Shown piece by piece: positions 1 through 64,000 of a stretch of 64,000 nucleotides of DNA. The stretch's first letter is position 1. Each line of letters starts with the position of its first letter. The stretch is from positions 5,024,001-5,088,000 of the forward strand of contig OZ244042.1 in the NCBI GenBank assembly GCA_965215015.1. The letters run 5' to 3'. The DNA comes from Candidatus Poribacteria bacterium (GTDB lineage Bacteria > Poribacteria > WGA-4E > PCPOR2b). Below the pieces are notes generated by a model that saw only the letters and a program-made list of their open reading frames with translations, did not search any database and was not told the DNA's origin. The position numbers were made by a program, and so were the translations under genes.

Positions 1-2
1 GG

Positions 3-191
3 CAGGCGCGCTCTCGCGGTGCCCTACTCTCGATCAACACCGATGCACATGCAATCGCTGATATAGGACGTGGTCTATTCGGGATTAATGTTGCCCGGCG
101 TGGTTGGCTGGAGAAAACTGATGTTCTCAATACCTATTCATTGGCAGCTGTTAAAAAGATAATGGCTGGACGAGTAAGAGGTAACAAATGA
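3..191 (+). CDS. polX: 3' end of DNA polymerase X / PHP-domain protein (partial, runs off the window start)
   Basis: Frame 3 reads QARSRGALLSINTDAH...GINVARRGWLEKTDVLNT...*; INTDAH and ARRGWL..VLNT are typical of the PolX PHP C-terminus. Not in the ORF track. Confidence 0.8.
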   Translation, partial: QARSRGALLSINTDAHAIADIGRGLFGINVARRGWLEKTDVLNTYSLAAVKKIMAGRVRGNK

Positions 192-222
192 CCCTCATCT
201 ATTACCATAGGTTTTTCAGAAG

Positions 223-2079
223 ATGAAGATTCAAATCACAGATCAAATCTCTGAAATCGATGAGAAGACCTTATACGACTGGATAAAGCTGGGGCGCATA
301 CCGCGGGATGCCTCTGTATGGTCCGAAACGCTCACCGATGGTCAGTGGCAGCCTGTTAGCGAACTCCCGACAGTTCGGAAACTGTGGAGCCTTGACAGCG
401 ATTCAGGAAACGCAAGCACTGATAAATCGAAAAGCCGCAAAAACGAGTTGGGAGTTGAACACGGGTTTCTCAAGTACCGCAAAAGATTGCCCGTTGTAAC
501 ACTCATTTTAATTGCACTGAATGTTATTGTTTTTCACCCACTCGAACTTCGGTTGATTGCTTCCTCCCAAGACTTGGAGTCTCTGATCCAATTTGGGGCG
601 TATTCTTATCATCTCATCGTCGAAGAAGGTGAATATTGGCGTCTGCTAACAAGTACCTTTTTGCACGCCCACGCCTTGCACCTCCTCCTGAATATGGGTA
701 TACTCTTCCTCCTGGGCAGCTTACTGGAAGGGTTGTACGGCAGAAGTCGATTTCTGCTCTTCTACTTGATTTCAGCAAGCGTCAGCAGCATTGCGAGTTT
801 GCTTTTTGTCCGAGACGCCTTGGGGGTTGGGGCATCGGGTGCCGTATTCGGGTTAATCGGTGTTGCTATCGCTCTGGGCATCCGCTACAAGGACCGCCTG
901 CCTCGAAGACTGGGACGAATTCTCGGCTTACGGCTGCTCCCATTTGTTGGAATCGATCTTTTTCTTGGATTTTACGTCCTCCCACACTTTGGTTACAACG
1001 TCAACAACGCTGCCCACCTCAGCGGACTGTTCGCGGGGTTTGTTGGTGGGATGGTCCTTGCGCCAGCAATTTATAGCCATCATGAAGGTGAAAAAAAGAT
1101 CGTGACAGGCCTGGTAACAGTACTTGTGGGGTTGGCAGTTGTCAGTGGTGTCATGACCGTTTTACATGCCTCTACAAACTCGGTGGAAACGGTTGAACGG
1201 CAGGTTGATAGGGTATCCCCTGCAGATCTCCCCAATTATATCAAAAGTTATGAGAAGGAAATCTTAAGACGCCCTTATGATCCCAATGCTTACGCAGCTC
1301 TTGAGAACCTTTATGTCGAGGCATTAAAGGCACTTCCGGATGACGCTTCTTGGACACATAGACTCAAACAGTTCTATGAAAAGGCACTCCAAGCGGATCC
1401 GAGCAACCCCGTTTGGAATAATAATTTGTTTTGGGTTTACCAAGCAACCGCTTACGACCGCCCAAATGAAAAAGCAGAACTTACGGACTATATCGAATTA
1501 TGTGAGGCGGTCATAGATAAACAGGGCTATAATCAGGCCCTTTATCTCAATCTGGAATACTTTTATACGCGTGCCAAGGAGCTTGCTCCTCAGGAGAGAA
1601 GATTTTGGGATCGCAAGCTGGAAGATTTTTATCAGGGAGCTGTCGACAAAGATCCCGAAAATGGAACATGGAGCAACAACTTGGCGTGGCTCTATGTTGA
1701 ACAGCAGACCAATCCCCAAAAGACCGTAGAACTTGCACTAAACGCGGTGAGACAAGCCCCGACGGAAAAAAACTTCCTGGATACCCTTGGATGGGCATAT
1801 CTTCGGGATGGGCAGTATCGTAAAGCCTTTCGTGCATTCGAGCAAGTTGTCGCAAGCCCTGTAGCCACTAAGGAAGAATTGAAGGCTCAGGAAAGTGGCT
1901 GGAAGGGGATTACGGAGCTAGTTCAAATTGAGAAGTCCCCTCAGGCGTCACAAAACTTTAATCTGGCGTTTTTGAAATTTTATGGACGACTATCTCGTCT
2001 ATTCTCAGAGGATTCTACGAATCGGGCAAGACTGGATGCAGTCTTCAATCTCTTTCAGCAACGCACTCATAGAGAATAG
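223..2079 (+). CDS. Rhomboid intramembrane serine protease with N-terminal GYF_2-like domain and C-terminal TPR repeats
   Basis: WRLLT..FLH, GASG catalytic Ser, AAHLSG catalytic His, several TM helices; N-term WIKLGRI..DASVW..GQWQPV; C-term NNLAWLY / LDTLGWAY TPR motifs. Confidence 0.9.
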   Translation: MKIQITDQISEIDEKTLYDWIKLGRIPRDASVWSETLTDGQWQPVSELPTVRKLWSLDSDSGNASTDKSKSRKNELGVEHGFLKYRKRLPVVTLILIALNVIVFHPLELRLIASSQDLESLIQFGAYSYHLIVEEGEYWRLLTSTFLHAHALHLLLNMGILFLLGSLLEGLYGRSRFLLFYLISASVSSIASLLFVRDALGVGASGAVFGLIGVAIALGIRYKDRLPRRLGRILGLRLLPFVGIDLFLGFYVLPHFGYNVNNAAHLSGLFAGFVGGMVLAPAIYSHHEGEKKIVTGLVTVLVGLAVVSGVMTVLHASTNSVETVERQVDRVSPADLPNYIKSYEKEILRRPYDPNAYAALENLYVEALKALPDDASWTHRLKQFYEKALQADPSNPVWNNNLFWVYQATAYDRPNEKAELTDYIELCEAVIDKQGYNQALYLNLEYFYTRAKELAPQERRFWDRKLEDFYQGAVDKDPENGTWSNNLAWLYVEQQTNPQKTVELALNAVRQAPTEKNFLDTLGWAYLRDGQYRKAFRAFEQVVASPVATKEELKAQESGWKGITELVQIEKSPQASQNFNLAFLKFYGRLSRLFSEDSTNRARLDAVFNLFQQRTHRE

Positions 2080-2161
2080 GGCTTCTCGGCAGAAGTATTT
2101 GGGTATGCTTCAAAGCAAAAGGTTGACAAACAGTTATCTAAAAAGAGAAGGAGAGGCCGTT

Positions 2162-3517
2162 TCACGCATCACACCCACCTGCTTCTGTGTAATGTTTCAG
2201 TTTATACTGTAAAGAACGCAGGCTAATTCCCAAAATCTCTGCCGTTCGGGTGCGATTGCCGTCCATTCTTTCAAGGGTTTTGAGGATTAGCTCTTTTTCC
2301 ATCTCCTTCATTGTCAATCCTACAGGTACGCTTTCGATCGGCTGCCGCCCGGTGGACTGAACTTCTTCGGGAAGATGTTTGGGGAGAATTACATCGCCTT
2401 CTGCGAAGAGGACCGCCCGTAGAATGGAGTATTCCAACTCTCGTACATTGCCAGGCCAGTCGTATTGCATGAAAAGTTCTCTCGCCTTTTGGCTGATCAA
2501 TCGGGCGGGTTGATTGTGAGCTCTACTGTGTTTTTGTAGAAAATATTCAGCCAATATCAAGATGTCCTTCTGGCGGGCTCGCAATAGGGGTAGGTGGATT
2601 GGAATTATATTCAAACGGTAGTAGAGGTCCGGACGAAATGTCCCCGCTTCAATGGCCTGTCGCAAGTCTTGATTGGTCGCTGCAATGATTCGTACATCAA
2701 CGCTGATAACCTTTGTGCCGCCCAAACGTTCGATTTCTCCCTCTTGCAAGGCGCGTAACAGCTTGGATTGCAGTTCAATCGACATATTTCCAATTTCATC
2801 TAAAAACAGTGTGCTGCCGTGCCCGCGTTCAAATTTTCCAATCTTTTGGTAAGTGGCTCCAGTAAACGCACCACGCTCATATCCAAAGAGCTCGCTCTCT
2901 AGAAGGTGATCCGGAATGGCGGCACAATTGACAACTACCATCGCCTTTCCTCTGCGCGAACTATTTTGGTGAAGGGCGCGAGCAACCAGCTCCTTCCCCG
3001 TACCGCTCTCTCCTTGGACTAACACTGTAGAATCTGTATCTGCAACCTTTTCGATAATCTTTAAGACTTCGAGGATAGGAGGGCTTTCGCCCACAATTTC
3101 TTCGTAGTTGTGGATGAGTTCATCCCTAGCACTGTGTTCCACTGTGCGCTGGTGCTCTAATGCCTGACCGACCTTTTGCGTAATATGTTCTGGTTGGAAG
3201 GGTTTTTCCAAGAAATCATACGCCCCCCGCTTCGTCGCCTCGACAGCACGCTGGATTGTGCCGTGTGCTGTTAACATAAGCACGAGTAGACCGGGATACT
3301 TTTCGTGGAGGTGTGCAAGGGTTTCGATGCCATCCAAGCGGGGCATTTGAATATCCAAAAGGACTAGGTCCGGTAGGTCCTGATCAATTAATTCCAGTGC
3401 CTCACCCCCATCAGTAGCCGTCGCCACTTCGTACCCTTCCATTTCAAGGCGATCTTGTAAGATTAGAATGGTGTCTGGTTCATCATCGACGATGAGGATT
3501 TTTTCTTGCTCGTTCAT
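2162..3517 (-). CDS. Sigma-54-dependent response regulator (NtrC/AtoC family: REC-AAA+-Fis HTH)
   Basis: ILIVDDE receiver, GESGTGKE, GAFTGA, LFLDEIG, WPGNVREL, C-terminal GNRTRTAEILGIS HTH. Confidence 0.95.
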   Translation of the reverse strand: MNEQEKILIVDDEPDTILILQDRLEMEGYEVATATDGGEALELIDQDLPDLVLLDIQMPRLDGIETLAHLHEKYPGLLVLMLTAHGTIQRAVEATKRGAYDFLEKPFQPEHITQKVGQALEHQRTVEHSARDELIHNYEEIVGESPPILEVLKIIEKVADTDSTVLVQGESGTGKELVARALHQNSSRRGKAMVVVNCAAIPDHLLESELFGYERGAFTGATYQKIGKFERGHGSTLFLDEIGNMSIELQSKLLRALQEGEIERLGGTKVISVDVRIIAATNQDLRQAIEAGTFRPDLYYRLNIIPIHLPLLRARQKDILILAEYFLQKHSRAHNQPARLISQKARELFMQYDWPGNVRELEYSILRAVLFAEGDVILPKHLPEEVQSTGRQPIESVPVGLTMKEMEKELILKTLERMDGNRTRTAEILGISLRSLQYKLKHYTEAGGCDA

Positions 3518-3873
3518 CTGAAATGCCCTACCATACCGGGATAATAGTATTAAGACTTACGCAGCTGACCCCTCGAAACCAACACCAGAAAAGGGCGCGC
3601 AATGTTCATTGTTGATTGAGCCCTGACTCTTGCGCTAGAGTCAGGGGCTCCTCGGCAATTCATCGCCGGCTGCCAGAATACTTAAACTTAAAATCGTCTC
3701 AAGTAGATAGATGGGTTCAGTTTGTCAAATGTCAACAGAACCTAGCCCACAAATTCAACACTTTTTTGCTTAACAACATGCTTTGGCTGGCTACAAAGAT
3801 TGTTAGGCGTCCCCTAACAATCTTTCTCCTCCCTAAAGGCTTGGGCTGCGGGTGCTTGCTAGCAAGATTAGAT

Positions 3874-3901
3874 AAAAAAAGGCAGCACATTGGCTGCCTT
3901 T
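3874..3901 (-). terminator. Rho-independent terminator 2 downstream of exbD
   Basis: AAAGGCAGC-6 nt loop-GCTGCCTTT stem followed by a U-tract on the minus strand. Confidence 0.7.
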
Positions 3902-3941
3902 AAGAATTAAGAATGTATCGACACTTCTAAAATCAGTTGTG

Positions 3942-3967
3942 AAAAAGGCAGCGCATCAGCTGCCTTT
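3942..3967 (-). terminator. Rho-independent terminator 1 downstream of exbD
   Basis: Same AAAGGCAGC/GCTGCCTTT stem, 13 nt after the exbD stop, with a U-tract. Confidence 0.7.
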
Positions 3968-3980
3968 AGGTATAGCGCAG

Positions 3981-4415
3981 TTATTGCCCACCGTAACTTT
4001 CTTCTGCCACCATTAAAGCGATTTCCTGCCCCTCCGTTTTACTAAATCGACGTTTCGCACGTTCCATGACATCAATAACTCTGCCATGTTTGGCAAGTCT
4101 GTCCGCTTTGATAATGAGTGTAGTAATTTGAGACTCTTTTGACGACAGATACATTTCCATATCATCTAGCGTTAGCATCTCCAGATCATCGAATGAAATT
4201 CTGCCATCTGCACTGATAAAGAGATTGAATTTCTTACGCGGAAAATCGTGCTTTGTAGCTGACTCCGGCAGCGTCACCGTAAAAGGCGGAGGAACACGCA
4301 TAATCGCTGAAACCATAAAGAAGATTAACAATAGGAAAACGCAGTCAATCATTGGTTCCATCATCAAGGTTTGACCACGTTCCTTGGTTCTCCCCGTCCG
4401 CATTTGTATAGCCAT
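3981..4415 (-). CDS. exbD: Biopolymer transport protein ExbD/TolR
   Basis: PMIDCVFLLLIFFMV TM motif with the conserved Asp; IIKADR...HGRVIDVM. Confidence 0.9.
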   Translation of the reverse strand: MAIQMRTGRTKERGQTLMMEPMIDCVFLLLIFFMVSAIMRVPPPFTVTLPESATKHDFPRKKFNLFISADGRISFDDLEMLTLDDMEMYLSSKESQITTLIIKADRLAKHGRVIDVMERAKRRFSKTEGQEIALMVAEESYGGQ

Positions 4416-4429
4416 AGTACCCTCCTTTG

Positions 4430-4876
4430 TTATTCCCTTGCCACCACTGCAAAGCCGATTTTGTCTATACCCGCTTGCTTGGCAATATCCATCACGCTAA
4501 TAATCTGCTCATGTATGACATCTCGCTCTGACTGGATGATTACCATATTCTTAATTTCTTCGGGAGCATGAATAAACTCGGTAAACATCTGATTCATATT
4601 AACAATCTCGTCATTTAAAATCATTGTGCCATACTTCTGAGCACCTTCAGGGTTTGCAATCCTCACGATGAGTCCTTTGGGTTTATTCGGATTCGGTTTA
4701 CCTGGAGGAGGTAATTGAACGCGAATGCCAGGCATCGGTGCAAAGCTAGTCGAAACCATGAAGAAAATGAGAAGCAGGAACACACAGTCGATCATTGGAG
4801 CCATATCGAGCTTAGGCGATCTCCGCTCCCTAGCTGCCATTCGGGTCATACCACTAGGTGCTTGCGTACTTGCCAT
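4430..4876 (-). CDS. exbD: Biopolymer transport protein ExbD/TolR
   Basis: MAPMIDCVFLLLIFFMV; VMDIAKQAGIDKIGF C-terminus. Confidence 0.92.
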   Translation of the reverse strand: MASTQAPSGMTRMAARERRSPKLDMAPMIDCVFLLLIFFMVSTSFAPMPGIRVQLPPPGKPNPNKPKGLIVRIANPEGAQKYGTMILNDEIVNMNQMFTEFIHAPEEIKNMVIIQSERDVIHEQIISVMDIAKQAGIDKIGFAVVARE

Positions 4877-4959
4877 TTTCGACGCCCTCCTATTCTAAAA
4901 GGTAAGTCTTCCTGTCACCCAAAGGGGATGCCTATAGGGTGACAGGAGAAGGTTGAAAT

Positions 4960-5955
4960 TTACGCGTTGCTTGAGTGACCAAGGATTAGTTGGTTGACGA
5001 TTTCAGTCGAAACCTGTTCAATCTCAAGCACAAATTTGTTGACCCAACTCTCAAAGACCTGGGAGAAAATGAGACATGGAATAGCAATGGTTAAACCACC
5101 GGCGGTCGTCAACAACGCTTGGGAAATACCCCCGGCGAGTGCCTGGGGGTCACCAGTACCTTCCAATGCGATTGTGGTAAACGCGTTAATCATACCCATC
5201 ACTGTACCGAGAAGACCAAATAGCGGTGAGATAACCGCAACCGTACTAATAACAGGAATGTTTCGCTCAAGTTCTGGAATCTCAAGGAGTCCCGCTTCTT
5301 GGATGGATTCCTGTATCTCTTCTTTCGTAATATCTTCCTCTTCGATCTGGGCTTGACTGTATCTTAGCAGGCCCGCTTTCAGAACATTTGCAAGTGGGCC
5401 CCCTGCTTCTTCACAGGTTGAAACCGCTTCCATAATGTTATCGTTACGCAAAGAATCAGTAATACTTGCCATGAACTGTTCTGTACCCAGCTTGGAACGA
5501 CTTCTTAAGAAAGTGAAGAGCCGCTCGATAATGAACGTCAACGCAGCGACAGAACAGAGGAGGAGCGGCCAAAAGACAATGCCAAACTTAGCAAAGAAAG
5601 TGACAATTGTATCTTTTTTGGTCATTTTCAACGGCACATAGTGGTCCCCTCCGGCAACGATGGTGACCGGTTTACCGGTTCGGTCGCCATATCCCTCTTT
5701 GTAAATACTGAGGAGATAACGCCCCGGCGGCAAGCCCGATTTGCTATATTCACCGACCTCATCCGTTGTCGCTTCATGTTCCACACCATCGGTGTCGACC
5801 ACAAGAACTCTAACGTCACTAATCGGCGTTTGTGCTGTCGTGGTGTCCACAACGTTACCACGAACGGTGCCAGTTGACACCTCTTGGGCAAACGCAACAG
5901 CGCCATAAATAATCAACATACTAGCTAGAATTAAGGTTAAACTCAGGTGTTTCAT
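4960..5955 (-). CDS. exbB: MotA/TolQ/ExbB proton channel protein with signal peptide and periplasmic carboxypeptidase-regulatory-like (Ig-like) domain
   Basis: SPLFGLLGTVMGMINAF, LAGGISQALLTTAGGL.IAIP; N-term GTVRGNVVD...GLPPGRYLLSI.KEGY. Confidence 0.9.
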   Translation of the reverse strand: MKHLSLTLILASMLIIYGAVAFAQEVSTGTVRGNVVDTTTAQTPISDVRVLVVDTDGVEHEATTDEVGEYSKSGLPPGRYLLSIYKEGYGDRTGKPVTIVAGGDHYVPLKMTKKDTIVTFFAKFGIVFWPLLLCSVAALTFIIERLFTFLRSRSKLGTEQFMASITDSLRNDNIMEAVSTCEEAGGPLANVLKAGLLRYSQAQIEEEDITKEEIQESIQEAGLLEIPELERNIPVISTVAVISPLFGLLGTVMGMINAFTTIALEGTGDPQALAGGISQALLTTAGGLTIAIPCLIFSQVFESWVNKFVLEIEQVSTEIVNQLILGHSSNA

Positions 5956-6139
5956 GTATTCCCCCTATTGGAGTTTGAAGTGGAGTTAAAACAGAGAGGG
6001 TGCGAAGCGATACCAAACCTATTACCCTCAATTCAAGTCGCCTCAACCACCTCGTATCGGACGACTAAATCCTTATATACTATATCCTAAAGTCTTGGCT
6101 TTATAAACACTTTCGTTTTTTGAAAGTTTCGGTGAAATC

Positions 6140-6175
6140 AAAAAAGTGCCAAGCATAAAAATGCCCGGCACTTTT
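6140..6175 (-). terminator. Terminator/stem-loop after the large lipoprotein gene
   Basis: AAAAGTGCC...GGCACTTTT inverted repeat just after the stop, with a U-tract. Confidence 0.6.
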
Positions 6176-6183
6176 AGAGGTTG

Positions 6184-9100
6184 TTAGAATCCCATCATTG
6201 CTCGCACGAAGGTGGTATTACTTGTCGTGTGGTCGAGCAAGATAGTGGTTCTCCTGAAACCTGCGAGAATGACGATATTAAAACCTTGCCATTCACCTCG
6301 ACTGATTGACTGGACTTCAAAGATACGCGTACGGATGTCTGGACGGAAGAGAATTGGAATATCAGCATCCGCAAACGCTGGCGTCGCTAAATAGTCTTTG
6401 ATATTTGAATCGCGGTTGGTGAACTTGCGATACTGAAAACCCCCGAGGACATTCATCCTCTGGGTGAACTGATAATCCAAACGAACACCGAGCACATCTT
6501 CACGGCTACGTTTGTTAAATCGCAGATATTCAACGACCTCCGGATCATCAGGAACAAATTTCGTCGGATCCAGCGGGTTGATATAGGTGCCGCTTAAAAT
6601 ATCATCAGTCGTATGATCAAACGCTCGGGTCCAAATATATTTCGTCATCGGTGTCAGCGTTAAATCTTCACCAATTCTGTCCACACCGGGCAAATCGCCC
6701 AATGGGATTTCATATTTGGCCCTGATAATCGTAATCTGATTTCGGACAGTTTTCTCTTGAAAACGACGTGGTATCCAGTTTTCCTGATCATAGATTAAGC
6801 CAAGATCCTCTGGATCCAGCGGGTTAAGCCCGTGGTCCGGATAGAACGGAAATGACTTCCGGTCACCATCAGCGCGGACCTGCTCATCCGGCACCATGAA
6901 ATCAACATGATCGTCCTTTTCTTGCGATGGGTCATCTTGGGCAAAATCCAGCGCAATGGCATCCTCTTCATCGAGTCCCAACTGTTTTCGCCAGTCAACG
7001 AGGAACTTGGTCTCGAGTGTTAAGTTGGGTATCGCACTGTAAAGAAACTGAAGGCTTGTCACGTTGACTCGTGTCTTGAAAAAATCAAGAAAATCAGATT
7101 CCTGTGTGGCATCCAACTCGCCAGGTCGCAAGGTGATCGAGTAATCTGGAATATCATCGTCAACACGGACAAAGCGGTTTTGGAACAGCACTGTTCCGAA
7201 ATCTGGAACATCACGCTGGAAGCTCAGATGGGCATATTTTGAATCGTTTTTCCGCTGGCTGGAAACTTCACTCTCATTTAACCAACCTAATTTGAGGGTT
7301 AGGTTATCGAGTAAGTCGTAGCTAGCTTCGACATGGTATCCTTCGCGATTGATACCGTATTCATACTGCGGCTCAAAATCATCTTCCAATGAATCAACAA
7401 CGCCATTATTATTAAGGTCAATGAGATCTTCAAAAACCGGAGGATCTGCCTCAAAGATGAGGAAGTCTTCTTGGTAATCGAGGATGCCATTCTGGTCACG
7501 GTCATCGGCTTGCGGCAGGACGCCATCAAAGTCGATGCTATCTGGCCAGTCATCGTCGTCATCATCGTCTTCAATGAGTGAGTAATTAATCTCATCGAAG
7601 GGAAGGATTTCTGCGCCGGATTCAGGTGTTCGTTCAAGAGAATAGGTCGCATCTCTTGCATCGTTCGCGCCAAAGTTATAGTAAGTAGTTGTATAACCCG
7701 GATCGATATGGTAAAAAGTTCCCTCAAGGAAGAGTTTGCCGTAACGCTGCCTGAGATTGACAAACCAGGCGGTTTCACGCCCCATCTCTCCGTCATCATT
7801 CGGATCACCATTCAACTTGGCTTCAAACCTTTCCCCTTCTGTTTCGGAGTATGTGGGGATGCCGTTGGCATCAAGAGGAACTCCAAAGGTTGGGTTAAGA
7901 TTCCCATCGTCCAACTGCTCTCTTTCATCTATGGTAACGCCAGCACCTTCAATTTCAGGATTCAGGCGGCTAAAACCAATCTGGTCCCTCGGAATCGTTG
8001 GATACTGCTTAAATTTGCCGTTAATTGAATAGTGCGCCCGGATAAAGGTGTTGAATAGGGTACCCTCCAGATCGATGCCATACAGCACACCCGCGCGTGC
8101 TGCGCCGTAGCGATATCGAATCGTACGCGATTGGCCTTCATCCTCCCACCGACTTGGGTTATGTTTCAGGCTTGCCCGGTTTTGCGTATAATGTTCGGAT
8201 CGACCATAGTTGCCAGGGGCCTGAAGCACATCACGATACGGTGTTTCAATACGACCATCTTCGGTCTTAATCCATTCCGCTGCGAGTGGATCGTCCGATC
8301 TGTTTGCCTCACTAAATCCGATGACGACGATATTATAGTCGCCAGCAACCGTCATCTCAAATTCAATGGACTTCACTGTGCGGGGATCGATGGGTCCATT
8401 GGGAAGTTCTTCAGAAGTGAGATCCAAGGTATACTGCATCTTATTGAACCCTTCGGCAATTTTCCATTGTCCATCAGCAGATTCAATCGGTTCCGCACTG
8501 CCTTCTACAGCAACGATATCATCAATAAATACTGAGATTGTCTGTGACCTCTCAGGACCCGCCGGCCGGTCTGGGCCTTCATCGGGGAAACCGGAAAGTG
8601 CTTGTGTGATAACGTGTACTTTCATGCCCTTAACGGCAACACCGACTCCACCCTGAATCTTTGCGACTTGGGTTTCCCTTTCGAGATCATGCGCTAATCC
8701 CCCATAATTGTTATCCTCAGGAGAATCATCACGAAAGACAACAACGATTCTGTCTGGTGGTGTATTGGCAACCGAACCACCGAACAGAGGATTCTCGACC
8801 CGTTCCGGGTGTTCCTTGTGGAGATTGACATAGGTGAGCCCTACGCGGAACACATCTCCTAGCAACCCTTGGGCGCGAAACCCGATTAAGCGAGCATTTT
8901 CAATATGGCGCAGTCCCACATCATCGCTGAAGCCATTACGGCGCCCTAGCGTTGGTGCGAGGTTTGCCGCTGCATCTGACAACTGCACCGGGTTAGAAAT
9001 GCGGGAGTTCAGCAAAGTGAAAAGGTGACGTTCTTGAGAGAACGAGATGTCCCATCTGAAGCCATCAAATTCAGTTTTGTAGATGATATACCGGTTAGGG

Positions 9101-9519
9101 AATAGTGTTTGGGGCTTAATACGCATATTATCCCCAATAACAAATTGTGTAAATCTGCCACGGAAGTTATCTTCAGTTAAAATCTGGCGGTCCAACTGGG
9201 CGGAAAATCTTTCGCTATCAAGCTGACCGGTCCAACCCAAAATCAGTTCTCCGTGTTGATCGAATTCTTTCACCTCGCGGTAATTATACACTTCGTTACC
9301 TTCGAGGAGTTCTCTACCAAACAGGTCATAGAAGAACTGAGGTTCTTCTTCTAATTGGAAACGGTCGGAAAAGTTTGCCTGTCCTTCGACCGTCGGTAAA
9401 AGCGGTTCTTGTGGACCAAGACTCGTTGCACCGCACCCATAAAGCACAAAACAACTGATTAGCCCCGCTAATAAAAAAAGAACATCAGGTGAGCGTTTTG
9501 AAAACTTCATTACTTTCAT
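6184..9519 (-). CDS. Large hypothetical lipoprotein / probable outer-membrane beta-barrel protein with Asp-rich Ca-binding-like repeats
   Basis: Start reassigned to 9519 (AAGGAGG RBS); lipobox-like VLYGC; DDRDQNGILD and DLNNNGVVD motifs; amphipathic beta-strands in the C-terminal half; terminal Phe. Confidence 0.7.
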   Translation of the reverse strand: MKVMKFSKRSPDVLFLLAGLISCFVLYGCGATSLGPQEPLLPTVEGQANFSDRFQLEEEPQFFYDLFGRELLEGNEVYNYREVKEFDQHGELILGWTGQLDSERFSAQLDRQILTEDNFRGRFTQFVIGDNMRIKPQTLFPNRYIIYKTEFDGFRWDISFSQERHLFTLLNSRISNPVQLSDAAANLAPTLGRRNGFSDDVGLRHIENARLIGFRAQGLLGDVFRVGLTYVNLHKEHPERVENPLFGGSVANTPPDRIVVVFRDDSPEDNNYGGLAHDLERETQVAKIQGGVGVAVKGMKVHVITQALSGFPDEGPDRPAGPERSQTISVFIDDIVAVEGSAEPIESADGQWKIAEGFNKMQYTLDLTSEELPNGPIDPRTVKSIEFEMTVAGDYNIVVIGFSEANRSDDPLAAEWIKTEDGRIETPYRDVLQAPGNYGRSEHYTQNRASLKHNPSRWEDEGQSRTIRYRYGAARAGVLYGIDLEGTLFNTFIRAHYSINGKFKQYPTIPRDQIGFSRLNPEIEGAGVTIDEREQLDDGNLNPTFGVPLDANGIPTYSETEGERFEAKLNGDPNDDGEMGRETAWFVNLRQRYGKLFLEGTFYHIDPGYTTTYYNFGANDARDATYSLERTPESGAEILPFDEINYSLIEDDDDDDDWPDSIDFDGVLPQADDRDQNGILDYQEDFLIFEADPPVFEDLIDLNNNGVVDSLEDDFEPQYEYGINREGYHVEASYDLLDNLTLKLGWLNESEVSSQRKNDSKYAHLSFQRDVPDFGTVLFQNRFVRVDDDIPDYSITLRPGELDATQESDFLDFFKTRVNVTSLQFLYSAIPNLTLETKFLVDWRKQLGLDEEDAIALDFAQDDPSQEKDDHVDFMVPDEQVRADGDRKSFPFYPDHGLNPLDPEDLGLIYDQENWIPRRFQEKTVRNQITIIRAKYEIPLGDLPGVDRIGEDLTLTPMTKYIWTRAFDHTTDDILSGTYINPLDPTKFVPDDPEVVEYLRFNKRSREDVLGVRLDYQFTQRMNVLGGFQYRKFTNRDSNIKDYLATPAFADADIPILFRPDIRTRIFEVQSISRGEWQGFNIVILAGFRRTTILLDHTTSNTTFVRAMMGF

Positions 9520-10125
9520 TTGCCTCCTTGAGGAAATCATAAATTACATTTGACGTAAAAGTGAGGATATAAAACCTCCATAATCACGTTCATCCAAGCA
9601 CCAAGTTAAAATAAGGAGATGGAATTAATCACAGCTTTGGAGTTTTAGACTGTTTATCAATCCCTCTCCCATTTCAACCTGCGTCAGTAGTGAAACATAT
9701 CGTAACCTCCTTTAACAAGGATTTATTAGCAATACAAAACTATATTAGTTGCTTAGATTTCATACAAAAACAGTCATTACATTTTTTCTGCTAGAGTTGT
9801 ACCCCAGCGGTATCAGGTTGAGGCTTGCAGCCCAATCTATCGGGATACAAGCATCTGAAAACAGTTGGCATGCAAATAATTAACGTTCAAAGTTAGACAC
9901 TGATTAAGGTTTAGGCATCGCTCATTGAGTGAGCCGGATAATTTACATGCTTGACTTGGAAATCATTCACGTTTTTCATCCTTCTTGCCACCACTGTTGC
10001 GCGATGTTCCGAGTATCTTTGCGCTCTCTTTTGACATGAGCCAACACGAAAATTCCATGTCTAACCTGTATTCAATTTATGCTTTTTTTCTCGATGAAAC
10101 TCTGCTCTGAAAAAAAGTAACTTCT

Positions 10126-10154
10126 AAGATAACACTTCTGCAATTTTCTGTCAA
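10126..10154 (-). promoter_or_regulatory. Sigma70-type promoter for the lipoprotein-exbBDD operon
   Basis: TTGACA-17 bp-TATCTT with a TG extended -10. Confidence 0.5.
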
Positions 10155-10487
10155 GTGTTTTTTCTCAAATTAATTATGATGCACCGGAATAGGTCAAGAG
10201 GGGCCTGCACCCTTGACATTGCAACGAATCTTTGTGATTCTTGGGACGTTTGCACGAGGTATAAATCAAACGCAGTTAGAAGCGGAAGCATTCCCAGATA
10301 TTTGAGCAAAAATGTTGGCCAACTGTGCCTTTTGGTTGTCGCAAACATTAACCGGACAAAAGGCACCGGACAGAAGACATTGAAAGAGGTTGGTAAAAAA
10401 TACAGGCAGGCTAAATATCGGTTGGATAAGCATTGAGGTCAAAACTACATAAATTTTGGTAATCGCAGATTGCAGAAATCAAGATGA

Positions 10488-10720
10488 GTGATGCACTCCC
10501 ACGCCCTGAAAGGGGCTTCTCACCTTTCGGTTGAGAAAACCCACTTCCCACGTAGCACAGGACAACATTTTGCGAGCCGCTCCCTTGACATATGACATAA
10601 ACTTTAACGTGCAGCCTACCATTACTGCCAGCAACAGCGTCGAGGTTATAAGGCTTGTACTAAGCCTAGGTACACGCCAAGACATACGACTACAGGGACA
10701 GTTTAATGTAGACAGTCCCT
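10488..10720 (-). mobile_element. IS200/IS605-like right end / omegaRNA-like remnant without an intact tnpB
   Basis: Minus strand ends GAGAAGCCCCTTTCAGGGCGTGGGAGTGCATCAC (hairpin followed by TCAC), preceded by several stem-loops. Confidence 0.45.
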
Positions 10721-10828
10721 GATACTTTTCAATGGATTTCGTCCATTTTGACAGCAGCCAACTACATTCGGGAACCATCACAAGCCATAGCAAAGACTTG
10801 CTGGAAATTTTAAGAGGCGCACCAAAAA

Positions 10829-11410
10829 TTACGGGAGGTTGTTGGCGGCTCGAATCTGTTCCTCGCTATACGCCTCATCATTCCATTCAGTGATACGCCA
10901 TTCTTGCTGATCGGAATCCTCATTCTTTCTCAACTCAAAGGTAAAAACATTATTCCCTTCTGCGAACCAGCCCGTATAGCCTCCTTCAAGGGAATCGCCA
11001 TCAGCGACAAACCCTTGGATTCGATAGTGATTTCTGACCTCTGCTCGTGTCCGATCTGTATTCAGTTGCACCTCGGGTGGCTCAGATAACTCAATCTCAA
11101 TATCTTGGAACCTTGCAAAAACACGCTTCGCAGAATCTCTTTCGTCCCGGATATCGTCAAATATAACATCATCTGTTTTATCAGCCTTTGTGCCCATATC
11201 CGAAACGTAAAGAAATCCGTCTTCCCAGAACGCACTCATATACCTATCAAGGTCTTCGCTCTGATAGCCTTCGCGCCAGTTTTTCAGAACTTGGTTAATC
11301 AACACAATCTCTTTTTCCTGGGGTTTAGCGACACTACTCACATCCCCGCAACTTGTAAGAAAACTAAAAGCGAGCAATAGCCCGGTGACTTTGGCAAATA
11401 CTTTTAACAT
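10829..11410 (-). CDS. Lipoprotein with NTF2/SnoaL-like fold
   Basis: GGAGG RBS before ATG 11410; lipobox LTSC; W..GYQSEDLDRYMSAF...WRITEW pattern. Confidence 0.7.
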   Translation of the reverse strand: MLKVFAKVTGLLLAFSFLTSCGDVSSVAKPQEKEIVLINQVLKNWREGYQSEDLDRYMSAFWEDGFLYVSDMGTKADKTDDVIFDDIRDERDSAKRVFARFQDIEIELSEPPEVQLNTDRTRAEVRNHYRIQGFVADGDSLEGGYTGWFAEGNNVFTFELRKNEDSDQQEWRITEWNDEAYSEEQIRAANNLP

Positions 11411-11453
11411 GGCTGAACTACCTCCATAAGGCCAAGTTGCATTTATTAGCCTT

Positions 11454-11990
11454 TCAAAAGGATTTGACAATACCTAGTTGAAGTTGTGTTGGAGTTGCCT
11501 TGAGTTGCACGCCTAATCCTTCAAGCTGTTTCATATCATCAATGAGTTGATCGGCTTTCGTCTCTGCATTGTACAAATTTGCACCAACATAGGAATCAAT
11601 CAAGCTGTACGCCCATACGCCCGCTGCTGCGAGCAGAAAAAATTGCCGCAGCTTATAACGTTGATTCGCTCGATTGTATTGAAAAATAGCTTCTGGAGAC
11701 TTATCATCGTTTAAGGCAACCGGAACATACTCATTGTTGTAAACATCTTGAAAAGATTGGTGAGTAATCAATGCACCAATAAGGAGACCACTTGTTCCCA
11801 CAAAGGAGGTGGTACCCAGAAAACGGTTATGGGCATAAAACTGCCCCCAGCCGGGTAGAATTGCAGACCGAACAACAGCACCAATCGGTGAAATAAGACG
11901 TAAGCCTTTGTCCGGCTGCGCGGAACTGATTTCAACCCACCAACATAGAGATAAAACGGGAATCAAAAGTGTTATACGAAACAACTTCAC
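11454..11990 (-). CDS. DUF5683-like membrane protein
   Basis: RSAILPGWGQFY and W.YSLIDSYV motifs; GTG start inferred. Confidence 0.7.
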   Translation of the reverse strand: MKLFRITLLIPVLSLCWWVEISSAQPDKGLRLISPIGAVVRSAILPGWGQFYAHNRFLGTTSFVGTSGLLIGALITHQSFQDVYNNEYVPVALNDDKSPEAIFQYNRANQRYKLRQFFLLAAAGVWAYSLIDSYVGANLYNAETKADQLIDDMKQLEGLGVQLKATPTQLQLGIVKSF

Positions 11991-12031
11991 CAGAGATCGG
12001 GTCAAATTCTTATACCTCTCTCTAAAGGCAT

Positions 12032-12060
12032 ATAATAGCAAAACCTGAAAGTCTTGTCAA
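12032..12060 (-). promoter_or_regulatory. Sigma70 promoter
   Basis: TTGACA-17 bp-TATTAT with TG at the extended -10. Confidence 0.65.
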
Positions 12061-12061
12061 T

Positions 12062-12099
12062 AAAAAAACAGCTAAGGTGACATTCCACCTTAACTGTTT
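12062..12099 (-). terminator. Rho-independent terminator
   Basis: AAACAG(C/T)TAAGGTG-loop-CACCTTAACTGTTT stem with a U-tract on the minus strand. Confidence 0.65.
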
Positions 12100-12120
12100 A
12101 ATTTTCGTTGCAAGTTAATG

Positions 12121-13725
12121 CTATTTTCTTCGACTACGTGTTTGGGTTCTTGTGGTATTACGCCTACGTTCTTTTTTCTCATCATCGTCATCGTTACTGC
12201 TTGAGCTTGCCGACGTAGATCTTTGCAACCGCGAAGTCGCACTAGATGAACGAGTGCTTGATTGCTTAGATCTTCTTCGCGTTTCTGTACTTTGTTTTAC
12301 GCTTGAAGATTTGCTACGTGAGGGTGGTGAATTCAACCGACCTCTCGAAGACTGTGTTCGGTTGTAGAGGCGAACGCGACGTTCTGCATTTGATCGGGTA
12401 GATACTTCGTCATCAGATGAATAGCGTTTGTCCTTTGTAGAGAACCGGAAGTGATCATATTGGTGAGTCCGACGAACTGTGTTGGATCGGGTATCTCTCT
12501 CAGATGTACTTAAACGCTTCCGTTTTAAAATCTGCTGAGTTGCACGGTAAGATCGGGTGGAGAGGTCAGGAGTAGGACGCTGGATACGACGCTGCCTCTC
12601 TATTGCAGCGTTTGATCTATTTCTCGTAGCGGGGAGTTTCCGTTTTTGAGAAAGCGTCGAATGTTGGATGACTCGATCCGCGAGAACCGGTGTCTGACGG
12701 TGTTCCGTAATTAGCGAACGAACACGGGTTTGTACATTGGTTTTATTCGTTTTGGAGGTGGTGACTGATAATCGACTCCGAGAATACTCACGGCGGGTAT
12801 TTTCGTGTGTTGCAGTCCAGCGATTCAGCCGTCGCGTCTTAGGCGATTTATCAACGCGGACATCCACGTGGTAGTGGGAACCACGGTGGTAGTGACGGGG
12901 GTAGCGACGATAGTAATTGTGGAGATAAACGCCGTAAGCGCGACGAACAGCAAGATAGTGATAATCATAGACCGGGTAACTCCATCGAATGTAGTACCCC
13001 AGATCTGTAGAGTAATAAAATGGACCATCGTAAAAATAGAGATAGGTATATCTGTACCAAGGTTGCCAATGGTAATCTCGCGCATAACGGTGTATAACAC
13101 GCACATCAGGCTGTCGTTGATAGGTCACAACATCAACATACTCGACGTCAAGTTGCTCACCATTTTCGGCAACAATGTGCATCTCAAGCATACCGTTATC
13201 AACATGCCCTGCCGTTGCAATTTTTATTGTCTCTGAGCGACGCTTTGCACGCAAAAAGAAGGTATCGCCATAGAGGGTTTCCTCCTCACCGTTATCATTA
13301 TAGCGTCTGCGGGAGTATTCACGTTTGGTATTCCGAATCCAAACACGACCTGCAATCTCCTCGTAATCAAAGGCCGCTCGATGTGGTTCCCCTCGGTAGC
13401 GTACCAGAATCTCAACATACTGAGCTTGTCGAGGAATTTCAAAAAGATAGATTGCACTGGCTATCGCAAATTCGTAGTTTTCCTCTTCATCGGATTCACT
13501 TGCCCAAGCTGTTAGACGGAGCCCGTTTCCAAAACGAGGGCTTGCGGTGACAGTTGCATTACCGCGCTCGATCCAGTCCTCAACATCGCCTGCGTCTCGG
13601 TGTTCACGACTTACTCGATCAGAAAAGTAATCGTATTCATAGTCTGCTAGAACAGCAGGGGGCATAAGCATCAATAAGAGGATTATTAGTATCGGACATA
13701 CGGGAAATGAGATATCGAATTTCAT
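12121..13725 (-). CDS. Secreted hypothetical protein with a Tyr-rich middle and a long Arg/Ser/Thr-rich low-complexity tail
   Basis: GGAGGAG RBS, signal peptide ending AVLA, strongly basic and probably disordered C-terminal ~230 aa. Confidence 0.7.
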   Translation of the reverse strand: MKFDISFPVCPILIILLLMLMPPAVLADYEYDYFSDRVSREHRDAGDVEDWIERGNATVTASPRFGNGLRLTAWASESDEEENYEFAIASAIYLFEIPRQAQYVEILVRYRGEPHRAAFDYEEIAGRVWIRNTKREYSRRRYNDNGEEETLYGDTFFLRAKRRSETIKIATAGHVDNGMLEMHIVAENGEQLDVEYVDVVTYQRQPDVRVIHRYARDYHWQPWYRYTYLYFYDGPFYYSTDLGYYIRWSYPVYDYHYLAVRRAYGVYLHNYYRRYPRHYHRGSHYHVDVRVDKSPKTRRLNRWTATHENTRREYSRSRLSVTTSKTNKTNVQTRVRSLITEHRQTPVLADRVIQHSTLSQKRKLPATRNRSNAAIERQRRIQRPTPDLSTRSYRATQQILKRKRLSTSERDTRSNTVRRTHQYDHFRFSTKDKRYSSDDEVSTRSNAERRVRLYNRTQSSRGRLNSPPSRSKSSSVKQSTETRRRSKQSSTRSSSATSRLQRSTSASSSSNDDDDEKKERRRNTTRTQTRSRRK

Positions 13726-14098
13726 TGCAACTCCTCCCTTTGGGTGCATTCAACAACGCAGATTTTCATAACTCGCTCACATAATGCAAGGAGTTCGCTC
13801 ATGCCTGTTACAACGCATGAGCGAACCTGACGTTATCCACCAATAGAATTCGTAATGTAATGTATAAAGCAATTTAGATGCCATCATTGATTTTACCGCT
13901 GTCTCGTCTACAGCAGCAAAGGGACCTAGTGTCCGTTGAGCCCAAATCGTAGCAATAGAGATACGTAGCTGTGGCAAAAGCGATACCCAATATTGATTGA
14001 CAGATTGATTCATATTAAACGAGCAAGCCGACGTCAACAGAACCTAGTGAGCCAAATGGGTTTCAGTTGGACGATTTCTTAGCATGAACCTACAGATG

Positions 14099-14857
14099 TT
14101 AATCCCTTGCCACGAGTCGAATGCCCCTTCGGGCTGCTAAATCCCGTGCAAGTGGTGTAATAATAGTTGGATTCGTGTAACCAAATTCGCGTACAGCTGG
14201 TGGAAGCTCAGCAATCACCGAAGCAGTGATAATGTTCTGTCTCCCTACTGAGTTCGAGTTAAAATGGTGTGTACTGTCGCTTAGAATTGTCTCAGCAATC
14301 TGATCAGTTGTAACAAATTGAACCCCGAAGCCCGACAGGGTTTTAATGTAATCTTGCCCTAACTTTGAGATTTCAGGTGGGATTTTAGCCCCATCCGGAA
14401 TTTCAAAACCATCAGACGTTGCTATAACCTGGTTTCTGCGAAGCAACGCTTGGAATATAAGATAAGCACACGGCGTGTCTGCCATTCCCAAACTCATCTT
14501 CGCTGCCATCGCACAAGATAGCGTCGGAATAATGATTAAGGAGAAATCTTCGGTGAACGGTCGTAGAGTTGTAATTTCACCGTCTACGAAAACCTGTTCG
14601 TTCCCGCATGTGGATCGAATACGGGAGATGTCCAGAATCCGTGCCGCCATATCTGACAAAATCGCTGTGACAATATAACCTTGCTGGATACACCTGTCAA
14701 GCTGTGCTAGAGGTGGTGCAAGATCGGTTTGAGCTGCATCGAATATCGCCAGAATCCGTTTGTCGGATTGGGAAGATACCAAGGCGATTCCTTGTTGTGT
14801 GAGAACTTTCGCCACTTCTGCTTCAATCCGCCGAATTATTGCTGGACTGAATTCCAC
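14099..14857 (-). CDS. BMC-associated flavoprotein-like protein with N-terminal encapsulation-type helix
   Basis: IIIPTLS...AAKMSLGMADT flavoprotein-like motif; IITPLARDLA..RGIRL tail seen in BMC loci; operon with pduL. Confidence 0.65.
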   Translation of the reverse strand: MEFSPAIIRRIEAEVAKVLTQQGIALVSSQSDKRILAIFDAAQTDLAPPLAQLDRCIQQGYIVTAILSDMAARILDISRIRSTCGNEQVFVDGEITTLRPFTEDFSLIIIPTLSCAMAAKMSLGMADTPCAYLIFQALLRRNQVIATSDGFEIPDGAKIPPEISKLGQDYIKTLSGFGVQFVTTDQIAETILSDSTHHFNSNSVGRQNIITASVIAELPPAVREFGYTNPTIITPLARDLAARRGIRLVARD

Positions 14858-14867
14858 TTAGCTACCC

Positions 14868-15599
14868 CTAATCTCTCAGCAACTCGATGCCTTCTCCTCC
14901 CCGTAAGCCGGCAGCATTCGCGTCATCTGTATCTAGATGCATCTGCGGCACATAGCTCGGTGATATTTTCGGATGAATGTTTTCAAAAGTCAAGGCGCGT
15001 TCGCCGGGGATGCGAACTTTTAATAAATCCCTTCCGTGTATCCCCCAATGTGCTGCGTCTTGGGGAGTCATGTGAATATGCCGCGTCGCACAAATTGCGC
15101 CCTCTTCTAAGTGAATAGATCCCTTGGGACCAATCAATACAATCGACTCTGAACCGGCGAGATCGCCCGAATCGCGAATCGGGGGATTTAATCCCAGTCG
15201 AATCGCATCAGTCTGGGCGAGCTCAACCTGAGAATAATCTCTCACGGGACCGAGAATCCGAAGCCCCTCAATTGCTTGCATACGTCGGCCTACAACGGTC
15301 AATGTTTCTTTTGCTGCAAATGCACCGGGCTGATACAAAGGGGCGTGAACGGTCAATTGATGCCCCTCACCGTACAAAATCTCCAAGTGTTCCTGAGTTA
15401 CGTGTGCATGTCGCGCTGAAACACCAATTGGAATTTTCTGCCGTTGAACGACGGCGTCACAGGCACGCTGCCCCGCCTCGCAGGTTCGCAAGGCACAGCC
15501 GCCACACGGTTCGCCTCCGGTTTCAGGATTCAAAGCAACCTGTTTTAATTGTTCAAGCACTTTATGAGTGACCAGTTCAATGAGTGCTGTGTCATCCAT
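14868..15599 (-). CDS. pduL: Phosphate propanoyltransferase PduL
   Basis: IPIGVSARHAH, YQPGAFA, QVELAQTDA..LG, RHIHM, MHLDTDDANA; N-terminal LIELVTHKVLEQL encapsulation peptide. Confidence 0.93.
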   Translation of the reverse strand: MDDTALIELVTHKVLEQLKQVALNPETGGEPCGGCALRTCEAGQRACDAVVQRQKIPIGVSARHAHVTQEHLEILYGEGHQLTVHAPLYQPGAFAAKETLTVVGRRMQAIEGLRILGPVRDYSQVELAQTDAIRLGLNPPIRDSGDLAGSESIVLIGPKGSIHLEEGAICATRHIHMTPQDAAHWGIHGRDLLKVRIPGERALTFENIHPKISPSYVPQMHLDTDDANAAGLRGGEGIELLRD

Positions 15600-15627
15600 C
15601 CGCTATCTTCTCCAACTTGATGTTCCA

Positions 15628-15960
15628 TCAATTTGCCGCTGCATCGCTGGCGAGATCAATCGTCAATGTGTTATCATCGGTCTGCTCTTGGCTAGGTAAA
15701 ACCGATTCAACCTCTGCATGTGGGCGTGGGATGACGTGGACCGATACAACTTCTCCGACTCGTGCGGCTGCTTCCGCACCGGCATCTGTGGCTGCTTTGA
15801 CAGCACCGACATCGCCACAAACCATGACCGTGACATATCCACCGCCGATCTTTTCATAGCCGATAAGTTGGACATTCGCCGCTTTGACCATCGTATCAGC
15901 CGCTTCGACGCTTCCAACAAACCCTCTCGTTTCAACCAACCCTAAAGCCTCTCCAGCCAT
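15628..15960 (-). CDS. Bacterial microcompartment hexameric shell protein (EutM/PduA type)
   Basis: [39 protein letters not shown]. Confidence 0.95.
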
Positions 15961-16041
15961 AATCGATATTGTAACCTCCTGATTGACAGTTATCGATTGT
16001 GCCTCACCTTAAAAAACAGATAATCTCAAAGCCACTATAGC

Positions 16042-16070
16042 AGTATATCACAATCTGCCGATGGATTCAA
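16042..16070 (-). promoter_or_regulatory. Sigma70 promoter of the BMC satellite operon
   Basis: TTGAAT-17 bp-TATACT with an extended TG. Confidence 0.6.
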
Positions 16071-16212
16071 GCATTTTCAGGACGCATCACTAAGGTCCTA
16101 TTGACATTTCATCGCAACCAGAAAATCAAGGGAGGGAACACAGATACATATTCCTTCGTAGGGGGTGGGGCTCTTAACCCTTTGTTCACATATAGTTGGG
16201 GTTCCCAAGCCG

Positions 16213-16948
16213 GGCGAGTCAATGGGCGAAGTTCTCTCGCCTACGCCCCCTATCTGTATCTATGTTTTCTAGGTCATCCGTTTCAGCCACGATTCAGACA
16301 ATAAGGAGCCCCTTCCTCAGACCTATCTCGGTGTTTAGATATGAACGTGAGGCCTCTAATCCTGTGGATCCTTCAATCCTGAAAATCTTGATTCAGACAA
16401 TATTTATGAACACTGATACCCTTGCGGGTCAACAGGGCAAACAGGACAATCAGACAGGCGAGTCAATGGGCGAAGTTCTCTCGCGTGCGCCCCCTATCTG
16501 TATCTATGTTTTCTAGGTCATCCGTTTCAGCCACGATTCAGACAATAAGGAGCCCCTTCCTCAGACCTATCTCGGCGTTTAGATATGAACGTGAGGCCTC
16601 TAATCCTGTGGATCCTTCAATCCTGAAAATCTTGATTCAGACAATATTTATGAACACTGATACCCTTGCGGGTCAACAGGGCAAACAGGACAATCAGACA
16701 GGCGAGTCAATGGGCGAAGTTCTCTCGCGTGCGCCCCCTATCTGTATCTATGTTTTCTAGGTCATCCGTTTCAGCCACGATTCAGACGATAAGAAGCCCC
16801 CTTCCTCAGACCTATCTCGGCGTTTAGGTTATGAACGTGAGGCCTCTAATCCTGTGGATCCTTCAATCCTGAAAATCTTGATTCAGACAATGTTTATGAA
16901 CACTGATGACCTTGCGGGTCAACAGGGCAAACAGGACAATCAAACAGG
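16213..16948. repeat. Tandem direct repeat, 3 x ~244 bp, near-identical, non-coding
   Basis: Units start GGCGAGTCAATGGGCG at 16213, 16457 and 16701; only a few SNPs and indels. Confidence 0.95.
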
Positions 16949-17257
16949 TGTCTGCATAGAATTTGGGGTGTCGGTGAGTCTCAGTTTGTTTTGACCCAAC
17001 AGAGGTGTTGAAATCTTGAAGTTGTTCAAACAAAAATGTGATATAATGCTCCCGGTCAGGGGAATTCATGTTATAATCCTTAGGAGTTACGCCCTTGAGT
17101 TTGCAGTCGCGCAATTCAACTGATAATTCCAATGGTGTTCCTATATTGAGAATGGGGGATTTTGGAGCCCCAATCCCTACCCGTTGAGGGCTACACACAT
17201 CAGCTCCTATTTATGAGCATCCCTCATTTAACTTACGCAATATAATAGAAAAACCTC

Positions 17258-19465
17258 ATGGCACAACCCGAGTTAAAACGTATCTTGTGGTTCATTATCC
17301 TCCTGGTTTGGGCAGCAGGGTGTATCCCTAATCACCCATATCCGACTTCAGAGCATACGCAGGAAATTTATTATAGCACTTTTTCGGAGGAACCCAAACA
17401 TCTGGATCCAGCAATTTCATATAGTTCAGGTGAGTATCGCTTCATCCAACAAATTTACGAACCTCCGCTCCAGTACCACTACCTTAAGCGTCCATATCAG
17501 CTTATCCCATTGACAGTTGAATCCGTGCCGAAGCCTCGTTATTTTGACCCTGAAGGAAATGCGCTGCCGACTGATATCCATCCTGATCAGGTGGCAAAAG
17601 CGGTGTATGAAATTCGTATTCGTCCCGGAATCCAATATCAACCTCATCCGTGTTTTGCGAGGAACGCAGAGGGAAATTTTCGTTACCATACATTGACAAC
17701 CGACGATGCAAAGGGGATCTACGAGGTGAGCGATTTTCCTAAAACAGGGACGCGAGAACTCATCGCCGAAGACTACGTCTACCAGATTAAGCGGATGGCA
17801 GATCCGAGGGTCGCCTGCCCTCTCCTGAGTCTGTTAGATAATTATATCTTGGGTATGGAAGAGTATGCAAAGGCATTACGAGACGCACTAGCGGCAGAGC
17901 GTAAGAAACGCCGGGCCGCGGCGGGCACTACCTATAACCAAGCTGTTGATGAACGAGAAAATCCTATCTCCCTAGATATAGATGCCTTTCCATTTCCGGG
18001 AGTTAAGATTGTCGATCGCTACATCTATCAAATCACTCTCAAAACCAAATATCCGCAATTCGTGTATTGGCTGGCGATGCCTTTCTTTGCACCGATGCCC
18101 AAGGAGGTCATTGACTTTTATGAGCAGAGTGTGCTGAAAGATCAGAATATTACAATCGATCGATTTCCAATCGGGACAGGTCCCTATCGTATTCAAACTT
18201 TCAAGCCGCATAAGGAGATTATTCTCGTCCGTAACGAGAATTTTCACACTGAGCTGTATCCGGCAGAAGGAGAAATCGGCGATAGAGAAGTGGGATTGCT
18301 CGACGATGCAGGTGTGAAATTGCCGCTGATTCCTAAAGCGGTCTACAAATTGGAAAAGGAATATATTCCCCGCTGGGCTAAATTCCTCCAAGGGTATTAC
18401 GATGCCTCTGGAATCTCCTCAGATACCTTTGATCAGGCCATTACGTTCTCCGATACTGGTGACCCCCGGACGAGCGAACTTTTGCAATCCCGAAATATTG
18501 TACTACAAACAAATGTAGATGTGACCACAATATATCTCGCGTTTAATATGCTCGACGATGTCGTCGGCGGCTACACCGAAGATCGGCGGAAACTTCGTCA
18601 AGCAATTTCAATTGCGCTGGACTATGAGGAATACATCGAAATTTTTCTCAACGGACGCGGTATCCCTTCACACAATCCAATCCCGCCCGGTATCTTTGGA
18701 TATGAGGAGGGCGAAATCGGTATCAATCCGTATGTCTATAAATGGGAGGCCAAACACGGCGCAACCCGCAAATCATTGGAGGACGCGCGTCAACTCCTCG
18801 CCGAGGGGGGATACCCCGGCGGGCAGGATAAAAATGGCAATCCACTTATCCTTTATTTTGATAACTACCGAACTGGACCGCAGGCGACCTCTTTTCTAAA
18901 TTGGGTGCGTAAGCGGTTTGAACTCATTGGTATTACCTTGGAGATTCGAACGACGGACTATAATCGTTTTCGAGACAAAGTGAGAAATGGAAGCTCACAA
19001 ATCCTTATGTGGGGTTGGCATGCGGACTATCCAGATCCAGAAAACTTCCTCTTTCTGCTCTATGGGCCGAATAGCAAGGTCAAATTTGATGGTGAGAACG
19101 TTGCCAATTACAACAATTTAGCATACAATCAGCTGTTCGATCAGATGCAAAACATGGATAATTCCCCTGAACGACTCCAGATTATCCGCCAAATGAAGGC
19201 TATCCTGCAACAGGACGCGCCTTGGGTATTTGCCTATCACCGTGTCAATTTCGACCTTTATCACCAATGGTTGAAAAATGGGAAACCAAATACTACTGGC
19301 TACAATACCCTCAAATACAAACGCATTGACAATACATTACGCGCTCAGCGGCAGAAGGAATGGAATCAGCCGGTCCTTTGGCCCATCTGGGGTATCATCG
19401 GATTTCTGATTGTTGGAACGATTCCAGCGGCGGTGACAATCTGGCGGCGGGAGCGCGGTAGGTAG
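17258..19465 (+). CDS. ABC transporter peptide/nickel substrate-binding protein (family 5)
   Basis: PKHLDPA, PIGTGPY, KLRQAISIA, GWHADYPDPENFL; lipobox AAGC and a C-terminal TM anchor. Confidence 0.93.
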   Translation: MAQPELKRILWFIILLVWAAGCIPNHPYPTSEHTQEIYYSTFSEEPKHLDPAISYSSGEYRFIQQIYEPPLQYHYLKRPYQLIPLTVESVPKPRYFDPEGNALPTDIHPDQVAKAVYEIRIRPGIQYQPHPCFARNAEGNFRYHTLTTDDAKGIYEVSDFPKTGTRELIAEDYVYQIKRMADPRVACPLLSLLDNYILGMEEYAKALRDALAAERKKRRAAAGTTYNQAVDERENPISLDIDAFPFPGVKIVDRYIYQITLKTKYPQFVYWLAMPFFAPMPKEVIDFYEQSVLKDQNITIDRFPIGTGPYRIQTFKPHKEIILVRNENFHTELYPAEGEIGDREVGLLDDAGVKLPLIPKAVYKLEKEYIPRWAKFLQGYYDASGISSDTFDQAITFSDTGDPRTSELLQSRNIVLQTNVDVTTIYLAFNMLDDVVGGYTEDRRKLRQAISIALDYEEYIEIFLNGRGIPSHNPIPPGIFGYEEGEIGINPYVYKWEAKHGATRKSLEDARQLLAEGGYPGGQDKNGNPLILYFDNYRTGPQATSFLNWVRKRFELIGITLEIRTTDYNRFRDKVRNGSSQILMWGWHADYPDPENFLFLLYGPNSKVKFDGENVANYNNLAYNQLFDQMQNMDNSPERLQIIRQMKAILQQDAPWVFAYHRVNFDLYHQWLKNGKPNTTGYNTLKYKRIDNTLRAQRQKEWNQPVLWPIWGIIGFLIVGTIPAAVTIWRRERGR

Positions 19466-19509
19466 GCCTATGAAGAGTTATCGCTTCTCGGCTAATCCGG
19501 TAAAGGGTG

Positions 19510-19767
19510 TAGGGCGTGTTGACGTTTTGCTCCCGTCAATTAGAAATCTATTAAATGTTAACAATTCGTAGGTTGAGGTTGCTAGCCCAATTGATGCGGA
19601 GGCAAAAAGTAGCTCAAGATTCACATCTCGACAGCCACTGTTGATTTTGGAAAATTGACCGACAACAGACTCAAGTTGCTTTGAATCTCGATCTTATCGG
19701 GGCGCATCAGGTCCAAGATTCTCAGAACGGATATGGGTTCAATCCGTCAAATGGCAACAGAACCTAG
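19510..19767. mobile_element. MITE copy A (TIRs TAGGGCGTGTTGAC ... CAACAGAACCTAG)
   Basis: Imperfect terminal inverted repeats; internal blocks shared with the copy at 22647 (CAATTAGAAATCT, AGATTCACATC, TTTTGGAAAATTGACCGACA). Confidence 0.75.
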
Positions 19768-19819
19768 GGTTTAGCTGCAATGTTTGTTCGATAAAGAAGT
19801 GTATGCCCAGAGGGTGCCA

Positions 19820-21577
19820 TTACTTGTGGCGGATACCACTTCCCTCCCTCAATACTACCCGCTGATTTACACCGATCCCGGTAAAACGTTCGGTATCTCC
19901 ACCTAACCAGACTACCTCAATCCAATCTACAGTAGTTTCCTGCGCCAGCCCGAACTCAGCAGTCAAGCTGTTGAAGGACAGATAGCTTGCACCAGCGTTG
20001 ATTTCACGCAATTGTATCCGATCTCCCGCCTTGAGTCGGATCCTTGCACCAACGGCATCACGGTTGCCTTTCGTCCCAATTAGCTTGACATGCAGCCAGT
20101 TGTTACCATTACCCCCTTCGTTTCGGAGTAGCACTCCACGGTCGTGGTTGTTTACGATAAAAATATCGACATCGCCATCGCTATCGTAGTCCCCAAAAGC
20201 GACGCCGCGTCCCACGCGGTACGGCAGCGCGGCAACCCCAGTCGCTGCGGACACATCGGTGAAAATACCATCGCCTTCGTAACGAAAAAATTGGTCTTTC
20301 TGCGGGATAAGCAGGTCGTAATTATCAAGATATTGGAAAGTGTGTCCGTTGGCGACAAAAATATCGAGGTCGCTATCGTTATCGTAGTCAAACAAATCCG
20401 TCCCCCACCCTACATATTTCAGACTTTCCTCACCGAGCGATGCACCGTAGGAATCATCAACGAGGTGGATGGGTTGAATCCCTTTCGCTTTCGAGGAGTC
20501 CCCAATCGCTCCCTCCTCTTTCCACATGTTGCTGTATAGCGCATTTTCCTGCTCAATCCAATGGCTCATAAAGAGATCGAGATCCCCGTCGCCATCGTAG
20601 TCGCCTGTTGCAAGCCCCATTGAGCCACGAAAATCCGCCGCCCATGACGCATCGCTCACGTCCGTGAATGTGCCATCACCATTGTTGCGGTACAGAAAAT
20701 TGGGTGAGAGGTCATTGGCAACATAGAGCTCAAGGTCGCCATCCAGGTCGAAGTCCGTAAAGATAGTCTGCAAGCTGCGCCCACCGCGAGATTCGACGCC
20801 CAGTTCTGCGGTGACATCGGTGAAGGTGCCATCCCCATTGTTGCGATATAGCACATTGTCCTGCGGATCGAAGGAGTGGGGATTCAATATACGCGGTACG
20901 GACTGTCCGTACTGCATTGAAGTCTTTTGGGCTTCTGCTAATTTAGCGAGATCGTGTTCGATATAGTTGGGAATATAGAGGTCCAAATCCCCGTCATTAT
21001 CGTAATCGCCGAATGCTGCACCCGTTCCCCATCGTGTATCGCCGACACCTGCTTCCTCGGTGACATCGGCAAACGTGCCATCTCCATTGTTGCGATACAG
21101 CACATTCGGCCCATAGTTTGTAACATAAAGGTCCAAATCCCCGTCGTTGTCATAATCGCCGAAAATACAGCCCATGCCGTAGCCTCGATCACCGACACCT
21201 GCTTCCTCGGTGACATCGGCAAACGTGCCATCTCCATTGTTGCGATACAACACATTTCCCGGCGATACCTCCGTCACTTTGGCGTGGAGTGGGCCGGGGT
21301 TGTTGACCACGTAAAGATCTAAATGGCCATCCTTGTCGTAATCAGCGAAGGCTGCACCGGAGCCGACATCTTCGGGCAGTAGGGAGGAGCGCTTTCCCTC
21401 CGAGTGGACAAAGTTAATGCCTGCCGCTTCCGTAACATCTTTGAAGATAACGGGAGAACTTGAAGATTGTGCGAAACTCGAAACAGAAATACACAGCGAT
21501 TGAATTGACAGGGTTGCGAAAATCCAACCGATAAGTATTCGTTGTAAACTGCCCCGTTGACCAATACTCGCTTTCAA
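19820..21577 (-). CDS. CRTAC1-family protein (FG-GAP repeats + ASPIC/UnbV)
   Basis: Repeated GDYDNDGDLDLYV and LYRNNGDGTF.DVT; C-terminal NRDAVGARI...SYLS.NS...FGL. Confidence 0.92.
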   Translation of the reverse strand: MKASIGQRGSLQRILIGWIFATLSIQSLCISVSSFAQSSSSPVIFKDVTEAAGINFVHSEGKRSSLLPEDVGSGAAFADYDKDGHLDLYVVNNPGPLHAKVTEVSPGNVLYRNNGDGTFADVTEEAGVGDRGYGMGCIFGDYDNDGDLDLYVTNYGPNVLYRNNGDGTFADVTEEAGVGDTRWGTGAAFGDYDNDGDLDLYIPNYIEHDLAKLAEAQKTSMQYGQSVPRILNPHSFDPQDNVLYRNNGDGTFTDVTAELGVESRGGRSLQTIFTDFDLDGDLELYVANDLSPNFLYRNNGDGTFTDVSDASWAADFRGSMGLATGDYDGDGDLDLFMSHWIEQENALYSNMWKEEGAIGDSSKAKGIQPIHLVDDSYGASLGEESLKYVGWGTDLFDYDNDSDLDIFVANGHTFQYLDNYDLLIPQKDQFFRYEGDGIFTDVSAATGVAALPYRVGRGVAFGDYDSDGDVDIFIVNNHDRGVLLRNEGGNGNNWLHVKLIGTKGNRDAVGARIRLKAGDRIQLREINAGASYLSFNSLTAEFGLAQETTVDWIEVVWLGGDTERFTGIGVNQRVVLREGSGIRHK

Positions 21578-21604
21578 CTTTTCTGACCTTTCCAGTCTTT
21601 TCGG

Positions 21605-22585
21605 TTATTGCAATCGGATCCGGGGATCGACGAGCGTATAACTGAGGTCTGTCAACAGCAAGCCCACGATATACAGCACGGAACCCAGATAAACCATGCT
21701 ACGGACAATCGCAAAATCTTGGGCGTTGATAGCGTCAATTGTAAAACTGCCCAGTCCGGGAATTGAGAAAAAATTTTCCATGACGAGGCTGCCCATAAAC
21801 AGAAATGGAATTGCCAACACCACGTTTGTCAAGATGGGGATCATTGCATTCTTCAAGGCGTGTTTGAACAGCACAACGCCCTCGCCGAGCCCCTTCGCAC
21901 GGGCAGTTCGCACATAATCCCGATTCACCTCTTCGAGGAAAATCGTGCGGTAGAAACGGACGCCGGTCCCAATACCGCTAATGACACCGATAACTGCGGG
22001 CAGAAAAACAAACTTCAGCATATTCACGCCGGTGTCATAGCCGGAAATCGGGAAAAGACGGAGTATCTTGCCAAATAACCACTGTCCGGCGATAATATAA
22101 AAGAGCGTGGAGATCGACATCAGAATCACAGTAACAATGGTCCCCCAAAAGTCAACGTAGGTCGCACGATAGTAAGCGATAATCATCGAAAAGGTGATGT
22201 TGACGAGCAAGCCTATGATAAATGTCGGTATAGCAATAGCAAGGCTTGCCCACATCCGGTGGGAGATTTGATAACCAATGTCAATGTTATTCCGATCTGA
22301 CCTACCGAAATCGAAGAGGAATAGCCGCATGGCTTTTTGGGAGAAGATTGTCTGCGTGAAAACCGAGAATCCAGATTCCTCGCTATTGAAAAACAGTGGG
22401 AGATGATAACCACGGTCTCGCTTCCAGCCGTCTACAGCTTCTTGGGTAATATTTTTCTCCCCAAGAATTTTTCGTGCCATGTCATCAGGCGAATTGACGA
22501 TAAAAAAGAGTACGAAAGTGATAAGGTTGACACCGATTAGGATCGGAATGGCGTAAAGGGTGCGACGTATAATGTAATTGAGCAT
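21605..22585 (-). CDS. ABC transporter permease (OppB/DppB type)
   Basis: MLNYIIRR, DYVRTARAKGL, KHALKNA.IP, DL.Y.LVDPRI. Confidence 0.95.
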   Translation of the reverse strand: MLNYIIRRTLYAIPILIGVNLITFVLFFIVNSPDDMARKILGEKNITQEAVDGWKRDRGYHLPLFFNSEESGFSVFTQTIFSQKAMRLFLFDFGRSDRNNIDIGYQISHRMWASLAIAIPTFIIGLLVNITFSMIIAYYRATYVDFWGTIVTVILMSISTLFYIIAGQWLFGKILRLFPISGYDTGVNMLKFVFLPAVIGVISGIGTGVRFYRTIFLEEVNRDYVRTARAKGLGEGVVLFKHALKNAMIPILTNVVLAIPFLFMGSLVMENFFSIPGLGSFTIDAINAQDFAIVRSMVYLGSVLYIVGLLLTDLSYTLVDPRIRLQ

Positions 22586-22646
22586 TCGTGATTCTTTCGT
22601 GAAACGTGAAGCGTAAAAACAATTTGTTTATGGGCTCATTAATGGA

Positions 22647-22848
22647 CTAGGGCGTGTTGACATTTTACTATCGCCAATTAGAAATCTTTAACTGCCAATA
22701 ATTTGTAGATTGAGCGTGCTCGCCTCACCTGTAAGCCGAGATTCACATCCCGACACAAGCCTGTCAATTTTGGAAAATTGACCGACACATTGAAAACGCT
22801 CCGAATAGAGATTGGTTCGATTTATCACAACATATCAACAGAACCTAG
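22647..22848. mobile_element. MITE copy B (CTAGGGCGTGTTGACA ... TCAACAGAACCTAG)
   Basis: TIRs bounded by CTAG; internal homology to the copy at 19510. Additional right ends at 3730-3745 and 14033-14047. Confidence 0.75.
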
Positions 22849-22937
22849 TGAGCTAATAAACTAACTCGGTTTCTGGTGCACGACTCTTAGCATGAGTCAA
22901 CAACGAAATTTGTCAGGGCAAACGCGTGGGGCAATCT

Positions 22938-23903
22938 CTACTGCCAAATCATCTGAACGGCAAGTGCCTCGTCCGGATGCTCCCACAGAAAGTCGAAAGC
23001 CTCTTTTGCACGCTTATAGGGGAAACGACGGCTGATCATTCGGGCTGCTTGGATTTCTCCTGAACGAATCTTCTCCATCGCACGTTGGGCAATTTGCCCG
23101 CGCGGCTCATCGGTGAGAATGCCTGCCACAAGTCGTTTGCTCATAATCTTTGATGAATGCAATGGCAACGGGGCTCCTTGGTATAACGCAATCAACTGGA
23201 GGGTCCCTTTCCTGCGGACCATGTCTTGTGCCTGCTCAAAGGATTTAACCCCAGCGTGCCCACCAACGCAGTCAATCACAAGATCCGCCCCATTCCCATC
23301 GGTTAACCTCTGCACCGCTTCGACGGGAGCCTCTTCCGAAGCGTTGATGACAACATCCGCTCCCAATTCATTGGAGAGTTGACAACGCAGCGACACTGCG
23401 TCAACCGTGATGATGCAGTCAGGTCCATATCCGCGAAGGACTTGCATCATCAGACTCCCTACGATGCCTTGCCCAAGAATGACAACCGTGTCTCCCTCTT
23501 GAACCCCTGATGAATCCGCCCAAGCGACCGAACTTATTGAAAGCGGCAGGAATGTCCCCTCTTCAAAGGAAATATCATCCGGGAGCGGGACGACTCGTCC
23601 ATCTACACTGGCATCGACCTCTCCGACGGCATATTCGGCGTGTGGGGCGACGACCATCACCCGTTGGCCGACTTGATACTCTGTAACCGCCGATCCAATT
23701 TGCTCAACAACCCCTGTGAGGGAATATCCCATCATCGATGGAGGGATTGCTTCCTCCCTGATATAACGACGAAACAACTCAGAACCACGGCTAATCAGCG
23801 TAGTATGTGTCCGCACCAAAACTTGGCGACTGTTAATCTCAGGAATCGGTACATCTTCCAACTGAATGTTACCGAAACCTTCTGGTTTAATCACGCGAAT
23901 CAT
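22938..23903 (-). CDS. MDR-family (Zn-ADH-like) dehydrogenase
   Basis: LISRGSE, GYSLTG, GQGIVG Rossmann motif, GADLVIDCVG; lacks the canonical Cys zinc ligands. Confidence 0.85.
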   Translation of the reverse strand: MIRVIKPEGFGNIQLEDVPIPEINSRQVLVRTHTTLISRGSELFRRYIREEAIPPSMMGYSLTGVVEQIGSAVTEYQVGQRVMVVAPHAEYAVGEVDASVDGRVVPLPDDISFEEGTFLPLSISSVAWADSSGVQEGDTVVILGQGIVGSLMMQVLRGYGPDCIITVDAVSLRCQLSNELGADVVINASEEAPVEAVQRLTDGNGADLVIDCVGGHAGVKSFEQAQDMVRRKGTLQLIALYQGAPLPLHSSKIMSKRLVAGILTDEPRGQIAQRAMEKIRSGEIQAARMISRRFPYKRAKEAFDFLWEHPDEALAVQMIWQ

Positions 23904-24490
23904 GACATACCCCCCGTGAAATATAAAACATGCGTAGCAACGCAATTCATTGTGCGTTCATGAGCATTGAGGACTACGAATCTAAAAACGCTATAAGCAT
24001 ATCTTCGTATCTTTATCATATTTTACAACATAATTCCGATTATGTCTCTACTATTTTAACCTAAATTGCGAGCCGATGCTTAATTGAGGGCTGCTCATAA
24101 TAGACTCGGCACGCTCCTTATGCCATCCCCCTGCTAAATACCCGGTGGGTTGTCTGTCAGGTCCTGGCTCATTGAGCCTACCCCCCTCAATTCCCCCGCT
24201 TGCTCCCCACTTGCGGGGGCTTAGCAAGTTGAATTCCTTGACCACACACTCAAGGGCGTAACTCCTATAGAATTCAAGGCAAATTTCCATTACTTCTTAA
24301 AACCGTGTAAAATTCATTCGCTTAGATGTTCCGGCTTCTCCTGAAAATCCTTGAAGCCGTATCGGTTTTTCAGGAACGTGATGCGAGTACGTTTTTGATT
24401 GACTTTGCAGACCATCTTAACATAAAATGTTTTTACCCAGCCAAGGGTGTACTATTAGTTAATTTAATTTTAGGCCTCATATAATCATTC

Positions 24491-24519
24491 TAGACGGTAA
24501 ATAAGTCTAATGCTATAAT
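24491..24519 (+). promoter_or_regulatory. Sigma70 promoter heading the PQQ-propeller cluster
   Basis: TAGACG-17 bp-TATAAT with an extended TG. Confidence 0.6.
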
Positions 24520-24562
24520 TGATTCACCAACATATTACAACAGCACAGGATAGGAGATTTGG

Positions 24563-26734
24563 ATGCGAACTCGGGTTACGCTTAAAGCAGTGCTTTATTT
24601 ATTCGGTATCTTAATAGGGGTAGGCCTTTGTACCCCCTTAATTGGTTTTAATAACGCGTTGGCTTCGGATTGGCCCAGTTGGCGAGGTCCCAATCAAGAT
24701 GGCTCATCTTCACAAACCGGTTTAATTTCAAGCTGGTCCCTACTAGATGGCGAAAACTTAATTTGGAAGGCAGATTTTATGGGGCGTTCCACACCAATCG
24801 TTTTGAACGGTCGAGTTTTCGTCATCGGGCGCGTTGGGAGCGACATCACCGAGCAGGAACGAGTCGCCTGCTTTGAGGCCGAAACGGGGAGGCTACTCTG
24901 GGAACACCGATTCAATGTTTTTCACAGTACCATCCCTTTTAACCGACTGGGCTGGACCAGTTTGGCGGGGGATAGGGAAACGGGTTACATCTACGCCCAC
25001 ACTATTAGCGGCGTGTTTGCCTGTTTTGACAAGGAGGGAAAGGTTATTTGGTCACGCTCTTTGACGGAAGAATTTGGTCGATTCACCGGCTACGGGGGAC
25101 GCGTTGTTACACCTGTCGTTGATGGAGACTCTGTGATCCTCAGTTTTCTTAACACCAGCTGGGGAAGCCATGCCGCAATGCGCCATCGTTATTTCGCCTT
25201 TGACAAACGGACCGGTGAGGTGCTGTGGACAGCGACGCCCGGTGGCCCCCCGAAAGATACGACTTACCCTGTCGCCGTTGTAGCGGAGATAAATGGCCGT
25301 CGGTTGTTGATTGACAGTAATTCGGACGGTCATGTGTACGCAATGGATGTGCAAACGGGTGAGAAAGTTTGGGGATTCCAAGTCAGTCAGGGACCGCTCA
25401 ATGCGTCAGTGGTCGTAGATGGCACACGGGTTTACGCAAGCCACAATCGGGAGAATACGGACACAACAGTGATGGGGCGCGTTGTCTGCATTGATGGAAC
25501 GGGTACAGGGGATATTACCAAGTCACACGAACTCTGGCGAGTTGATGGCATAGAGGCGGGTTATAGCTCTCCAGCAATAGCCGATGGTCGCCTTTACGTT
25601 GTGGACAGCTCGGCGAATTTACACTGTCTCAACGGCGAAACCGGGGAGGTGCATTGGACGCATAGCCTCGGCACCGTGGGTAAAGGATCCCCTGTTGTCG
25701 CCGACGGTAAAATCTATGTCACGGAAGTCAACGGGCACTTTCACATCCTGCAACCGGGTGAAAACGAGTGCAAAACGCTCAGCACAACACAGATTGAAAG
25801 GGAATCGGGCCGTTATGCGGAGATCTACGGCTCACCTGCCATCGCCTACAGTCGAGTTTATTTTACTACTGAGGAAGGGCTGTACTGTTTGGGGGGGCAA
25901 CGGGCTTCCACGCCCGCCTCAATCCAGATTGTCCCCGCCGAAGTTTTAGCCCCGTCGGGGGAAAGCGTCCAATTTAGTGCTCGTGCTTTTGACGATAAAG
26001 GTACACTAATCAGCGAAGGGGAGGCCGAGTGGTCGCTCAATGGATTGTCGGGAATGATCGACAAGAACGGAAAACTCACCCTTGAACTGAGCCGCCCCGG
26101 TCAAGCAGGAACAGTATCGGCGAAAATCGGCGAACTAAGCAACTCCGCACGAGTCCGCGTCATTCCACAGTTGCCGTGGCACGAGGACTTTGAGTCGATA
26201 GAGGTGGGGAAGAGTCCGCCGCATTGGGTCCGCGCAACCAACCGATTCGTCGTCCGTGAGATGGATGGAAACAAAATTCTCGTCAAACCGCCTGCCCGCC
26301 GTGGATTGCACCGCTCCAACGTCTATATCGGGCCCCCGAACATGAAGGACTACACCCTCCAAGTCGATTTGCTGGGGACTAAACCGAAGCGAAACCTCCC
26401 GGACATGGGACTCATCGCCCATCGTTACACCCTTGAGATGCAGGGCAATCACCAACGACTTCAGGTGCTTTCGTGGCGATCAGACCTCCGAATGGCCAAG
26501 TGGGTGGATTTCAAGTGGGAGCCGAACGTCTGGTACACCATGAAAATGACGGTAGATATCGCCGATGATACAGCGCGCGTCAAGGGTAAAGTTTGGGTTA
26601 GAGGTGAACCGGAACCTGAGGAATGGACAATTATCGTGGAAGATCCGCTGCCGAATCGGGAAGGGAGTCCGGGTATCTACGGCTATTCGCCTGCTGAAAT
26701 CTACTACGATAATCTGAAGGTTTGGGGAGATTGA
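24563..26734 (+). CDS. Secreted PQQ-like beta-propeller protein with Ig-like and C-terminal lectin-like (DUF1080-type) domains
   Basis: Signal peptide, DWPSWRGP, repeated SSPAIADG / D..TG..W blades. Confidence 0.85.
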   Translation: MRTRVTLKAVLYLFGILIGVGLCTPLIGFNNALASDWPSWRGPNQDGSSSQTGLISSWSLLDGENLIWKADFMGRSTPIVLNGRVFVIGRVGSDITEQERVACFEAETGRLLWEHRFNVFHSTIPFNRLGWTSLAGDRETGYIYAHTISGVFACFDKEGKVIWSRSLTEEFGRFTGYGGRVVTPVVDGDSVILSFLNTSWGSHAAMRHRYFAFDKRTGEVLWTATPGGPPKDTTYPVAVVAEINGRRLLIDSNSDGHVYAMDVQTGEKVWGFQVSQGPLNASVVVDGTRVYASHNRENTDTTVMGRVVCIDGTGTGDITKSHELWRVDGIEAGYSSPAIADGRLYVVDSSANLHCLNGETGEVHWTHSLGTVGKGSPVVADGKIYVTEVNGHFHILQPGENECKTLSTTQIERESGRYAEIYGSPAIAYSRVYFTTEEGLYCLGGQRASTPASIQIVPAEVLAPSGESVQFSARAFDDKGTLISEGEAEWSLNGLSGMIDKNGKLTLELSRPGQAGTVSAKIGELSNSARVRVIPQLPWHEDFESIEVGKSPPHWVRATNRFVVREMDGNKILVKPPARRGLHRSNVYIGPPNMKDYTLQVDLLGTKPKRNLPDMGLIAHRYTLEMQGNHQRLQVLSWRSDLRMAKWVDFKWEPNVWYTMKMTVDIADDTARVKGKVWVRGEPEPEEWTIIVEDPLPNREGSPGIYGYSPAEIYYDNLKVWGD

Positions 26735-26742
26735 GGCGAGTC

Positions 26743-27948
26743 ATGGTAAATCAATTAACCCGTTTACATATCAAAAATTTCCGCTCATTGGCAGATGTCT
26801 CCGTTGAGACGCGCCCAATCAACGTCCTGTTTGGACCGAATGGTTCAGGAAAATCGACATTGTTGGAAGCAGTTCGGTTGGTCGGGGATTGTGTTTCCCG
26901 AGATGTTGAAGAGGCCGCTAGGACCCGGCATAACGGTTTTAGTATGTTGCGGCAGGGGGTAGATGAGGGGCAAGGCATAGTAATTAGGATGGAAACAGCT
27001 CTTACCGAGTACGCGCTTCGATTAGGATTTTCACGGGGACAAATTGAGCCGTATGCTGGAGAAGTTTTGTGTTTGAAGGGAAAAAAAATTCCCTTGATAA
27101 CTCGAACGACAGGAAGCGACGAGGCTAATTTTTGTTATTGTGAAGAAAGCCCCCCCGTGCTAACTCGTTTGACCTTTCCAGAAAAACTGGCTTTGATTCA
27201 GTATATGTCAGGAACGGAACTTACTCTGCCAGTCATTTTCAATTTATTCGAATTACAAAGTTTACTCGACTCTGTTCATTTTTACCATTCTCACTATATT
27301 GATCTATATCGACTCAAACACCGCGGCTCGGAATCAGGTATGAGTATCTCGTTGCGCGCGGACTGTAGTAATCTGTTCTCAGTTCTGCAGAATATTCATG
27401 GTAAAAGTGCAATCGATTCAAGTTATGCAACCATCATCAGTTTTATGCGAAAGAGTTTCCCCAATTTCAAAGATTTGGTATTTGAACCATCGGGTCCAAA
27501 CGCGGTCCACGCTAGCTTCGTAGAAAACGGTCTTCGAGACCCAATTCCAGTATTAAGCATATCGGAGGGTCAACTGCAAATGCTTATTCACCTAACGGCT
27601 CTATTCTCCGAGAAAACGGATTGGGCCTCACTGATTGTATTCGATGAGCCGGAGACCTCGCTTCACCCTTATGCTATCTCTGTCTTTGCCGAAGCAGTTA
27701 AATATGCCGCGGAAGAATGGAACAAGCAGGTTTTCATCGCAACACACTCACCGGTTTTGATTGGTCAGTTTGAGCCGGAAGATATTTTGGCAGCAGAACT
27801 GGATGATTCGGCTCAGACGGCCCTGACGCGCGTCAGCGAGATGGGCGATATTCAAGATTTGCTCGAAAGCTATGATACCGGCTCGCTCTACATGGCTGAA
27901 GCCATTGCCCCCCAAAGTAAACCTCCGCGGAGAAGGGGGAATGACTGA
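26743..27948 (+). CDS. ABC-type AAA ATPase (AAA_21/AAA_15 family)
   Basis: HIKNFRS, GPNGSGKS, ISEGQ signature, IVFDEPE, ATHSP. Confidence 0.9.
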   Translation: MVNQLTRLHIKNFRSLADVSVETRPINVLFGPNGSGKSTLLEAVRLVGDCVSRDVEEAARTRHNGFSMLRQGVDEGQGIVIRMETALTEYALRLGFSRGQIEPYAGEVLCLKGKKIPLITRTTGSDEANFCYCEESPPVLTRLTFPEKLALIQYMSGTELTLPVIFNLFELQSLLDSVHFYHSHYIDLYRLKHRGSESGMSISLRADCSNLFSVLQNIHGKSAIDSSYATIISFMRKSFPNFKDLVFEPSGPNAVHASFVENGLRDPIPVLSISEGQLQMLIHLTALFSEKTDWASLIVFDEPETSLHPYAISVFAEAVKYAAEEWNKQVFIATHSPVLIGQFEPEDILAAELDDSAQTALTRVSEMGDIQDLLESYDTGSLYMAEAIAPQSKPPRRRGND

Positions 27949-28714
27949 ACAAGATACACAGCCTGTTCAAAACCCACAATGCGATTATTTTCACTTCGGT
28001 TTAATCGTCACCGGCGAAACCGAACAGGGCCACCTCCCAAAGTTATTTAAGTCGGTAATGGAAACAGGGATTTGCACCTTTGAAGTGATTCGGCGCGTCG
28101 ATCAGCTGGGAGTAATTACCTCAACGAAAAGACTTAAAGCACTTCATAACGGCAAGGACATTCCTGATAAAGACGAGAAAATTGGATTGGAGGCAAGAAA
28201 GTATCTAATAACGCACCCTTGCCATTTTGTCCTCGTAATCGATGATTTGGAGTATGACCGCGGACATCAAGCACAACAAATCTTTAATCGTTATCGATTG
28301 GCCCTGGATACGATATTAAACGACTTGAAGCATCGCGCGTCTGTGCATTTTCTGGTGAATATGCTTGAGGCGTACTACTTTGCTGACGCACAAGCAATTA
28401 ACGCTGTCTTGGGAACCTCTCTGTCAGATGATGAAGGTGATGTAGAGGAAATTCGCCATCCTAAAAATAAGCTCAAAGGACTGTATTCCGGTTTTGATGA
28501 GATTAAACATGGCGAAGCAATTTTGAATAAAATCAACATCCCGCACATTTTATCTTGCCCCGACGCCTGCGCTTCGCTAAGAACCCTGTTTGCTTGGTGC
28601 GTAAAGGTGTTGGAAAAATATTCTAGTCACGATTCCACGGCTTTCAATGAAAAATACAAACTTCGCAAGGGAAAATTGAGCGAAATCACACGAACGCAGT
28701 TAGACAATTTTTAA
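27941..28714 (+). CDS. DUF4276-like TOPRIM-fold protein
   Basis: IVTGETE, VLVIDDLE, NMLEAYYFAD, EEIRHPK; overlaps the ATPase stop. Confidence 0.7.
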   Translation: MTEQDTQPVQNPQCDYFHFGLIVTGETEQGHLPKLFKSVMETGICTFEVIRRVDQLGVITSTKRLKALHNGKDIPDKDEKIGLEARKYLITHPCHFVLVIDDLEYDRGHQAQQIFNRYRLALDTILNDLKHRASVHFLVNMLEAYYFADAQAINAVLGTSLSDDEGDVEEIRHPKNKLKGLYSGFDEIKHGEAILNKINIPHILSCPDACASLRTLFAWCVKVLEKYSSHDSTAFNEKYKLRKGKLSEITRTQLDNF

Positions 28715-28753
28715 TTTACCGTTAGCAATCACTCACAATCTTAGAGGAGCAAA

Positions 28754-30202
28754 ATGAGACATCAACAGATTCTAGGAACAGGTATCTTTTATATTATTCT
28801 CTTAACGGTTTTGATGGGTTCGGTAATACCTGCCGCCGCTGAAACGGCGATGTGGGGTTTCACGCCATCACGAAATCTCGTCTCCGATGAGAAAAATCTG
28901 CCAGAAAAATGGGACGTGGAGACCGGATTAAACATCAAATGGACGGCAACTTTGGGTTCACAGACCTATGCGGGCCCCGTTCTCATCGGTGGGAAGGTGT
29001 TTGTCGGAACGAACAATCAAGGAAGGCGAAATCCGAAACTTACCGGAGATCGGGGGGTCATCATGGCGTTCCGCGAGTCGGACGGGGAATTTCTCTGGCA
29101 ATCCACACATACCAAACTCCCCGCCGGACGCGTCAACGATTGGCCTCAACAGGGGATTTGCTCGACACCTTTCATTGAGAACAATCGGCTTTACTATATT
29201 TCCAACCGCGCTGAAATCGTCTGTGTCGATACCGAAGGCTTTATGGACGGGGAAAATGACGGACCCTTCACGGAGGAGACTGACATCAGCGAAATCGATG
29301 GGGACATCATCTGGAAATATGATATGATCGAAGAATTGGAGGTTTTTCCGCACAATCTCGCGACCTGTTCCCCGATTGGTGCCGGCGATCTGATCTTCGT
29401 CATTACGAGCAACGGTGTTGATGAAGGGCATGTCCATATCCCTTCACCGTTCGCACCGAGCTTTATTGCAGTAAATAAAAATACAGGTGAACTCGTGTGG
29501 GAGGACGATTCACCCGGTGAGAATATCCTTCACGGCCAGTGGTCAAATCCGGCTTACGACGTCATTCAGGGGAAGCCGCAGGTGATTCTGCCCGGGGGCG
29601 ACGGTTGGATCTATTCCCTCGAACCTGAAACCGGAGAACTAATCTGGAAATTTGACTGCAATCCCCAAGATTCCGTTTGGGAACTGGGCGGCCGAGGGAC
29701 ACGCAATAACATTATTTCGACACCTGTCATCTGGGAGGATAAGGTTTACATCAGCGTAGGACAAGACCCAGAACACGGGGAGGGGGTCGGCCATCTCTGG
29801 GCGATTGACGCAACAGGTGAAGGGGACATCACCGAGACTGGAGCCGTCTGGCATCGAGGCTACGAGGATTTCCATCGCACGATGTCCACCGTAGCAATTG
29901 ACGATGATCTGCTCTACGTGGCAGACTTGAGCGGTTTCGTCTACTGCCTTGATGCCAACACGGGTGAGCATCATTGGACGTACGATACGTTTGCTGCAAT
30001 TTGGGGTTCAACATTCGTAGCGGATGGCAAGATATACATCGGAGACGAGGATGGAGATGTCGCCATCTTAAAAGCAGGGAAAGAAAAAGAACTTATTTTC
30101 GAGACCAACATGGGGAGTGCCGTTTATACCACCCCAATAGCAAAAGACGGTGTGCTGTATATCGCAAGCAGGAATACGCTCTTTGCGATTGCTATGGAGT
30201 AA
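28754..30202 (+). CDS. Secreted PQQ-like beta-propeller protein
   Basis: Signal peptide, MWGFTPSRN, repeated WxxD / TG..W blades, acidic DGENDGP loop. Confidence 0.85.
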   Translation: MRHQQILGTGIFYIILLTVLMGSVIPAAAETAMWGFTPSRNLVSDEKNLPEKWDVETGLNIKWTATLGSQTYAGPVLIGGKVFVGTNNQGRRNPKLTGDRGVIMAFRESDGEFLWQSTHTKLPAGRVNDWPQQGICSTPFIENNRLYYISNRAEIVCVDTEGFMDGENDGPFTEETDISEIDGDIIWKYDMIEELEVFPHNLATCSPIGAGDLIFVITSNGVDEGHVHIPSPFAPSFIAVNKNTGELVWEDDSPGENILHGQWSNPAYDVIQGKPQVILPGGDGWIYSLEPETGELIWKFDCNPQDSVWELGGRGTRNNIISTPVIWEDKVYISVGQDPEHGEGVGHLWAIDATGEGDITETGAVWHRGYEDFHRTMSTVAIDDDLLYVADLSGFVYCLDANTGEHHWTYDTFAAIWGSTFVADGKIYIGDEDGDVAILKAGKEKELIFETNMGSAVYTTPIAKDGVLYIASRNTLFAIAME

Positions 30203-30253
30203 TGAAAACATGCAAAAGAGAGTCCCAACAGCAGTCGAGAGGAGAAGCAATCA

Positions 30254-31129
30254 ATGACTAACGATAACTTCCAACCTGTCAATTTACCATATCGATATGA
30301 ATTTGCAGCGGACGAACTCTCGGCAATTAAGGCGTGTCATGACGCACACGGTTTTGCCGTTGTGAAAAATGTGTCGTCGCTAGACTATGTGGAGGAATTG
30401 AAGGAATCTGTCAGGCAGGTCCTCGATCCGGAGGGCAACTTGGAACGTGGGGAGACGCGTGTTAAGCACGCTTTCATCGAATACTCAAACTCCCTTTGGA
30501 AATTGCTTGATAACGAATCCTACCTGAATATCAACCGATGTATTTTGGAGACCGACGCGCTCACCGTCCATCGGTCTGCTGTAATCCTGAAGAACGTTGC
30601 ATCCGGGCCGGTGACATGGCATACCGACTGGTGTGGCTTTTCCGCACCGCCGCCAAAACACTCCGGCGACGTGTTGAATCGCGGTGATTGGCCTAACGGT
30701 ATGTGGTTCTATCTCAACGGCACACATCCAAGCCGAGCGGGGCTTGCAGTTATCGCAGACTCCCATCAAGCTGACTGGCAACCGCCCGATGGGTTTGAGT
30801 TCACCGCAGATCAGCGTTCATTTCACCGAACGGGCGAAGAACCGAAACCCTATGACCGGATGGATGTACCGGGCGTCGTTCCACTTTTCACAGAACCGGG
30901 AGATCTCATCATTTTTGCGGCACGGACGTATCACGGTGCCTTTCCGCACGGTGGTGATGAACCCCGTCTTTCATGCGGCTTTATTTTTCGCCCAAGCCAA
31001 GAAAAACTCTCAATTCCGTGGGAATTACCTGAATCGGCACACCGATTCATAGAAGGACTTTCTCCACAGTTGCAGCATTTCGTTGCGGATTACCCAAGTA
31101 TTGATATCGACTGGAAGCTAGCGGATTGA
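30254..31129 (+). CDS. Phytanoyl-CoA dioxygenase family (Fe/2OG) protein
   Basis: HGFAVVKN, WHTD (HxD), PGDLIIF...TYHGA...R. Confidence 0.85.
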   Translation: MTNDNFQPVNLPYRYEFAADELSAIKACHDAHGFAVVKNVSSLDYVEELKESVRQVLDPEGNLERGETRVKHAFIEYSNSLWKLLDNESYLNINRCILETDALTVHRSAVILKNVASGPVTWHTDWCGFSAPPPKHSGDVLNRGDWPNGMWFYLNGTHPSRAGLAVIADSHQADWQPPDGFEFTADQRSFHRTGEEPKPYDRMDVPGVVPLFTEPGDLIIFAARTYHGAFPHGGDEPRLSCGFIFRPSQEKLSIPWELPESAHRFIEGLSPQLQHFVADYPSIDIDWKLAD

Positions 31130-31160
31130 ACTTCCCATCCCACAGGATACATCTACAATT

Positions 31161-32249
31161 ATGGCCATCTTGAATCAATCACTATCTAAAAAAATGGGAC
31201 AAGCCCGTGATCAGCTTGATGCCCATGTTCGTGAAATTGTCCAGTGGCATTTTAGCCCAGAGACCGGCACCCCATTTTGGTTGGAATTTGCAGAGACGCT
31301 CGATTTTGATCCCCGCGAGAAAATCGGAAGCTACAACGACTTAAAACACCTTGGGCATTTTCAGGATGAATGGTTGCGCGGCGGACCAGTGCGGCGGTGG
31401 GTCCCCAAAGGTTACGCAGACCAACCTGTGTATGTATTTGAGACCGGAGGCTCTACCGGTGTTCCAAAGAGTCGTATTAGTATCCGTGATTTTCAGATTG
31501 ATTACGAGATGTTTAGCGAAACCTTACCTGATGTGAGCTTCCCACATGGCAGCGACTGGCTGATGCTCGGACCCACGGGCCCCCGACGACTCCGCCTCGC
31601 CGTTGAGTACCTCGCCCAACACCGTGGCGGCATCTGCTTCCTCGTTGACCTCGATCCGCGGTGGGTGAACAAATTGATTCAGTACGGAAAACATCAGGAG
31701 TTGGATCTTTATAAAAATCACGTTATTGATCAAGCCTTGAATATCCTACGCGCCCACGATAATATCCAGTGTCTGTTCACAACACCGAAGTTGCTTGAAG
31801 CGTTGTGCGAAAAAATTTCCCTACAAAAAGTTGGGATAAAAGGTATTTTTTGTGGCGGAACGGAGATGGACGCCCAATTTCACCGCTTTGCCCGCGAGGA
31901 GTTGGTGCCGGGCGTTGAATTTATGCCGACGTATGGAAACACCCTTATGGGCTTGGCGTGTTGCAAGCCGTTTGATCTCGCTGATAACTACGCGATTATC
32001 TACTACCCACCACAACCCCGCGCTGTCATTGAATTGATCAACCCCGACAACTCAGAAGAATCTGTTGACTACGGCGAAACGGGGCGAGTGATGTTGACCA
32101 CACTGACGCACGAGTTTTTCATGCCGCGTTTTCTTGAAAGAGATGAAGCGGAGCGGGCTCAACCCATTGAACAGTATCCGTGGGACGGCGTTCAAAATCT
32201 ACGGCTGCTCTCGGATCTTCAGGAGTCTGTTGTGGTGGGAGTGTATTAA
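31161..32249 (+). CDS. GriC/EhpF-like AMP-forming aryl-carboxylate activating enzyme (truncated ANL fold)
   Basis: WHFSPETGTPFW...LDFDPR, ETGGSTG.PK P-loop, DLDPRWV, GGT, YGNT, ERD, VV.GVY C-terminus. Confidence 0.8.
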   Translation: MAILNQSLSKKMGQARDQLDAHVREIVQWHFSPETGTPFWLEFAETLDFDPREKIGSYNDLKHLGHFQDEWLRGGPVRRWVPKGYADQPVYVFETGGSTGVPKSRISIRDFQIDYEMFSETLPDVSFPHGSDWLMLGPTGPRRLRLAVEYLAQHRGGICFLVDLDPRWVNKLIQYGKHQELDLYKNHVIDQALNILRAHDNIQCLFTTPKLLEALCEKISLQKVGIKGIFCGGTEMDAQFHRFAREELVPGVEFMPTYGNTLMGLACCKPFDLADNYAIIYYPPQPRAVIELINPDNSEESVDYGETGRVMLTTLTHEFFMPRFLERDEAERAQPIEQYPWDGVQNLRLLSDLQESVVVGVY

Positions 32250-32402
32250 CTCGGAAGCTGGGTTCACCGGTTCCAATGAATTTCTGAACCACCCCAAAGA
32301 CTTATGAGCCAAGACTCGCCATGCTCCATACCATTGTGTTTCCGAGGCTGGAAGATTATGTGCCAAAAGGGGCAACCGTTGAAAATAGGAAATATTTGAA
32401 GA

Positions 32403-33855
32403 ATGTCAGTTGATGCTATCCAAGAGACTAAGAGAGCCAAAAATACCCAAACCGATATCCTTTTGGGACAGATAGAGGAACTCGATAAATCCCTAACCGA
32501 ATATTTCCCCGATACGTTCGTCGTTGATAATGCTTTGACCAGAAAACTGGTCAGTTTCCAAGCGAATAAGGCCCGGACATATTATAGATGGTACAAATAC
32601 TAAAGAGGCGTTTTCTGCGGATTTGGTGGAATATCTTTTTCGCAAGTATCGGGTAATAAAGGGTAAAATTCTCGATCCTTTTGCGGGTGCGGGGACCGCT
32701 TTATTTGTCTGCTCCTCTCTGGGTTATGGCTCTGAAGGCATTGAACTCCTACCAATCGGGCAAAGAATCATACAAGCAAATGCGTTCGCTAGAAGCGTGA
32801 ATAAACAAAGTATTGTTTCTGGATTAGAAAGCTGGGCACTTCAAAAGCCTTGGAACACTGAAGGTGAAATTAAGGATTTTGAAGTGCTTCGCATAACCAA
32901 TGGTGCGTATCCTCAAAAAACACACCACAAAATCGGAAGGTATCTAAATGAGTTGGAGGGTGAACCCTCAGAAACAAGAGAGATACTACTGTTTGCCCTA
33001 CTATGCGTTCTGGAATCGATAAGCTATACAAGGAAAGATGGGCAGTACCTCCGCTGGGATTACAGATCCGGACGTAGAAATGGTAAGAACCCTTTCGACA
33101 AAGGAAAAATTTTGCCATTCGATGAAGCCATTGTAGAAAAACTCAACGAGATAAAAGATGATATGAACCTTGGGGATGGTGCAGGCAATCTATTCTCATC
33201 TATGCAGAAGGATATACACGCAGGTGATGTAAATTTATTAAAAGGTTCATGCTTAGAGTTGCTACCGAAATTGGGAAGCCGAGCTTATTCTGGAATAATT
33301 ACGTCACCGCCCTACTGCAATCGTTATGATTATACACGCACCTATGCCTTAGAACACGCCCTGCTCGGGGTCAACGAAATTGGATTAATGCACTTGCGGC
33401 AAGCGATGTTAAGTTGCACAGTAGAAAATAAAGCCAAAGCACTAATTGACTTAAATCCCAAATGGCAAACGGCAATAAGTATTTGTGATAGCTTACCTTT
33501 ATTACAAGGGATATTGAACTATCTGGATTATAAAAAAGAGAAAAAAGAACTCAATAACAGTGGGATTGCCCGTATGATGAGGGGTTATTTTTATGAGATG
33601 GCTTGTGTTATCCAAGAATGTTACCGAGTATTGGATAAAGACAGCATGATGTTCATGGTTAATGATAATGTTAGATACGCTGGAGCTGCAATATCTGTAG
33701 ATATAATCCTCTCAAAAATAGCCAAGGACATTGGATTTCAGATAGAAAAAATCCTTGTTCTGCCTCAAGGTAAGGGAAATAGCTCCCAACAAATGGGTAA
33801 GCACGGACGCGAAGCGTTGAGAAAGTGTGTCTATGTCTGGAAAAAGGATAAATAG
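32403..33855 (+). pseudogene. N4-cytosine DNA methyltransferase (M.AvaI/M.BsoBI-like), frameshifted at 32601
   Basis: LVSFQANK..YRWYKY followed by an extra T; deleting it joins to KEAFSADLVEYL; DPFAGAGT motif I, TSPPY motif IV. Confidence 0.8.
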
Positions 33856-33897
33856 ATGCCGTTTAATAACCACTTGGATTCTTACGAAGATTTATAG
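33856..33897 (+). pseudogene. 13-codon stub of the cognate restriction endonuclease (AvaI/BsoBI-like N-terminus)
   Basis: ATG directly abuts the MTase stop; MPFNNHLDSYEDL* ends at a TAGGAGTTAC repeat element. Confidence 0.45.
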
Positions 33898-34080
33898 GAG
33901 TTACACACGTGAGTTTGTAGTAGCACAATTCATTGTGCGTTTTTAAGGGAGTTGGCATACGCTGTATGTCGTACCCCCTAAAGAGCCGATTTCCTCGCTT
34001 GCGGGGAGGGGTTAGGGGGGCCACATTTCACCCACCGTATTTCATACTTCAGATAGACAAAGAAAGCGAGGTTACATTTT

Positions 34081-35832
34081 ATGCAGATGAGACCTATTAC
34101 AGCGAATCCATCTCAGGTTATGGTTGAGCAACTTGCGACGTCGGGTGTGAAATATGTGTTCAATAACTCAGGCTCGCGCGAGGCACGCTTTTTCGATGCG
34201 CTGCACGTGCACCCAGATATACACGGCATTTTGGCACTCCATGAGGGCAGCGTTGCGGCGCAGGCCGGCGGTTATACGCAGGCAAATCTCGATCCAGGGG
34301 TCATGCTAGTCCATCTCGGTGCCGGGCTTGCCCAATGCTTAGGACAGCTCATCAACGTTTGGGCCGGCAGTCTGCCCGTCGTCGTTATCACCTTTGCGGG
34401 AGATACCGGCAGCTATGCCGATCGGATTGGACTCGATCTGAGTCATGATTTCGGACCGACATCGATCGCTGCGCCTTTTACCAAGCAAAACTGGACTGTA
34501 ATCGAACCCGACGGACTGCCGCAAGCAATTCATCGCGCCTTACTGGTCGCCAAAACGCCGCCGGTGGGACCCGTTCATCTTGCCGTTTATGATCGGGTGC
34601 TTGGACCCGAACAAATAACGACAAACATTATTGAAGGAGAACTCCCCGACCTCCATGCGGGTTATCCATCAGATAGCGATGTTGAGAAGATTGAATCTGC
34701 CTTGCACCACGCGAAGTCTCCCCTCTTTTATATTGGCGATGGGGTTTGGAAAAGCGGCGCAGAAGCCCAAGTCGCTGCAATCGCTGAACATTTTGGCGTT
34801 CCCTTTGTCGGGAGTTGGGGGAGAGGCATTTCAACAACGCATAAACTCAATTGCGGACGGATGGATCAGGCGGCAAGTGCCCTTCAACCAGACCTGATCG
34901 TTTGTATCGGTATGCGGCACGGGGGCGGTGGGAAGCCGGGGGATTTCGGCACATTTGCCAAAGCGAAACAGGTTATCGCCATTGGTCCGGATATCGAGCA
35001 TGTTAAAAATATCCCCAATCTAGATTTGGCGATTCTGGCGGACGAGTGTCGGACCTTTGAGCGACTGGCGGAATTGGCGGCGAGCCATTCGACCCCAAAA
35101 CATTTTGCCGAGCGAGGTGCTTGGGCGCAGGAACGAGCTGCAGCACTTCGTACACAACGATTAAAGGACGCACAACGAAGTGAGCCACAACCGAACCAAG
35201 TCCGACCGTGGCTGCTTGCGGATGCCCTCGACAAGGCTCTGGAACGTCGTGGCGGCGGGATGGTAATGGTTGAACAGTATGTGGTCCCCTTGGATACTAT
35301 AGGCGGGTCGGAGGGTGGTGGCAAGAATACATATATTCGGGCCGCCGGTGGTTCTGAGGGCTACGGCATCGGCGGGGCGGTCGGCTTGAAATTGGCAGCA
35401 CCGGACAAGCCGGTCGTCGGGTTGGTCGGGGACGGTTCAATGTTCTACGCGGATTCAGGACTTTGGACAGCAGCGCATCATGGCGTCCCGATTCTTTACA
35501 TCATTTCCAACAACCAATCCTACGGCGTCGTCGCATCCTCCTTTGGACGTGCAAATGGGGTGATGAAGGAGACCGGGGAATATGCCGGCGTTGTCCTGGA
35601 CGGAATTGACCCCGTGAAACTCGCCGAGGGGTTTGGTGTGGACGGTATGCACGTCCAAGATGAATCTCGGCTTGCCGCAGCGATTGATCATGGACTGAAC
35701 GTGGTTGAAGGGGAAAATCGCCCATTTCTTTTAAATGTGCGTCTACCGTTAGGAGTGCCAGAAGGCGGACGGGCAGCGGCGCAATTCCGACTTGCGGACG
35801 CTGTAGCGACGACTCAAGCTCGCGCAGCTTAG
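34081..35832 (+). CDS. Thiamine-diphosphate-dependent enzyme (benzoylformate decarboxylase-like)
   Basis: LHEGS catalytic Glu, GPVHL, GDGS...ISNN ThDP motif. Confidence 0.88.
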   Translation: MQMRPITANPSQVMVEQLATSGVKYVFNNSGSREARFFDALHVHPDIHGILALHEGSVAAQAGGYTQANLDPGVMLVHLGAGLAQCLGQLINVWAGSLPVVVITFAGDTGSYADRIGLDLSHDFGPTSIAAPFTKQNWTVIEPDGLPQAIHRALLVAKTPPVGPVHLAVYDRVLGPEQITTNIIEGELPDLHAGYPSDSDVEKIESALHHAKSPLFYIGDGVWKSGAEAQVAAIAEHFGVPFVGSWGRGISTTHKLNCGRMDQAASALQPDLIVCIGMRHGGGGKPGDFGTFAKAKQVIAIGPDIEHVKNIPNLDLAILADECRTFERLAELAASHSTPKHFAERGAWAQERAAALRTQRLKDAQRSEPQPNQVRPWLLADALDKALERRGGGMVMVEQYVVPLDTIGGSEGGGKNTYIRAAGGSEGYGIGGAVGLKLAAPDKPVVGLVGDGSMFYADSGLWTAAHHGVPILYIISNNQSYGVVASSFGRANGVMKETGEYAGVVLDGIDPVKLAEGFGVDGMHVQDESRLAAAIDHGLNVVEGENRPFLLNVRLPLGVPEGGRAAAQFRLADAVATTQARAA

Positions 35833-36032
35833 TAACCTTTGGTGCGAGTTGGTGAGTTGTCGTTTCCATGTCGTTCAAGAGTTCATTCGTTCATTACACC
35901 ATGACGAGCAAACAAGATGATTTACCTTCCCTATTTCCGGTCTTCACGTTCCACTTTTGGTCTTTGACTGGGGTGCCTGTCAGCAGCTGCAAACTTGCAC
36001 CATTGATTCTATATGCACAGGATATATTTATT

Positions 36033-37460
36033 ATGATACACATTCCGATTTTGCGGGCTGGACTTGCTTATAAAAGTTTGAATCTGGTCCGCGTCTCACA
36101 CATCCAAACAGGTGAACCACTTGCAATTGTAAGTCAGGCAAATCGCGGGTTGATTGCAAAGGATTTGAGTCAAGCCAAAGAACATAAACGCGCCCTCGAA
36201 AGTCTGTCTGTATCAGAACTTTTGGCAATCTGTAAAAAAGCTGCCAACCTTTTTATGAAATCAGAACTGCCTCTGGACGATACGCTGCAATCGCCCGATG
36301 ACTATATTCAGCAGGTCTCTGGAACGACGGGCTTGCCTCAAAGCCTCTGCCGCAAAAATATGCAGAAAATCCGGTTGGTCTTGGACGAAATGGAGGCAGT
36401 ACTGGATGGACTCACACGCGGATTGGATCTATCCATCATCAATTCCGGCTGGGGCACCCAAAACAAACGCCCGTTGAGCTACATGCCTCAAACGGATACA
36501 TTGGGGGCGGTGCTTCCGAGCAACTCCCCAGGCGTACATTCCCTTTGGCTGCCAGCGATTCCGCTCAAAACACCGGTCGTTCTCAAGCCCGGCAGCGAGG
36601 AACCGTGGACGCCTTTCCGTATAGCGCAGGCTTTTATTGAAGCAGACTGTCCGCTCGAAGCATTTGGATTCTACCCTACGGATTATTCGGGTGCCGCTGA
36701 TATCCTGCTGCATTGCGGCAAATCTCTGCTATTTGGCGGCGGTTCGACAGTCGCACCATGGCAGACGAATCCCAACGTGCAAATCCACGGACCGGGGCAG
36801 AGTAAAATTATTATCGCCGATGACAGAATCCCGCGGTGGGAAGAATATCTCGACCTCATGGTCAGTTCGATCGCTGAAAATGGTGGACGGTCTTGCATCA
36901 ACGCCTCCGGTGTCTGGGTTCCATCACATGGACGTGAAATCGCAGAGACGTTGGCGAAACGTTTGGCGCGCATCACCCCAAAACCTTTAGATGATTCGAA
37001 CGCCCAAATCGCCGCTTTCACAAACCCAAAAGTTGCCGAGGGAATTTCCAATCTTATTGACAACCAACTAAAAGTTCCCGGCGCAACGGATGTGACAGCC
37101 AAGTATCAAGACGGACGCCGGGTGGTTGAGAAAGCCGGATGCACCTTCCTCAGTCCGACGGTCATTTGGTGTGAAGATCCGGAACATCCACTAGCAAACA
37201 CAGAGTTTTTATTTCCCTTCGTCAGTGTAGTGGAGACCCCACAAGGGGAGATATTAGACCGTATCGGGCCAAGTCTTGTGGTTACTGCTATCACGGAAGA
37301 TGAGGCATTTATCGTTGATCTCCATCGTTCTCCGGATGTGGAACGTCTAAATATAGGTTCCATTTCGACGAATCAGATTTCGTGGGATCAACCGCATGAA
37401 GGAAATTTGTTTGATTTTCTTTATCAGCAACGAGCGTTACAAGTGAATCGTGGACAGTAA
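36033..37460 (+). CDS. GriD/EhpG/LuxC-like acyl-adenylate/acyl reductase (ALDH superfamily)
   Basis: VLPSNSPGVH, LKPGSEEPWT, HGPGQSK, GGRSCINAS catalytic Cys, EFLFPF, PHEGNL; start reassigned to MIHIPILR. Confidence 0.82.
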   Translation: MIHIPILRAGLAYKSLNLVRVSHIQTGEPLAIVSQANRGLIAKDLSQAKEHKRALESLSVSELLAICKKAANLFMKSELPLDDTLQSPDDYIQQVSGTTGLPQSLCRKNMQKIRLVLDEMEAVLDGLTRGLDLSIINSGWGTQNKRPLSYMPQTDTLGAVLPSNSPGVHSLWLPAIPLKTPVVLKPGSEEPWTPFRIAQAFIEADCPLEAFGFYPTDYSGAADILLHCGKSLLFGGGSTVAPWQTNPNVQIHGPGQSKIIIADDRIPRWEEYLDLMVSSIAENGGRSCINASGVWVPSHGREIAETLAKRLARITPKPLDDSNAQIAAFTNPKVAEGISNLIDNQLKVPGATDVTAKYQDGRRVVEKAGCTFLSPTVIWCEDPEHPLANTEFLFPFVSVVETPQGEILDRIGPSLVVTAITEDEAFIVDLHRSPDVERLNIGSISTNQISWDQPHEGNLFDFLYQQRALQVNRGQ

Positions 37461-37483
37461 AAACGATATAGACCCAGGATAAA

Positions 37484-37636
37484 ATGCACTTAGACATCGG
37501 GCCAAAAGATACAACACTGGAAGCTGCTCGTATGCAGTTTTCAATTTTGCGTAAAATAGATATGGAAGGTCGGGGCCGTATGGTTATTAAGCTAAGCGAT
37601 GGACTGCGTTCTATTATTCCATCAAGCCTATCTTGA
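37484..37636 (+). pseudogene. Truncated small hypothetical (antitoxin-like) gene
   Basis: MHLDIGPKDTTLEAARMQFSILRK..MEGR.RM...LSDGLRSII then a premature stop; resembles small proteins paired with nucleotidyltransferases (recalled, not searched). Confidence 0.35.
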
Positions 37637-37862
37637 CATTGAGGTTAGCAGCTAAGGAGTCAGGTTGCTCTAGTTGTCTATGCCTCTAGAGAGCCGCATT
37701 CCATCTCGACTACACCGAATTTCCTGATTCGTTGGAATCAGATCCAATAGATGGAATTCAAAACACCATGGGACTGCGCTATCTTGGGTCAGACTGCCCT
37801 AATCCTACGCAATTTTCGGCATCCATCGAACCCCAAAATCAATCCATAACAGGAGAGTATTC

Positions 37863-38609
37863 ATGATCTTAGCAGAAATGACCTCACCCGAAGTTGATGC
37901 CCTGCCACGCGATATTGTGGTGCTGATGCCGGTGGCATCTTGTGAACAACATAGCCTGCACCTGCCAGTATTTACGGACAGCCTGATCGGACAAGAGGTG
38001 GCGAGTCGTGTCCATAAACGCTGTCCGGATGATGTTCTCGTCTTACCGATGCAGTGGCTCGGATACTCTCAGCACCACATACGGTATCCCGGCACGGTCA
38101 GTGCTATATCCGAAACCCATCTGATGCTGATGATGGACATCGTCGCTTCTATGGTAGGACACGGTTTCAAGAAGATTCTCATCCAGAACAGTCACGGCGG
38201 CAACGGTGCGAATATTTCGGTCCTCCTCCAGCGTTTGATGGAGCGTTATGGCGATAGCGGCGCGGAATTTTATTCTCGTTGGGCTTGGGCAAGCGGTGGA
38301 GTACTTGATGAAATTCGTGAGTTGGGCGGAGCAGGCTCAGGACATGCAGGGGAAACTGAGACCTGTATGATTATGGCAATCAACCCCAGTCTCGTTCGCA
38401 CAGATCGGTTGGATCCCGACGGGGAGCGCGACGGGATGCGTGTGGCAGGAATGTCCTCTTACTACCGCTTTGATCAGCGGACCCGGCACGGCGGCGTCGG
38501 TGATCCACGGACTGCAACCGCTGAAAAGGGGGAACGGATGCTAGACGCTTCCGCCGATGAAATCGCTACGCAGATTAAGCAGATCCGGGCGTTGCGACCA
38601 TTCGATTAA
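37863..38609 (+). CDS. Creatininase/amidohydrolase family protein
   Basis: CEQHSLHLP..TD, NSHGGN, GHAGETET, GGVGDPRTATAEKG. Confidence 0.92.
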   Translation: MILAEMTSPEVDALPRDIVVLMPVASCEQHSLHLPVFTDSLIGQEVASRVHKRCPDDVLVLPMQWLGYSQHHIRYPGTVSAISETHLMLMMDIVASMVGHGFKKILIQNSHGGNGANISVLLQRLMERYGDSGAEFYSRWAWASGGVLDEIRELGGAGSGHAGETETCMIMAINPSLVRTDRLDPDGERDGMRVAGMSSYYRFDQRTRHGGVGDPRTATAEKGERMLDASADEIATQIKQIRALRPFD

Positions 38610-38635
38610 GCCACAAGTCTTACGTTCTAAGCAAA

Positions 38636-39745
38636 ATGCAATCATTCGATTTTCAATCTAGCACCCGCGTCGTTTTCGGCGAAAATACCTTAGACCAATT
38701 GGGGGACCTAACGAAAGAGCTAAGGGGGAGGCGGGTGCTCGTTGTCACCGACCCCGGCATCGTCAGGGCAGGCATACTGGAAAGAGCACTTGATTCTCTG
38801 AAAATGGCACACCTTCAGGCCTTTGTCTTCGGCGGTGTTGAGGAAAACCCGACAAGCCAACATGTTGCAGAGGGAGTCCGATTTGCCAAAGATCGGGGAG
38901 GGATTGATCTGCTCATCGGACTTGGGGGTGGAAGCGCGATGGACTGCGCCAAAGGGATTAACTTCATCTTGACAAATGGTGGACGGATGGAGGACTATTG
39001 GGGGATGGACAAAGCAACTAAGCCGATGCTCCCCTCTATTGGTATCCCGACAACCGCCGGTACCGGCAGCGAAGCACAATCTTTCGCTTTAATCGCCCAA
39101 GAGGCTACGCATCAGAAAATGGCATGCGGCGACAAAAAAGCCCGATTCCGAACAGTCATTCTCGATCCAGTCTTGACCACAACCACTCCAGAGGGGGTTA
39201 CAGCCGCTACAGGTATTGATGCCATTTCCCATGCGGTGGAAAGCTATGTCTCCACACGGCGTACTCCCATCTCGCAGATGTTCGCCAAAGAAGCATGGTG
39301 GTTGTTGGAAAAGAGCTTTGACGTTGTGGTCGGCACCCCAGAAAATATAGAAGCCCGAAGCCGAATGCTTCTGGGAGCGCATTTGGCGGGTACTGCGATC
39401 GAAAACTCCATGCTCGGTGCCGCACATGCCTGCGCCAACCCCTTGACCGCTAGATATAATATCACACACGGTATCGCAGTCGGACTGATGCTGCCCAGTG
39501 TAGTCCGCTTTAACAACCAAGCGGTGAGTACGCTTTATCAGGAATTATGCCCTTCGCCGCTGCACGAACGCGTTGCCGAATTAAAAGCTGTGGCAGGACT
39601 ACCCGAACGGTTAAGAGATTTTGGAGTTCAGCAGGAAGATTTGCCCCAATTGGCAAAAGAAGCAGCAAAGCAATGGACAGGGAAATTTAACCCACGGCAG
39701 GTCAACGAATTTGAATTACTAGAACTTTATGAATCAACTTATTAA
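38636..39745 (+). CDS. Iron-containing alcohol dehydrogenase
   Basis: GGGSAMD, PTTAGTGSE, DAISHAVE, AH...HG metal ligands. Confidence 0.93.
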   Translation: MQSFDFQSSTRVVFGENTLDQLGDLTKELRGRRVLVVTDPGIVRAGILERALDSLKMAHLQAFVFGGVEENPTSQHVAEGVRFAKDRGGIDLLIGLGGGSAMDCAKGINFILTNGGRMEDYWGMDKATKPMLPSIGIPTTAGTGSEAQSFALIAQEATHQKMACGDKKARFRTVILDPVLTTTTPEGVTAATGIDAISHAVESYVSTRRTPISQMFAKEAWWLLEKSFDVVVGTPENIEARSRMLLGAHLAGTAIENSMLGAAHACANPLTARYNITHGIAVGLMLPSVVRFNNQAVSTLYQELCPSPLHERVAELKAVAGLPERLRDFGVQQEDLPQLAKEAAKQWTGKFNPRQVNEFELLELYESTY

Positions 39746-40904
39746 TACACAATACGCAAAACGGATTACGTTTCACGTTTCATGTTTCACGTTCTACATT
39801 TTTCTCAGCTATATCCTGATCCATCTTATTGGACAAAGCCAAGCGGCCTCTGATGACTGGCTTAGCTTTCGCGGCAACCCTCAACTCACCGGTGTTGCTA
39901 CCATCGAACTACCCGAAAACCTTGAACTGCTCTGGACATTCGAGACGGAAGATGGAATCGAGTCTACTGCTGCGGTTGCAGCAGGAACGGTTTATGTCGG
40001 AACTTTAGATGGCTACCTGTACGCCATCAATCTTGAAGACGCGGAATTAAAGTGGAAGTATCAGGCGTACGGCGAGATTAAATCTTCTCCCACTATAGCC
40101 AGAAATGTGGTACACTTTGGCGATGGCATGGGCGTCTTTCATGCAGTAGATGCCCAAACGGGTGAACTTAGATGGACCTTTGAAGCCGAGGCTGAGATTA
40201 TTTCATCCGCAAACATTGCTCAAGATCGCCTGCTGTTCGGTTCTTATGACCAGTATCTTTACTGTCTCTCTGCCGAAGATGGTTCGTTAGCCTGGAAATT
40301 CGAGACGGAGGGATATGTACATGGGACGCCAGCAATTGTCAACGGTGCGGTTGTTATTTCAGGGTGCGACGGTTATCTGCGCATCATCAATATCGCTGAT
40401 GGTGTGGAACGGCAAAAAATCGCATTGGGGGATTATGTCGGTGCCAGCCCCGCTATTTTGAACAACCGTGCCTATGCGGGGACTTTTGGGAATCAAGTAT
40501 TGTGCGCGGGACTGGAAAACTCAGAAATTCTTTGGTGGTATCAACACCCAGAGCGACATTTCCCATTCTATGCTTCGGCGGCTGTAACGGAGGAGCTGGT
40601 TGTCATTGGTGGACGTGACAAAATGGTTCACGCGCTGCAACCACAGACAGGCCAACCGCTGTGGATATATCCTGCCAAGTCGCGGGTCGACTCCTCGCCG
40701 GTCATTGTTGGCGAGCGCGTTTTCTTTGGGACCGTGGGCGGAGAACTCGTCGCGTTGAATGTCAATTCAGGCGAAAAAGTCTGGGAATTTGTAATTGGGG
40801 CATCCATTATTGCCTCTCCGAGCGTTGTGGCGGAAAAACTCGTCATTGGCGCAGACGATGGCCGCATATACTGCTTTGGCGAAAGGGAAACAAAAGATGA
40901 CTGA
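39729..40904 (+). CDS. Secreted PQQ-like (BamB-like) beta-propeller protein
   Basis: DWLSFRGNPQLTG; about 8 SSP..G / G...W.F blades; overlaps both neighbours. Confidence 0.88.
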   Translation: MNQLINTQYAKRITFHVSCFTFYIFLSYILIHLIGQSQAASDDWLSFRGNPQLTGVATIELPENLELLWTFETEDGIESTAAVAAGTVYVGTLDGYLYAINLEDAELKWKYQAYGEIKSSPTIARNVVHFGDGMGVFHAVDAQTGELRWTFEAEAEIISSANIAQDRLLFGSYDQYLYCLSAEDGSLAWKFETEGYVHGTPAIVNGAVVISGCDGYLRIINIADGVERQKIALGDYVGASPAILNNRAYAGTFGNQVLCAGLENSEILWWYQHPERHFPFYASAAVTEELVVIGGRDKMVHALQPQTGQPLWIYPAKSRVDSSPVIVGERVFFGTVGGELVALNVNSGEKVWEFVIGASIIASPSVVAEKLVIGADDGRIYCFGERETKDD

Positions 40905-42243
40905 ACAATTGAAAACAACAACTCCTGAACCAGCGACAACACGGACTGACTCAAAGGAGACGGAGGTCGGAAGTGTTTTTGTTTCAAACTATCCACCCTA
41001 TTCATTTTGGGGAAAAGAATATGTGCGGGAAGCAATAAACGCATTGAATTCACCACCAACCCCGGAAACCTCTTTAGGGCTTTATCTGCATATCCCGTTC
41101 TGCCGTAAACGGTGTAAGTTCTGTTACTTCCGAGTTTACACAGATAAAAATAGCTCCGATATCCAAACCTATCTTGATGTGTTGGGGAAAGAGGTTGAGC
41201 TTTACTCCGAACTTCCATCTGTGGCGGATCGGCCCCTGAAATTCGTTTACTTCGGCGGCGGTACGCCTTCCTACATTAGCAGCAACCACTTAAAAGCACT
41301 GGTCAAACGGATTAAAGCGATAATGCCTTGGGATAGTGCCGAGGAGGTAGCTTTTGAATGTGAACCGGGGACGCTGACACAAGGCAAGTTGGAAGCAATT
41401 AAAGGGATTGGCGTCACCCGGTTGAGCCTCGGCGTTGAAAATCTCAATGACACCATCTTGGCGGAAAATGGACGAGCCCACCTTTCCAAAGAGGTATATC
41501 GGGTGATGCCCTGGATTGCCGCCCTCGAATTTCATCAGGTAAATATAGATCTCATCGCGGGGATGGTAGGGGAAACGTGGGATAGTTGGAGGGATACCGT
41601 CCAGAGAACTATAGACCTGAATCCTGACAGCATCACCGTTTATCAGATGGAATTGCCGTTCAACACCGTTTACTCAAAGGATCTTTTTGGAGGCAAAAAT
41701 CTATTTGTAGCGGATTGGAAAACGAAACGGGAATGGCACCACTATGCGTTTGAGCAATTGGCAGCCGCCGGATATAAGATGTCTAGCGCGTACACAATGG
41801 TAAAAGAGGATAAGCCGGGGAAGTTCGTTTATCGGGACGCGGTCTGGCGCGGCTGCGACATGCTGGGCACAGGCGTTGCTTCTTTCTCTCATATGAGTGG
41901 CGTCCATTTCCAAAATGCACCAAGTTGGGACAACTATGTTAATTCGCTTCATAAAAATCAGTTGCCGCTGGACCGTGCGTTCCCCACCACGCCGGAGGAA
42001 CGTCTGACCCGAGAGATGATACTACAATTAAAGCTGGGCAAAATAGAGACAATCCATTTCCGCGAGAAATTTAATGCCGATATTTTAGAGGCGTTTGGGC
42101 CAACTTACCTGAGACTACAAGATGAGGGGATGCTGACCTTCGACAAAGATACGGTAACGTTGACGCGGAAGGGATTGCTTCGGGTAGATGGGCTGTTGCC
42201 GGAGTTCTACGCTCCCAAATATCAGAATGCGCGGTATACGTAA
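40897..42243 (+). CDS. HemN-like (class C) radical SAM enzyme
   Basis: LYLHIPFCRKRCKFC, FGGGTPS, RLSLGV, NIDLIAG; atypical N-terminus VGSVFVSNYPPY. Confidence 0.9.
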   Translation: MTEQLKTTTPEPATTRTDSKETEVGSVFVSNYPPYSFWGKEYVREAINALNSPPTPETSLGLYLHIPFCRKRCKFCYFRVYTDKNSSDIQTYLDVLGKEVELYSELPSVADRPLKFVYFGGGTPSYISSNHLKALVKRIKAIMPWDSAEEVAFECEPGTLTQGKLEAIKGIGVTRLSLGVENLNDTILAENGRAHLSKEVYRVMPWIAALEFHQVNIDLIAGMVGETWDSWRDTVQRTIDLNPDSITVYQMELPFNTVYSKDLFGGKNLFVADWKTKREWHHYAFEQLAAAGYKMSSAYTMVKEDKPGKFVYRDAVWRGCDMLGTGVASFSHMSGVHFQNAPSWDNYVNSLHKNQLPLDRAFPTTPEERLTREMILQLKLGKIETIHFREKFNADILEAFGPTYLRLQDEGMLTFDKDTVTLTRKGLLRVDGLLPEFYAPKYQNARYT

Positions 42244-42273
42244 GGATGGGTTTCCAACCTTCAATCTCCCGAG

Positions 42274-42948
42274 TTAAGAGACAGATATAACCTCTGGAGC
42301 AATACCTAAGAGCCAGATAATTATTGCCCCAAAACATGCCTTGGTCCTATCTGTACCGGCGAAAACACGGATGGCTATCGTCAGTACAGCGAGATACCAT
42401 AAGCTCAAAGGATTAAAGTGACTCAGAAACGTCAGCAACTTGACGCTTTCACTTGAACCCAACAGCAGATGCAACCCCGGAATTATTTTCATATCTGCTG
42501 CGCTCTTGATAGCTTCAACATCCCTAAAAACGACTAGCAATGCTGTATTAACTAGGGCTATCAGGAAGCTGATCAACGAGGTATGTACAACGGCTGAGTA
42601 GATGTGTCTAAATGTTATCGCACCATTTATCCCGAAAAGACGTGCTGCCAAGGTCAGTATCGCGCTTATAACGAGGAGCCAAATAATCGGTGCCACAAGC
42701 GAACTAATAAGAACAACTATTTGGCTAATTTTTAGTGAGATTTCAATTTGCTCAGAGGGCACTCCTCCCTCTGTCATTTGTTGGTGTATAAGCTGTTCGG
42801 TAAAGGGTAACATAGCCCACCCAACCCCAACAGCAAACAGACAAAGGATAATCATTGCCAATCCCCACTTCGGCCCCGATTTGAGGCGTGCAAACGCGGC
42901 ACTCGGTTCAGCGAGAATATCCACGATATTTTGCCAGCTGTCTTTCAT
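42274..42948 (-). CDS. Yip1-family membrane protein
   Basis: DILAEPSAAF.RL, about 5 TM segments, NPLSLWYL. Confidence 0.75.
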   Translation of the reverse strand: MKDSWQNIVDILAEPSAAFARLKSGPKWGLAMIILCLFAVGVGWAMLPFTEQLIHQQMTEGGVPSEQIEISLKISQIVVLISSLVAPIIWLLVISAILTLAARLFGINGAITFRHIYSAVVHTSLISFLIALVNTALLVVFRDVEAIKSAADMKIIPGLHLLLGSSESVKLLTFLSHFNPLSLWYLAVLTIAIRVFAGTDRTKACFGAIIIWLLGIAPEVISVS

Positions 42949-42959
42949 AATTTCCCCCT

Positions 42960-43178
42960 TTATTCGGTTTGGACCTCCGCGCGTGGCGTTCGAGAATCGC
43001 TACCATAGGAGACTCTTATTAAGGGAGGCCGCATGATTTCAGATATCATAACAGATTCTGCAACAGAAGGTAAGAATTTTCGTCGTCTGCTTACAACAAA
43101 ACCTAAGTGGTTGCAATACCATTTGATTGATTGATCGAGATTGCTCACTCTAACGCGCGTGTGTAAAAAGATAGCCAT
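42960..43178 (-). pseudogene. Truncated lactoylglutathione lyase (VOC family) N-terminus
   Basis: FLHTRVRVSNLDQSIKWY..HLGF is a GloA start; similarity is lost after ~33 codons. Confidence 0.6.
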
Positions 43179-43212
43179 TCTAATTCCCTTTCTGCGTTTG
43201 GGGCGTCAAAAA

Positions 43213-43558
43213 AGACGGACCCCCCTCAGTCCCCCCGCAAGCAGGGGGAAGGGGAGCGGAAAAAAAAGAAAACGAGAGAACAGGCTTCCCGTCTTTCCGC
43301 GCGTCAGGGAAGGTTCCGGTGCAGTAAACATTCCCTTTAGAGGGTAACGGCATCGGGACTGGTGTCCACTCCCCCTCCTGGCGGGGGGGCGATTTTATGT
43401 TAAATTCAGAGAAAAGCTCCTATCCACTCATTGGGTTCTGGTATTCTATAAGACGGCCCCCCCTCAGTCCCCCCGCAAGCAGGGGGAGGGGGAACGGAAA
43501 AAAAAGAAAACGAGAGAACAGGCTTCCCGTCTTTCCGCGCGTCAGGGAAGGTTCCGGT
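43213..43558. repeat. Two ~108-bp direct repeats (43213-43320, 43451-43558) with a CCCCCGCAAGCAGGGGG hairpin
   Basis: Near-identical sequence 238 bp apart; related C/G-tract hairpins near 24181 and 33995. Confidence 0.9.
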
Positions 43559-43605
43559 TTCGTTCGCAATTTCCGTATGGCTAAAGTGAAACAAGCCGAT
43601 CTGGT

Positions 43606-46600
43606 TTATTTCAGTATCAACATCCGCCGTGTCTCTGTGAATGTGCCTGCTGTCAGTGTGTAAAAATAGAGCCCACTGGCGACAGACTCACCCAGCTGAT
43701 TCCGTCCGTCCCAATATACCGCACGGTTTTGACTCTGATATATACCTGCGCCTCGATGTCCCACGGCTAAACGGCGCACTACCTCCCCGTTCATATCATA
43801 GATGGTCAGCGTGACTTCTGCCGATTCTGCTAATTGATACGGTATCCATGTCTCCGGGTTAAACGGATTCGGATAGTTTGCCAATAATGCAGTCTCTTCA
43901 GGAATCAACGCGGCTAACAGGTTTTGGAGATTTGCGATACCCTGTTTGAAGGCAAGCGACCCGTCATCTGCCACCTGTGCCTGTGCAATCCATGCCGCTA
44001 TGGTCTCAGGATTTACCCCCAGTGAGGAAGGTGCCGGGGCGGCAGGTGCTGTGGTGTTCCCGATCCCCTGCGCGATGCCGATAAGGTCAAGGATGCTGAC
44101 AACACCATCTCGGTTGACATCTACCGGTGAGTTGGGGGCCACCTTTTTCCCCAATTGCTGTGCGACGAGAATGAGATCCAAAATACTGACAACGCCATCT
44201 CGATTCACGTCCCCGGTCGCCAGGCGTCCCTCGACAGCGATGCGAATTTGACGCGGTCCTGCAGGAATAGTATCGCCGGTGATGGAGCCGAACTGGAAAT
44301 TCTGCAGCACCAACTCGGTTTCACCGGCAGATTTCGCCCTGAACCTGACCTGCAGCAGGGTGCCGGTGCCATTTACACCTTGGGCAGCCAATCGCGCCGC
44401 ACTGAGCCCTGAGATTTTACCTGCCGCGTTATCGATGCTCTTCCCCTGAAAGAAGGTGGAGCCCCCGTCTACCTTCAGGAAATCGCCTTCGTTCACGTCA
44501 ATGGCTTCGAGGGCAGCCGGGTCAAAGGCAATATCGAACTGCCAGCCTGCCAAGTCGGAGACGGTTTCGGCGCGAAGATCAAGGGTAAAGGTATCACCTG
44601 TATGAATGGGTGTCTTGGAAAAAGCGTATCCGACACCGGGGTTTGCCACTGTATATTCGGTGCCGGGTTCAAACCCGAAAAAGGCATTATACTGGGCTCT
44701 AACGGCTACCAATAGCACATTTCTTCCCTGCTTCAGTGTGACCGGCAGAGAATCCGTGTAACCGAAACTCGCATGGTAACGGAGAGACTCGTAAATCAGA
44801 GTCCCGTTGAGCCAGACCTTAAAGTCGTTATGACTGCCAACGTATAGTGTTGTGTCCTGTTGTCGTGGTGAATGCAAGGACACCGTGCCGTAGAGGCTGG
44901 CACCATCGATGTGGCCGTCAAGCATTTGGCGAACATTAGCCCAACCCGTAGGCGGGAGTGTGCGGTAGGTCCACACATCATCGCCTACAGAACTTCCCAC
45001 GGTTGCCCCATGGGTAGCAATCTCCGTCTCTGTTACCGCCCCGCCGCTCACTTCTGACAGTAAGTCCTTACTGCTACTCGGTCTTGTTTCCGGTAATACA
45101 ACCCATAACCACGGCCCCTCGATTGACGGTCCCACTTTTGGGAATCCGGGATTGTCATGCCAAACGAACGTCGTTATATTCTCGCCGAATCCCTGCAGCG
45201 GAGAAATGTCAGAAATCTCGTTGTCATGGATCACTAGCCATTTCAAGTTGGTTGCCCCTGCAAGGGGGGATATATCCGATATATTGTTGTTCGCGAGATT
45301 CATACGAGTTAGCTGTGTTAACCCTGCAAGGGGGGAGAGATTCGATATGTCGTTGTCCCGAAAATGCAGTTCCTTCAAGCCGGTTAGGCCTGCTAAAGGC
45401 GTGAGATCTGATATCTTTCCGCCGTGCATAGTTATCACCTCCAGTTTTGTTAAGCCCGCCAAGGGCGATAAATCGGATATAGAGCTGCCCCAACCACCAC
45501 TAATGCGTTTGAGGTTGATTAATCCTGAAACCGGCGACAGGTCGGAGATATTATCACTTCCCAAATGTAACACCTCCAGATTGATTAATCCGGCAATTGG
45601 CAATAGGTTAGATACCAAAGTGTGTTGAAACGTAAGGAGAGTGAGATTTGTTAAGTTCCTCACAGGAGATATATCGGATACCGAAGTGTGATGAAACTCA
45701 AGGTAAGTGAGATTGGTTAAGTTCCTCACGGGAGATATATCGGATACCAAAGTGTGCTGAAACTCAAGGTGAGTGAGATTGGTTAAGTTCCTCACAGGCG
45801 ATATATCGGATACCGAAGTATGATAAAACACAAGGCGAGTGAGATTTGTTAGGCCTCTCACAGGCGATATATCGGACAAGAGGTTGTCGTGAATCCGGAG
45901 ATCGCGCAGTTCGATCAAGCCCGCTAGCGGTGAGAGGTCGGAGACCTGATTGTCGTTAATATTTAACCGTGTCAGATTGGTCGCAAACTGCAGCCCTGTC
46001 AAATCACGGATGCCCCTGTTCGGCACATCGAGTCTTCCTAACCTTGCCATATCCTCGGCAGTAATCGGAGTATTGGGGCTCTTGTCCAGTGCCTCCGCTA
46101 TTGCCGCACGCAGGTTTGGGTCCGGGATAGACACAACCGTACCCGGTATCCCTACCGGCGGTGTTATCGCCGTGGGAGGGGTGAAACGCTCCGGGAAATC
46201 CAACGCAAAAACTATATCCCGAAAACTCGATGTCCATGTGTCCCGTTTCATACTTCCATTCTCACTGTCTAACACCAGCAAACCGATGTCCTGTAGCCCT
46301 ATATTCTCACGTATCTTTTCCAAGAACGCCCCCGGCTCTAACCCAACCGCGGCTGCGGCGTGTGCTGTGTCTACCTCCTCCTGAAATGCCTCGTGGAAAC
46401 GGGCAATCGGTTCTATATCATCAAACGCACCGCCCGTCGCTTCAAGGGCACCCCTGTACCGGTTCATATCTTCACTTATGAGCGCGTCCAGCTCTGATTT
46501 TGCCACGTAGAGCCGCAACGCCTGCGCTTTGTCATAAGTGGGGGCGGCATTACTCGCTATCACCGAACGGACTTGGTCCTCAAAGGGCTTCATACCCTCT

Positions 46601-47871
46601 GTGTGGCAACCGAAACAGGATAAACCATTCCGCACCGTCGGATCACTCGCTGCGGGATTAGAAACAATGTTTATCGGTGCCTCATTTAGGCGGAAACCGG
46701 CCCCATTGGCAAGGTAGTATCCCTGTAACCCGTTGGGTAGGTTGAAGATAACCTCACCACCATCGTGGGTGAATGACAGGGGGTGGGTGAAGATGTTCTG
46801 TGTACCCACACTCCCCGCAAAGTCGTAACTTTTCCAATAGGCACCATAGCGAGAGGTGTGGCGTTCTATCACTCGGTTGTGATTGGAGACACCCGAATTG
46901 TTGGTGCCTGCCCGCCAGACACGCACCCCCGGTGCATTTTGGAGGTTACGGACAACATCGACTTCCAATCGGGTCTCTAACTCTCTATCTGTTAATGGGA
47001 GAGAGAGTAAATCATGGTAGAGTGGAGGTAAAGAGGCTTGTGCTATAAACCAGTCGACATGAACCGATGGTATATCAGATTTCATCTCCGTCTGTAACCG
47101 GGTGAGTTGGGCCCGTAGTGCGGTCTGTGTCGGTGCATCAAACCCGATGTGATAGGGATATGCTGCTTCTATCTGCCCCCACCCATCATTGCGATCCCAC
47201 TCGTAGTGTCGCAGGTCAATGTAGAGGATGGTGCCTTGGCGGTCAATGGGTTGTGGGTTGGTGACGGTACTCCCCCATGAGAGGCTATTGACCAGTTTGG
47301 AGAGTCCGTTACGATAGCCGTCAAGAGCGCGCGTTGTCTCACCTGCGTTATAGAGGTGTGTCATTGTGAAGTACCGGGCAAAGGCACGGTCAAACGGTGC
47401 AAGCGACATGACGTGAGTCTCGATGGTATTGAGTATTTCACCGGGGGAGATAAAGCGTCTATCGGCTGCGGGGATTGCCGCCCAATCGGGTGCGCCAGCG
47501 AATATCCAGTTTCGGATGGTGGCAATCGCTTGAGTGGATAGCCGGGGTTGTCCAAGGGGCATCCGTTTGGCTATCTCAGTCGTCAGGAGCCGGTTATACA
47601 GTTCGGAGGCATTGGGGTTTCCGGGGACCACTGTCCCGTTTTCGATGAGTGAGTTGTGTTCCATTAGGAGTGTCTCTCGATAGGCACCGTCGGGTCCGTG
47701 GCAGATGAGGCAGCTCTGTTGAAAAATAGCGTAGGCATCTTGGGCAATCTGTTGTTGGGGGTATACATTTTGATAACCTACGATGCACATCAATAGACTA
47801 ATAAGTGTGATACGGTGCTGCCGTTGTTTGCAAATTCCGATCAAATAGGAAATGAAATGACGCTTAAACAT
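43606..47871 (-). CDS. Secreted multidomain protein: c-type cytochrome (2 CxxCH), internalin-like LRRs, cohesin, dockerin and FlgD-Ig/T9SS-like C-terminal domain
   Basis: CLICH, CFGCH; IPDPNLRAAI cap plus 22-aa LRRs; LAGWQFDIAFDP cohesin; GDVNRDGVVSILDL twice; NYPNPFNPETWIPYQL...SGLYFY. Confidence 0.88.
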   Translation of the reverse strand: MFKRHFISYLIGICKQRQHRITLISLLMCIVGYQNVYPQQQIAQDAYAIFQQSCLICHGPDGAYRETLLMEHNSLIENGTVVPGNPNASELYNRLLTTEIAKRMPLGQPRLSTQAIATIRNWIFAGAPDWAAIPAADRRFISPGEILNTIETHVMSLAPFDRAFARYFTMTHLYNAGETTRALDGYRNGLSKLVNSLSWGSTVTNPQPIDRQGTILYIDLRHYEWDRNDGWGQIEAAYPYHIGFDAPTQTALRAQLTRLQTEMKSDIPSVHVDWFIAQASLPPLYHDLLSLPLTDRELETRLEVDVVRNLQNAPGVRVWRAGTNNSGVSNHNRVIERHTSRYGAYWKSYDFAGSVGTQNIFTHPLSFTHDGGEVIFNLPNGLQGYYLANGAGFRLNEAPINIVSNPAASDPTVRNGLSCFGCHTEGMKPFEDQVRSVIASNAAPTYDKAQALRLYVAKSELDALISEDMNRYRGALEATGGAFDDIEPIARFHEAFQEEVDTAHAAAAVGLEPGAFLEKIRENIGLQDIGLLVLDSENGSMKRDTWTSSFRDIVFALDFPERFTPPTAITPPVGIPGTVVSIPDPNLRAAIAEALDKSPNTPITAEDMARLGRLDVPNRGIRDLTGLQFATNLTRLNINDNQVSDLSPLAGLIELRDLRIHDNLLSDISPVRGLTNLTRLVFYHTSVSDISPVRNLTNLTHLEFQHTLVSDISPVRNLTNLTYLEFHHTSVSDISPVRNLTNLTLLTFQHTLVSNLLPIAGLINLEVLHLGSDNISDLSPVSGLINLKRISGGWGSSISDLSPLAGLTKLEVITMHGGKISDLTPLAGLTGLKELHFRDNDISNLSPLAGLTQLTRMNLANNNISDISPLAGATNLKWLVIHDNEISDISPLQGFGENITTFVWHDNPGFPKVGPSIEGPWLWVVLPETRPSSSKDLLSEVSGGAVTETEIATHGATVGSSVGDDVWTYRTLPPTGWANVRQMLDGHIDGASLYGTVSLHSPRQQDTTLYVGSHNDFKVWLNGTLIYESLRYHASFGYTDSLPVTLKQGRNVLLVAVRAQYNAFFGFEPGTEYTVANPGVGYAFSKTPIHTGDTFTLDLRAETVSDLAGWQFDIAFDPAALEAIDVNEGDFLKVDGGSTFFQGKSIDNAAGKISGLSAARLAAQGVNGTGTLLQVRFRAKSAGETELVLQNFQFGSITGDTIPAGPRQIRIAVEGRLATGDVNRDGVVSILDLILVAQQLGKKVAPNSPVDVNRDGVVSILDLIGIAQGIGNTTAPAAPAPSSLGVNPETIAAWIAQAQVADDGSLAFKQGIANLQNLLAALIPEETALLANYPNPFNPETWIPYQLAESAEVTLTIYDMNGEVVRRLAVGHRGAGIYQSQNRAVYWDGRNQLGESVASGLYFYTLTAGTFTETRRMLILK

Positions 47872-47924
47872 AGGGAGTGTCTCCTTATAGATAGTTTTTC
47901 TGAGGCCTTTGCTGGGTATCAGCT

Positions 47925-48794
47925 TCACTTACCCCCATTTTTTTGAGAGTTGTAATGTTGGTTGTTTTTGAGAGTTTTAGATATGAGAAAGGGTTGTCAG
48001 ATATGGTAAAATACCTCCCTGTCTAAAACCTATCTAAAATAACCATTGTTTTAAACAAGGAGGTATTATGAAAGGCACCCACCGCCATAAGCCGGTGAAT
48101 CCCAGTTCTATGATAACCACTCTGACCGAGATTGTCAACCCCGTATTGAAAAGACCGGCGTTAAAAAACCTGATACTCAACAGATTCCGTTTGTCATCCG
48201 GGTGTGTCGTAACGCGCGTATGACCGTCTGGGGAACTGTTAAAAAGGCAGAACAGTTGCAGGCAACGGGCTTCTATCCACAGATTCTCTATCACTTAACC
48301 GAGCAGATTCGACTCAACCTGTATGTCGTCAGAGAGGCGCGGTTTGCTGAACCGATGCATCTGATTTCAAGTCATCTGACGGGGTGTCAAATACACCACT
48401 ATTATAAGCGAAGAATGCAGATTGAACACGGCTTTCGGGACATCAAGACCGGCTTTGGCTTTGGCAGCTTGAGACTCAAAAAACCGTCAAAAGCCCGCAT
48501 CAACCTGTTATGGCTCTTAGCTTGTCTCAGTTATGGCTTACTGTTTATCACTTATCAAAAGTCAGGAGACCGATGGGCAAAAGCATTCAACACACGGACA
48601 AAAATCTACTCACTGATTACGGTCATAAAGCGAGTGGCTGCTGAGGCATGGCGCGGGTGGTGTCTCAATCCCTGGTTCACACTCCCACTGTGCAGGGGAG
48701 ATACATACAAACACACTTAATGACAACTATTCTCACTATCCTAACTCATAAAAATACATCAAATCTATACACAAAAAAAAATGGGGGTAAATGA
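47925..48794 (+). mobile_element. IS4-family element, internally deleted, with 20-bp TIRs
   Basis: TIRs TCA(C/T)TTACCCCCATTTTTTT at both ends; transposase start at 48068 (AAGGAGG RBS) is out of frame with the C-terminal part carrying YYKRRMQIEHGFRDIK (YREK motif). Confidence 0.8.
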
Positions 48795-48847
48795 GAAGAA
48801 TTTTCTGATAGCGCGGCTACACCTATGACTGATCCAACAAAATGCAG

Positions 48848-48876
48848 TTGTCTTTCTTTGGGCACCATGCCATAAT
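48848..48876 (+). promoter_or_regulatory. Sigma70-type promoter, near-leaderless DUF488 operon
   Basis: TTGTCT-17 bp-CATAAT with an extended TG, 11 nt before the ATG; no SD sequence. Confidence 0.45.
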
Positions 48877-48887
48877 ATCGACTCATC

Positions 48888-49445
48888 ATGGAAAAATTAC
48901 AAAATCCCATCCCTATTTACACCATCGGCTACGGCAGCCGTTCGATCGAACAGTTTATCGAAGTGCTACAACAGCATAAAATTGCCTACCTTATTGACGT
49001 GCGTTCAACTCCCTATTCTCGCTACAAACCTGAATTTTCCAGAGAGGCACTAGCGGCGGAGCTACAACGACACCGGATTCGGTATGTGTTCATGGGAGCC
49101 ACACTGGGCGGGCAGCCCGATAACGAAGATTGTTATGATGAGAACGGACAGGTAGACTACCAAAAAGTGAAGGATACCAAAAACTACCAGAGGGGGATTG
49201 AACGTCTCCAAACGGCTTTTGATCAGCAACAATGCGTGGCTCTCATGTGTAGCGAGGGCAAGCCGGAGCAGTGTCATCGGAGCAAACTCATCGGAGCATC
49301 GCTCGATGAACAGGACATCTCCTTGATTCACATTGACGAAAACGATGAACAGCAGACACAGGAGAAAGTCATTGACAGACTAACGGGAGGACAACTGCGG
49401 CTGTTTGGTGAAGACACATTCCACTCGCGCAAGCAGTACCGGTAA
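48888..49445 (+). CDS. DUF488 family protein
   Basis: IYTIGY, LIDVRS.PYS, LGG, ALMCSE..PEQCHR. Confidence 0.92.
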   Translation: MEKLQNPIPIYTIGYGSRSIEQFIEVLQQHKIAYLIDVRSTPYSRYKPEFSREALAAELQRHRIRYVFMGATLGGQPDNEDCYDENGQVDYQKVKDTKNYQRGIERLQTAFDQQQCVALMCSEGKPEQCHRSKLIGASLDEQDISLIHIDENDEQQTQEKVIDRLTGGQLRLFGEDTFHSRKQYR

Positions 49446-49451
49446 TTTGCC

Positions 49452-49940
49452 ATGAAACCTAAAATTGTCACCATCGGCGTATACGGGTTTGATGAAGATA
49501 GTTTCTTTGCCGCTTTATGCAAGGCAAAGGTGGATACCTTCTGTGATATTCGCAACCGGCGGGGTGTGCGGGGTTCAACCTATGCGTTCGCTAACAGCCT
49601 GCGTTTGCAAGGACGGCTCGCAGAACTCGGTATCCGCTACATCTATCGCAAGGACCTCGCACCCACCAAAGCGGTTCGGGATAGGCAAGCGGCAGCGGAT
49701 AAAGCGACGAAAACCGCCAAACGCAAACGCACAGCATTAGGAGAGGCGTTTATTACGGCGTACCACACCGAATGCCTCGCAATGTTTGACTCACACAATC
49801 TACTAGAAGACCTTGAAGAGGGCACACAGGTTGTAGCTCTCTTTTGTGTTGAAAAAGATCCCGAGGCGTGCCACCGCTCGCTGGTAGCAGATAAACTAGC
49901 AAAAGAACTGAAACTGGAAGTGGAGAATATTGTGCCATGA
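49452..49940 (+). CDS. DUF488 family protein (second subtype)
   Basis: IVTIG, CDIR, LAPT, LFCVE.DPEACHRSLVA. Confidence 0.9.
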   Translation: MKPKIVTIGVYGFDEDSFFAALCKAKVDTFCDIRNRRGVRGSTYAFANSLRLQGRLAELGIRYIYRKDLAPTKAVRDRQAAADKATKTAKRKRTALGEAFITAYHTECLAMFDSHNLLEDLEEGTQVVALFCVEKDPEACHRSLVADKLAKELKLEVENIVP

Positions 49941-52438
49941 AAGTCCTGATTGTCGCCAAAACCCGACTGGGCAGCGGCGTGTGTATAGGCGCAATTACAG
50001 AAGAGGGTGAAAGTGTGCGGCTCATCCCGTTCAACGAAGATTCGCATGACAGAGCGAATCGAGAATACGAGATTGGAGATGTTTGGGAGATTGCCTCGAG
50101 ACCAGAGACGTCTCTGATCCCGCCCCATAACGAAGACATTAGGGTTCGTGAAAAGCGGTATCTTTACCTCGCAAGCGCGAGCGAGTTGGAAGGGGCTATT
50201 GAACGCTTCATGCCGCCGAAAATCGGGGGGCCAACCGTGCTTTATGAGGGCTTGTTGCAATCGACAGGAAGTGGTGCCCTCTACATTGCCAAGCAGAATG
50301 ATATCCCACCGTACAGCACGACGTTTTGGCGACCGGATCAGCCGCTCAGTCGTGATACGGAAGGAAAGCGCGTGCGGTATCGCTATCCTACCAACAATGG
50401 CGGTTCTACACTGACCTTCGTTGGTTTCCAAGAACCGCTTGAAGTCATTCCCGCAGGCACACTCATGCGTGTCTCTCTAGCACGTTGGTGGCGACCAGAA
50501 GATACGCCAGATGCAGAGGGATGCTGTTACGCACAACTTTCTGGCTGGTTTCTCGCAGAAGAACCTAAACGTCCCATTGAAGTGGAATCTCCTCGACCTC
50601 AAACGCCGCTTCAAACGCCCTTAGAAATTCTCAAAAATGTTTTTGGGCATGAGGCGTTCCGACCATTACAGGAGCAAATCATCAACCATATCTTCAACCG
50701 GCACGATGCGTTGATTGTTCTGCCGACGGGGGGGGGTAAGTCGCTTTGCTACCAGCTCCCTGCCCTTATCTTCGAGGGCGTAACCGTTGTTGTATCACCG
50801 CTGATTTCGCTTATGCAGGATCAGGTAATGCAGTTACAACAGAGGGGTATTCATGCCGCTTTTCTCAACAGCACTCTCAGCCATCCAGAATATATTGCTA
50901 CGATGCAACGTGTCAGACAGCGGGAAGTCAAGCTACTTTACGTTGCTCCTGAAACGCTCATGCGACCTGAAATTTTGTTGATGCTTGATGAATCAAATGT
51001 GGCATGTCTGGCGATTGATGAAGCTCACTGTATTTCACAGTGGGGGCACGATTTTCGTCCAGAGTATCGACAACTGGTTTCCATTCGTGAACGATTCAGG
51101 AACGCTGTCTGTGTTGCACTCACAGCTACTGCTACACAGCGAGTTCGACAGGACATCAAACAATCGCTCACAATTCAAGAGGGAAATGAGTTTATTGCCA
51201 GCTTTAACAGAGAAAATCTCTTCATCGCCGTTGAACCGAAGGTTGATTTGTCTAAGCAAACGCTGGAGTTTCTCAATGCCCACCGTCATGAATCGGGCAT
51301 CATCTACTGTCAAACGAAGAGGCGGGTTGAATCCTTGTCTCGTGAACTAGTTGAACAGGGAATTTCGGCACTCCCCTATCACGCAGACTTGGATAGCGAA
51401 ACGCGCAAGCAGAATCAGGATGCCTTTATCAACGGTGATACTCAGGTAGTAGTGGCAACAATTGCCTTCGGTATGGGGATTGATAAAGAGGATGTGCGCT
51501 TCGTGCTACATGCGGGTTTGCCAAAGGAACCTGAATCTTACTATCAGGAGATTGGGCGTGCCGGACGAGACGGAAATCAGGCAGAGTGTCTATTACTTTT
51601 TAGCTATGGCGATGTAAACACCATCCACCATTTCATCGATCAGGGCGCGCCCTCTGAGCAAGAAGGGCGATTGAAACGCTTGCAGACGCTTGTTAATTGG
51701 GCAACTTCTACAGCGTGCCGCCGCAAAGGGGTACTGGCTTATTTTGGAGAGCAATACGAGAATCACAATTGTGGGATGTGTGATAACTGCTGCCAAGCGG
51801 AAATGGACCGGGTTGATTTGACGATACCCGCTCAAAAATTTCTATCATGTGTTGTTAGGACGGGTCAGATTTTTGGGGAAGTGTATATTATCGATGTCTT
51901 GCGCGGATCAAAAGCGCAAAAGGTTATTAAGAACGGTGCCGATAAACTCTCCGTCTACGGCATCGGTACGGAGTACAGCAAAGAACAGTGGAAACGTCTG
52001 GCGTTACAATTTCTCCAATATGGTCTTCTTAATCGAGATTCACAACATGGGAGCCTGCGTTTGACGCAGAGAGGATGGGCAGTACTCAAAAGTAAAGAAC
52101 AGTTCCAAGGGGTTCCGGTGAATTCGGTAAACCACATGGCTGAAGAACCGAATACTTATGAAAAGACCGCCGAAAAATCAAACGAATACAACCATGAACT
52201 TTTCGAGCAACTTCGCGCGACCCGCAGAGAGTTAGCAGATGCTGAACATGTCCCGCCATACATTGTTTTCCAAGACAGGCCGTTACGAGAGATGGCTGCC
52301 CAATTACCACAATCGGTGGAAGCATTCATACAGATTCACGGCGTCGGTGCTGCGAAAGTTGAGAAATACGCCGATGTTTTTTTGCCTATCATTCGCGCCT
52401 ATTGCCAAGAACACGGATTGATGGACGGGAATCGGTAA
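49937..52438 (+). CDS. recQ: Dual-OB-fold domain fused to a complete RecQ helicase (helicase-Zn-RQC-HRDC)
   Basis: N-term VLIVAKTR..SGVCIGAI...VRLIP...PPHNED; then LPTGGGKS, DEAHCISQWGHDFRP, QEIGRAGRDG, CGMCDNC, PPYIVF HRDC; ATGA coupling to the DUF488 gene. Confidence 0.88.
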   Translation: MKVLIVAKTRLGSGVCIGAITEEGESVRLIPFNEDSHDRANREYEIGDVWEIASRPETSLIPPHNEDIRVREKRYLYLASASELEGAIERFMPPKIGGPTVLYEGLLQSTGSGALYIAKQNDIPPYSTTFWRPDQPLSRDTEGKRVRYRYPTNNGGSTLTFVGFQEPLEVIPAGTLMRVSLARWWRPEDTPDAEGCCYAQLSGWFLAEEPKRPIEVESPRPQTPLQTPLEILKNVFGHEAFRPLQEQIINHIFNRHDALIVLPTGGGKSLCYQLPALIFEGVTVVVSPLISLMQDQVMQLQQRGIHAAFLNSTLSHPEYIATMQRVRQREVKLLYVAPETLMRPEILLMLDESNVACLAIDEAHCISQWGHDFRPEYRQLVSIRERFRNAVCVALTATATQRVRQDIKQSLTIQEGNEFIASFNRENLFIAVEPKVDLSKQTLEFLNAHRHESGIIYCQTKRRVESLSRELVEQGISALPYHADLDSETRKQNQDAFINGDTQVVVATIAFGMGIDKEDVRFVLHAGLPKEPESYYQEIGRAGRDGNQAECLLLFSYGDVNTIHHFIDQGAPSEQEGRLKRLQTLVNWATSTACRRKGVLAYFGEQYENHNCGMCDNCCQAEMDRVDLTIPAQKFLSCVVRTGQIFGEVYIIDVLRGSKAQKVIKNGADKLSVYGIGTEYSKEQWKRLALQFLQYGLLNRDSQHGSLRLTQRGWAVLKSKEQFQGVPVNSVNHMAEEPNTYEKTAEKSNEYNHELFEQLRATRRELADAEHVPPYIVFQDRPLREMAAQLPQSVEAFIQIHGVGAAKVEKYADVFLPIIRAYCQEHGLMDGNR

Positions 52439-52679
52439 GAGATGCTAGTGGTCACCAACGGAAAGCGGAAATGCTTTAGTGCCTTCCATGCTGCATCGGC
52501 TTGCCGGAACGTAAGGAAAGTGTGCATCAGTCGATATCCGTCCTTTCGGATTGGGCAAGCCGGAGGTAATCGTCGGTTCGGCCGGATTGAAAATACAGCT
52601 CAAGCAGGAGCCTAACAAGTGTAGTGAGTAGAGGTTCAAGAGAGAATGCTGTCCGGAGCGTGAATGTAGGTCAACAGGG

Positions 52680-52745
52680 GCGAGGCAGGCAATATGTTTA
52701 CAATCTCCTCCCCAGTCGTATGGGCAAGAACAGCGGTAGCGTCCG
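52680..52745 (-). pseudogene. SWIM zinc-finger gene fragment
   Basis: RCSCPYDWGGDCKHIA motif with no plausible start or continuation. Confidence 0.55.
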
Positions 52746-52773
52746 AAGTGGACGTTTTGGGAACATGACGTGT

Positions 52774-53868
52774 TCACTCCCAACCGAAGGTAGTGCGTAC
52801 GTATTGATGAGATGCCTGCCGGAGACCATACCACCTATCCTTTCCCCAAATTTCTAGGGGCAGGCTTGAATGCCCTGTGTCTTCCTTCAATTCCGCTTGG
52901 ATAAGCCGCTGGGCTTCTCGCGAAGCACCACACAGCACAATAGCCCGTGCTTCAATACCACCGAGTTGCCTCATCCGTAAAATAGCCTCCATCCCTTTTT
53001 GTTTCACCACGGCATGTTCATAAGCAAGGGTGCACGAAATGACAACAATTTCGTACCCCAGTACTGCAACCACGTCAAGTTCAAAAGGTTTAACGCTTGC
53101 GTCTGTCGCGCCGGCTCGCCGCACAAACACCCTGTGGAAAAGTTTATAGTTCTGTCGATCTGGGCTCCGCCGAGAAATATCTGTCAAGGCATACTGAAAA
53201 GCGTCATACGCACCGTATTCAAAAAAGTTGGGGGTGAGAGTCCAATCGTTCCTCAGGGCCGCAAAACCTTTAGCCAACTGTTGTTCGCTGAGGGTTCCGG
53301 GGGCCGGGCAGTCTTTCGTCTGATTGTTACCCGAATCATCCCAGTATTCGTAAGAAAACGGACCGATTTCAAAGCCGTTGAGTTCGGCAATGCGACGCAG
53401 ACATGGCTCGACTCCCTTCCGGGTATCTGAGACTAAGGCATTTCCCGCCCGGTCCATGAGGGCCGCGCCTGAGTCAGCCCGTGCATCTAGATAGGAGGTT
53501 TCTAAGTCAATAGTTGTCGATAAAGCGGCTTTAACAACTTCTGCAGCTGCAACAGTTTCAACGCACATTACCTTGGTGCCGCCGGTGTAGTGCACATGAA
53601 TGCGATTGGTATTGGCAGGTAGGTTGTTCTTGAGATTCCGTGTAATGTCGTCGCGTACAGTGGATGGGTTCCCAGACACCGTTTCAACAGCATCAATAGA
53701 AAACGCGTTGCGGCAATACTGCAGCAACCGGTCCCGCTCCGCCTTTGTTTCCTCCGTATGCACAAGTCGTACATGAATTGGATGGGGCAGGTTATCTTTC
53801 AAATGATGCAGTGCCACCCAGACAGGTAGCGGATTGGTTCCAACGGTAAGAATAAGGAGTGTTCCCAT
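52774..53868 (-). CDS. CARF + PD-(D/E)xK nuclease effector (Card1/Can2, DUF1887-like)
   Basis: LTVGTNPLP and HYTGGTK CARF motifs; FELDVVAV.GY..VVISCT nuclease core; QLGG.EAR. Confidence 0.8.
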   Translation of the reverse strand: MGTLLILTVGTNPLPVWVALHHLKDNLPHPIHVRLVHTEETKAERDRLLQYCRNAFSIDAVETVSGNPSTVRDDITRNLKNNLPANTNRIHVHYTGGTKVMCVETVAAAEVVKAALSTTIDLETSYLDARADSGAALMDRAGNALVSDTRKGVEPCLRRIAELNGFEIGPFSYEYWDDSGNNQTKDCPAPGTLSEQQLAKGFAALRNDWTLTPNFFEYGAYDAFQYALTDISRRSPDRQNYKLFHRVFVRRAGATDASVKPFELDVVAVLGYEIVVISCTLAYEHAVVKQKGMEAILRMRQLGGIEARAIVLCGASREAQRLIQAELKEDTGHSSLPLEIWGKDRWYGLRQASHQYVRTTFGWE

Positions 53869-54038
53869 AACGGCAGTTTCTCCGTTTTTTTTCAAGACGG
53901 TCAACAAATGCTTGCCGGCCGCGGAAAATGTTGCTTTTGTATTGCGGCATCTTTAGAGGTTCTTGGGTGGTTTAGGTGAAGGGTAACGAGCGAAGCGGAA
54001 GTTTCGGAACATAGGAGGAGTTAGGGTTTTATTTTTTT

Positions 54039-55298
54039 CTATGTCAATGTCCTACCAACGAGCCTGTCAAGATCTGTCAGAATACCTTGGACCTCGCAAA
54101 TATCTGCTTTTGCCGAACTTTTAATTGACCGACCTCGCAGATTCCGGATTGGCATTCCGCAATGAGCGAGTTCATTTCTCAGATTTCTCGCCCGCTCCCA
54201 CAACTGTAGACACCAACTCCTTTCTGGAAAATTCCCACCCCCTAAAATAGCAAAAGGATTACCTTCTGATTTGGCATTGACCCAAAGATTGAGGTCCTTT
54301 TCAGTCTTTTCACGATCACTACTCTTCAACCAATCACGTTCAAGTTGAACGCAAGTCCATGAAATGAGCCATTCCCGGGTTAAGGTAACGGCTTGTAGAT
54401 ATTGTTGATTCTCAGCGTACCATTGAATCTGTTTGTGCTGCTTCCGGAGACTTTCACAGTCATTGTTTGGATACGTCGGATTCTGAAGGGCAAGCGGTTG
54501 GTAGGAGGCTTGGATTTGTTCGATAAGTGTATAGAAAGGTTGAACCCAGGTCGCAACATTACTTTCCGCTCCAGCAAGAGAATTAGACAAATCTACCGCC
54601 GCTTTTTGAACCTCCAACGTTCGATTTGTCATCAACGCTTCTGAGAGTTTTTCTAATATTCCTGACACCCTCAATAGACCAATTGCTATTCTCTCTTCAT
54701 GGAGCTGTTTCTGAGTGTTACTCAATAATTCTGCAATCGGGCGAGCATCCCCGGTCCGTTGGAACATTGTCACAGCTCCAAGCCAGTCAAGCAAGCTGAC
54801 GAATGGAGTTAGATCAAAGACTGGCTTTTTTGGATTACTTCGTTCTACTGCCTCATAAGCCCCATAGATGACTCGTTTAATCTCCACGCCACTTTTGACA
54901 TTACGAACGTAGGCAAGGGCGAGAAATGTCAAAAACGGAAGTGAACGGAAACCATGTGTGATATCGAAAAGCACCCTGTCATTATCCTGAATCTTGTCAA
55001 CAACGATATTGAAGATTTTCCACAGTTCCGTTTCGTCTGCTCCTTCTGGAATTGAAACAGGAACCACTTCCGTTCGTTTACCCAGTAATTCACTCAGAAA
55101 TGCCAACCGTCCGGTCGAAATCTTATCTGAAACGGGTTCCTGTGCTGCCAAATCGGTAGTGAACATATACAACAATTCTGGCTCGAAAAATTCGACAATC
55201 GCTTCAGCAAAAAACCGAGTTTTGCACGACTCCCTTCCTTCAAAGGTGTAGATACTTTCGTAAAGGGGGCCAATTCCTAGGAATGTGAAGGCTTTCAT
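54039..55298 (-). CDS. csx1: Csx1 (TM1812/TIGR02221 type) CARF-HEPN ribonuclease
   Basis: FTFLG, FDITHGFRSLP (DxTHG), RNELAH HEPN motif; AAGGAG RBS. Confidence 0.9.
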   Translation of the reverse strand: MKAFTFLGIGPLYESIYTFEGRESCKTRFFAEAIVEFFEPELLYMFTTDLAAQEPVSDKISTGRLAFLSELLGKRTEVVPVSIPEGADETELWKIFNIVVDKIQDNDRVLFDITHGFRSLPFLTFLALAYVRNVKSGVEIKRVIYGAYEAVERSNPKKPVFDLTPFVSLLDWLGAVTMFQRTGDARPIAELLSNTQKQLHEERIAIGLLRVSGILEKLSEALMTNRTLEVQKAAVDLSNSLAGAESNVATWVQPFYTLIEQIQASYQPLALQNPTYPNNDCESLRKQHKQIQWYAENQQYLQAVTLTREWLISWTCVQLERDWLKSSDREKTEKDLNLWVNAKSEGNPFAILGGGNFPERSWCLQLWERARNLRNELAHCGMPIRNLRGRSIKSSAKADICEVQGILTDLDRLVGRTLT

Positions 55299-55396
55299 GC
55301 AAGTTGGCTCCTTGAAAACTTCATAATAGTTTCCGTTATCCAAACGCTGAGCTATAGAATCACCTTGCCAATTTTTCCTGTTCCATCAACCATTCA

Positions 55397-56692
55397 TTAC
55401 CTATATTCCCAAAATGTAAGCGTTCCCTCGTCAGCGTTCGGTGTGTAATGAAAGTGTGATGGAACGACAACCGATTCAAGGTTCCCATCACTTTCTTCGA
55501 GTTGATTGGAAATCCCTATCAACTCCTCTTGTACACCCACCAATTCGTCCGATGGTAATTTTTTAAGGATTTTGCGAAATGTGGTACTGTAGGTAAGCCG
55601 TGGCAGTTCCAAAATTCTTGACGAAATCAGACTCGCTTTTAAATTATCCCAGATCCATTTTCCAAAGTCCGATACCATCGCATAATCCTCGACCGGGGTA
55701 ATCAAGGTTTCGTGGATTCCGGTTAATTGGCTCCGTTCAATAAATTCGTCTCGTGTCGCAACCTGGGCCAACTGCGCTGCACAATTTTTTACTGATGTAA
55801 TGTCAATTAACTGTGGGTCGGGATTGGATCTGTTTGGGGAGGAAAACTGTGCACAAGCCTCGTCAAGACTAATTTGCTGCGGCTTCTCGGGATCTTCTCT
55901 AGGTGGAATCTGAAAATTCTTGTCAAGTCTGAAACTGCGCGAAACTTTATTGCGAGATGCCCTGCGGAAATACCCGTATCCGACAGCGGTCTTTGCTCCC
56001 AAGCCCTTGTCTTTTAATGTTTTGTCAACCCAATCTTGGGTGGTGTCAATCAGAGCTTGTTCCTTCGCCAAGATCACAAATCGAAAAGCTGTTTGCCCAA
56101 CAGTCAAAAAGTTAATTGGGATTGGATTCTGCGTATCCGTAGGTAGCTTTGTACCTGTGTAGTAATCAGGAAAATGCGGATTCATTATATCAAGCGAAAG
56201 AGTTACATTGTCTATCGGATAAGCAGGGAGAAATTGTACATCTCCCGAGGATTCTTGGCTGCCGAAAACAGAAAGAAAATTACCGTCTTTCATTGCCAAA
56301 CTTTCCTCGTTACCGAACTTCTCCTGAATTACCCAACTCCGCACAACACCCTTAAAGGCACTTCCAGGGATATAAGGGATACCGTAGACATGGTCAAGCG
56401 TCATGTTAGTTTCCTGAACATGTTCGCCACCAAGCCCGATAATCATCCGCCAATCTACCTCGTAGAACTCACAGAAATAGCGGTAACTCTTTATCAGATA
56501 ATTAAGTTGATTCGTTTGACGATCTCGGAGATGAGCAATCGCCCTCTGTGAATCGCCAAGTTCCGTTGATTCAATTGAAAACTTAACTTTTCCATCTTCA
56601 TAATTCAAGAAATACTGATAACGGAGCGCAAAGTTTGAAATTTGATTTCGATTAACGAGGTTTCGCGTGTCAGAAGGACAATAAATTTGCAT
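55397..56692 (-). CDS. cmr6: Type III-B RAMP Cmr6 with ~190-aa C-terminal extension
   Basis: GIPYIPGSAFKG, DIMNPHF, NPIPINFL, GLGAKTAVGYG; the ORF continues 189 codons past the G-rich loop. Confidence 0.92.
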   Translation of the reverse strand: MQIYCPSDTRNLVNRNQISNFALRYQYFLNYEDGKVKFSIESTELGDSQRAIAHLRDRQTNQLNYLIKSYRYFCEFYEVDWRMIIGLGGEHVQETNMTLDHVYGIPYIPGSAFKGVVRSWVIQEKFGNEESLAMKDGNFLSVFGSQESSGDVQFLPAYPIDNVTLSLDIMNPHFPDYYTGTKLPTDTQNPIPINFLTVGQTAFRFVILAKEQALIDTTQDWVDKTLKDKGLGAKTAVGYGYFRRASRNKVSRSFRLDKNFQIPPREDPEKPQQISLDEACAQFSSPNRSNPDPQLIDITSVKNCAAQLAQVATRDEFIERSQLTGIHETLITPVEDYAMVSDFGKWIWDNLKASLISSRILELPRLTYSTTFRKILKKLPSDELVGVQEELIGISNQLEESDGNLESVVVPSHFHYTPNADEGTLTFWEYR

Positions 56693-57090
56693 CAGTTATC
56701 CCCCTCCACCTCTTTCATTAGTCCATCAACGAAACGCCGAACCCAATTCAACAATGCCAACGTCTCTATCGTAATCCGGCGATATTCGTTGGAGGACTTA
56801 CGAATGACAACCTCAACGAGTTCGCTATTTTCATCCAATTTAATTAGCTGTTTGTAGGCTAGCCATTTGCCAATCGTATCATATAATTTTGTGTTTCCGT
56901 CATCTCGCTTGTTGATGAATGCCAATGCCTGTCCAAGCCCATTGGTTTTAATTAGCACTGGCAGTTTTTTCGCACCGGATTTGTACTTTTTCTTTAGATC
57001 TCCGTTAGAATTTTGGGCTATCTCCTTAACGCGATCATAAGCGAAGGCCGCACGTCCCTGTTCAATGCCTCGGATGCTGTTTTGGTTCAT
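56692..57090 (-). CDS. cmr5: Type III-B small subunit Cmr5
   Basis: EQGRAAFAY, KKLPVLIKTNGLGQALAF, EYR..T.ETLALLNWVRRF. Confidence 0.92.
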   Translation of the reverse strand: MNQNSIRGIEQGRAAFAYDRVKEIAQNSNGDLKKKYKSGAKKLPVLIKTNGLGQALAFINKRDDGNTKLYDTIGKWLAYKQLIKLDENSELVEVVIRKSSNEYRRITIETLALLNWVRRFVDGLMKEVEGDN

Positions 57091-57100
57091 TTCTGCCTCC

Positions 57101-58075
57101 TTAATCTTCGTAAATTTTCGTCCTAACAATCCCTTTACCGATTGTTGCGTTCCCCCCCAGTTGAATTACATCTGGCAGCCCGTCTTCAAAGAATTCCATC
57201 ACCTTTTTCGACTCATCGTGCTTCTCCTCTTTCTCCTGATCTGTCAACTGGAAGATGCCTTTATCGGCACCATTTTCCTGAAAGATGGGTGTGGTTAAGG
57301 CGAGCGAGTAAAGAATCGAATCGGAGGGAAGATATTCTTCGTACCACAAAGCACCCTCTTGCACAGTTCCGGTTTCTTGGTTAATCTTGATTCGTGCGAT
57401 GACCTCCGTTGAGAGCGTGACGAAATCGCGAAAATCATCATCACTCAACACAACGAGATCTGTCCGCATTTTTTCGCGCCAATAACTGTACTCGTCATCC
57501 GCAGGTAGGACCCGTTCTGAGAGCCAATTTGCTAACTCATTTACGGTCTGATTGGTTTCAACATCAAAGGTGTACTCTTCTAGCACAATCTTTTTATCAG
57601 CGACAATAAGATTTGAGTCATCGGGGAGGCAGTTGGTGCTCGTGATGGAGTGTTGGAAGTCTGTATTACAGATTTGAAGGTCCTGTTTGAACCGCTCAAG
57701 CACAGCAGGGCAGGTTATCCACCCAAAGACACCCGCAACTGACTTGACAGGAAAAAGCAGCAAGCGAGCATCGGTAAATCCTAAGGCCCCTGCGTACAGA
57801 TCGCCTTGCTCAGGGCCAAACGTTAAACTAATAGCTTCCTTGTAGTTTTCATCCTTTTCAGAAGTGATGTTCCAGCCGCGTTCAAGCTGTGCCAAATTGG
57901 GCTGGGTGCTGAAAACTTCCCGAATCCCACCCTTGATGCCAGATGCCTCGATCTTGGGATAGTCCGTATGTTTTTCGCGTTGGATCGGCAAATCAACGAT
58001 GCCGAGATCGCTACCACTTCCCGCGTGCAGTGATGTTTCAACGATTAAAAACATAGGCTTTGCGGATTTGAACAT
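57101..58075 (-). CDS. cmr4: Type III-B RAMP Cmr4
   Basis: LHAGSG...VDLPIQRE (catalytic Asp present), DARLLLFPV, GALWYEEYLP, QLGGNATIGKG. Confidence 0.95.
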   Translation of the reverse strand: MFKSAKPMFLIVETSLHAGSGSDLGIVDLPIQREKHTDYPKIEASGIKGGIREVFSTQPNLAQLERGWNITSEKDENYKEAISLTFGPEQGDLYAGALGFTDARLLLFPVKSVAGVFGWITCPAVLERFKQDLQICNTDFQHSITSTNCLPDDSNLIVADKKIVLEEYTFDVETNQTVNELANWLSERVLPADDEYSYWREKMRTDLVVLSDDDFRDFVTLSTEVIARIKINQETGTVQEGALWYEEYLPSDSILYSLALTTPIFQENGADKGIFQLTDQEKEEKHDESKKVMEFFEDGLPDVIQLGGNATIGKGIVRTKIYED

Positions 58076-58092
58076 AATGGTCTCCTTCATCA

Positions 58093-59184
58093 CTATTTTG
58101 ACACTGCGCCAACGTATGCAAGCCCAAACCCCTCCTGTGTACGTTGGTCGCCAATGTTTTTGTAATGCAAACAATCTAAAATTGCATCGGTTTTTTCGTC
58201 GTTGATCAACCGAAAATAGTAAACACTCCCAGCAGGTACCGCGCGATACGCCTGTTTGGGACGGCGGTGTGCAACATCCCAACCCCCAATAGTCACGTAA
58301 TTCCCTACCGCGGCAGTAATTAACTCAATATCCCCGTAAAAACACTCAGGCAACCAACCATCATTAAAAATCGCATGGGTTGCTAAATAGAGTTTGAATT
58401 TTCCAGAGTCACGCACCATGTCTCGGATTGTGGAACGGTCATCAACCGAAATCGGGTCAGGCTTCTGGGAAGCTACCTCGTAGGTAAAACCTTTGCCCTC
58501 GCCGCCAAGTTTTATCAGTCCACTTTTAGGAAGCCGATCAATTCCATCAACATCAACGACAAATCCGAATTCCGAATTGCGGAAGCGTTTCAGGTTAATT
58601 CGATAAAGCATACTTTCGTCAGTTGCCAGCGTTCTGTGGCTTCGGGCGATACCCACCTTCGGTTCATCCATGATAAAACTCGACTCTTCTGATGTTAGGC
58701 CCGAAGTTTCACCGAGCAGATATTTCCGCAAGTTATCGTACGAGATATAGCCACCTGCATGTTCAACCTGCATTTCGGAATTGTCCCATGTCAGGAGGGT
58801 GGACAATTTGGAACTTGAAGGAAACGTGTCGTGCTGTGATTCGATCGATAGCGGATATAGTATCGCGTTTCCCGATTTCTTTTCGGATACCAAGTCGCGT
58901 GGGGTTGGATAGTAAAGAGGTCCATCGCCGCGTCCTAAAAACACTCCCTTGATTTGGATTGATGCACCCGCGAGCGACTGTTTTGTACCAATAATTGATT
59001 TCATCTCACCACTGGTAAACTGTGCCATATCGCCGCAGAAAGCGATATAAGCGGTTCGCAATGCACCCATTACAGTTGAAGGAAATGGAGTGTCAATTGA
59101 GTAACCCTCCGATTGCTCTCCCCGTGTAAAGGGACGGCCATCTCGGAAGAAAAAGGTATCATTCGGTTTCAGAAACAGTCTCAT
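58093..59184 (-). CDS. cmr3: Type III-B Cmr3
   Basis: P.DTFFFRDGRPF, PFPST..GALR, LGGEGK, GGWD, AVPAGSVY, GFG. Confidence 0.93.
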   Translation of the reverse strand: MRLFLKPNDTFFFRDGRPFTRGEQSEGYSIDTPFPSTVMGALRTAYIAFCGDMAQFTSGEMKSIIGTKQSLAGASIQIKGVFLGRGDGPLYYPTPRDLVSEKKSGNAILYPLSIESQHDTFPSSSKLSTLLTWDNSEMQVEHAGGYISYDNLRKYLLGETSGLTSEESSFIMDEPKVGIARSHRTLATDESMLYRINLKRFRNSEFGFVVDVDGIDRLPKSGLIKLGGEGKGFTYEVASQKPDPISVDDRSTIRDMVRDSGKFKLYLATHAIFNDGWLPECFYGDIELITAAVGNYVTIGGWDVAHRRPKQAYRAVPAGSVYYFRLINDEKTDAILDCLHYKNIGDQRTQEGFGLAYVGAVSK

Positions 59185-61066
59185 CCGTTTTGCCTCCCCG
59201 CGCGATAAAGTTGATAATCTCCAAAAAACTGATAAAGTCGTCAAATTTCATCCGCTCATTAGCCAGCAGAACGGTTAAATCTTGAACATTTTTATCAATC
59301 CTCTGTTGAAGTTCTGTATCCGAACGAACTTTTTCACTCGTTGCATGTCGGATCAGGCGTGCAAGTTCAGACTCAATAATGCCCGGTAATTTAAGGCCGC
59401 CATCGCGATCGGTCAGACGCGTAAAGACATCGCGGAAAGTATACATGAATTTCTTGGAAACTTCACCTTTTTGGATAATTTCAACGAGGTTTTGACTCGC
59501 TTTAATCATATCAATATTTTCAGGGCCTTCAACCTCGTATTTCCATTTAAAAACTGTCTGCGAGATGTTACCAGAACGTTTCAACAACGCGATACCGAGG
59601 GCGTTTTTCCCTTCAACGGATTTCGCTTCCTGCTCCATAGTACGGGCTCGACTCAACACAGCACCAAGCGGCACTTTGCAATGGGCGATACAGACCCCTG
59701 CAGATGCTGTTGATGCCAAATTCTCATCGCGGCTTAAGTTTGGAAAATCCCATCGAAGCCGATCAAGGATTTTCAGCAAATCACTTAAGTTTGCCAAGGC
59801 GAGCACATCGTCGCCCCCAGCGTAGATGAGCTTTCCAAGGTAGTCTCTATCCACGATCCGCCGAACTTTTGTCGTATACTTATTCAGTTGCCTGCTAATC
59901 TCCGTATGTGCTTCCCAGCCCTTGGCCCGTGAAATGGTTTCTCCCATCCCGTCTCCGTCAAGGGCAATTACCGCAAAGTATCGGTTCGGATCGAAGCCAA
60001 TCTTATTAACTAAGCGTTGACGCAATTTCTCGCACCGCTTAATTGAAAAACGCTGCGCGTTTCTATCAATTCCGTAGTCACGTTCAAGATTTTGTGTCGA
60101 AAACGACTCTTCAAAAAGCCAGTCTCCATCAACATTCCAAGTTTTCTGGATCTTTTTGATCTTGAGTTTTGGCACCGGATCCACAAGCTGATTGTTATTA
60201 GTACCTCCAAGTGTGCTAACCGACTTAACAAACTTCTTGTATATCTCTATTGCATCGTCATCATCTGCAATCCGAAGTTTGAAGTCAGCAGTGGACACCT
60301 CCGATGTTGATTGAAAAGAGAGGGTTCCGATCTCCTCATATCTTTCACCAAAATACAATCCCGTGAGACGTTTGGTGAGACAAACCGTGCAAAGTGCCTC
60401 ACCCCGGCGGCAATATCTTGCACTACGCTGTGCAAACCGCTGCCACCATTCCATTGGATTGCTTTTGCCGTTATGAAATATCTCTCGTTCCCCGCAGAGC
60501 GAGCATTTCCGCCCACTTTCGGCAACCTGATGAAAGGCACGGCAGTTTTTGACGGATGCGAGCCGCGTTCCAGTTTGGGCATACCAATCCTTGTACTCCT
60601 CACCGCCCCTACTCGAAACTACCCAGTAGAGCTCCAAAAAATGCTTAGTCTGTTTTCTAAAAAGCTCAACCGCGTAAGTATCGTTCCACGTTTGATCATC
60701 AACCGTCTTAGCAAAGGTATCAACGGCATGTTTTGCCATCTTCTCAAATTCGCATTGGACAGCCGCTTCGACATGTTTCATTGTGTCGGTTAATTCGCGG
60801 ATTGACAACTCTTCACTCAGAGCGAGAAAGAGATTGGGAAACGATGGCAGCGTAATATCTCTGCCTTCCCAGAATTCAAAAGGTGAATCACTTTCAATTG
60901 AAGGATAGATGATTTTGACACCATCTTTAGGGTAAATCTGATTGATTGCAGTAGCATTGAGATATGATAGAATGTAGCTGCCGAGCCACAAATCTTCCGT
61001 TTTTCGTGCTGTCGTGATAAACTTCTGTACGGGCGTAATCGTGAATAAGATGAGATTTTCAGTCAT
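59159..61066 (-). CDS. cas10: Cas10/Cmr2, HD-less, with an intact palm cyclase motif
   Basis: PVQKFI..ARK..DLW.GSY, CSLCG / LCTVCL Zn motifs, LDGDGMG, YAGGDD; 635 aa. Confidence 0.95.
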   Translation of the reverse strand: MTENLILFTITPVQKFITTARKTEDLWLGSYILSYLNATAINQIYPKDGVKIIYPSIESDSPFEFWEGRDITLPSFPNLFLALSEELSIRELTDTMKHVEAAVQCEFEKMAKHAVDTFAKTVDDQTWNDTYAVELFRKQTKHFLELYWVVSSRGGEEYKDWYAQTGTRLASVKNCRAFHQVAESGRKCSLCGEREIFHNGKSNPMEWWQRFAQRSARYCRRGEALCTVCLTKRLTGLYFGERYEEIGTLSFQSTSEVSTADFKLRIADDDDAIEIYKKFVKSVSTLGGTNNNQLVDPVPKLKIKKIQKTWNVDGDWLFEESFSTQNLERDYGIDRNAQRFSIKRCEKLRQRLVNKIGFDPNRYFAVIALDGDGMGETISRAKGWEAHTEISRQLNKYTTKVRRIVDRDYLGKLIYAGGDDVLALANLSDLLKILDRLRWDFPNLSRDENLASTASAGVCIAHCKVPLGAVLSRARTMEQEAKSVEGKNALGIALLKRSGNISQTVFKWKYEVEGPENIDMIKASQNLVEIIQKGEVSKKFMYTFRDVFTRLTDRDGGLKLPGIIESELARLIRHATSEKVRSDTELQQRIDKNVQDLTVLLANERMKFDDFISFLEIINFIARGGKTDETVSETE

Positions 61067-61075
61067 TATGCATTC

Positions 61076-61885
61076 CTATGCCAAAATTGCATCAATGAAA
61101 TCCGCCTGTTTCTGCTCGTATGCAAAAACAGAGTTAAGTTGTGTGACAATCGGGGCAAATTTATCGGCGACTTTCTGGATACGAACATGAATCGGCGAAG
61201 CCATCCGAGGGTTGGCACTCCCCAAAGCATTATCCCTGTGATCATGTGTTGCCTGGCCAATCCTGCGGAGGAGCCTATTGACCTCCTCGCATGTATCACC
61301 CAAATAAATCGCTTGGATCGCCGGGTAGTCTGGAATCGGAGTTGTGGGAGCAACCTGAATCTTATTAGGATGTTTCTGGAATCGCCCCGGCAAGATCCCA
61401 TCAAGCGTTTGAAACACTTTGTCTTGGAGTTCCGCGACGGTATCAAAACTCCAATCTTGATAACGAATTGAGCCAAATCCGCGTCGCGAACGATTGCCAA
61501 CACCGCCGAGCAAGAAGCCAAGTTTGGCGATTTTTTCGTACTCGTTAAGTTCTGGGGCCGCGAGTATAAGGTTAAATCTGCCGTTAGGAAGATAAGCTTG
61601 GCTCTTAAAGCTACCAGATTTATGCGGGAGGGGAGCATATTCGCCACGCTGCAATGCAGCGAGACCAGAAATACGAACCGATAAAGGAGATCTGCCTTGC
61701 GTATTACCGAATAAGCGGCTTTCCCTTTCGCGCAAATTGTCCCCGTCTATTTCCCCCACCGTTCCCCGCCACCAGTAGCGAAATAGGGCTTTAAACGGCG
61801 GTGGTCGAAGTTCGGGCTTTTGGTTATCTGGCCCATGAAGAAACATCGGTGTCACGGTTTCAAGTTTCAATTGAACACTTTGCAT
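61076..61885 (-). CDS. cmr1: Type III-B RAMP Cmr1
   Basis: TVTPMFLHG, ELRPP.FK.LFRYWWR, LGGVGNRSRRGFG, RMASP. Confidence 0.92.
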   Translation of the reverse strand: MQSVQLKLETVTPMFLHGPDNQKPELRPPPFKALFRYWWRGTVGEIDGDNLRERESRLFGNTQGRSPLSVRISGLAALQRGEYAPLPHKSGSFKSQAYLPNGRFNLILAAPELNEYEKIAKLGFLLGGVGNRSRRGFGSIRYQDWSFDTVAELQDKVFQTLDGILPGRFQKHPNKIQVAPTTPIPDYPAIQAIYLGDTCEEVNRLLRRIGQATHDHRDNALGSANPRMASPIHVRIQKVADKFAPIVTQLNSVFAYEQKQADFIDAILA

Positions 61886-62052
61886 TGTGCTCTCCTTGAA
61901 CTGGACTTTAGTCATCCAAAGCAGTAAAATCCGTGAAATTACTTCAACACGTCTAAAATTTTGTTAAAAAAATTGCCATTGAAATACAGTTCACATATCA
62001 TCACACGGTTTAAGTTACATCTCCCGAACACTTTGCAATTTTCTAGAAATGT

Positions 62053-62081
62053 AGCATAATACATCCCTACTTTAATGTCAA
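62053..62081 (-). promoter_or_regulatory. Sigma70 promoter of the cmr operon
   Basis: TTGACA-17 bp-TATGCT upstream of cmr1. Confidence 0.6.
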
Positions 62082-62112
62082 CACTTTTTTCCGAGCGTAC
62101 GGAAATCCGAAC

Positions 62113-62138
62113 GGGCAATAAATTGCCCTACTACAAAC
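62113..62138 (-). repeat. GTAG-type REP-like palindrome (GTAGTAGGGCAATTTATTGCCC)
   Basis: Related copies near 23934 and 33917 (GTAG..GCAATTCATTGTGCG). Confidence 0.6.
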
Positions 62139-62154
62139 CAGGGGGTTTTCCGCT

Positions 62155-63915
62155 TCAGTCAAGCCAATGGTGCTCGCCCTGCACAAACGCATTGCTTTCC
62201 TGTTCTTCCGTTGGTCGGCGGTCGATGAGGGCAAAGCGTTTCACCGGGCGATCCAGTTTTTGGGCCTCTTCGACTAGGCGTTGCACAATCAACCCCATCA
62301 GTGTTGAGCCACCAGTCATGTTGGCTATTACCTGGTCGGCACACAATAGATAAACCCGAGCACGTTCCGCTACCGCATCGATCTCATCAAAACCGCCGAT
62401 CGGGTCTATCAATTCAACCTGTTCAATGCGCCCTTCAAAGCCCGCATGACTAGCAGCTTCAAGAATACCGCCTGCTGATGCTTCTGAACAAATCATCAAA
62501 CAGGTATCGGGTTGGGCGACCTTTATTGCCGAGAACAATACGCCCGGCCGCAGCCCTTGTGGTGAAAGCAGCAGGCGACCACCATTACCGCCCAATGGGG
62601 GCAGGTTAACGGAACCCTTTTTCAGTTCATTCCAAAAATTCCGAACCGCTTCAAGAGATTTGGGAGCCTCTTCAAACACCTCTTCACGCATTGCATGATG
62701 GTGAAGTGCATTGCGTAACTCGTTCGCCAGCTGATTCCAGAAGGTGCCGAATTTTTTCTGCTCCGATGTACTATCTCCGGTTTTGGCAAAGGCACCGAGA
62801 GCCCCAAGGCGGTGCTCATACTGCTGCCGTATTTCGCGGGTCAACCAAGCTCCAGTCTGCTCGTCGAGATTGTCTGACTTCCAAATTGCCCAAGAGACTA
62901 CCCACTCCCGCATTAGACCAGCTGCGAGTGAGAGTTGGCCGCGTTCTAGATACAAATCAATCATATCAGCCTGACGTTCCAACTCATTTTCATCCAAAAG
63001 GATGCTCTGTTTCCATTGCCTCCTCTCTGGAGTCTTTGCAAAGGCCGATTTCCTTGCCACACTGACGATAGTCTTGGTTAGTTCATCAACCAATGGTGGG
63101 AGGCCGGCAACATCCATGAGGGGCAGTTTCTCAATTGAATCAATAAGCTCCCTACTGGCTTTTTCTAATTCTAGGGGTAAGGCAGACTCGTAAGCAAATG
63201 CATACTTTTCAAGCCCAGCAACGGAATACCCGACTTGCTTAACTTGGTCTACCAGCTTTTGAGCTTCACTCTTTTTATTTTTCTTAAATAAATTCGCCTT
63301 TTCCTCATCTAGTCTATCTGCCAGCGGCTGGAGGAGGTCCGCCATGGGCTTGGTTGTTCCCTGATCTCGAAACATCCGTACCGCGTGGAACCATTCCGGC
63401 AATTCGAGTAATGGCTGCAGGTCAATTATGGGCTTCACGTCTTCTGGATCTTCAAACATACCGTAGTAGGCACCGCGAATCTTGACCCCGCGAAGCGATT
63501 TAAGGTAAAGCACCAAAGCATAGAAGATAAATGGAAAATGTCGTAGCCCATGGGTAACATCAAGCGTGAGTTCTGCGCCTTCTGGAATACGGTTGGCAAC
63601 AGATTCAAGAATCTGACTAATTTCTTCACGGTTGTTTCCGTTGGGGATATCAACCACTTCAGGGACAAAGCCTAGCGTCTCACAAATTCCCGTCTGAAAG
63701 ATTGGCCACGTCGTGTCCTTAGCTCCCTGCGTTATTACCACAACAACACGGTTAGGCAGCTGCTCTGGGGATAGAAGTTTCACCAAAGCTAATGGGGCAA
63801 GCTCTGCTTCATCTAGTTGCCCATTCATCTCGTATTTTGTTTTTTTTCTAGATGTCCCCAGACTAGTCAGCAAAATATGCGGCACATTTGAGGAGGGGTG
63901 AGTTGTTATCTCCAT
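62155..63915 (-). CDS. csx1: Csx1-like CARF-HEPN protein with an additional C-terminal CARF-like domain
   Basis: LLTSLG, LDVTHGLRHFP, LRNALHH HEPN motif, then LLLSPQGLRPGVL...IANMTGGSTLM. Confidence 0.82.
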   Translation of the reverse strand: MEITTHPSSNVPHILLTSLGTSRKKTKYEMNGQLDEAELAPLALVKLLSPEQLPNRVVVVITQGAKDTTWPIFQTGICETLGFVPEVVDIPNGNNREEISQILESVANRIPEGAELTLDVTHGLRHFPFIFYALVLYLKSLRGVKIRGAYYGMFEDPEDVKPIIDLQPLLELPEWFHAVRMFRDQGTTKPMADLLQPLADRLDEEKANLFKKNKKSEAQKLVDQVKQVGYSVAGLEKYAFAYESALPLELEKASRELIDSIEKLPLMDVAGLPPLVDELTKTIVSVARKSAFAKTPERRQWKQSILLDENELERQADMIDLYLERGQLSLAAGLMREWVVSWAIWKSDNLDEQTGAWLTREIRQQYEHRLGALGAFAKTGDSTSEQKKFGTFWNQLANELRNALHHHAMREEVFEEAPKSLEAVRNFWNELKKGSVNLPPLGGNGGRLLLSPQGLRPGVLFSAIKVAQPDTCLMICSEASAGGILEAASHAGFEGRIEQVELIDPIGGFDEIDAVAERARVYLLCADQVIANMTGGSTLMGLIVQRLVEEAQKLDRPVKRFALIDRRPTEEQESNAFVQGEHHWLD

Positions 63916-64000
63916 AAGGATTGGCTCCAATTTTATTTTTACGCTTAAATTGAATGGGTCTGCGAATGAGATACAATCCTTACGTCATTCCCATAATTGT

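Follow-up and report, generated by a model that had tools for sequence, protein, structure and literature searches.

DUF488 families are reportedly classified within the Rhodanese/PTP-like Rossmannoid fold in the 2023 work of Burroughs and Aravind. That work reportedly places the DUF488-N3/DuOB systems in the RapZ-C-DUF488-DUF4326 clade of the Rhodanese-phosphatase superfamily, and is said to predict that members of the clade process DNA ends in conflicts between viruses and hosts. A biochemical activity for any DUF488 or DuOB protein was not found in the literature searched. The other relevant description is PDC-M45 of PADLOC, itself a predicted candidate system (Payne et al.); PDC candidates were nominated there since their homologues lie inside loci for BREX, DISARM or type I R-M (bioRxiv 10.1101/2024.01.29.577857). 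The main text of the literature searched made no mention of the name PDC-M45, and an anti-phage experiment on PDC-M45-type members was not found there. The gene set described below, a DUF488 pair with DuOB-RecQ, is widespread and already represented in Pfam and in PADLOC (PDC-M45B/C), which removes the novelty implied by an earlier sequence-only reading of this DNA.

The operon and its products

The 64,000-nt stretch of Candidatus Poribacteria DNA analysed here (the window) carries a three-gene operon on the forward strand at 48888-52438, encoding DUF488a (48888-49445, +, 185 aa, P0001), DUF488b (49452-49940, +, 162 aa, P0002), and the fusion DuOB::RecQ (49937-52438, +, 833 aa, P0003). The sequence-only reading had described two DUF488 paralogues and an 833-aa protein separated by a 6-nt gap and then an ATGA overlap, and this held to the exact coordinates: the first junction reads TAA-tttgcc-ATG, the second is the 4-nt ATGA overlap, and the genes are translationally coupled. 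A consensus scan located a promoter-like site at 48848-48876 (+; TTGTCT-17 nt-CATAAT, with TG upstream). In an alignment of 13 upstream regions from relatives, 11 preserved its -35, its TGnCATAAT element, and its distance from the ATG. With 11 nt between the -10 hexamer and the DUF488a ATG, the operon transcript, judging from the sequence, probably has little or no leader.

DUF488a matched Pfam DUF488 (PF04343, 3e-25) above the gathering threshold (89.6 bits vs a cut-off of 22.2) and stayed below it for DUF488-N3a (PF22751, 20.6 vs 27 bits). The arginine-rich DUF488b, a DUF488-N3a paralogue, exceeded both cut-offs (PF04343, 5e-13, 50.1 vs 22.2 bits; PF22751, 31.7 vs 27 bits). Against the PADLOC models, DUF488a matched PDC-M45B at 7.3e-52, and DUF488b matched PDC-M45C at 5.5e-12, with PDC-M19A slightly better at 3e-13. 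Both proteins carry a C-x-E-x5-C-H-R motif, in DUF488a as the putative active-site sequence CSEGKPEQCHR (49248-49280, +, residues 121-131) and in DUF488b as CVEKDPEACHR (49845-49877, +, residues 132-142). Across 55 aligned orthologues, C121, E123, P126, C129, H130, and R131 of DUF488a were invariant, as were C132, V133, E134, P137, A139, C140, H141, and R142 of DUF488b together with eight further arginines. The motif, seen in both paralogues by the sequence-only reading, recurred in all 77 distinct orthologous sequences of DUF488a and in 81 of 82 of DUF488b. DUF488 matches are also common outside this operon context (7 of 14 control genomes).

The AF2 model of DUF488a (pLDDT 88.5) had tetrapyrrole-methylase N-domains as fold neighbours (Z 9.1-9.6) and resembled PTP/DUSP phosphatases at Z 6-8.5 (KAP 8.5, laforin 8.2), a range in which a shared fold may equal a mere common arrangement; the best Foldseek E-value was no better than 3.3e-3. 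The Cys motif and the likeness to Cys phosphatases, within the limits of that Z range, are consistent with the Rhodanese/PTP-like Rossmannoid classification, and DUF488a is treated here as an enzyme with a predicted Cys-phosphatase fold.

Residues 1-204 of the 833-aa protein (49937-50548, +) form a DuOB domain of tandem OB folds, matching positions 1-210 of the 210 in Pfam PF22557 (1.8e-22; 80.9 bits vs a cut-off of 27), so that both Pfam families of the DUF488-N3/DuOB systems, DuOB and DUF488-N3a, match the operon. The AF2 model (pLDDT 94.1, pTM 0.89) contained two beta-barrel-like strand sets, and its top Foldseek hits were tandem-OB HIN-200 domains, including HIN-200:DNA complexes (E 3e-5, probability 1.0), followed by Teb1, BRCA2, and RPA. 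OB1 alone reached Z 6.5-7.8 to the BRCA2 OB, mtSSB, TEBP, and RPA, with its best value (7.8) to ssDNA-binding OB folds; OB2 was barely covered. The suspicion that this N-terminal domain is OB-like was therefore well founded, and DuOB shares two consecutive OB folds with tandem-OB DNA binders (HIN-200 of AIM2/IFI16/p202; RPA, BRCA2, TEBP). However, the TM-score to HIN-200 was only 0.30-0.38, sequence identity is ~10%, and DuOB has its own invariant set of Trp, Cys, His, and acidic residues; the likeness of the model is one of fold only and implies neither common descent nor function. Invariant positions were T9, E66, R178, S180, C197, and Q200, and C16, H64, and D67 were nearly so. Most DuOB proteins stand alone at ~200-230 aa. 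The DuOB part matched no PADLOC model, and the PDC models matched none of eight DuOB sequences (this one and seven others), which leaves the operon only partly matched to PDC-M45. One of the other seven gave a single weak PADLOC match (Cas5_IIId, 0.0016), and PDC-M45A was absent among the 25 of 46 matching families listed for the whole fused protein. A proline-rich linker without a Pfam match (50549-50659, +) joins DuOB to the helicase core, and the distance between the DuOB and RecQ matches varies from 31 to 277 nt among orthologues.

The remainder (50660-52438, +) is a complete RecQ, as the sequence-only reading had held, with Pfam domains DEAD (50660-51145, residues 242-403), Helicase_C (51263-51574, residues 443-546), RecQ_Zn_bind (51605-51793, residues 557-619), RQC (51806-52105, residues 624-723), and HRDC (52196-52393, residues 754-819), all on the forward strand. 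The NCBIfam recQ equivalog TIGR01389 scored 733.7 bits (cut-off 640.2) over residues 230-822, and the helicase motifs GGGKS (265-269), DEAH (361-364), and GRAGRDG (540-546) and the four-Cys zinc motif (C594...C612-x2-C615-x2-C618) are in place. The helicase part is a canonical RecQ with predicted 3'-5' unwinding, and its nearest solved relatives, RecQ of D. radiodurans (4q47, 4.7e-128) and E. coli (1oyw, 4.1e-127), share its full domain set and catalytic motifs. Unlike these, it bears a 204-aa N-terminal tandem-OB domain, its gene shows translational coupling to a DUF488 pair, and its orthologues vary at the C-terminus, with one to four HRDC-like repeats, Sipho_Gp157 or DUF3276. Sipho_Gp157 is a phage-related domain. 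As to a separate housekeeping recQ, the genome has none: DuOB::RecQ is its only RecQ with RQC and HRDC, and the two paralogues comprise the helicase core and Zn domain only. A full RecQ lacking DuOB was found in none of 41 related genomes, and TIGR01389 matches extending past the core all lay at the fusion locus.

A clamp-binding-like tail on DUF488a

The low-confidence C-terminal tail of DUF488a contains a clamp-binding-like pentapeptide, QLRLF (49392-49406, +, residues 169-173), a feature absent from the sequence-only reading. The tail has a pLDDT of 64-79 against 87-98 for core blocks 2-16, which puts the motif in an exposed, flexible region. G168 and Q169 were invariant and F173 was present in at least 90% of the 55 orthologues; of 77 distinct tails, 67 had the strict pattern Q[LM]x[LMI]F and all had a loose one. 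Measured clamp-binding motifs of B. subtilis include QLSLF (PolC) and QMGLF (DnaE; PMC12309361).

A predicted complex of DUF488a with two copies of the DnaN of its own genome scored 0.70, a value that 116 of 157 solved complexes but also 2 of 215 mismatched pairs attained, and the best of three controls scored 0.00. Three runs shared at least 95% of contacts, with a partner pLDDT of at least 87. The predicted interface comprised residues 92, 163, 166-174, and 177 of DUF488a and residues 147, 149-150, 170, 172-175, 241, 246, 274, 276-277, 279, 319, 343, 345, 359, and 361-364 of DnaN. The peptide was thus placed at DnaN residues 170-175, 241-246, and 359-364, which I take to be the canonical clamp cleft. 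Because clamp-peptide complexes have already been solved, this in silico score may reflect likeness to known motifs and is not proof of binding; the model nevertheless suggests that the tail probably hooks onto the sliding clamp. As in beta-clamp clients among polymerases and repair enzymes, the flexible C-terminus of DUF488a bears a pentapeptide of the form Q-[LM]-x-[LMI]-F. Unlike them, its globular domain is a predicted DUF488 enzyme, its clamp binding is a prediction only, and a conserved F-x-S-R-K-x-Y stretch follows the motif, for which I know of no described counterpart.

Distribution and genomic setting

The order DUF488a-DUF488b-DuOB-RecQ was retained at all nine loci from related genomes and at all 80 best public loci, where DUF488b was present in 80 and DUF488a in 77, the other three being cut by contig ends. 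DuOB and RecQ shared one open frame in 77 of these 80, so the fusion is no one-off chimera, which settles a doubt that the sequence-only reading had left. By their record titles, the public loci belong to Poribacteria, Latescibacterota, Chloroflexota, and Verrucomicrobiota. Relatives of DuOB were rare in viral contigs (three loci in an IMG/VR scan, none with RecQ), and all three kept DUF488a, DUF488b, and DuOB together as stand-alone cassettes with the same PDC matches as the operon; DuOB was thus associated with the DUF488 pair at every locus of the three sets (80/80 best public, 9/9 related-genome, and 3/3 viral-contig). Among 20 genomes of the genus, 12 had the operon, two had syntenic remnants only, and it was not found in six. 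In one remnant (G002), RecQ and a portion of DuOB are gone and DUF488a is frameshifted; in the other (G017), nothing past DUF488b codon 29 is left. At this syntenic position the genes are lost jointly, and within the genus the operon is dispensable and subject to decay.

The sequence-only reading had placed the operon between an IS4 element and the cmr locus and given weight to that setting. Downstream there is indeed a type III-B cmr locus, which includes three CARF effectors (52774-63930, -), but of the IS4 only a C-terminal remnant of a DDE transposase is left (48202-48720; profile positions 140-198 of 200). In close relatives, a Yip1 gene lies directly upstream of the operon and two PQQ-propeller genes directly downstream, and the orthologues in this genome lie at 42274-42948 (Yip1) and window-equivalent 64364-67144 (PQQ-propeller). 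This identifies the LRR/IS4 and cmr/CARF blocks as insertions that flank the operon and are private to this genome. The adjacent cmr block is absent from close relatives, whose conserved neighbours are ordinary genes, and a cmr insertion next to the operon in another locus (L031) is on the other side. The defence-island setting is incidental. Another stable arrangement, SpoIIE-GNAT / operon / AAA_35-miaA, was found in other Poribacteria-labelled records, on both sides in L036 and L049 and on the downstream side in L040, L044, and L056. The four nearest ORFs were free of mobile, toxin-antitoxin, or defence-like domains at 27 of 36 loci examined; such neighbours occurred at the other nine, including SMODS+S_4TM (L053) and DNA methylases (L062, L079), with SMODS+S_4TM the only recognisable defence pair. 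In this window, the operon is not embedded in BREX, DISARM or R-M. It differs from PDC-M45 in this respect, in lacking adjacency to defence systems as a conserved feature, and in the fusion of its DuOB partner to a full RecQ.

Proposed role and alternatives

The conserved clamp-like tail makes clamp-loaded DNA, that is, forks, gaps, and primer ends, the more likely place of action, and I tentatively read the operon as a clamp-anchored, RecQ-driven module that processes DNA ends or gaps in genome maintenance. The proteins would form a complex and work as one DNA-processing machine on the cell's own clamp-loaded DNA at stalled forks, gaps or primer ends: RecQ, as a 3'-5' helicase, would open the duplex, the fused tandem-OB DuOB would hold the exposed strand or the ss/ds junction, and the two Cys-dependent, phosphatase-fold DUF488 enzymes would have as their target a phosphate- or sugar-linked group on a DNA terminus, removing or transferring a blocking group, with DUF488a kept on site by a C-terminal peptide binding the beta sliding clamp. 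As the sequence-only reading had proposed, the helicase may plausibly supply the DUF488 enzymes with substrate. Tight coupling and co-conservation, the canonical RecQ, the stable chromosomal setting, the clamp tail, the retained Cys motifs, the phosphatase-like DUF488a, and the rarity in viral contigs all argue for a role in maintenance. The PDC-M45B/C matches, the dispensability and decay, the nine loci with mobile, toxin-antitoxin or defence-like neighbours, Sipho_Gp157 in some orthologues, and the Z range of the phosphatase likeness count against it. Clamp-binding motifs are known on transposases too, so the clamp tail alone does not mean repair.

Several of these same points favour the main rival, anti-phage defence by a RecQ-armed PDC-M45, which I consider less likely. 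Here, the clamp tail and OB domain would serve to detect or get to phage DNA during its replication and the helicase to unwind it; by modifying or destroying the ends of this DNA, the DUF488 enzymes would block phage replication. The PDC matches point this way, PDC candidates being predicted by embedding in known defence loci, as do the patchy presence and decay remnants inside one genus, the nine loci mentioned, the Sipho_Gp157 domains, the cmr insertions here and in L031, and the conflict prediction attributed to Burroughs and Aravind (2023). However, the lineage has no canonical RecQ other than this helicase, which scores above the housekeeping equivalog cut-off, the operon is in stable synteny with ordinary genes, the surrounding defence genes of the window are later insertions, and 27 of 36 loci are without such neighbours. 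The operon also lies outside BREX, DISARM, and R-M, the eight DuOB sequences go unmatched by the PDC models, and phage tests of any member were not found in the literature searched; synteny here does not favour the conflict-system reading. Less probable still is a DNA-modification or nucleotide-salvage module whose outcome is marking rather than repair, in which RecQ/DuOB would expose single strands and the DUF488 enzymes, working behind the fork, would add a covalent group to DNA or take one off (an adduct of sugar-phosphate, thiol-linked or ADP-ribose-like type). Two distinct Cys enzymes, both apparently active by sequence, suggest a two-step transfer over simple hydrolysis, the fold of DUF488a is equally near SAM-methylase N-domains and phosphatases, predicted clamp tethering would suit replication-coupled marking, and, compared with a plain OB domain, DuOB has an unusual number of invariant positions that are polar or Cys/His. 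Yet a conserved cofactor-binding motif or partner biosynthetic gene was not found in the flanks, a linked reader or restriction partner is missing, and the adduct is hypothetical. Finally, the spread of DUF488 beyond this context and the prevalence of stand-alone DuOB proteins would fit a merely co-transcribed, functionally loose set, with an ordinary RecQ, a DuOB adding DNA affinity, and DUF488 enzymes in an unrelated metabolic role; order and coupling kept at all 80 best loci across several phylum labels, translational coupling, joint decay in G002 and G017, and the intact trios of the viral-contig cassettes make this very improbable.

The genome-maintenance reading is thus put ahead of a dedicated anti-phage one because the fusion is the sole form of canonical RecQ in the lineage, for which the operon would mainly serve as a dispensable genome-maintenance pathway.

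A three-gene operon around a DuOB-RecQ fusion

The operon that a sequence-only reading had proposed was borne out by three open reading frames on the forward strand, encoding DUF488a (48888-49445), DUF488b (49452-49940) and an 833-aa protein termed DuOB::RecQ (49937-52438). DUF488a and DUF488b are separated by a 6-nt gap (TAA-tttgcc-ATG), and DUF488b overlaps the fusion gene by 4 nt (ATGA). A promoter-like element (TTGTCT-17-CATAAT with an upstream TG) was predicted with its -10 end 11 nt 5' of the DUF488a ATG, and its hexamers and their distance to the ATG were conserved in 11 of 13 aligned upstream regions of relatives. This spacing points to a leaderless or near-leaderless mRNA for DUF488a, and the junctions point to probable translational coupling of the next two genes.

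Pfam placed a DuOB domain at residues 1-204 of the 833-aa protein (1.8e-22), followed by DEAD (242-403), Helicase_C (443-546), RecQ_Zn_bind (557-619), RQC (624-723) and HRDC (754-819). The protein scored 733.7 bits on the NCBIfam recQ equivalog (cut-off 640.2), carries GGGKS, DEAH, GRAGRDG and a four-Cys zinc motif, and its helicase is closest among solved structures to the D. radiodurans and E. coli RecQ cores (E about 1e-127). The OB-like character that had been suspected for its N-terminus was corroborated both by the Pfam match and by tandem OB likeness in an AlphaFold2 model (61-sequence alignment; pLDDT 94.1, pTM 0.89) with two consecutive strand sets. The top PDB entries found with Foldseek were the tandem-OB HIN-200 domains of AIM2, IFI16, p202 and MNDA (E 3e-5, probability 1.0, TM only 0.30-0.38), followed by Teb1, BRCA2 and RPA. 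A second aligner gave Z-scores of 6.5-7.8 for the first OB fold (residues 1 to about 94) against the BRCA2 OB, mitochondrial SSB, TEBP and RPA, in a comparison that barely covered the second OB fold. Residues T9, P63, E66, W131, G163, R178, S180, C197 and Q200 are invariant in the DuOB alignment, and C16, H64, D67 and several tryptophans nearly so, a count of fixed positions that is unusually high for an OB domain.

The fusion recurs, which rules out a one-off chimera. A word-indexed search with residues 1-215, limited to proteins of 458-1458 aa, yielded 943 clusters at E <= 0.001 among 2269 candidates, and DuOB and DEAD-helicase domains were both present in 120 of 120 among the matches listed. 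Among representatives clustered at 50% identity, exhaustive searching gave 743 DuOB clusters at E <= 0.001; most DuOB proteins are stand-alone and ~200-230 aa long, and 11 of the best 150 of the 743 reach at least 800 aa. Scanning one genome per species located 440 DuOB loci, the best 80 of which were analysed (labelled as 43 Poribacteria, 23 Chloroflexota classes, 5 Latescibacterota, 5 Verrucomicrobiota, 1 Terriglobia and 3 other or unspecified). Within these best 80, the order DUF488b-DuOB-RecQ was found in all 80, DuOB and RecQ share a single open frame in 77 (the other three resemble frame breaks), and DUF488a was found in 77, the remaining three loci ending at a contig edge. The spacing of the genes was identical to that in the window in nine of nine loci from related genomes.

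The C-terminus of DuOB::RecQ varies among orthologues. A Sipho_Gp157 domain follows HRDC in one of them (P0051) and replaces it in two others (P0053 and P0124), a further one (P0054) carries a DUF3276 domain, and many Poribacteria-labelled loci (L036, L038, L044, L045 and others) encode one to four tandem HRDC-like repeats.

Two DUF488 paralogues and a putative clamp-binding tail

DUF488 and DuOB are widespread families for which I know of no activity; DUF488 members occur in many bacteria, E. coli YeaO among them. Pfam assigned both paralogues to DUF488, with DUF488b also above the DUF488-N3a threshold. The signature C-x-E-x5-C-H-R is present in both and holds without exception in the alignments, while DUF488b has eight further invariant arginines, which suggests that its ligand may be phosphate-rich. 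Searching solved structures by sequence returned none for DUF488a at E <= 1 and rows at chance level for DUF488b, and Foldseek with the DUF488a model returned weak rows, none of them at E <= 0.001. An exhaustive structural comparison of the same model placed it near tetrapyrrole-methylase N-domains (Z 9.1-9.6) and Cys-dependent phosphatases of the PTP/DUSP fold, namely KAP (8.5), laforin (8.2), an archaeal PTP (7.7), PRL (7.4), Siw14 (7.1) and a baculovirus RNA 5'-phosphatase (6.6). This fold pairing is reportedly described in a study of the Rhodanese-phosphatase superfamily by Burroughs and Aravind from 2023. As a separate matter, E. coli yeaO came up in a CRISPR-adaptation screen, and the authors of that study did not reproduce its odd spacer pattern (PMC11879090); this link was given no weight.

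Across the C-terminal 40 residues of DUF488a, all orthologues printed share the pattern H-I-D-E ... R-L-T-x-G-Q-[LM]-x-[LMI]-F ... F-x-S-R-K-x-Y. H148, I149, D150, G168, Q169 and S180 are invariant in the 55-sequence alignment, with F173, R181 and K182 at 90% or more, and Q[LM]x[LMI]F is present in 67 of 77 distinct tails. In the window this reads QLRLF (residues 169-173), resembling QLSLF of B. subtilis PolC and QMGLF of DnaE, both of them measured clamp-binding motifs (PMC12309361). The AlphaFold2 model of DUF488a (pLDDT 88.5 overall) combines a confident core with a tail at 64-79, in keeping with a docking peptide that stays flexible.

Predicting DUF488a (55-row alignment) in complex with a pair of DnaN chains from the source genome (30-row alignment) gave a score of 0.70 (best of three controls: 0.00). 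Of the solved complexes 116 of 157 attained this value, as did 2 of 215 mismatched pairs; because clamp-peptide complexes have already been solved, this pass shows that the tail resembles a clamp-binding motif to the model, binding itself being predicted only. Three runs shared at least 95% of contacts, with a partner pLDDT of at least 87. The confident contacts involve DUF488a residues 92, 163, 166-174 and 177, and DnaN residues 147, 149-150, 170, 172-175, 241, 246, 274, 276-277, 279, 319, 343, 345, 359 and 361-364, which correspond to the cleft between clamp domains II and III where peptides canonically bind.

A six-frame regular-expression search of the source genome for a C-terminal Q[LM]x[LMI]F[GD] returned two ORFs besides DUF488a, an AAA_21-type ATPase and a DNA methylase-Mrr fusion. 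Both were rejected as positive controls, since neither is a classical clamp client and neither can calibrate the motif. Two other loci contain short ORFs (48-62 aa; L053:9118-9264, L061:9662-9850 and L061:12438-12587) that lie a few kb beyond the operon on its downstream side and reproduce the final 35-45 residues of DUF488a, including the motif; they are apparently duplicated 3' gene ends.

Genomic setting, RecQ complement and operon loss

The sequence-only reading had placed the operon between an IS4 element and a cmr locus. An IS4 neighbour is indeed present, although it is not a whole element: of an IS4-type transposase, no more than a C-terminal remnant is left (48202-48720, forward strand). 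Next to it lies a gene for a secreted-type LRR protein of 1440 aa (43606-47928, reverse strand) with LRR repeats, cohesin, dockerin and FlgD-Ig domains, a Por_Secre_tail-like end and an N-terminal cytochrome-c-like motif. On the other side, a type III-B cmr1-6 locus with three CARF effectors occupies 52445-63930 on the reverse strand, comprising a CARF-PD-(D/E)xK protein (52774-53907), a CARF-HEPN Csx1 (54039-55343) and a CARF-HEPN-CARF protein (62155-63930), all on that strand, as is the Cmr6 ORF (55397-56692), whose residues 296-408 match a CARF7-RelE model. A 129-aa ORF (52445-52834, reverse strand) abuts the recQ stop from the opposite strand, overlaps the start of the CARF-nuclease ORF and matched nothing in Pfam or PADLOC.

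The closest public relatives (L023, L024, L025, L028, L029 and L031) have a creatininase/Fe-ADH/PQQ-propeller/radical-SAM/Yip1 array leading up to the operon, as far as each locus reaches. Yip1 ends about 200 nt 5' of DUF488a in L028 and L031, and in these two and L024 a pair of PQQ-propeller genes follows RecQ after at most a few hundred bases. In the source genome, Yip1 lies at 42274-42948 and the two PQQ orthologues at the window-equivalent 64364-67144. The LRR gene and IS4 remnant thus form a block of about 5.9 kb between Yip1 and DUF488a that is absent from close relatives, and the cmr/CARF block sits between recQ and the PQQ genes when compared with L024, L028 and L031. Judged by this displacement, the LRR/IS4 block (43606-48720) and the cmr/CARF block (52445-63930) are insertions on opposite sides of an older resident operon, the former lying upstream of the predicted promoter and leaving it undamaged. 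The cmr, CARF, LRR and IS4 proteins of the window did not recur in the 80 loci, except for cmr1 and cmr2 in L031, where a cmr locus flanks the operon from the opposite side. Other Poribacteria-labelled loci share a second stable context, with SpoIIE and GNAT upstream (L036, L049; SpoIIE alone in L053) and AAA_35 and miaA downstream (L036, L040, L044, L049, L056).

A defence-island setting was consequently not upheld. A survey of the four nearest ORFs at 36 loci (144 ORFs, L065 left out) found mobile, toxin-antitoxin or defence-like domains absent at 27 and present at 9: SMODS and S_4TM (L053), DNA methylases (L062, L079), Uma2 (L079, L101), TnpB (L047), SocA (L072), PIN (L091), MazE (L027), and IS4 with Sipho_Gp157 (L030). 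The flanking IS and CRISPR genes of the window, as recent arrivals, say little about the function of the operon.

The source genome, a single contig of 5.94 Mb, holds no separate housekeeping recQ: the fused gene alone passes the recQ cut-off. Two further RecQ-family genes, of 600 and 639 aa, encode the DEAD, Helicase_C and RecQ zinc domains and lack RQC and HRDC. Across 41 genomes of the same order, source included, every recQ-model match that reached past the helicase core lay at a DuOB-fusion site, and no full-length RecQ lacking DuOB was found. The operon is dispensable, the fusion being present in 22 of the 41 order genomes (in two pieces in G015 and G040) and in 12 of 20 within the genus. 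Decay was visible at two syntenic sites: in G002 (L134, G002:C1:4594000-4608000) DUF488a is frameshifted, DUF488b intact, DuOB reduced to residues 1-134 and RecQ absent, and in G017 (L136, G017:C1:218000-232000) DUF488a is intact and DUF488b cut after 29 codons. In G008 and G014 the operon is absent and one distantly related DUF488 gene sits near the corresponding Yip1 site, a few kb away (L135:3780-4260 and L137 about 11395-11826, respectively; 26-28% identity to DUF488a), the former matching Pfam DUF488 at 1.5e-24. A third DUF488 match in the source genome lies outside the window (G000:C1:4656882-4657037); it covers profile positions 2-52 only, contains an in-frame TGA and is probably a broken gene.

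Candidate functions and significance

The reading that I tentatively favour, at little short of an even call, is a clamp-anchored, RecQ-driven complex that processes DNA ends or gaps in genome maintenance. Its substrate would be DNA, because RecQ is combined with a tandem OB; this DNA would be unwound 3'-5' where the sliding clamp sits, and two different Cys enzymes of phosphatase-like fold would act on it. A dedicated anti-phage defence system is possible, on the doubtful side. It draws on the PADLOC matches to PDC-M45B and C, on a patchy and decaying distribution, on the minority of loci with defence-like neighbours and on the Sipho_Gp157 domain of some orthologues. It draws as well on the reasoning by which the PDC candidates, themselves predictions, were nominated, namely their location within BREX, DISARM and type I R-M loci (Payne et al., bioRxiv 10.1101/2024.01.29.577857). 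However, the fused helicase is the only canonical RecQ of the lineage, the operon keeps a stable chromosomal synteny, and viral contigs seldom carry the module (three loci, none with RecQ), and for these reasons maintenance is favoured over dedicated defence. A role in modifying or marking DNA is unlikely, and loose co-transcription of otherwise unconnected genes very improbable.

A more specific version of the maintenance reading, which is speculative, is an undescribed replication-coupled repair of DNA termini, in which the clamp-anchored pair of Cys-phosphatase-fold enzymes would remove or transfer a group that blocks 3' ends or gaps exposed by DuOB-guided RecQ. The RecQ-linked form would then be ancestral and housekeeping, and the stand-alone DuOB/DUF488 cassettes of defence loci and mobile elements would have been co-opted later.

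All parts of the module are catalogued, as Pfam DuOB, DUF488 and DUF488-N3a and as PADLOC PDC-M45B/C. The DUF488 genes match the B and C models of PDC-M45, and none of 8 DuOB sequences matched a PDC model; DuOB is thus no more than a candidate for PDC-M45A. In the searchable literature, no experimental work on a DUF488-DUF488-DuOB-RecQ module, no paper pairing DuOB with DUF488, no relevant paper on DuOB by itself and no functional study of the module under DUF488 was found, and the name PDC-M45 was absent from the main text of papers. The window adds a demonstration that the IS/CRISPR surroundings are secondary insertions, the result that no canonical RecQ other than the fused gene occurs in the sampled genomes of the order, and a controlled in-silico docking of the DUF488a tail to its cognate clamp. 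Three fixed points open the module to biochemistry: a canonical RecQ within a DuOB polypeptide, two Cys paralogues that both look active, and a predicted clamp-docking tail.

The module is ordinary as a discovery and offers defined, cheap experiments on two uncharacterised families, DUF488 and DuOB. Replication-coupled repair, if true, would be the first biochemical role for DUF488 and would provide bacterial RecQ with dedicated partners of a new kind. With repair and with phage exclusion alike, a catalogued defence candidate would acquire an assigned function, and either outcome would show a specialisation of RecQ in Poribacteria, Chloroflexota and their neighbours.

Follow-up and report, generated by a model that had tools for sequence, protein, structure and literature searches.

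What does a core subunit of a CRISPR surveillance complex do with a second domain behind its conserved end? The question is raised by a gene in a 64,000-nucleotide stretch of a Poribacteria genome (the window), in which an open reading frame on the minus strand (55397–56692) encodes a Cmr6 protein of 431 amino acids plus stop. The RAMP core of this protein extends to residue 243 and is followed by 188 residues in frame, with the TAA stop at 55397–55399. The NCBIfam model TIGR01898 (Cmr6) matches residues 81–242 (E 5.2e-43) with 147.5 bits, above its curated cut-off of 51.1, which makes the protein a Cmr6 equivalog. In the Pfam search PF03787 (RAMPs) covers residues 83–243, and the solved chain nearest to the core, found with the family profile A2 against the PDB, is the Cmr6 chain 9arw_H (E 1.9e-54). 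The GAKT..GYGYF motif of Cmr6 finishes at about residue 242 and the tail continues in the same frame. A preliminary description of this DNA had pointed to extra in-frame residues behind GAKT..GYG; all the strings it quoted are found, and the interval it gave, 55397–55966, corresponds to residues 243–431 and the stop.

The gene, read on the minus strand throughout, begins with a Cmr6 N-terminal region (residues 1–80, 56453–56692) that is conserved in alignment A1 and precedes the RAMP model match. The RAMP core (residues 81–243, 55964–56452), defined by TIGR01898, PF03787 and 9arw_H, is followed by a basic, Pro-rich and less conserved linker (residues 244–276, 55865–55963), delimited by pLDDT, dN/dS and charge. 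A remnant of the last CARF strands and a winged-helix-like domain then occupy residues 277–358 (55619–55864), as assigned by hhalign, the AF2 model and the reach of the profile on PDB 8phb. The C-terminal part (residues 359–431, 55400–55618) is a truncated, acidic RelE-like remnant with β1, α1, α2 and two strands, according to the AF2 model and a profile of the RelE part. The frame was confirmed with public runs, in which independent contigs from other studies span the junction of core and tail (window position 55963) without a differing letter or a gap. Record 4 of X5 spans 55667–56800 and record 10 of X7 spans 55587–56005; X2 spans the entire stretch but may be the source sample. No RNA run was among those listed as carrying the sequence.

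An inspection of the neighbouring genes, all on the minus strand, indicated a type III-B locus with cyclic oligoadenylate (cOA) signalling. Upstream of the fusion gene lie cmr5 (56692–57129; PF09701 E 1.1e-34, TIGR01881), cmr4 (57101–58282; TIGR02580 E 2.3e-71) and cmr3 (58093–59244; PF09700 E 4e-59). The cmr4 frame listed is the longest possible, and the true start probably lies further in, as the model is matched only from residue 76. They are preceded by cas10/cmr2 (59159–61066; 635 amino acids; PF22335 palm2 E 7e-30, PF12469, TIGR02577), which has GGDD in its translation and no match to an HD family, and by a short form of cmr1 (61076–61915; 279 amino acids; TIGR01894 E 2.2e-9). The order cmr1-cas10-cmr3-cmr4-cmr5-cmr6, with cmr6 last, is found here and in all eight related loci examined. 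Directly downstream of the fusion gene is a Csx1-like protein with DxTHG and R-x4-H motifs (54039–55343; TIGR02221 E 3.6e-32, TIGR02549 E 7e-11). It is followed by a Card1/Can2-like candidate CARF effector (52774–53907; PF23400 CARF_Card1 E 7.8e-4, below its cut-off), which is found with 74–82% identity next to the locus in L016, L019 and L020. A second, longer Csx1-like gene upstream of cmr1 (62155–63930; 591 amino acids) shows DxTHG-like and HEPN-like motifs and no Pfam family above cut-off; its homologues hold the same place in L017, L020 and L021. The cyclase palm with GGDD, the TIGR02221/DxTHG protein and the weak Card1-CARF match are the features by which we assigned cOA signalling. No CRISPR array was found in the 64-kb window or in the 14 kb beyond it, and arrays are present elsewhere in the genome. 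The 66-nt repeats at 45.2–45.9 kb are not repeat-spacer units.

The tail was proposed in the preliminary description to be the post-CARF half of an APE2256/TIGR02619 (Cami1) protein, and sequence comparison agrees. Cami1 is a CARF-wHTH-RelE effector, of which PDB 8phb is the apo form. A phmmer search of 1.84 billion representatives gave 25 proteins matching the tail at E ≤ 0.001, three of them Cmr6 fusions or a fragment of one. Among ten of the 25 that were scanned for families there were one Cmr6 fusion, eight Cas_APE2256 (CARF) proteins and one protein without a family match; in the eight, the tail alignment starts directly behind the CARF domain. With hhalign, the fusion family and the Cami1-like family align with a probability of 99.4% (E 7e-22, 139 columns), pairing residues 277–416 with Cami1-like positions 189–332. 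This profile alignment shows that about 20 final CARF residues persist in the tail. A profile of the RelE part alone recovered the tail at E 1.3e-6 from the 35,711 ORFs of this genome. These results support homology of the tail to the post-CARF region of Cami1-like proteins.

Other searches gave weaker matches or none. The tail alone matched no Pfam or NCBIfam family at E ≤ 10, RelE/ParE and CARF models included, and phmmer gave no PDB sequence at E ≤ 10. The full protein matched no CARF model (PF09651 and TIGR02619 included) at E ≤ 0.1, so the claimed absence of a CARF domain holds, apart from the remnant of its last residues. Against the PDB the family profile A2 reached Cmr6/Csm5 chains only. 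Cami1-like profiles cover the winged-helix-like region of 8phb, reaching only to residue 258–259 of 406, and found no RelE toxin chains; the C-terminal halves of Cami1-like proteins matched nothing in Pfam. A protein atlas with homologue P0033 gave no usable feature match, all its structure rows having TM ≤ 0.36. In Foldseek the AF2 tail model had no match at E ≤ 0.001, and all matches lay above E 0.1. Rank 1 was 8phb, 'apo Cami1', at a non-significant E of 0.17, with RelE toxins next. RelE chains stood at ranks 2, 8, 9, 11, 14 and on, all at E ≥ 0.28, including E. coli RelE 4fxe_E (probability 0.87, E 0.28 or above). They made up ten of the best 50 rows, with TM-scores normalised to the target of up to 0.52. 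Of the suggested match to Cami1 and RelE, the profile part stood with hhalign; the structural part gave 8phb at the top and then RelE, neither with significance.

The AF2 model of the tail (pLDDT 89.1, pTM 0.77) predicts with confidence a winged-helix-like domain and a three-stranded RelE remnant. Its first 30 residues have pLDDT 46–76 and also evolve faster, which fits a tether-like build in the model. The winged-helix part consists of H56–60, H62–70, H77–80, E88–91, E94–97 and H99–115 (tail numbering), and the order of elements is identical in the AF2 model of the genome's own Cami1-like protein. The RelE-like part follows with E123–125, H127–135, H138–157, E171–176 and E181–187. Here the genome's own Cami1-like protein has the full RelE topology, β1-α1-α2-β2-β3-β4-α3, whereas the tail has two C-terminal strands versus three and is without the last helix. 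The RelE part is therefore shortened, as had been suggested, by one strand and the C-terminal helix.

Several conserved positions of the Cami1-like sheet are lost or variable in the tails. F157, R158, R164, S166 and C167 are invariant in the Cami1-like alignment, and we infer a catalytic role for the Arg, Ser and Cys positions. No tail has a residue opposite R164, where the alignment shows a gap, and clade 1 lacks the RVSC strand that bears the invariant Arg. The Arg of the HFR motif, matching R158, varies among H, R, D, G, N and S in A1 and is His in this window. In the tail the last-strand Arg is replaced by Trp, and the C-terminal helix is absent together with its His. The charge has changed as well, the net charge of the RelE-like part being -3 (pI 4.9) versus +2 (pI 8.7) in Cami1-like proteins. 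Across 34 tails the module has a median net charge of -8.5 (range -18 to -4) and a pI of 4.6, and the linker has a median of +1. We gave less weight to general binding of RNA or DNA by the module, since each of the 34 tails is acidic. Alignment A2 contains 25 invariant tail positions, and ten conserved tail-specific residues (K59, Q67, T70, R71, F100, W103, R116, R130, K134 and N153, tail numbering) are absent from Cami1-like proteins.

The fusion is not confined to this genome. We found it in 39 other database proteins (40 matches at E ≤ 0.001 among 339 candidates, all with PF03787) and as a stop-free open frame in 10 further genomes of the phylum. The module is present in 11 of the 24 Poribacteria-phylum genomes with a Cmr6 above cut-off and missing from the other 13. 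A search of genome contigs with the tail gave one locus only, in a Poribacteria MAG. In the tree, all fused modules lie on one side of a branch with support 100/99 and a length of 1.15, and the two fusion clades descend from one old fusion. The tail diverged from all Cami1-like proteins long ago, and the idea that it is a recent copy of an adjoining cami1 was rejected, as the neighbour is not its closest relative and the fused modules form one long-stemmed group. The module is kept by purifying selection similar in strength to that on the core: dN/dS is 0.126–0.277 for the module (19 of 21 pairs computable) versus 0.076–0.248 for the core, and 0.235 versus 0.194 and 0.258 versus 0.248 in the two least saturated pairs. 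For the linker the values are 0.15–0.47 (13 of 21 pairs computable). The host lineage consists of sponge-symbiont bacteria, in which the fusion is a core type III-B subunit with a conserved and probably inactive half of the Cami1 effector. We found no published description of such a Cmr6 fusion.

These data bear on two readings in which the tail has either no function or its ancestral one. A functionless product, arising by accidental read-through into a decaying cami1 or by misassembly, has an easy origin in an in-frame deletion, since cami1 is frequently found behind the last RAMP gene in these genomes. It is nevertheless extremely improbable in view of the identical contigs from other studies, the stop-free occurrence in 40 database proteins and in 11 genomes from two clades, the module dN/dS of 0.13–0.28, the confident fold and the invariant tail positions. 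As far as sequence evidence goes, the contigs, the spread and the dN/dS rule out that the tail is a neutral read-through confined to this assembly. The second reading is that the module is still an mRNA interferase and performs crRNA-controlled, RelE-like cleavage on the ribosome without a second messenger; RelE-like cleavage without a messenger had been offered in the preliminary description. An HFR-like motif is indeed retained in many members (consensus HFRY), and RelE chains rank high among the structural matches. The deletion of the RVSC strand with its invariant Arg in clade 1, the variability of the other Arg, the Trp in the last strand, the loss of the C-terminal helix with its His and the change of the surface from basic to acidic nevertheless make cleavage very unlikely.

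Two further readings, both serious rivals, keep the module functional without the ribosome. The fusion gene is followed after 12–16 bp by a full Cami1-like gene in L015, L016, L017 and L019, and in L018 a Cami1-like gene adjoins it with overlapping listed frames, so that cami1 is adjacent in five of the eight other loci. Of the 11 fusion genomes, 9 contain a full-length Cami1-like gene, versus 2 of 13 non-fusion genomes with Cmr6 and 18 of 152 others, counts that include kin genomes, which are not independent. A Synechocystis CARF-RelE protein is reported to co-sediment with crRNA and CRISPR2 proteins (PMC9676260). All this would suit a module that keeps the protomer-contact surfaces of Cami1 and recruits, holds or restrains full Cami1 at the Cmr complex, so that cA4 made by Cas10 reaches the effector at once or the effector stays inactive until activation. 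We regard this adaptor as unlikely. Two genomes with the fusion, G069 (95% complete, in a single contig) and G082 (94% complete), show no PF09651 match and no Cami1-like match; in this genome Cami1 is encoded 3.9 Mb from the fusion, next to a III-A/I-B locus; the tail has closer relatives than the neighbouring Cami1, and the split between tail and Cami1-like proteins is old; and the adjacency may only reflect how the fusion originated. The other reading needs no outside partner. The module would act inside the Cmr complex, at its Cmr6/Cmr1 head, either as an acidic lid that mimics RNA or as an element of assembly, gating the exposed crRNA 3' seed or compensating for the short Cmr1. The net charge and pI of the module, a Cmr1 of just 279 amino acids, the ten tail-specific residues and the long stem branch after the fusion, which suggests a new function, speak for such a role. 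It too seems unlikely, for the poorly conserved, low-confidence linker of about 30–45 residues suits a tether over a fixed lid, and in 13 of the 24 genomes of the phylum that encode Cmr6 this protein lacks the module.

We favour, tentatively, a docking function. In this proposal the 188 C-terminal codons of cmr6 would encode a flexible linker and then the effector half of a Cami1-type (CARF-wHTH-RelE) protein, exapted and without its sensor and catalytic core, and the first candidate for a partner is bL12, a protein of the ribosomal stalk. Stripped of the CARF sensor and of the catalytic core of RelE, the module would have lost RNA cutting and would hang from Cmr6 as a protein-docking handle. 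Some kind of non-catalytic docking or adaptor role is probable. The ribosome as the partner is possible, at somewhat less than even chances. [quoted passage not shown] Target binding begins at the crRNA 3' end (PMC8376896). With the C-terminal domain of bL12 as its dock, the crRNA-guided complex would bring its Cas10 cyclase to translating ribosomes, where it might either encounter mRNAs during translation or make cA4 near the site of action of Cami1. That the type III-B complex is captured by the bL12 stalk through an inactive Cami1 module, with surveillance and cA4 synthesis on the translating ribosome, is a more doubtful proposition.

A complex prediction with tail residues 45–188 and the C-terminal domain of the genome's own bL12 gave a score of 0.33 (runs 0.31, 0.39 and 0.33), which the tool grades as weak support, with 0.01 for the best of three controls, at least 16% of contacts in common among the runs and a pLDDT of at least 89 for the bL12 partner. 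Of 80 solved complexes 58 pass the mark for this score, as do 2 of 110 mismatched pairs; 7 of the 80 and both of these mismatches do so at 0.60 or under. The counts are only a rough calibration here as our own alignments were used. A score of 0.33 falls in a band in which, by the tool's own account, a pass is wrong in the majority of cases unless the pairing was already likely. The pass may also reflect likeness and not retained binding, because a Cami1–ribosome complex has already been solved (PDB 8phj, titled 'cA4-bound Cami1 in complex with 70S ribosome' in the Foldseek listing). If Cami1 contacts bL12 through its CARF domain, that contact is missing from the tail. bL12 is itself an acidic protein, and the strongly acidic module counts against docking on it; a module whose RelE surface is no longer basic is also a poor candidate for entering the A site. 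The co-occurrence of fusion and cami1 fits a Cami1-directed role equally well.

Comparison with known systems shows where the fusion stands apart. The tail matches the CARF end, the winged-helix-like domain and the RelE β1-α1-α2 plus two strands of Cami1, and both come from type III CRISPR loci, where their genes often adjoin. Unlike Cami1, a free dimeric effector, the module is joined covalently to a core Cmr subunit and, lacking a CARF sensor, is unable to sense cA4; it is also short of one RelE strand and the last helix, its conserved Arg residues are gone or variable, and its RelE part is acidic, not basic. RelE/ParE interferases (E. coli RelE, 4fxe, 4v7k) share the β-α-α-β-β order, whereas the tail has no family model match, an incomplete sheet and no antitoxin context. 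Crn1-type ring nucleases (CARF plus wHTH; 7pq2, 3qyf) belong to the same APE2256/CARF7 assemblage, and the poribacterial Cami1-like profile matches them at E of about 1e-18 to 1e-21. This likeness runs through the CARF domain, which the tail lacks, and the RelE-like part of the tail is absent from Crn1. Csm5 of type III-A is reportedly a docking site for the host nucleases PNPase and RNase J2/R. Like Cmr6, it would be a subunit at the crRNA 3' end serving as a platform to cellular RNA machinery, but the Csm5 link is non-covalent and to degradosome nucleases, whereas the Cmr6 tail is a dedicated, fused and exapted domain. Other fusions indicate that Cmr6 tolerates extra domains: 9arw_H is titled 'CSD domain-containing protein Cmr6', and Synechocystis III-Bv has a Cmr1-Cmr6 fusion (PMC6546367). 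These add an N-terminal cold-shock RNA-binding domain or a RAMP subunit, and not a C-terminal module derived from an effector.

To our knowledge, type III complexes and their cOA-activated ancillary effectors have been treated as separate entities, linked only by a diffusible messenger. Here half an ancillary effector is permanently built into a core Cmr subunit, with sensor and catalytic residues gone and selection retained, which makes it a clear case of an immune effector domain exapted as a non-catalytic module. The module points to a physical link of Cmr with either the ribosome or Cami1. Most likely it is a docking handle on Cmr6, and if so it would represent a new wiring of a CRISPR complex to the cell. 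If the stalk is the partner, the case would show that translating ribosomes can be a place of CRISPR surveillance, and the part of Cami1 sufficient for stalk capture would be identified. Through capture by bL12, CRISPR sensing would then be hard-wired to translation, at the same site at which free Cami1 acts.

The cmr6 fusion gene (55397..56692, minus strand) is an ORF of 431 residues that closes a compact type III-B operon. The operon also contains, on the same strand, cmr1 (61076-61915) and cas10/cmr2 (59159-61066), with cmr3, cmr4 and cmr5 lying between cas10/cmr2 and cmr6. Cas10/Cmr2 has a palm2 cyclase domain, with GGDD visible in its translation, and no match to an HD family. The longest cmr4 frame (57101-58282, minus strand, 393 aa) overlaps cmr3 by 190 nt; the Cmr4 model begins at residue 76, and the true start is probably internal.

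The TIGR01898 (Cmr6) model matches residues 81-242 of the fusion protein (E 5.2e-43). The tail, residues 244-431, matches neither Pfam nor NCBIfam, with the threshold relaxed to E ≤ 10, nor any PDB sequence. The sequence strings and coordinates quoted for this in-frame extension in the preliminary description were exact on re-reading, and the frame is borne out by public-run contigs of other studies, which span the core/tail junction with 0 differing letters and 0 gaps (X5, 55667-56800; X7, 55587-56005). Contig X2, possibly the source sample, spans the whole fusion stretch. A tail-restricted word-indexed search returned 40 proteins at E ≤ 0.001 among 339 candidates, all with a RAMP domain and mostly of 427-452 aa, whose tails are 53-84% identical to the window's; both checked tail motifs are present in 38 of them. 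Alignment A1 holds 36 of the 40, leaving out the fragments P0008, P0017 and P0041 and P0015, a near twin of P0012. Alignment A2, which drops the C-terminally cut P0035 and P0036 and has the tail alone placed first, contains 25 invariant tail positions.

The preliminary description assigned the tail to the post-CARF half of APE2256/TIGR02619 (Cami1) proteins, and the searches support this assignment. When 1.84 billion representatives were searched with the tail by phmmer, 25 hits reached E ≤ 0.001, including two Cmr6 fusions (P0042 and the distant P0044), an odd 181-aa fragment (P0043) and otherwise proteins of about 150-680 aa. Among 10 hits scanned, eight carry Cas_APE2256 (PF09651/TIGR02619), one is the fusion P0044 and one matches no family. 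Tail residues ~50-165 pair with the segment immediately following CARF in the APE2256 proteins, and these proteins match PDB 8phb and 8phj, which the Foldseek table names as apo Cami1 and cA4-bound Cami1 in complex with the 70S ribosome. When A1 was compared with A4, an 18-member alignment of the Cami1-like family, Cmr6 residues 277-416 matched Cami1-like positions 189-332 of 381 (probability 99.4%, E 7e-22, 139 columns). As this alignment begins within the last CARF strands, the old fusion junction lay inside the CARF domain. With a profile of the Cami1-like RelE part alone, the Cmr6 ORF is still recovered at E 1.3e-6 from the genome's 35,711 six-frame ORFs; besides that ORF and the genome's own Cami1, nothing in this set falls below E 1. 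In P0043 an HTH-like N-terminus precedes tail residues 44-127 (71% identity), after which the protein ends; possibly this is a piece of a fusion gene, rearranged or chimeric.

AlphaFold2 with the family alignment gave the tail a pLDDT of 89.1 and a pTM of 0.77, with low confidence in the first ~20-30 residues; for the last 190 residues of the Cami1-like protein encoded in this genome the values were 91.1 and 0.86. Both models share a winged-helix-like part (two short helices, helix, hairpin, long helix) followed by beta1, alpha1 and alpha2. After alpha2 the Cami1-like model completes the RelE topology with three strands and a last helix, whereas the tail has two strands only and ends, so that the shortening of the RelE C-terminal part proposed earlier is seen in the model. 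The structural comparison suggested in the preliminary description gave a match in rank and not in significance: no PDB entry matched the tail model at E ≤ 0.001 in Foldseek, but the best-ranked rows were apo Cami1 (E 0.17) and E. coli RelE (E 0.28, probability 0.87), and further top rows were Cami1 on the ribosome, other RelE toxins and MarR-type winged helices. This ranking is consistent with Cami1 homology, weakly on its own.

In the Cami1-like alignment the sheet invariants are F157, R158, R164, S166 and C167. The tails show a gap at R164 and its strand; the R158 position is H (as in the window protein), R, D, G, N or S; and, once the second fusion clade is aligned, the last tail strand pairs with the final Cami1 strand, Trp standing in for its Arg. 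The RelE-like part (359-431) has a median net charge of -3 (pI 4.9) in 34 tails versus +2 (pI 8.7) in 24 Cami1-likes. The winged-helix-like part (277-358) is acidic in both, and the whole module carries -8.5 (range -18 to -4 in 34 tails). The module would be able neither to sense cA4 nor to cut RNA. Residual nuclease activity is very unlikely given the gapped R164 strand, the variable R158 position, the Arg-to-Trp change and the acidic charge; placement in the A site or general nucleic-acid binding likewise seems unlikely.

A survey of 176 genomes of the phylum with the tail as query recovered the fusion at E < 1e-50 in nine, this genome counted, and in a weaker, longer form in two more (G054, G118), both confirmed as Cmr6 fusions. 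The search for further Cmr6 proteins with the extension thus yielded 39 other database proteins and 10 other genomes of the phylum. The single named relative is a Poribacteria MAG, and two database protein names are likewise Poribacteria. TIGR01898 scores above cut-off in 24 of the 176 genomes, 11 with the module and 13 without. Neutral evolution of the extension, raised earlier as a possibility, was not seen when seven genes, that of the window and six of clade 1 in other genomes, were compared pairwise by NG86 (21 pairs): dN/dS was 0.126-0.277 for the module (19 of 21 pairs), near the 0.076-0.248 of the core (21 of 21), and 0.145-0.474 for the linker (residues 244-276; 13 of 21), these ratios being rough because dS exceeds 1 in most pairs. 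In the two least saturated pairs, module and core gave 0.235 versus 0.194 and 0.258 versus 0.248. That the module is a neutral remnant is accordingly extremely unlikely.

A second, distant fusion clade (497-516 aa; L022:7706-9226, plus strand; L019:9623-11116, minus strand; P0044) carries two or three repeated 'LQEKLLEI..'-like helices inserted in the tail and retains one RelE strand that clade 1 lacks. An unrooted tree covers tails of clade 1 (24) and clade 2 (3) together with the C-terminal halves of 23 Cami1-likes; fusion sequences that were truncated or nearly duplicate, and the shortest Cami1 fragments, were excluded. All fused modules stand on one side of a branch (support 100/99, length 1.15), and the Poribacterial Cami1s form their own clade elsewhere. 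This topology and branch length fit a single old fusion followed by fast change, and disfavour repeated recent copying of cami1 into cmr6. Since cami1 commonly follows the last RAMP gene, an in-frame deletion would be a simple route to the fusion. In several Poribacterial genomes lacking a bona fide Cmr6, a Cami1-like gene adjoins a ~400-aa RAMP gene with a weak Cmr6-model match (for example G080:C127:12792-14820, G109:C9:543543-545578, G105:C1:5182622-5184644).

Cmr6 caps the crRNA 3' end. With its folded, acidic and conserved domain on a loose linker at this end, the tail looks like a docking handle. Excerpts of PMC8376896 place the start of target binding at the crRNA 3' end. The module's ancestor worked on the ribosome, and the leading candidate partner is the C-terminal domain of the stalk protein bL12; Mogila et al. 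(2023) are said to have described capture of Cami1 by the ribosomal stalk. Cleavage of mRNA by Cami1 at the ribosomal A site is stated in excerpts of PMC11229360. The proposed complex prediction with the cognate bL12 C-terminal domain, made with custom alignments so that the calibration counts apply only approximately, scored 0.33 against 0.01 for the best control, with at least 16% of contacts agreeing between runs and a partner pLDDT of at least 89. It passed a mark that 58 of 80 solved complexes and 2 of 110 mismatched pairs also pass; with scores of 0.60 or under, only 7 of the 80 and both passing mismatches do. The outcome counts as weak support; a similar complex is already solved, and the pass may reflect no more than likeness to it. 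On Cami1's ribosomal role and this score we place the ribosome first, as a tentative choice that falls short of an even chance.

Behind the ribosome come a role directed at Cami1 itself and an internal role in the Cmr head, each rather unlikely. The operon is arranged as in the window at 8 of 8 other loci examined; a full Cami1-like gene directly follows the fusion gene at five and is absent there, as in the window, at three. Of the 176 genomes, 29 have a full-length Cami1-like gene: 9 of 11 with the fusion, 2 of 13 with other Cmr6 and 18 of the remaining 152, related genomes not being independent. In G069 and G082 the fusion occurs without any APE2256 protein. This genome's single Cami1-like gene, at 1.187 Mb, lies 91 bp from a CRISPR array of 15.6 kb, part of a Csm (III-A)/I-B/Cas6/Cas1 super-locus. 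That super-locus (G000:C1:1153001-1188554; L055, L014) encodes Csm1-5, Cas6, Cas8b1/Cas7/Cas3 and Cas1b, followed by the array of ~179 or more repeats and then the only full Cami1-like gene; two further arrays lie at 1347517-1351040 and 3453511-3455232. With no CRISPR array, cas6 or cas1 for the III-B module in the window or the next 14 kb, its crRNAs are presumably borrowed from elsewhere in the genome.

The fusion gene is followed on the minus strand by a Csx1-like gene (TIGR02221/DxTHG, 54039-55343) and a weak Card1-CARF match (52774-53907). A second Csx1-like gene (62155-63930, minus strand, 591 aa) precedes the operon; it has DxTHG-like and R-x4-H motifs, an extra C-terminal domain and no Pfam family above cut-off, with homologues upstream of cmr1 in L017, L020 and L021. 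Two DUF488 genes and, after them, a RecQ helicase of 833 aa whose N-terminal domain is DuOB (dual OB) (48888-52438, plus strand) may be a separate conflict or repair module adjoining the CRISPR locus. A DDE transposase fragment (48202-48720, plus strand; PF01609, C-terminal part only) separates the CRISPR-side genes from the rest of the window. At 45251-45874, tandem repeats of 66 nt that are about 60-91% alike do not form a CRISPR array and probably represent a 22-aa coding repeat; a 244-nt unit stands in three tandem copies of 97% identity at 16213-16948.

In agreement with the preliminary description, we found no Cmr6 fused to a Cami1/RelE module in the literature, where coverage of subscription journals is thin and absence is no proof; for Poribacterial type III Cmr systems only unrelated literature was found. 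A single published Cmr6 fusion came up, Cmr1-Cmr6 in Synechocystis (excerpts of PMC6546367), in which the partner is Cmr1 and not a Cami1-derived module. The PDB also holds a cold-shock-domain Cmr6, for which no literature match was found. We rate the system in the window as an ordinary III-B complex whose Cmr6 bears an exapted effector module.
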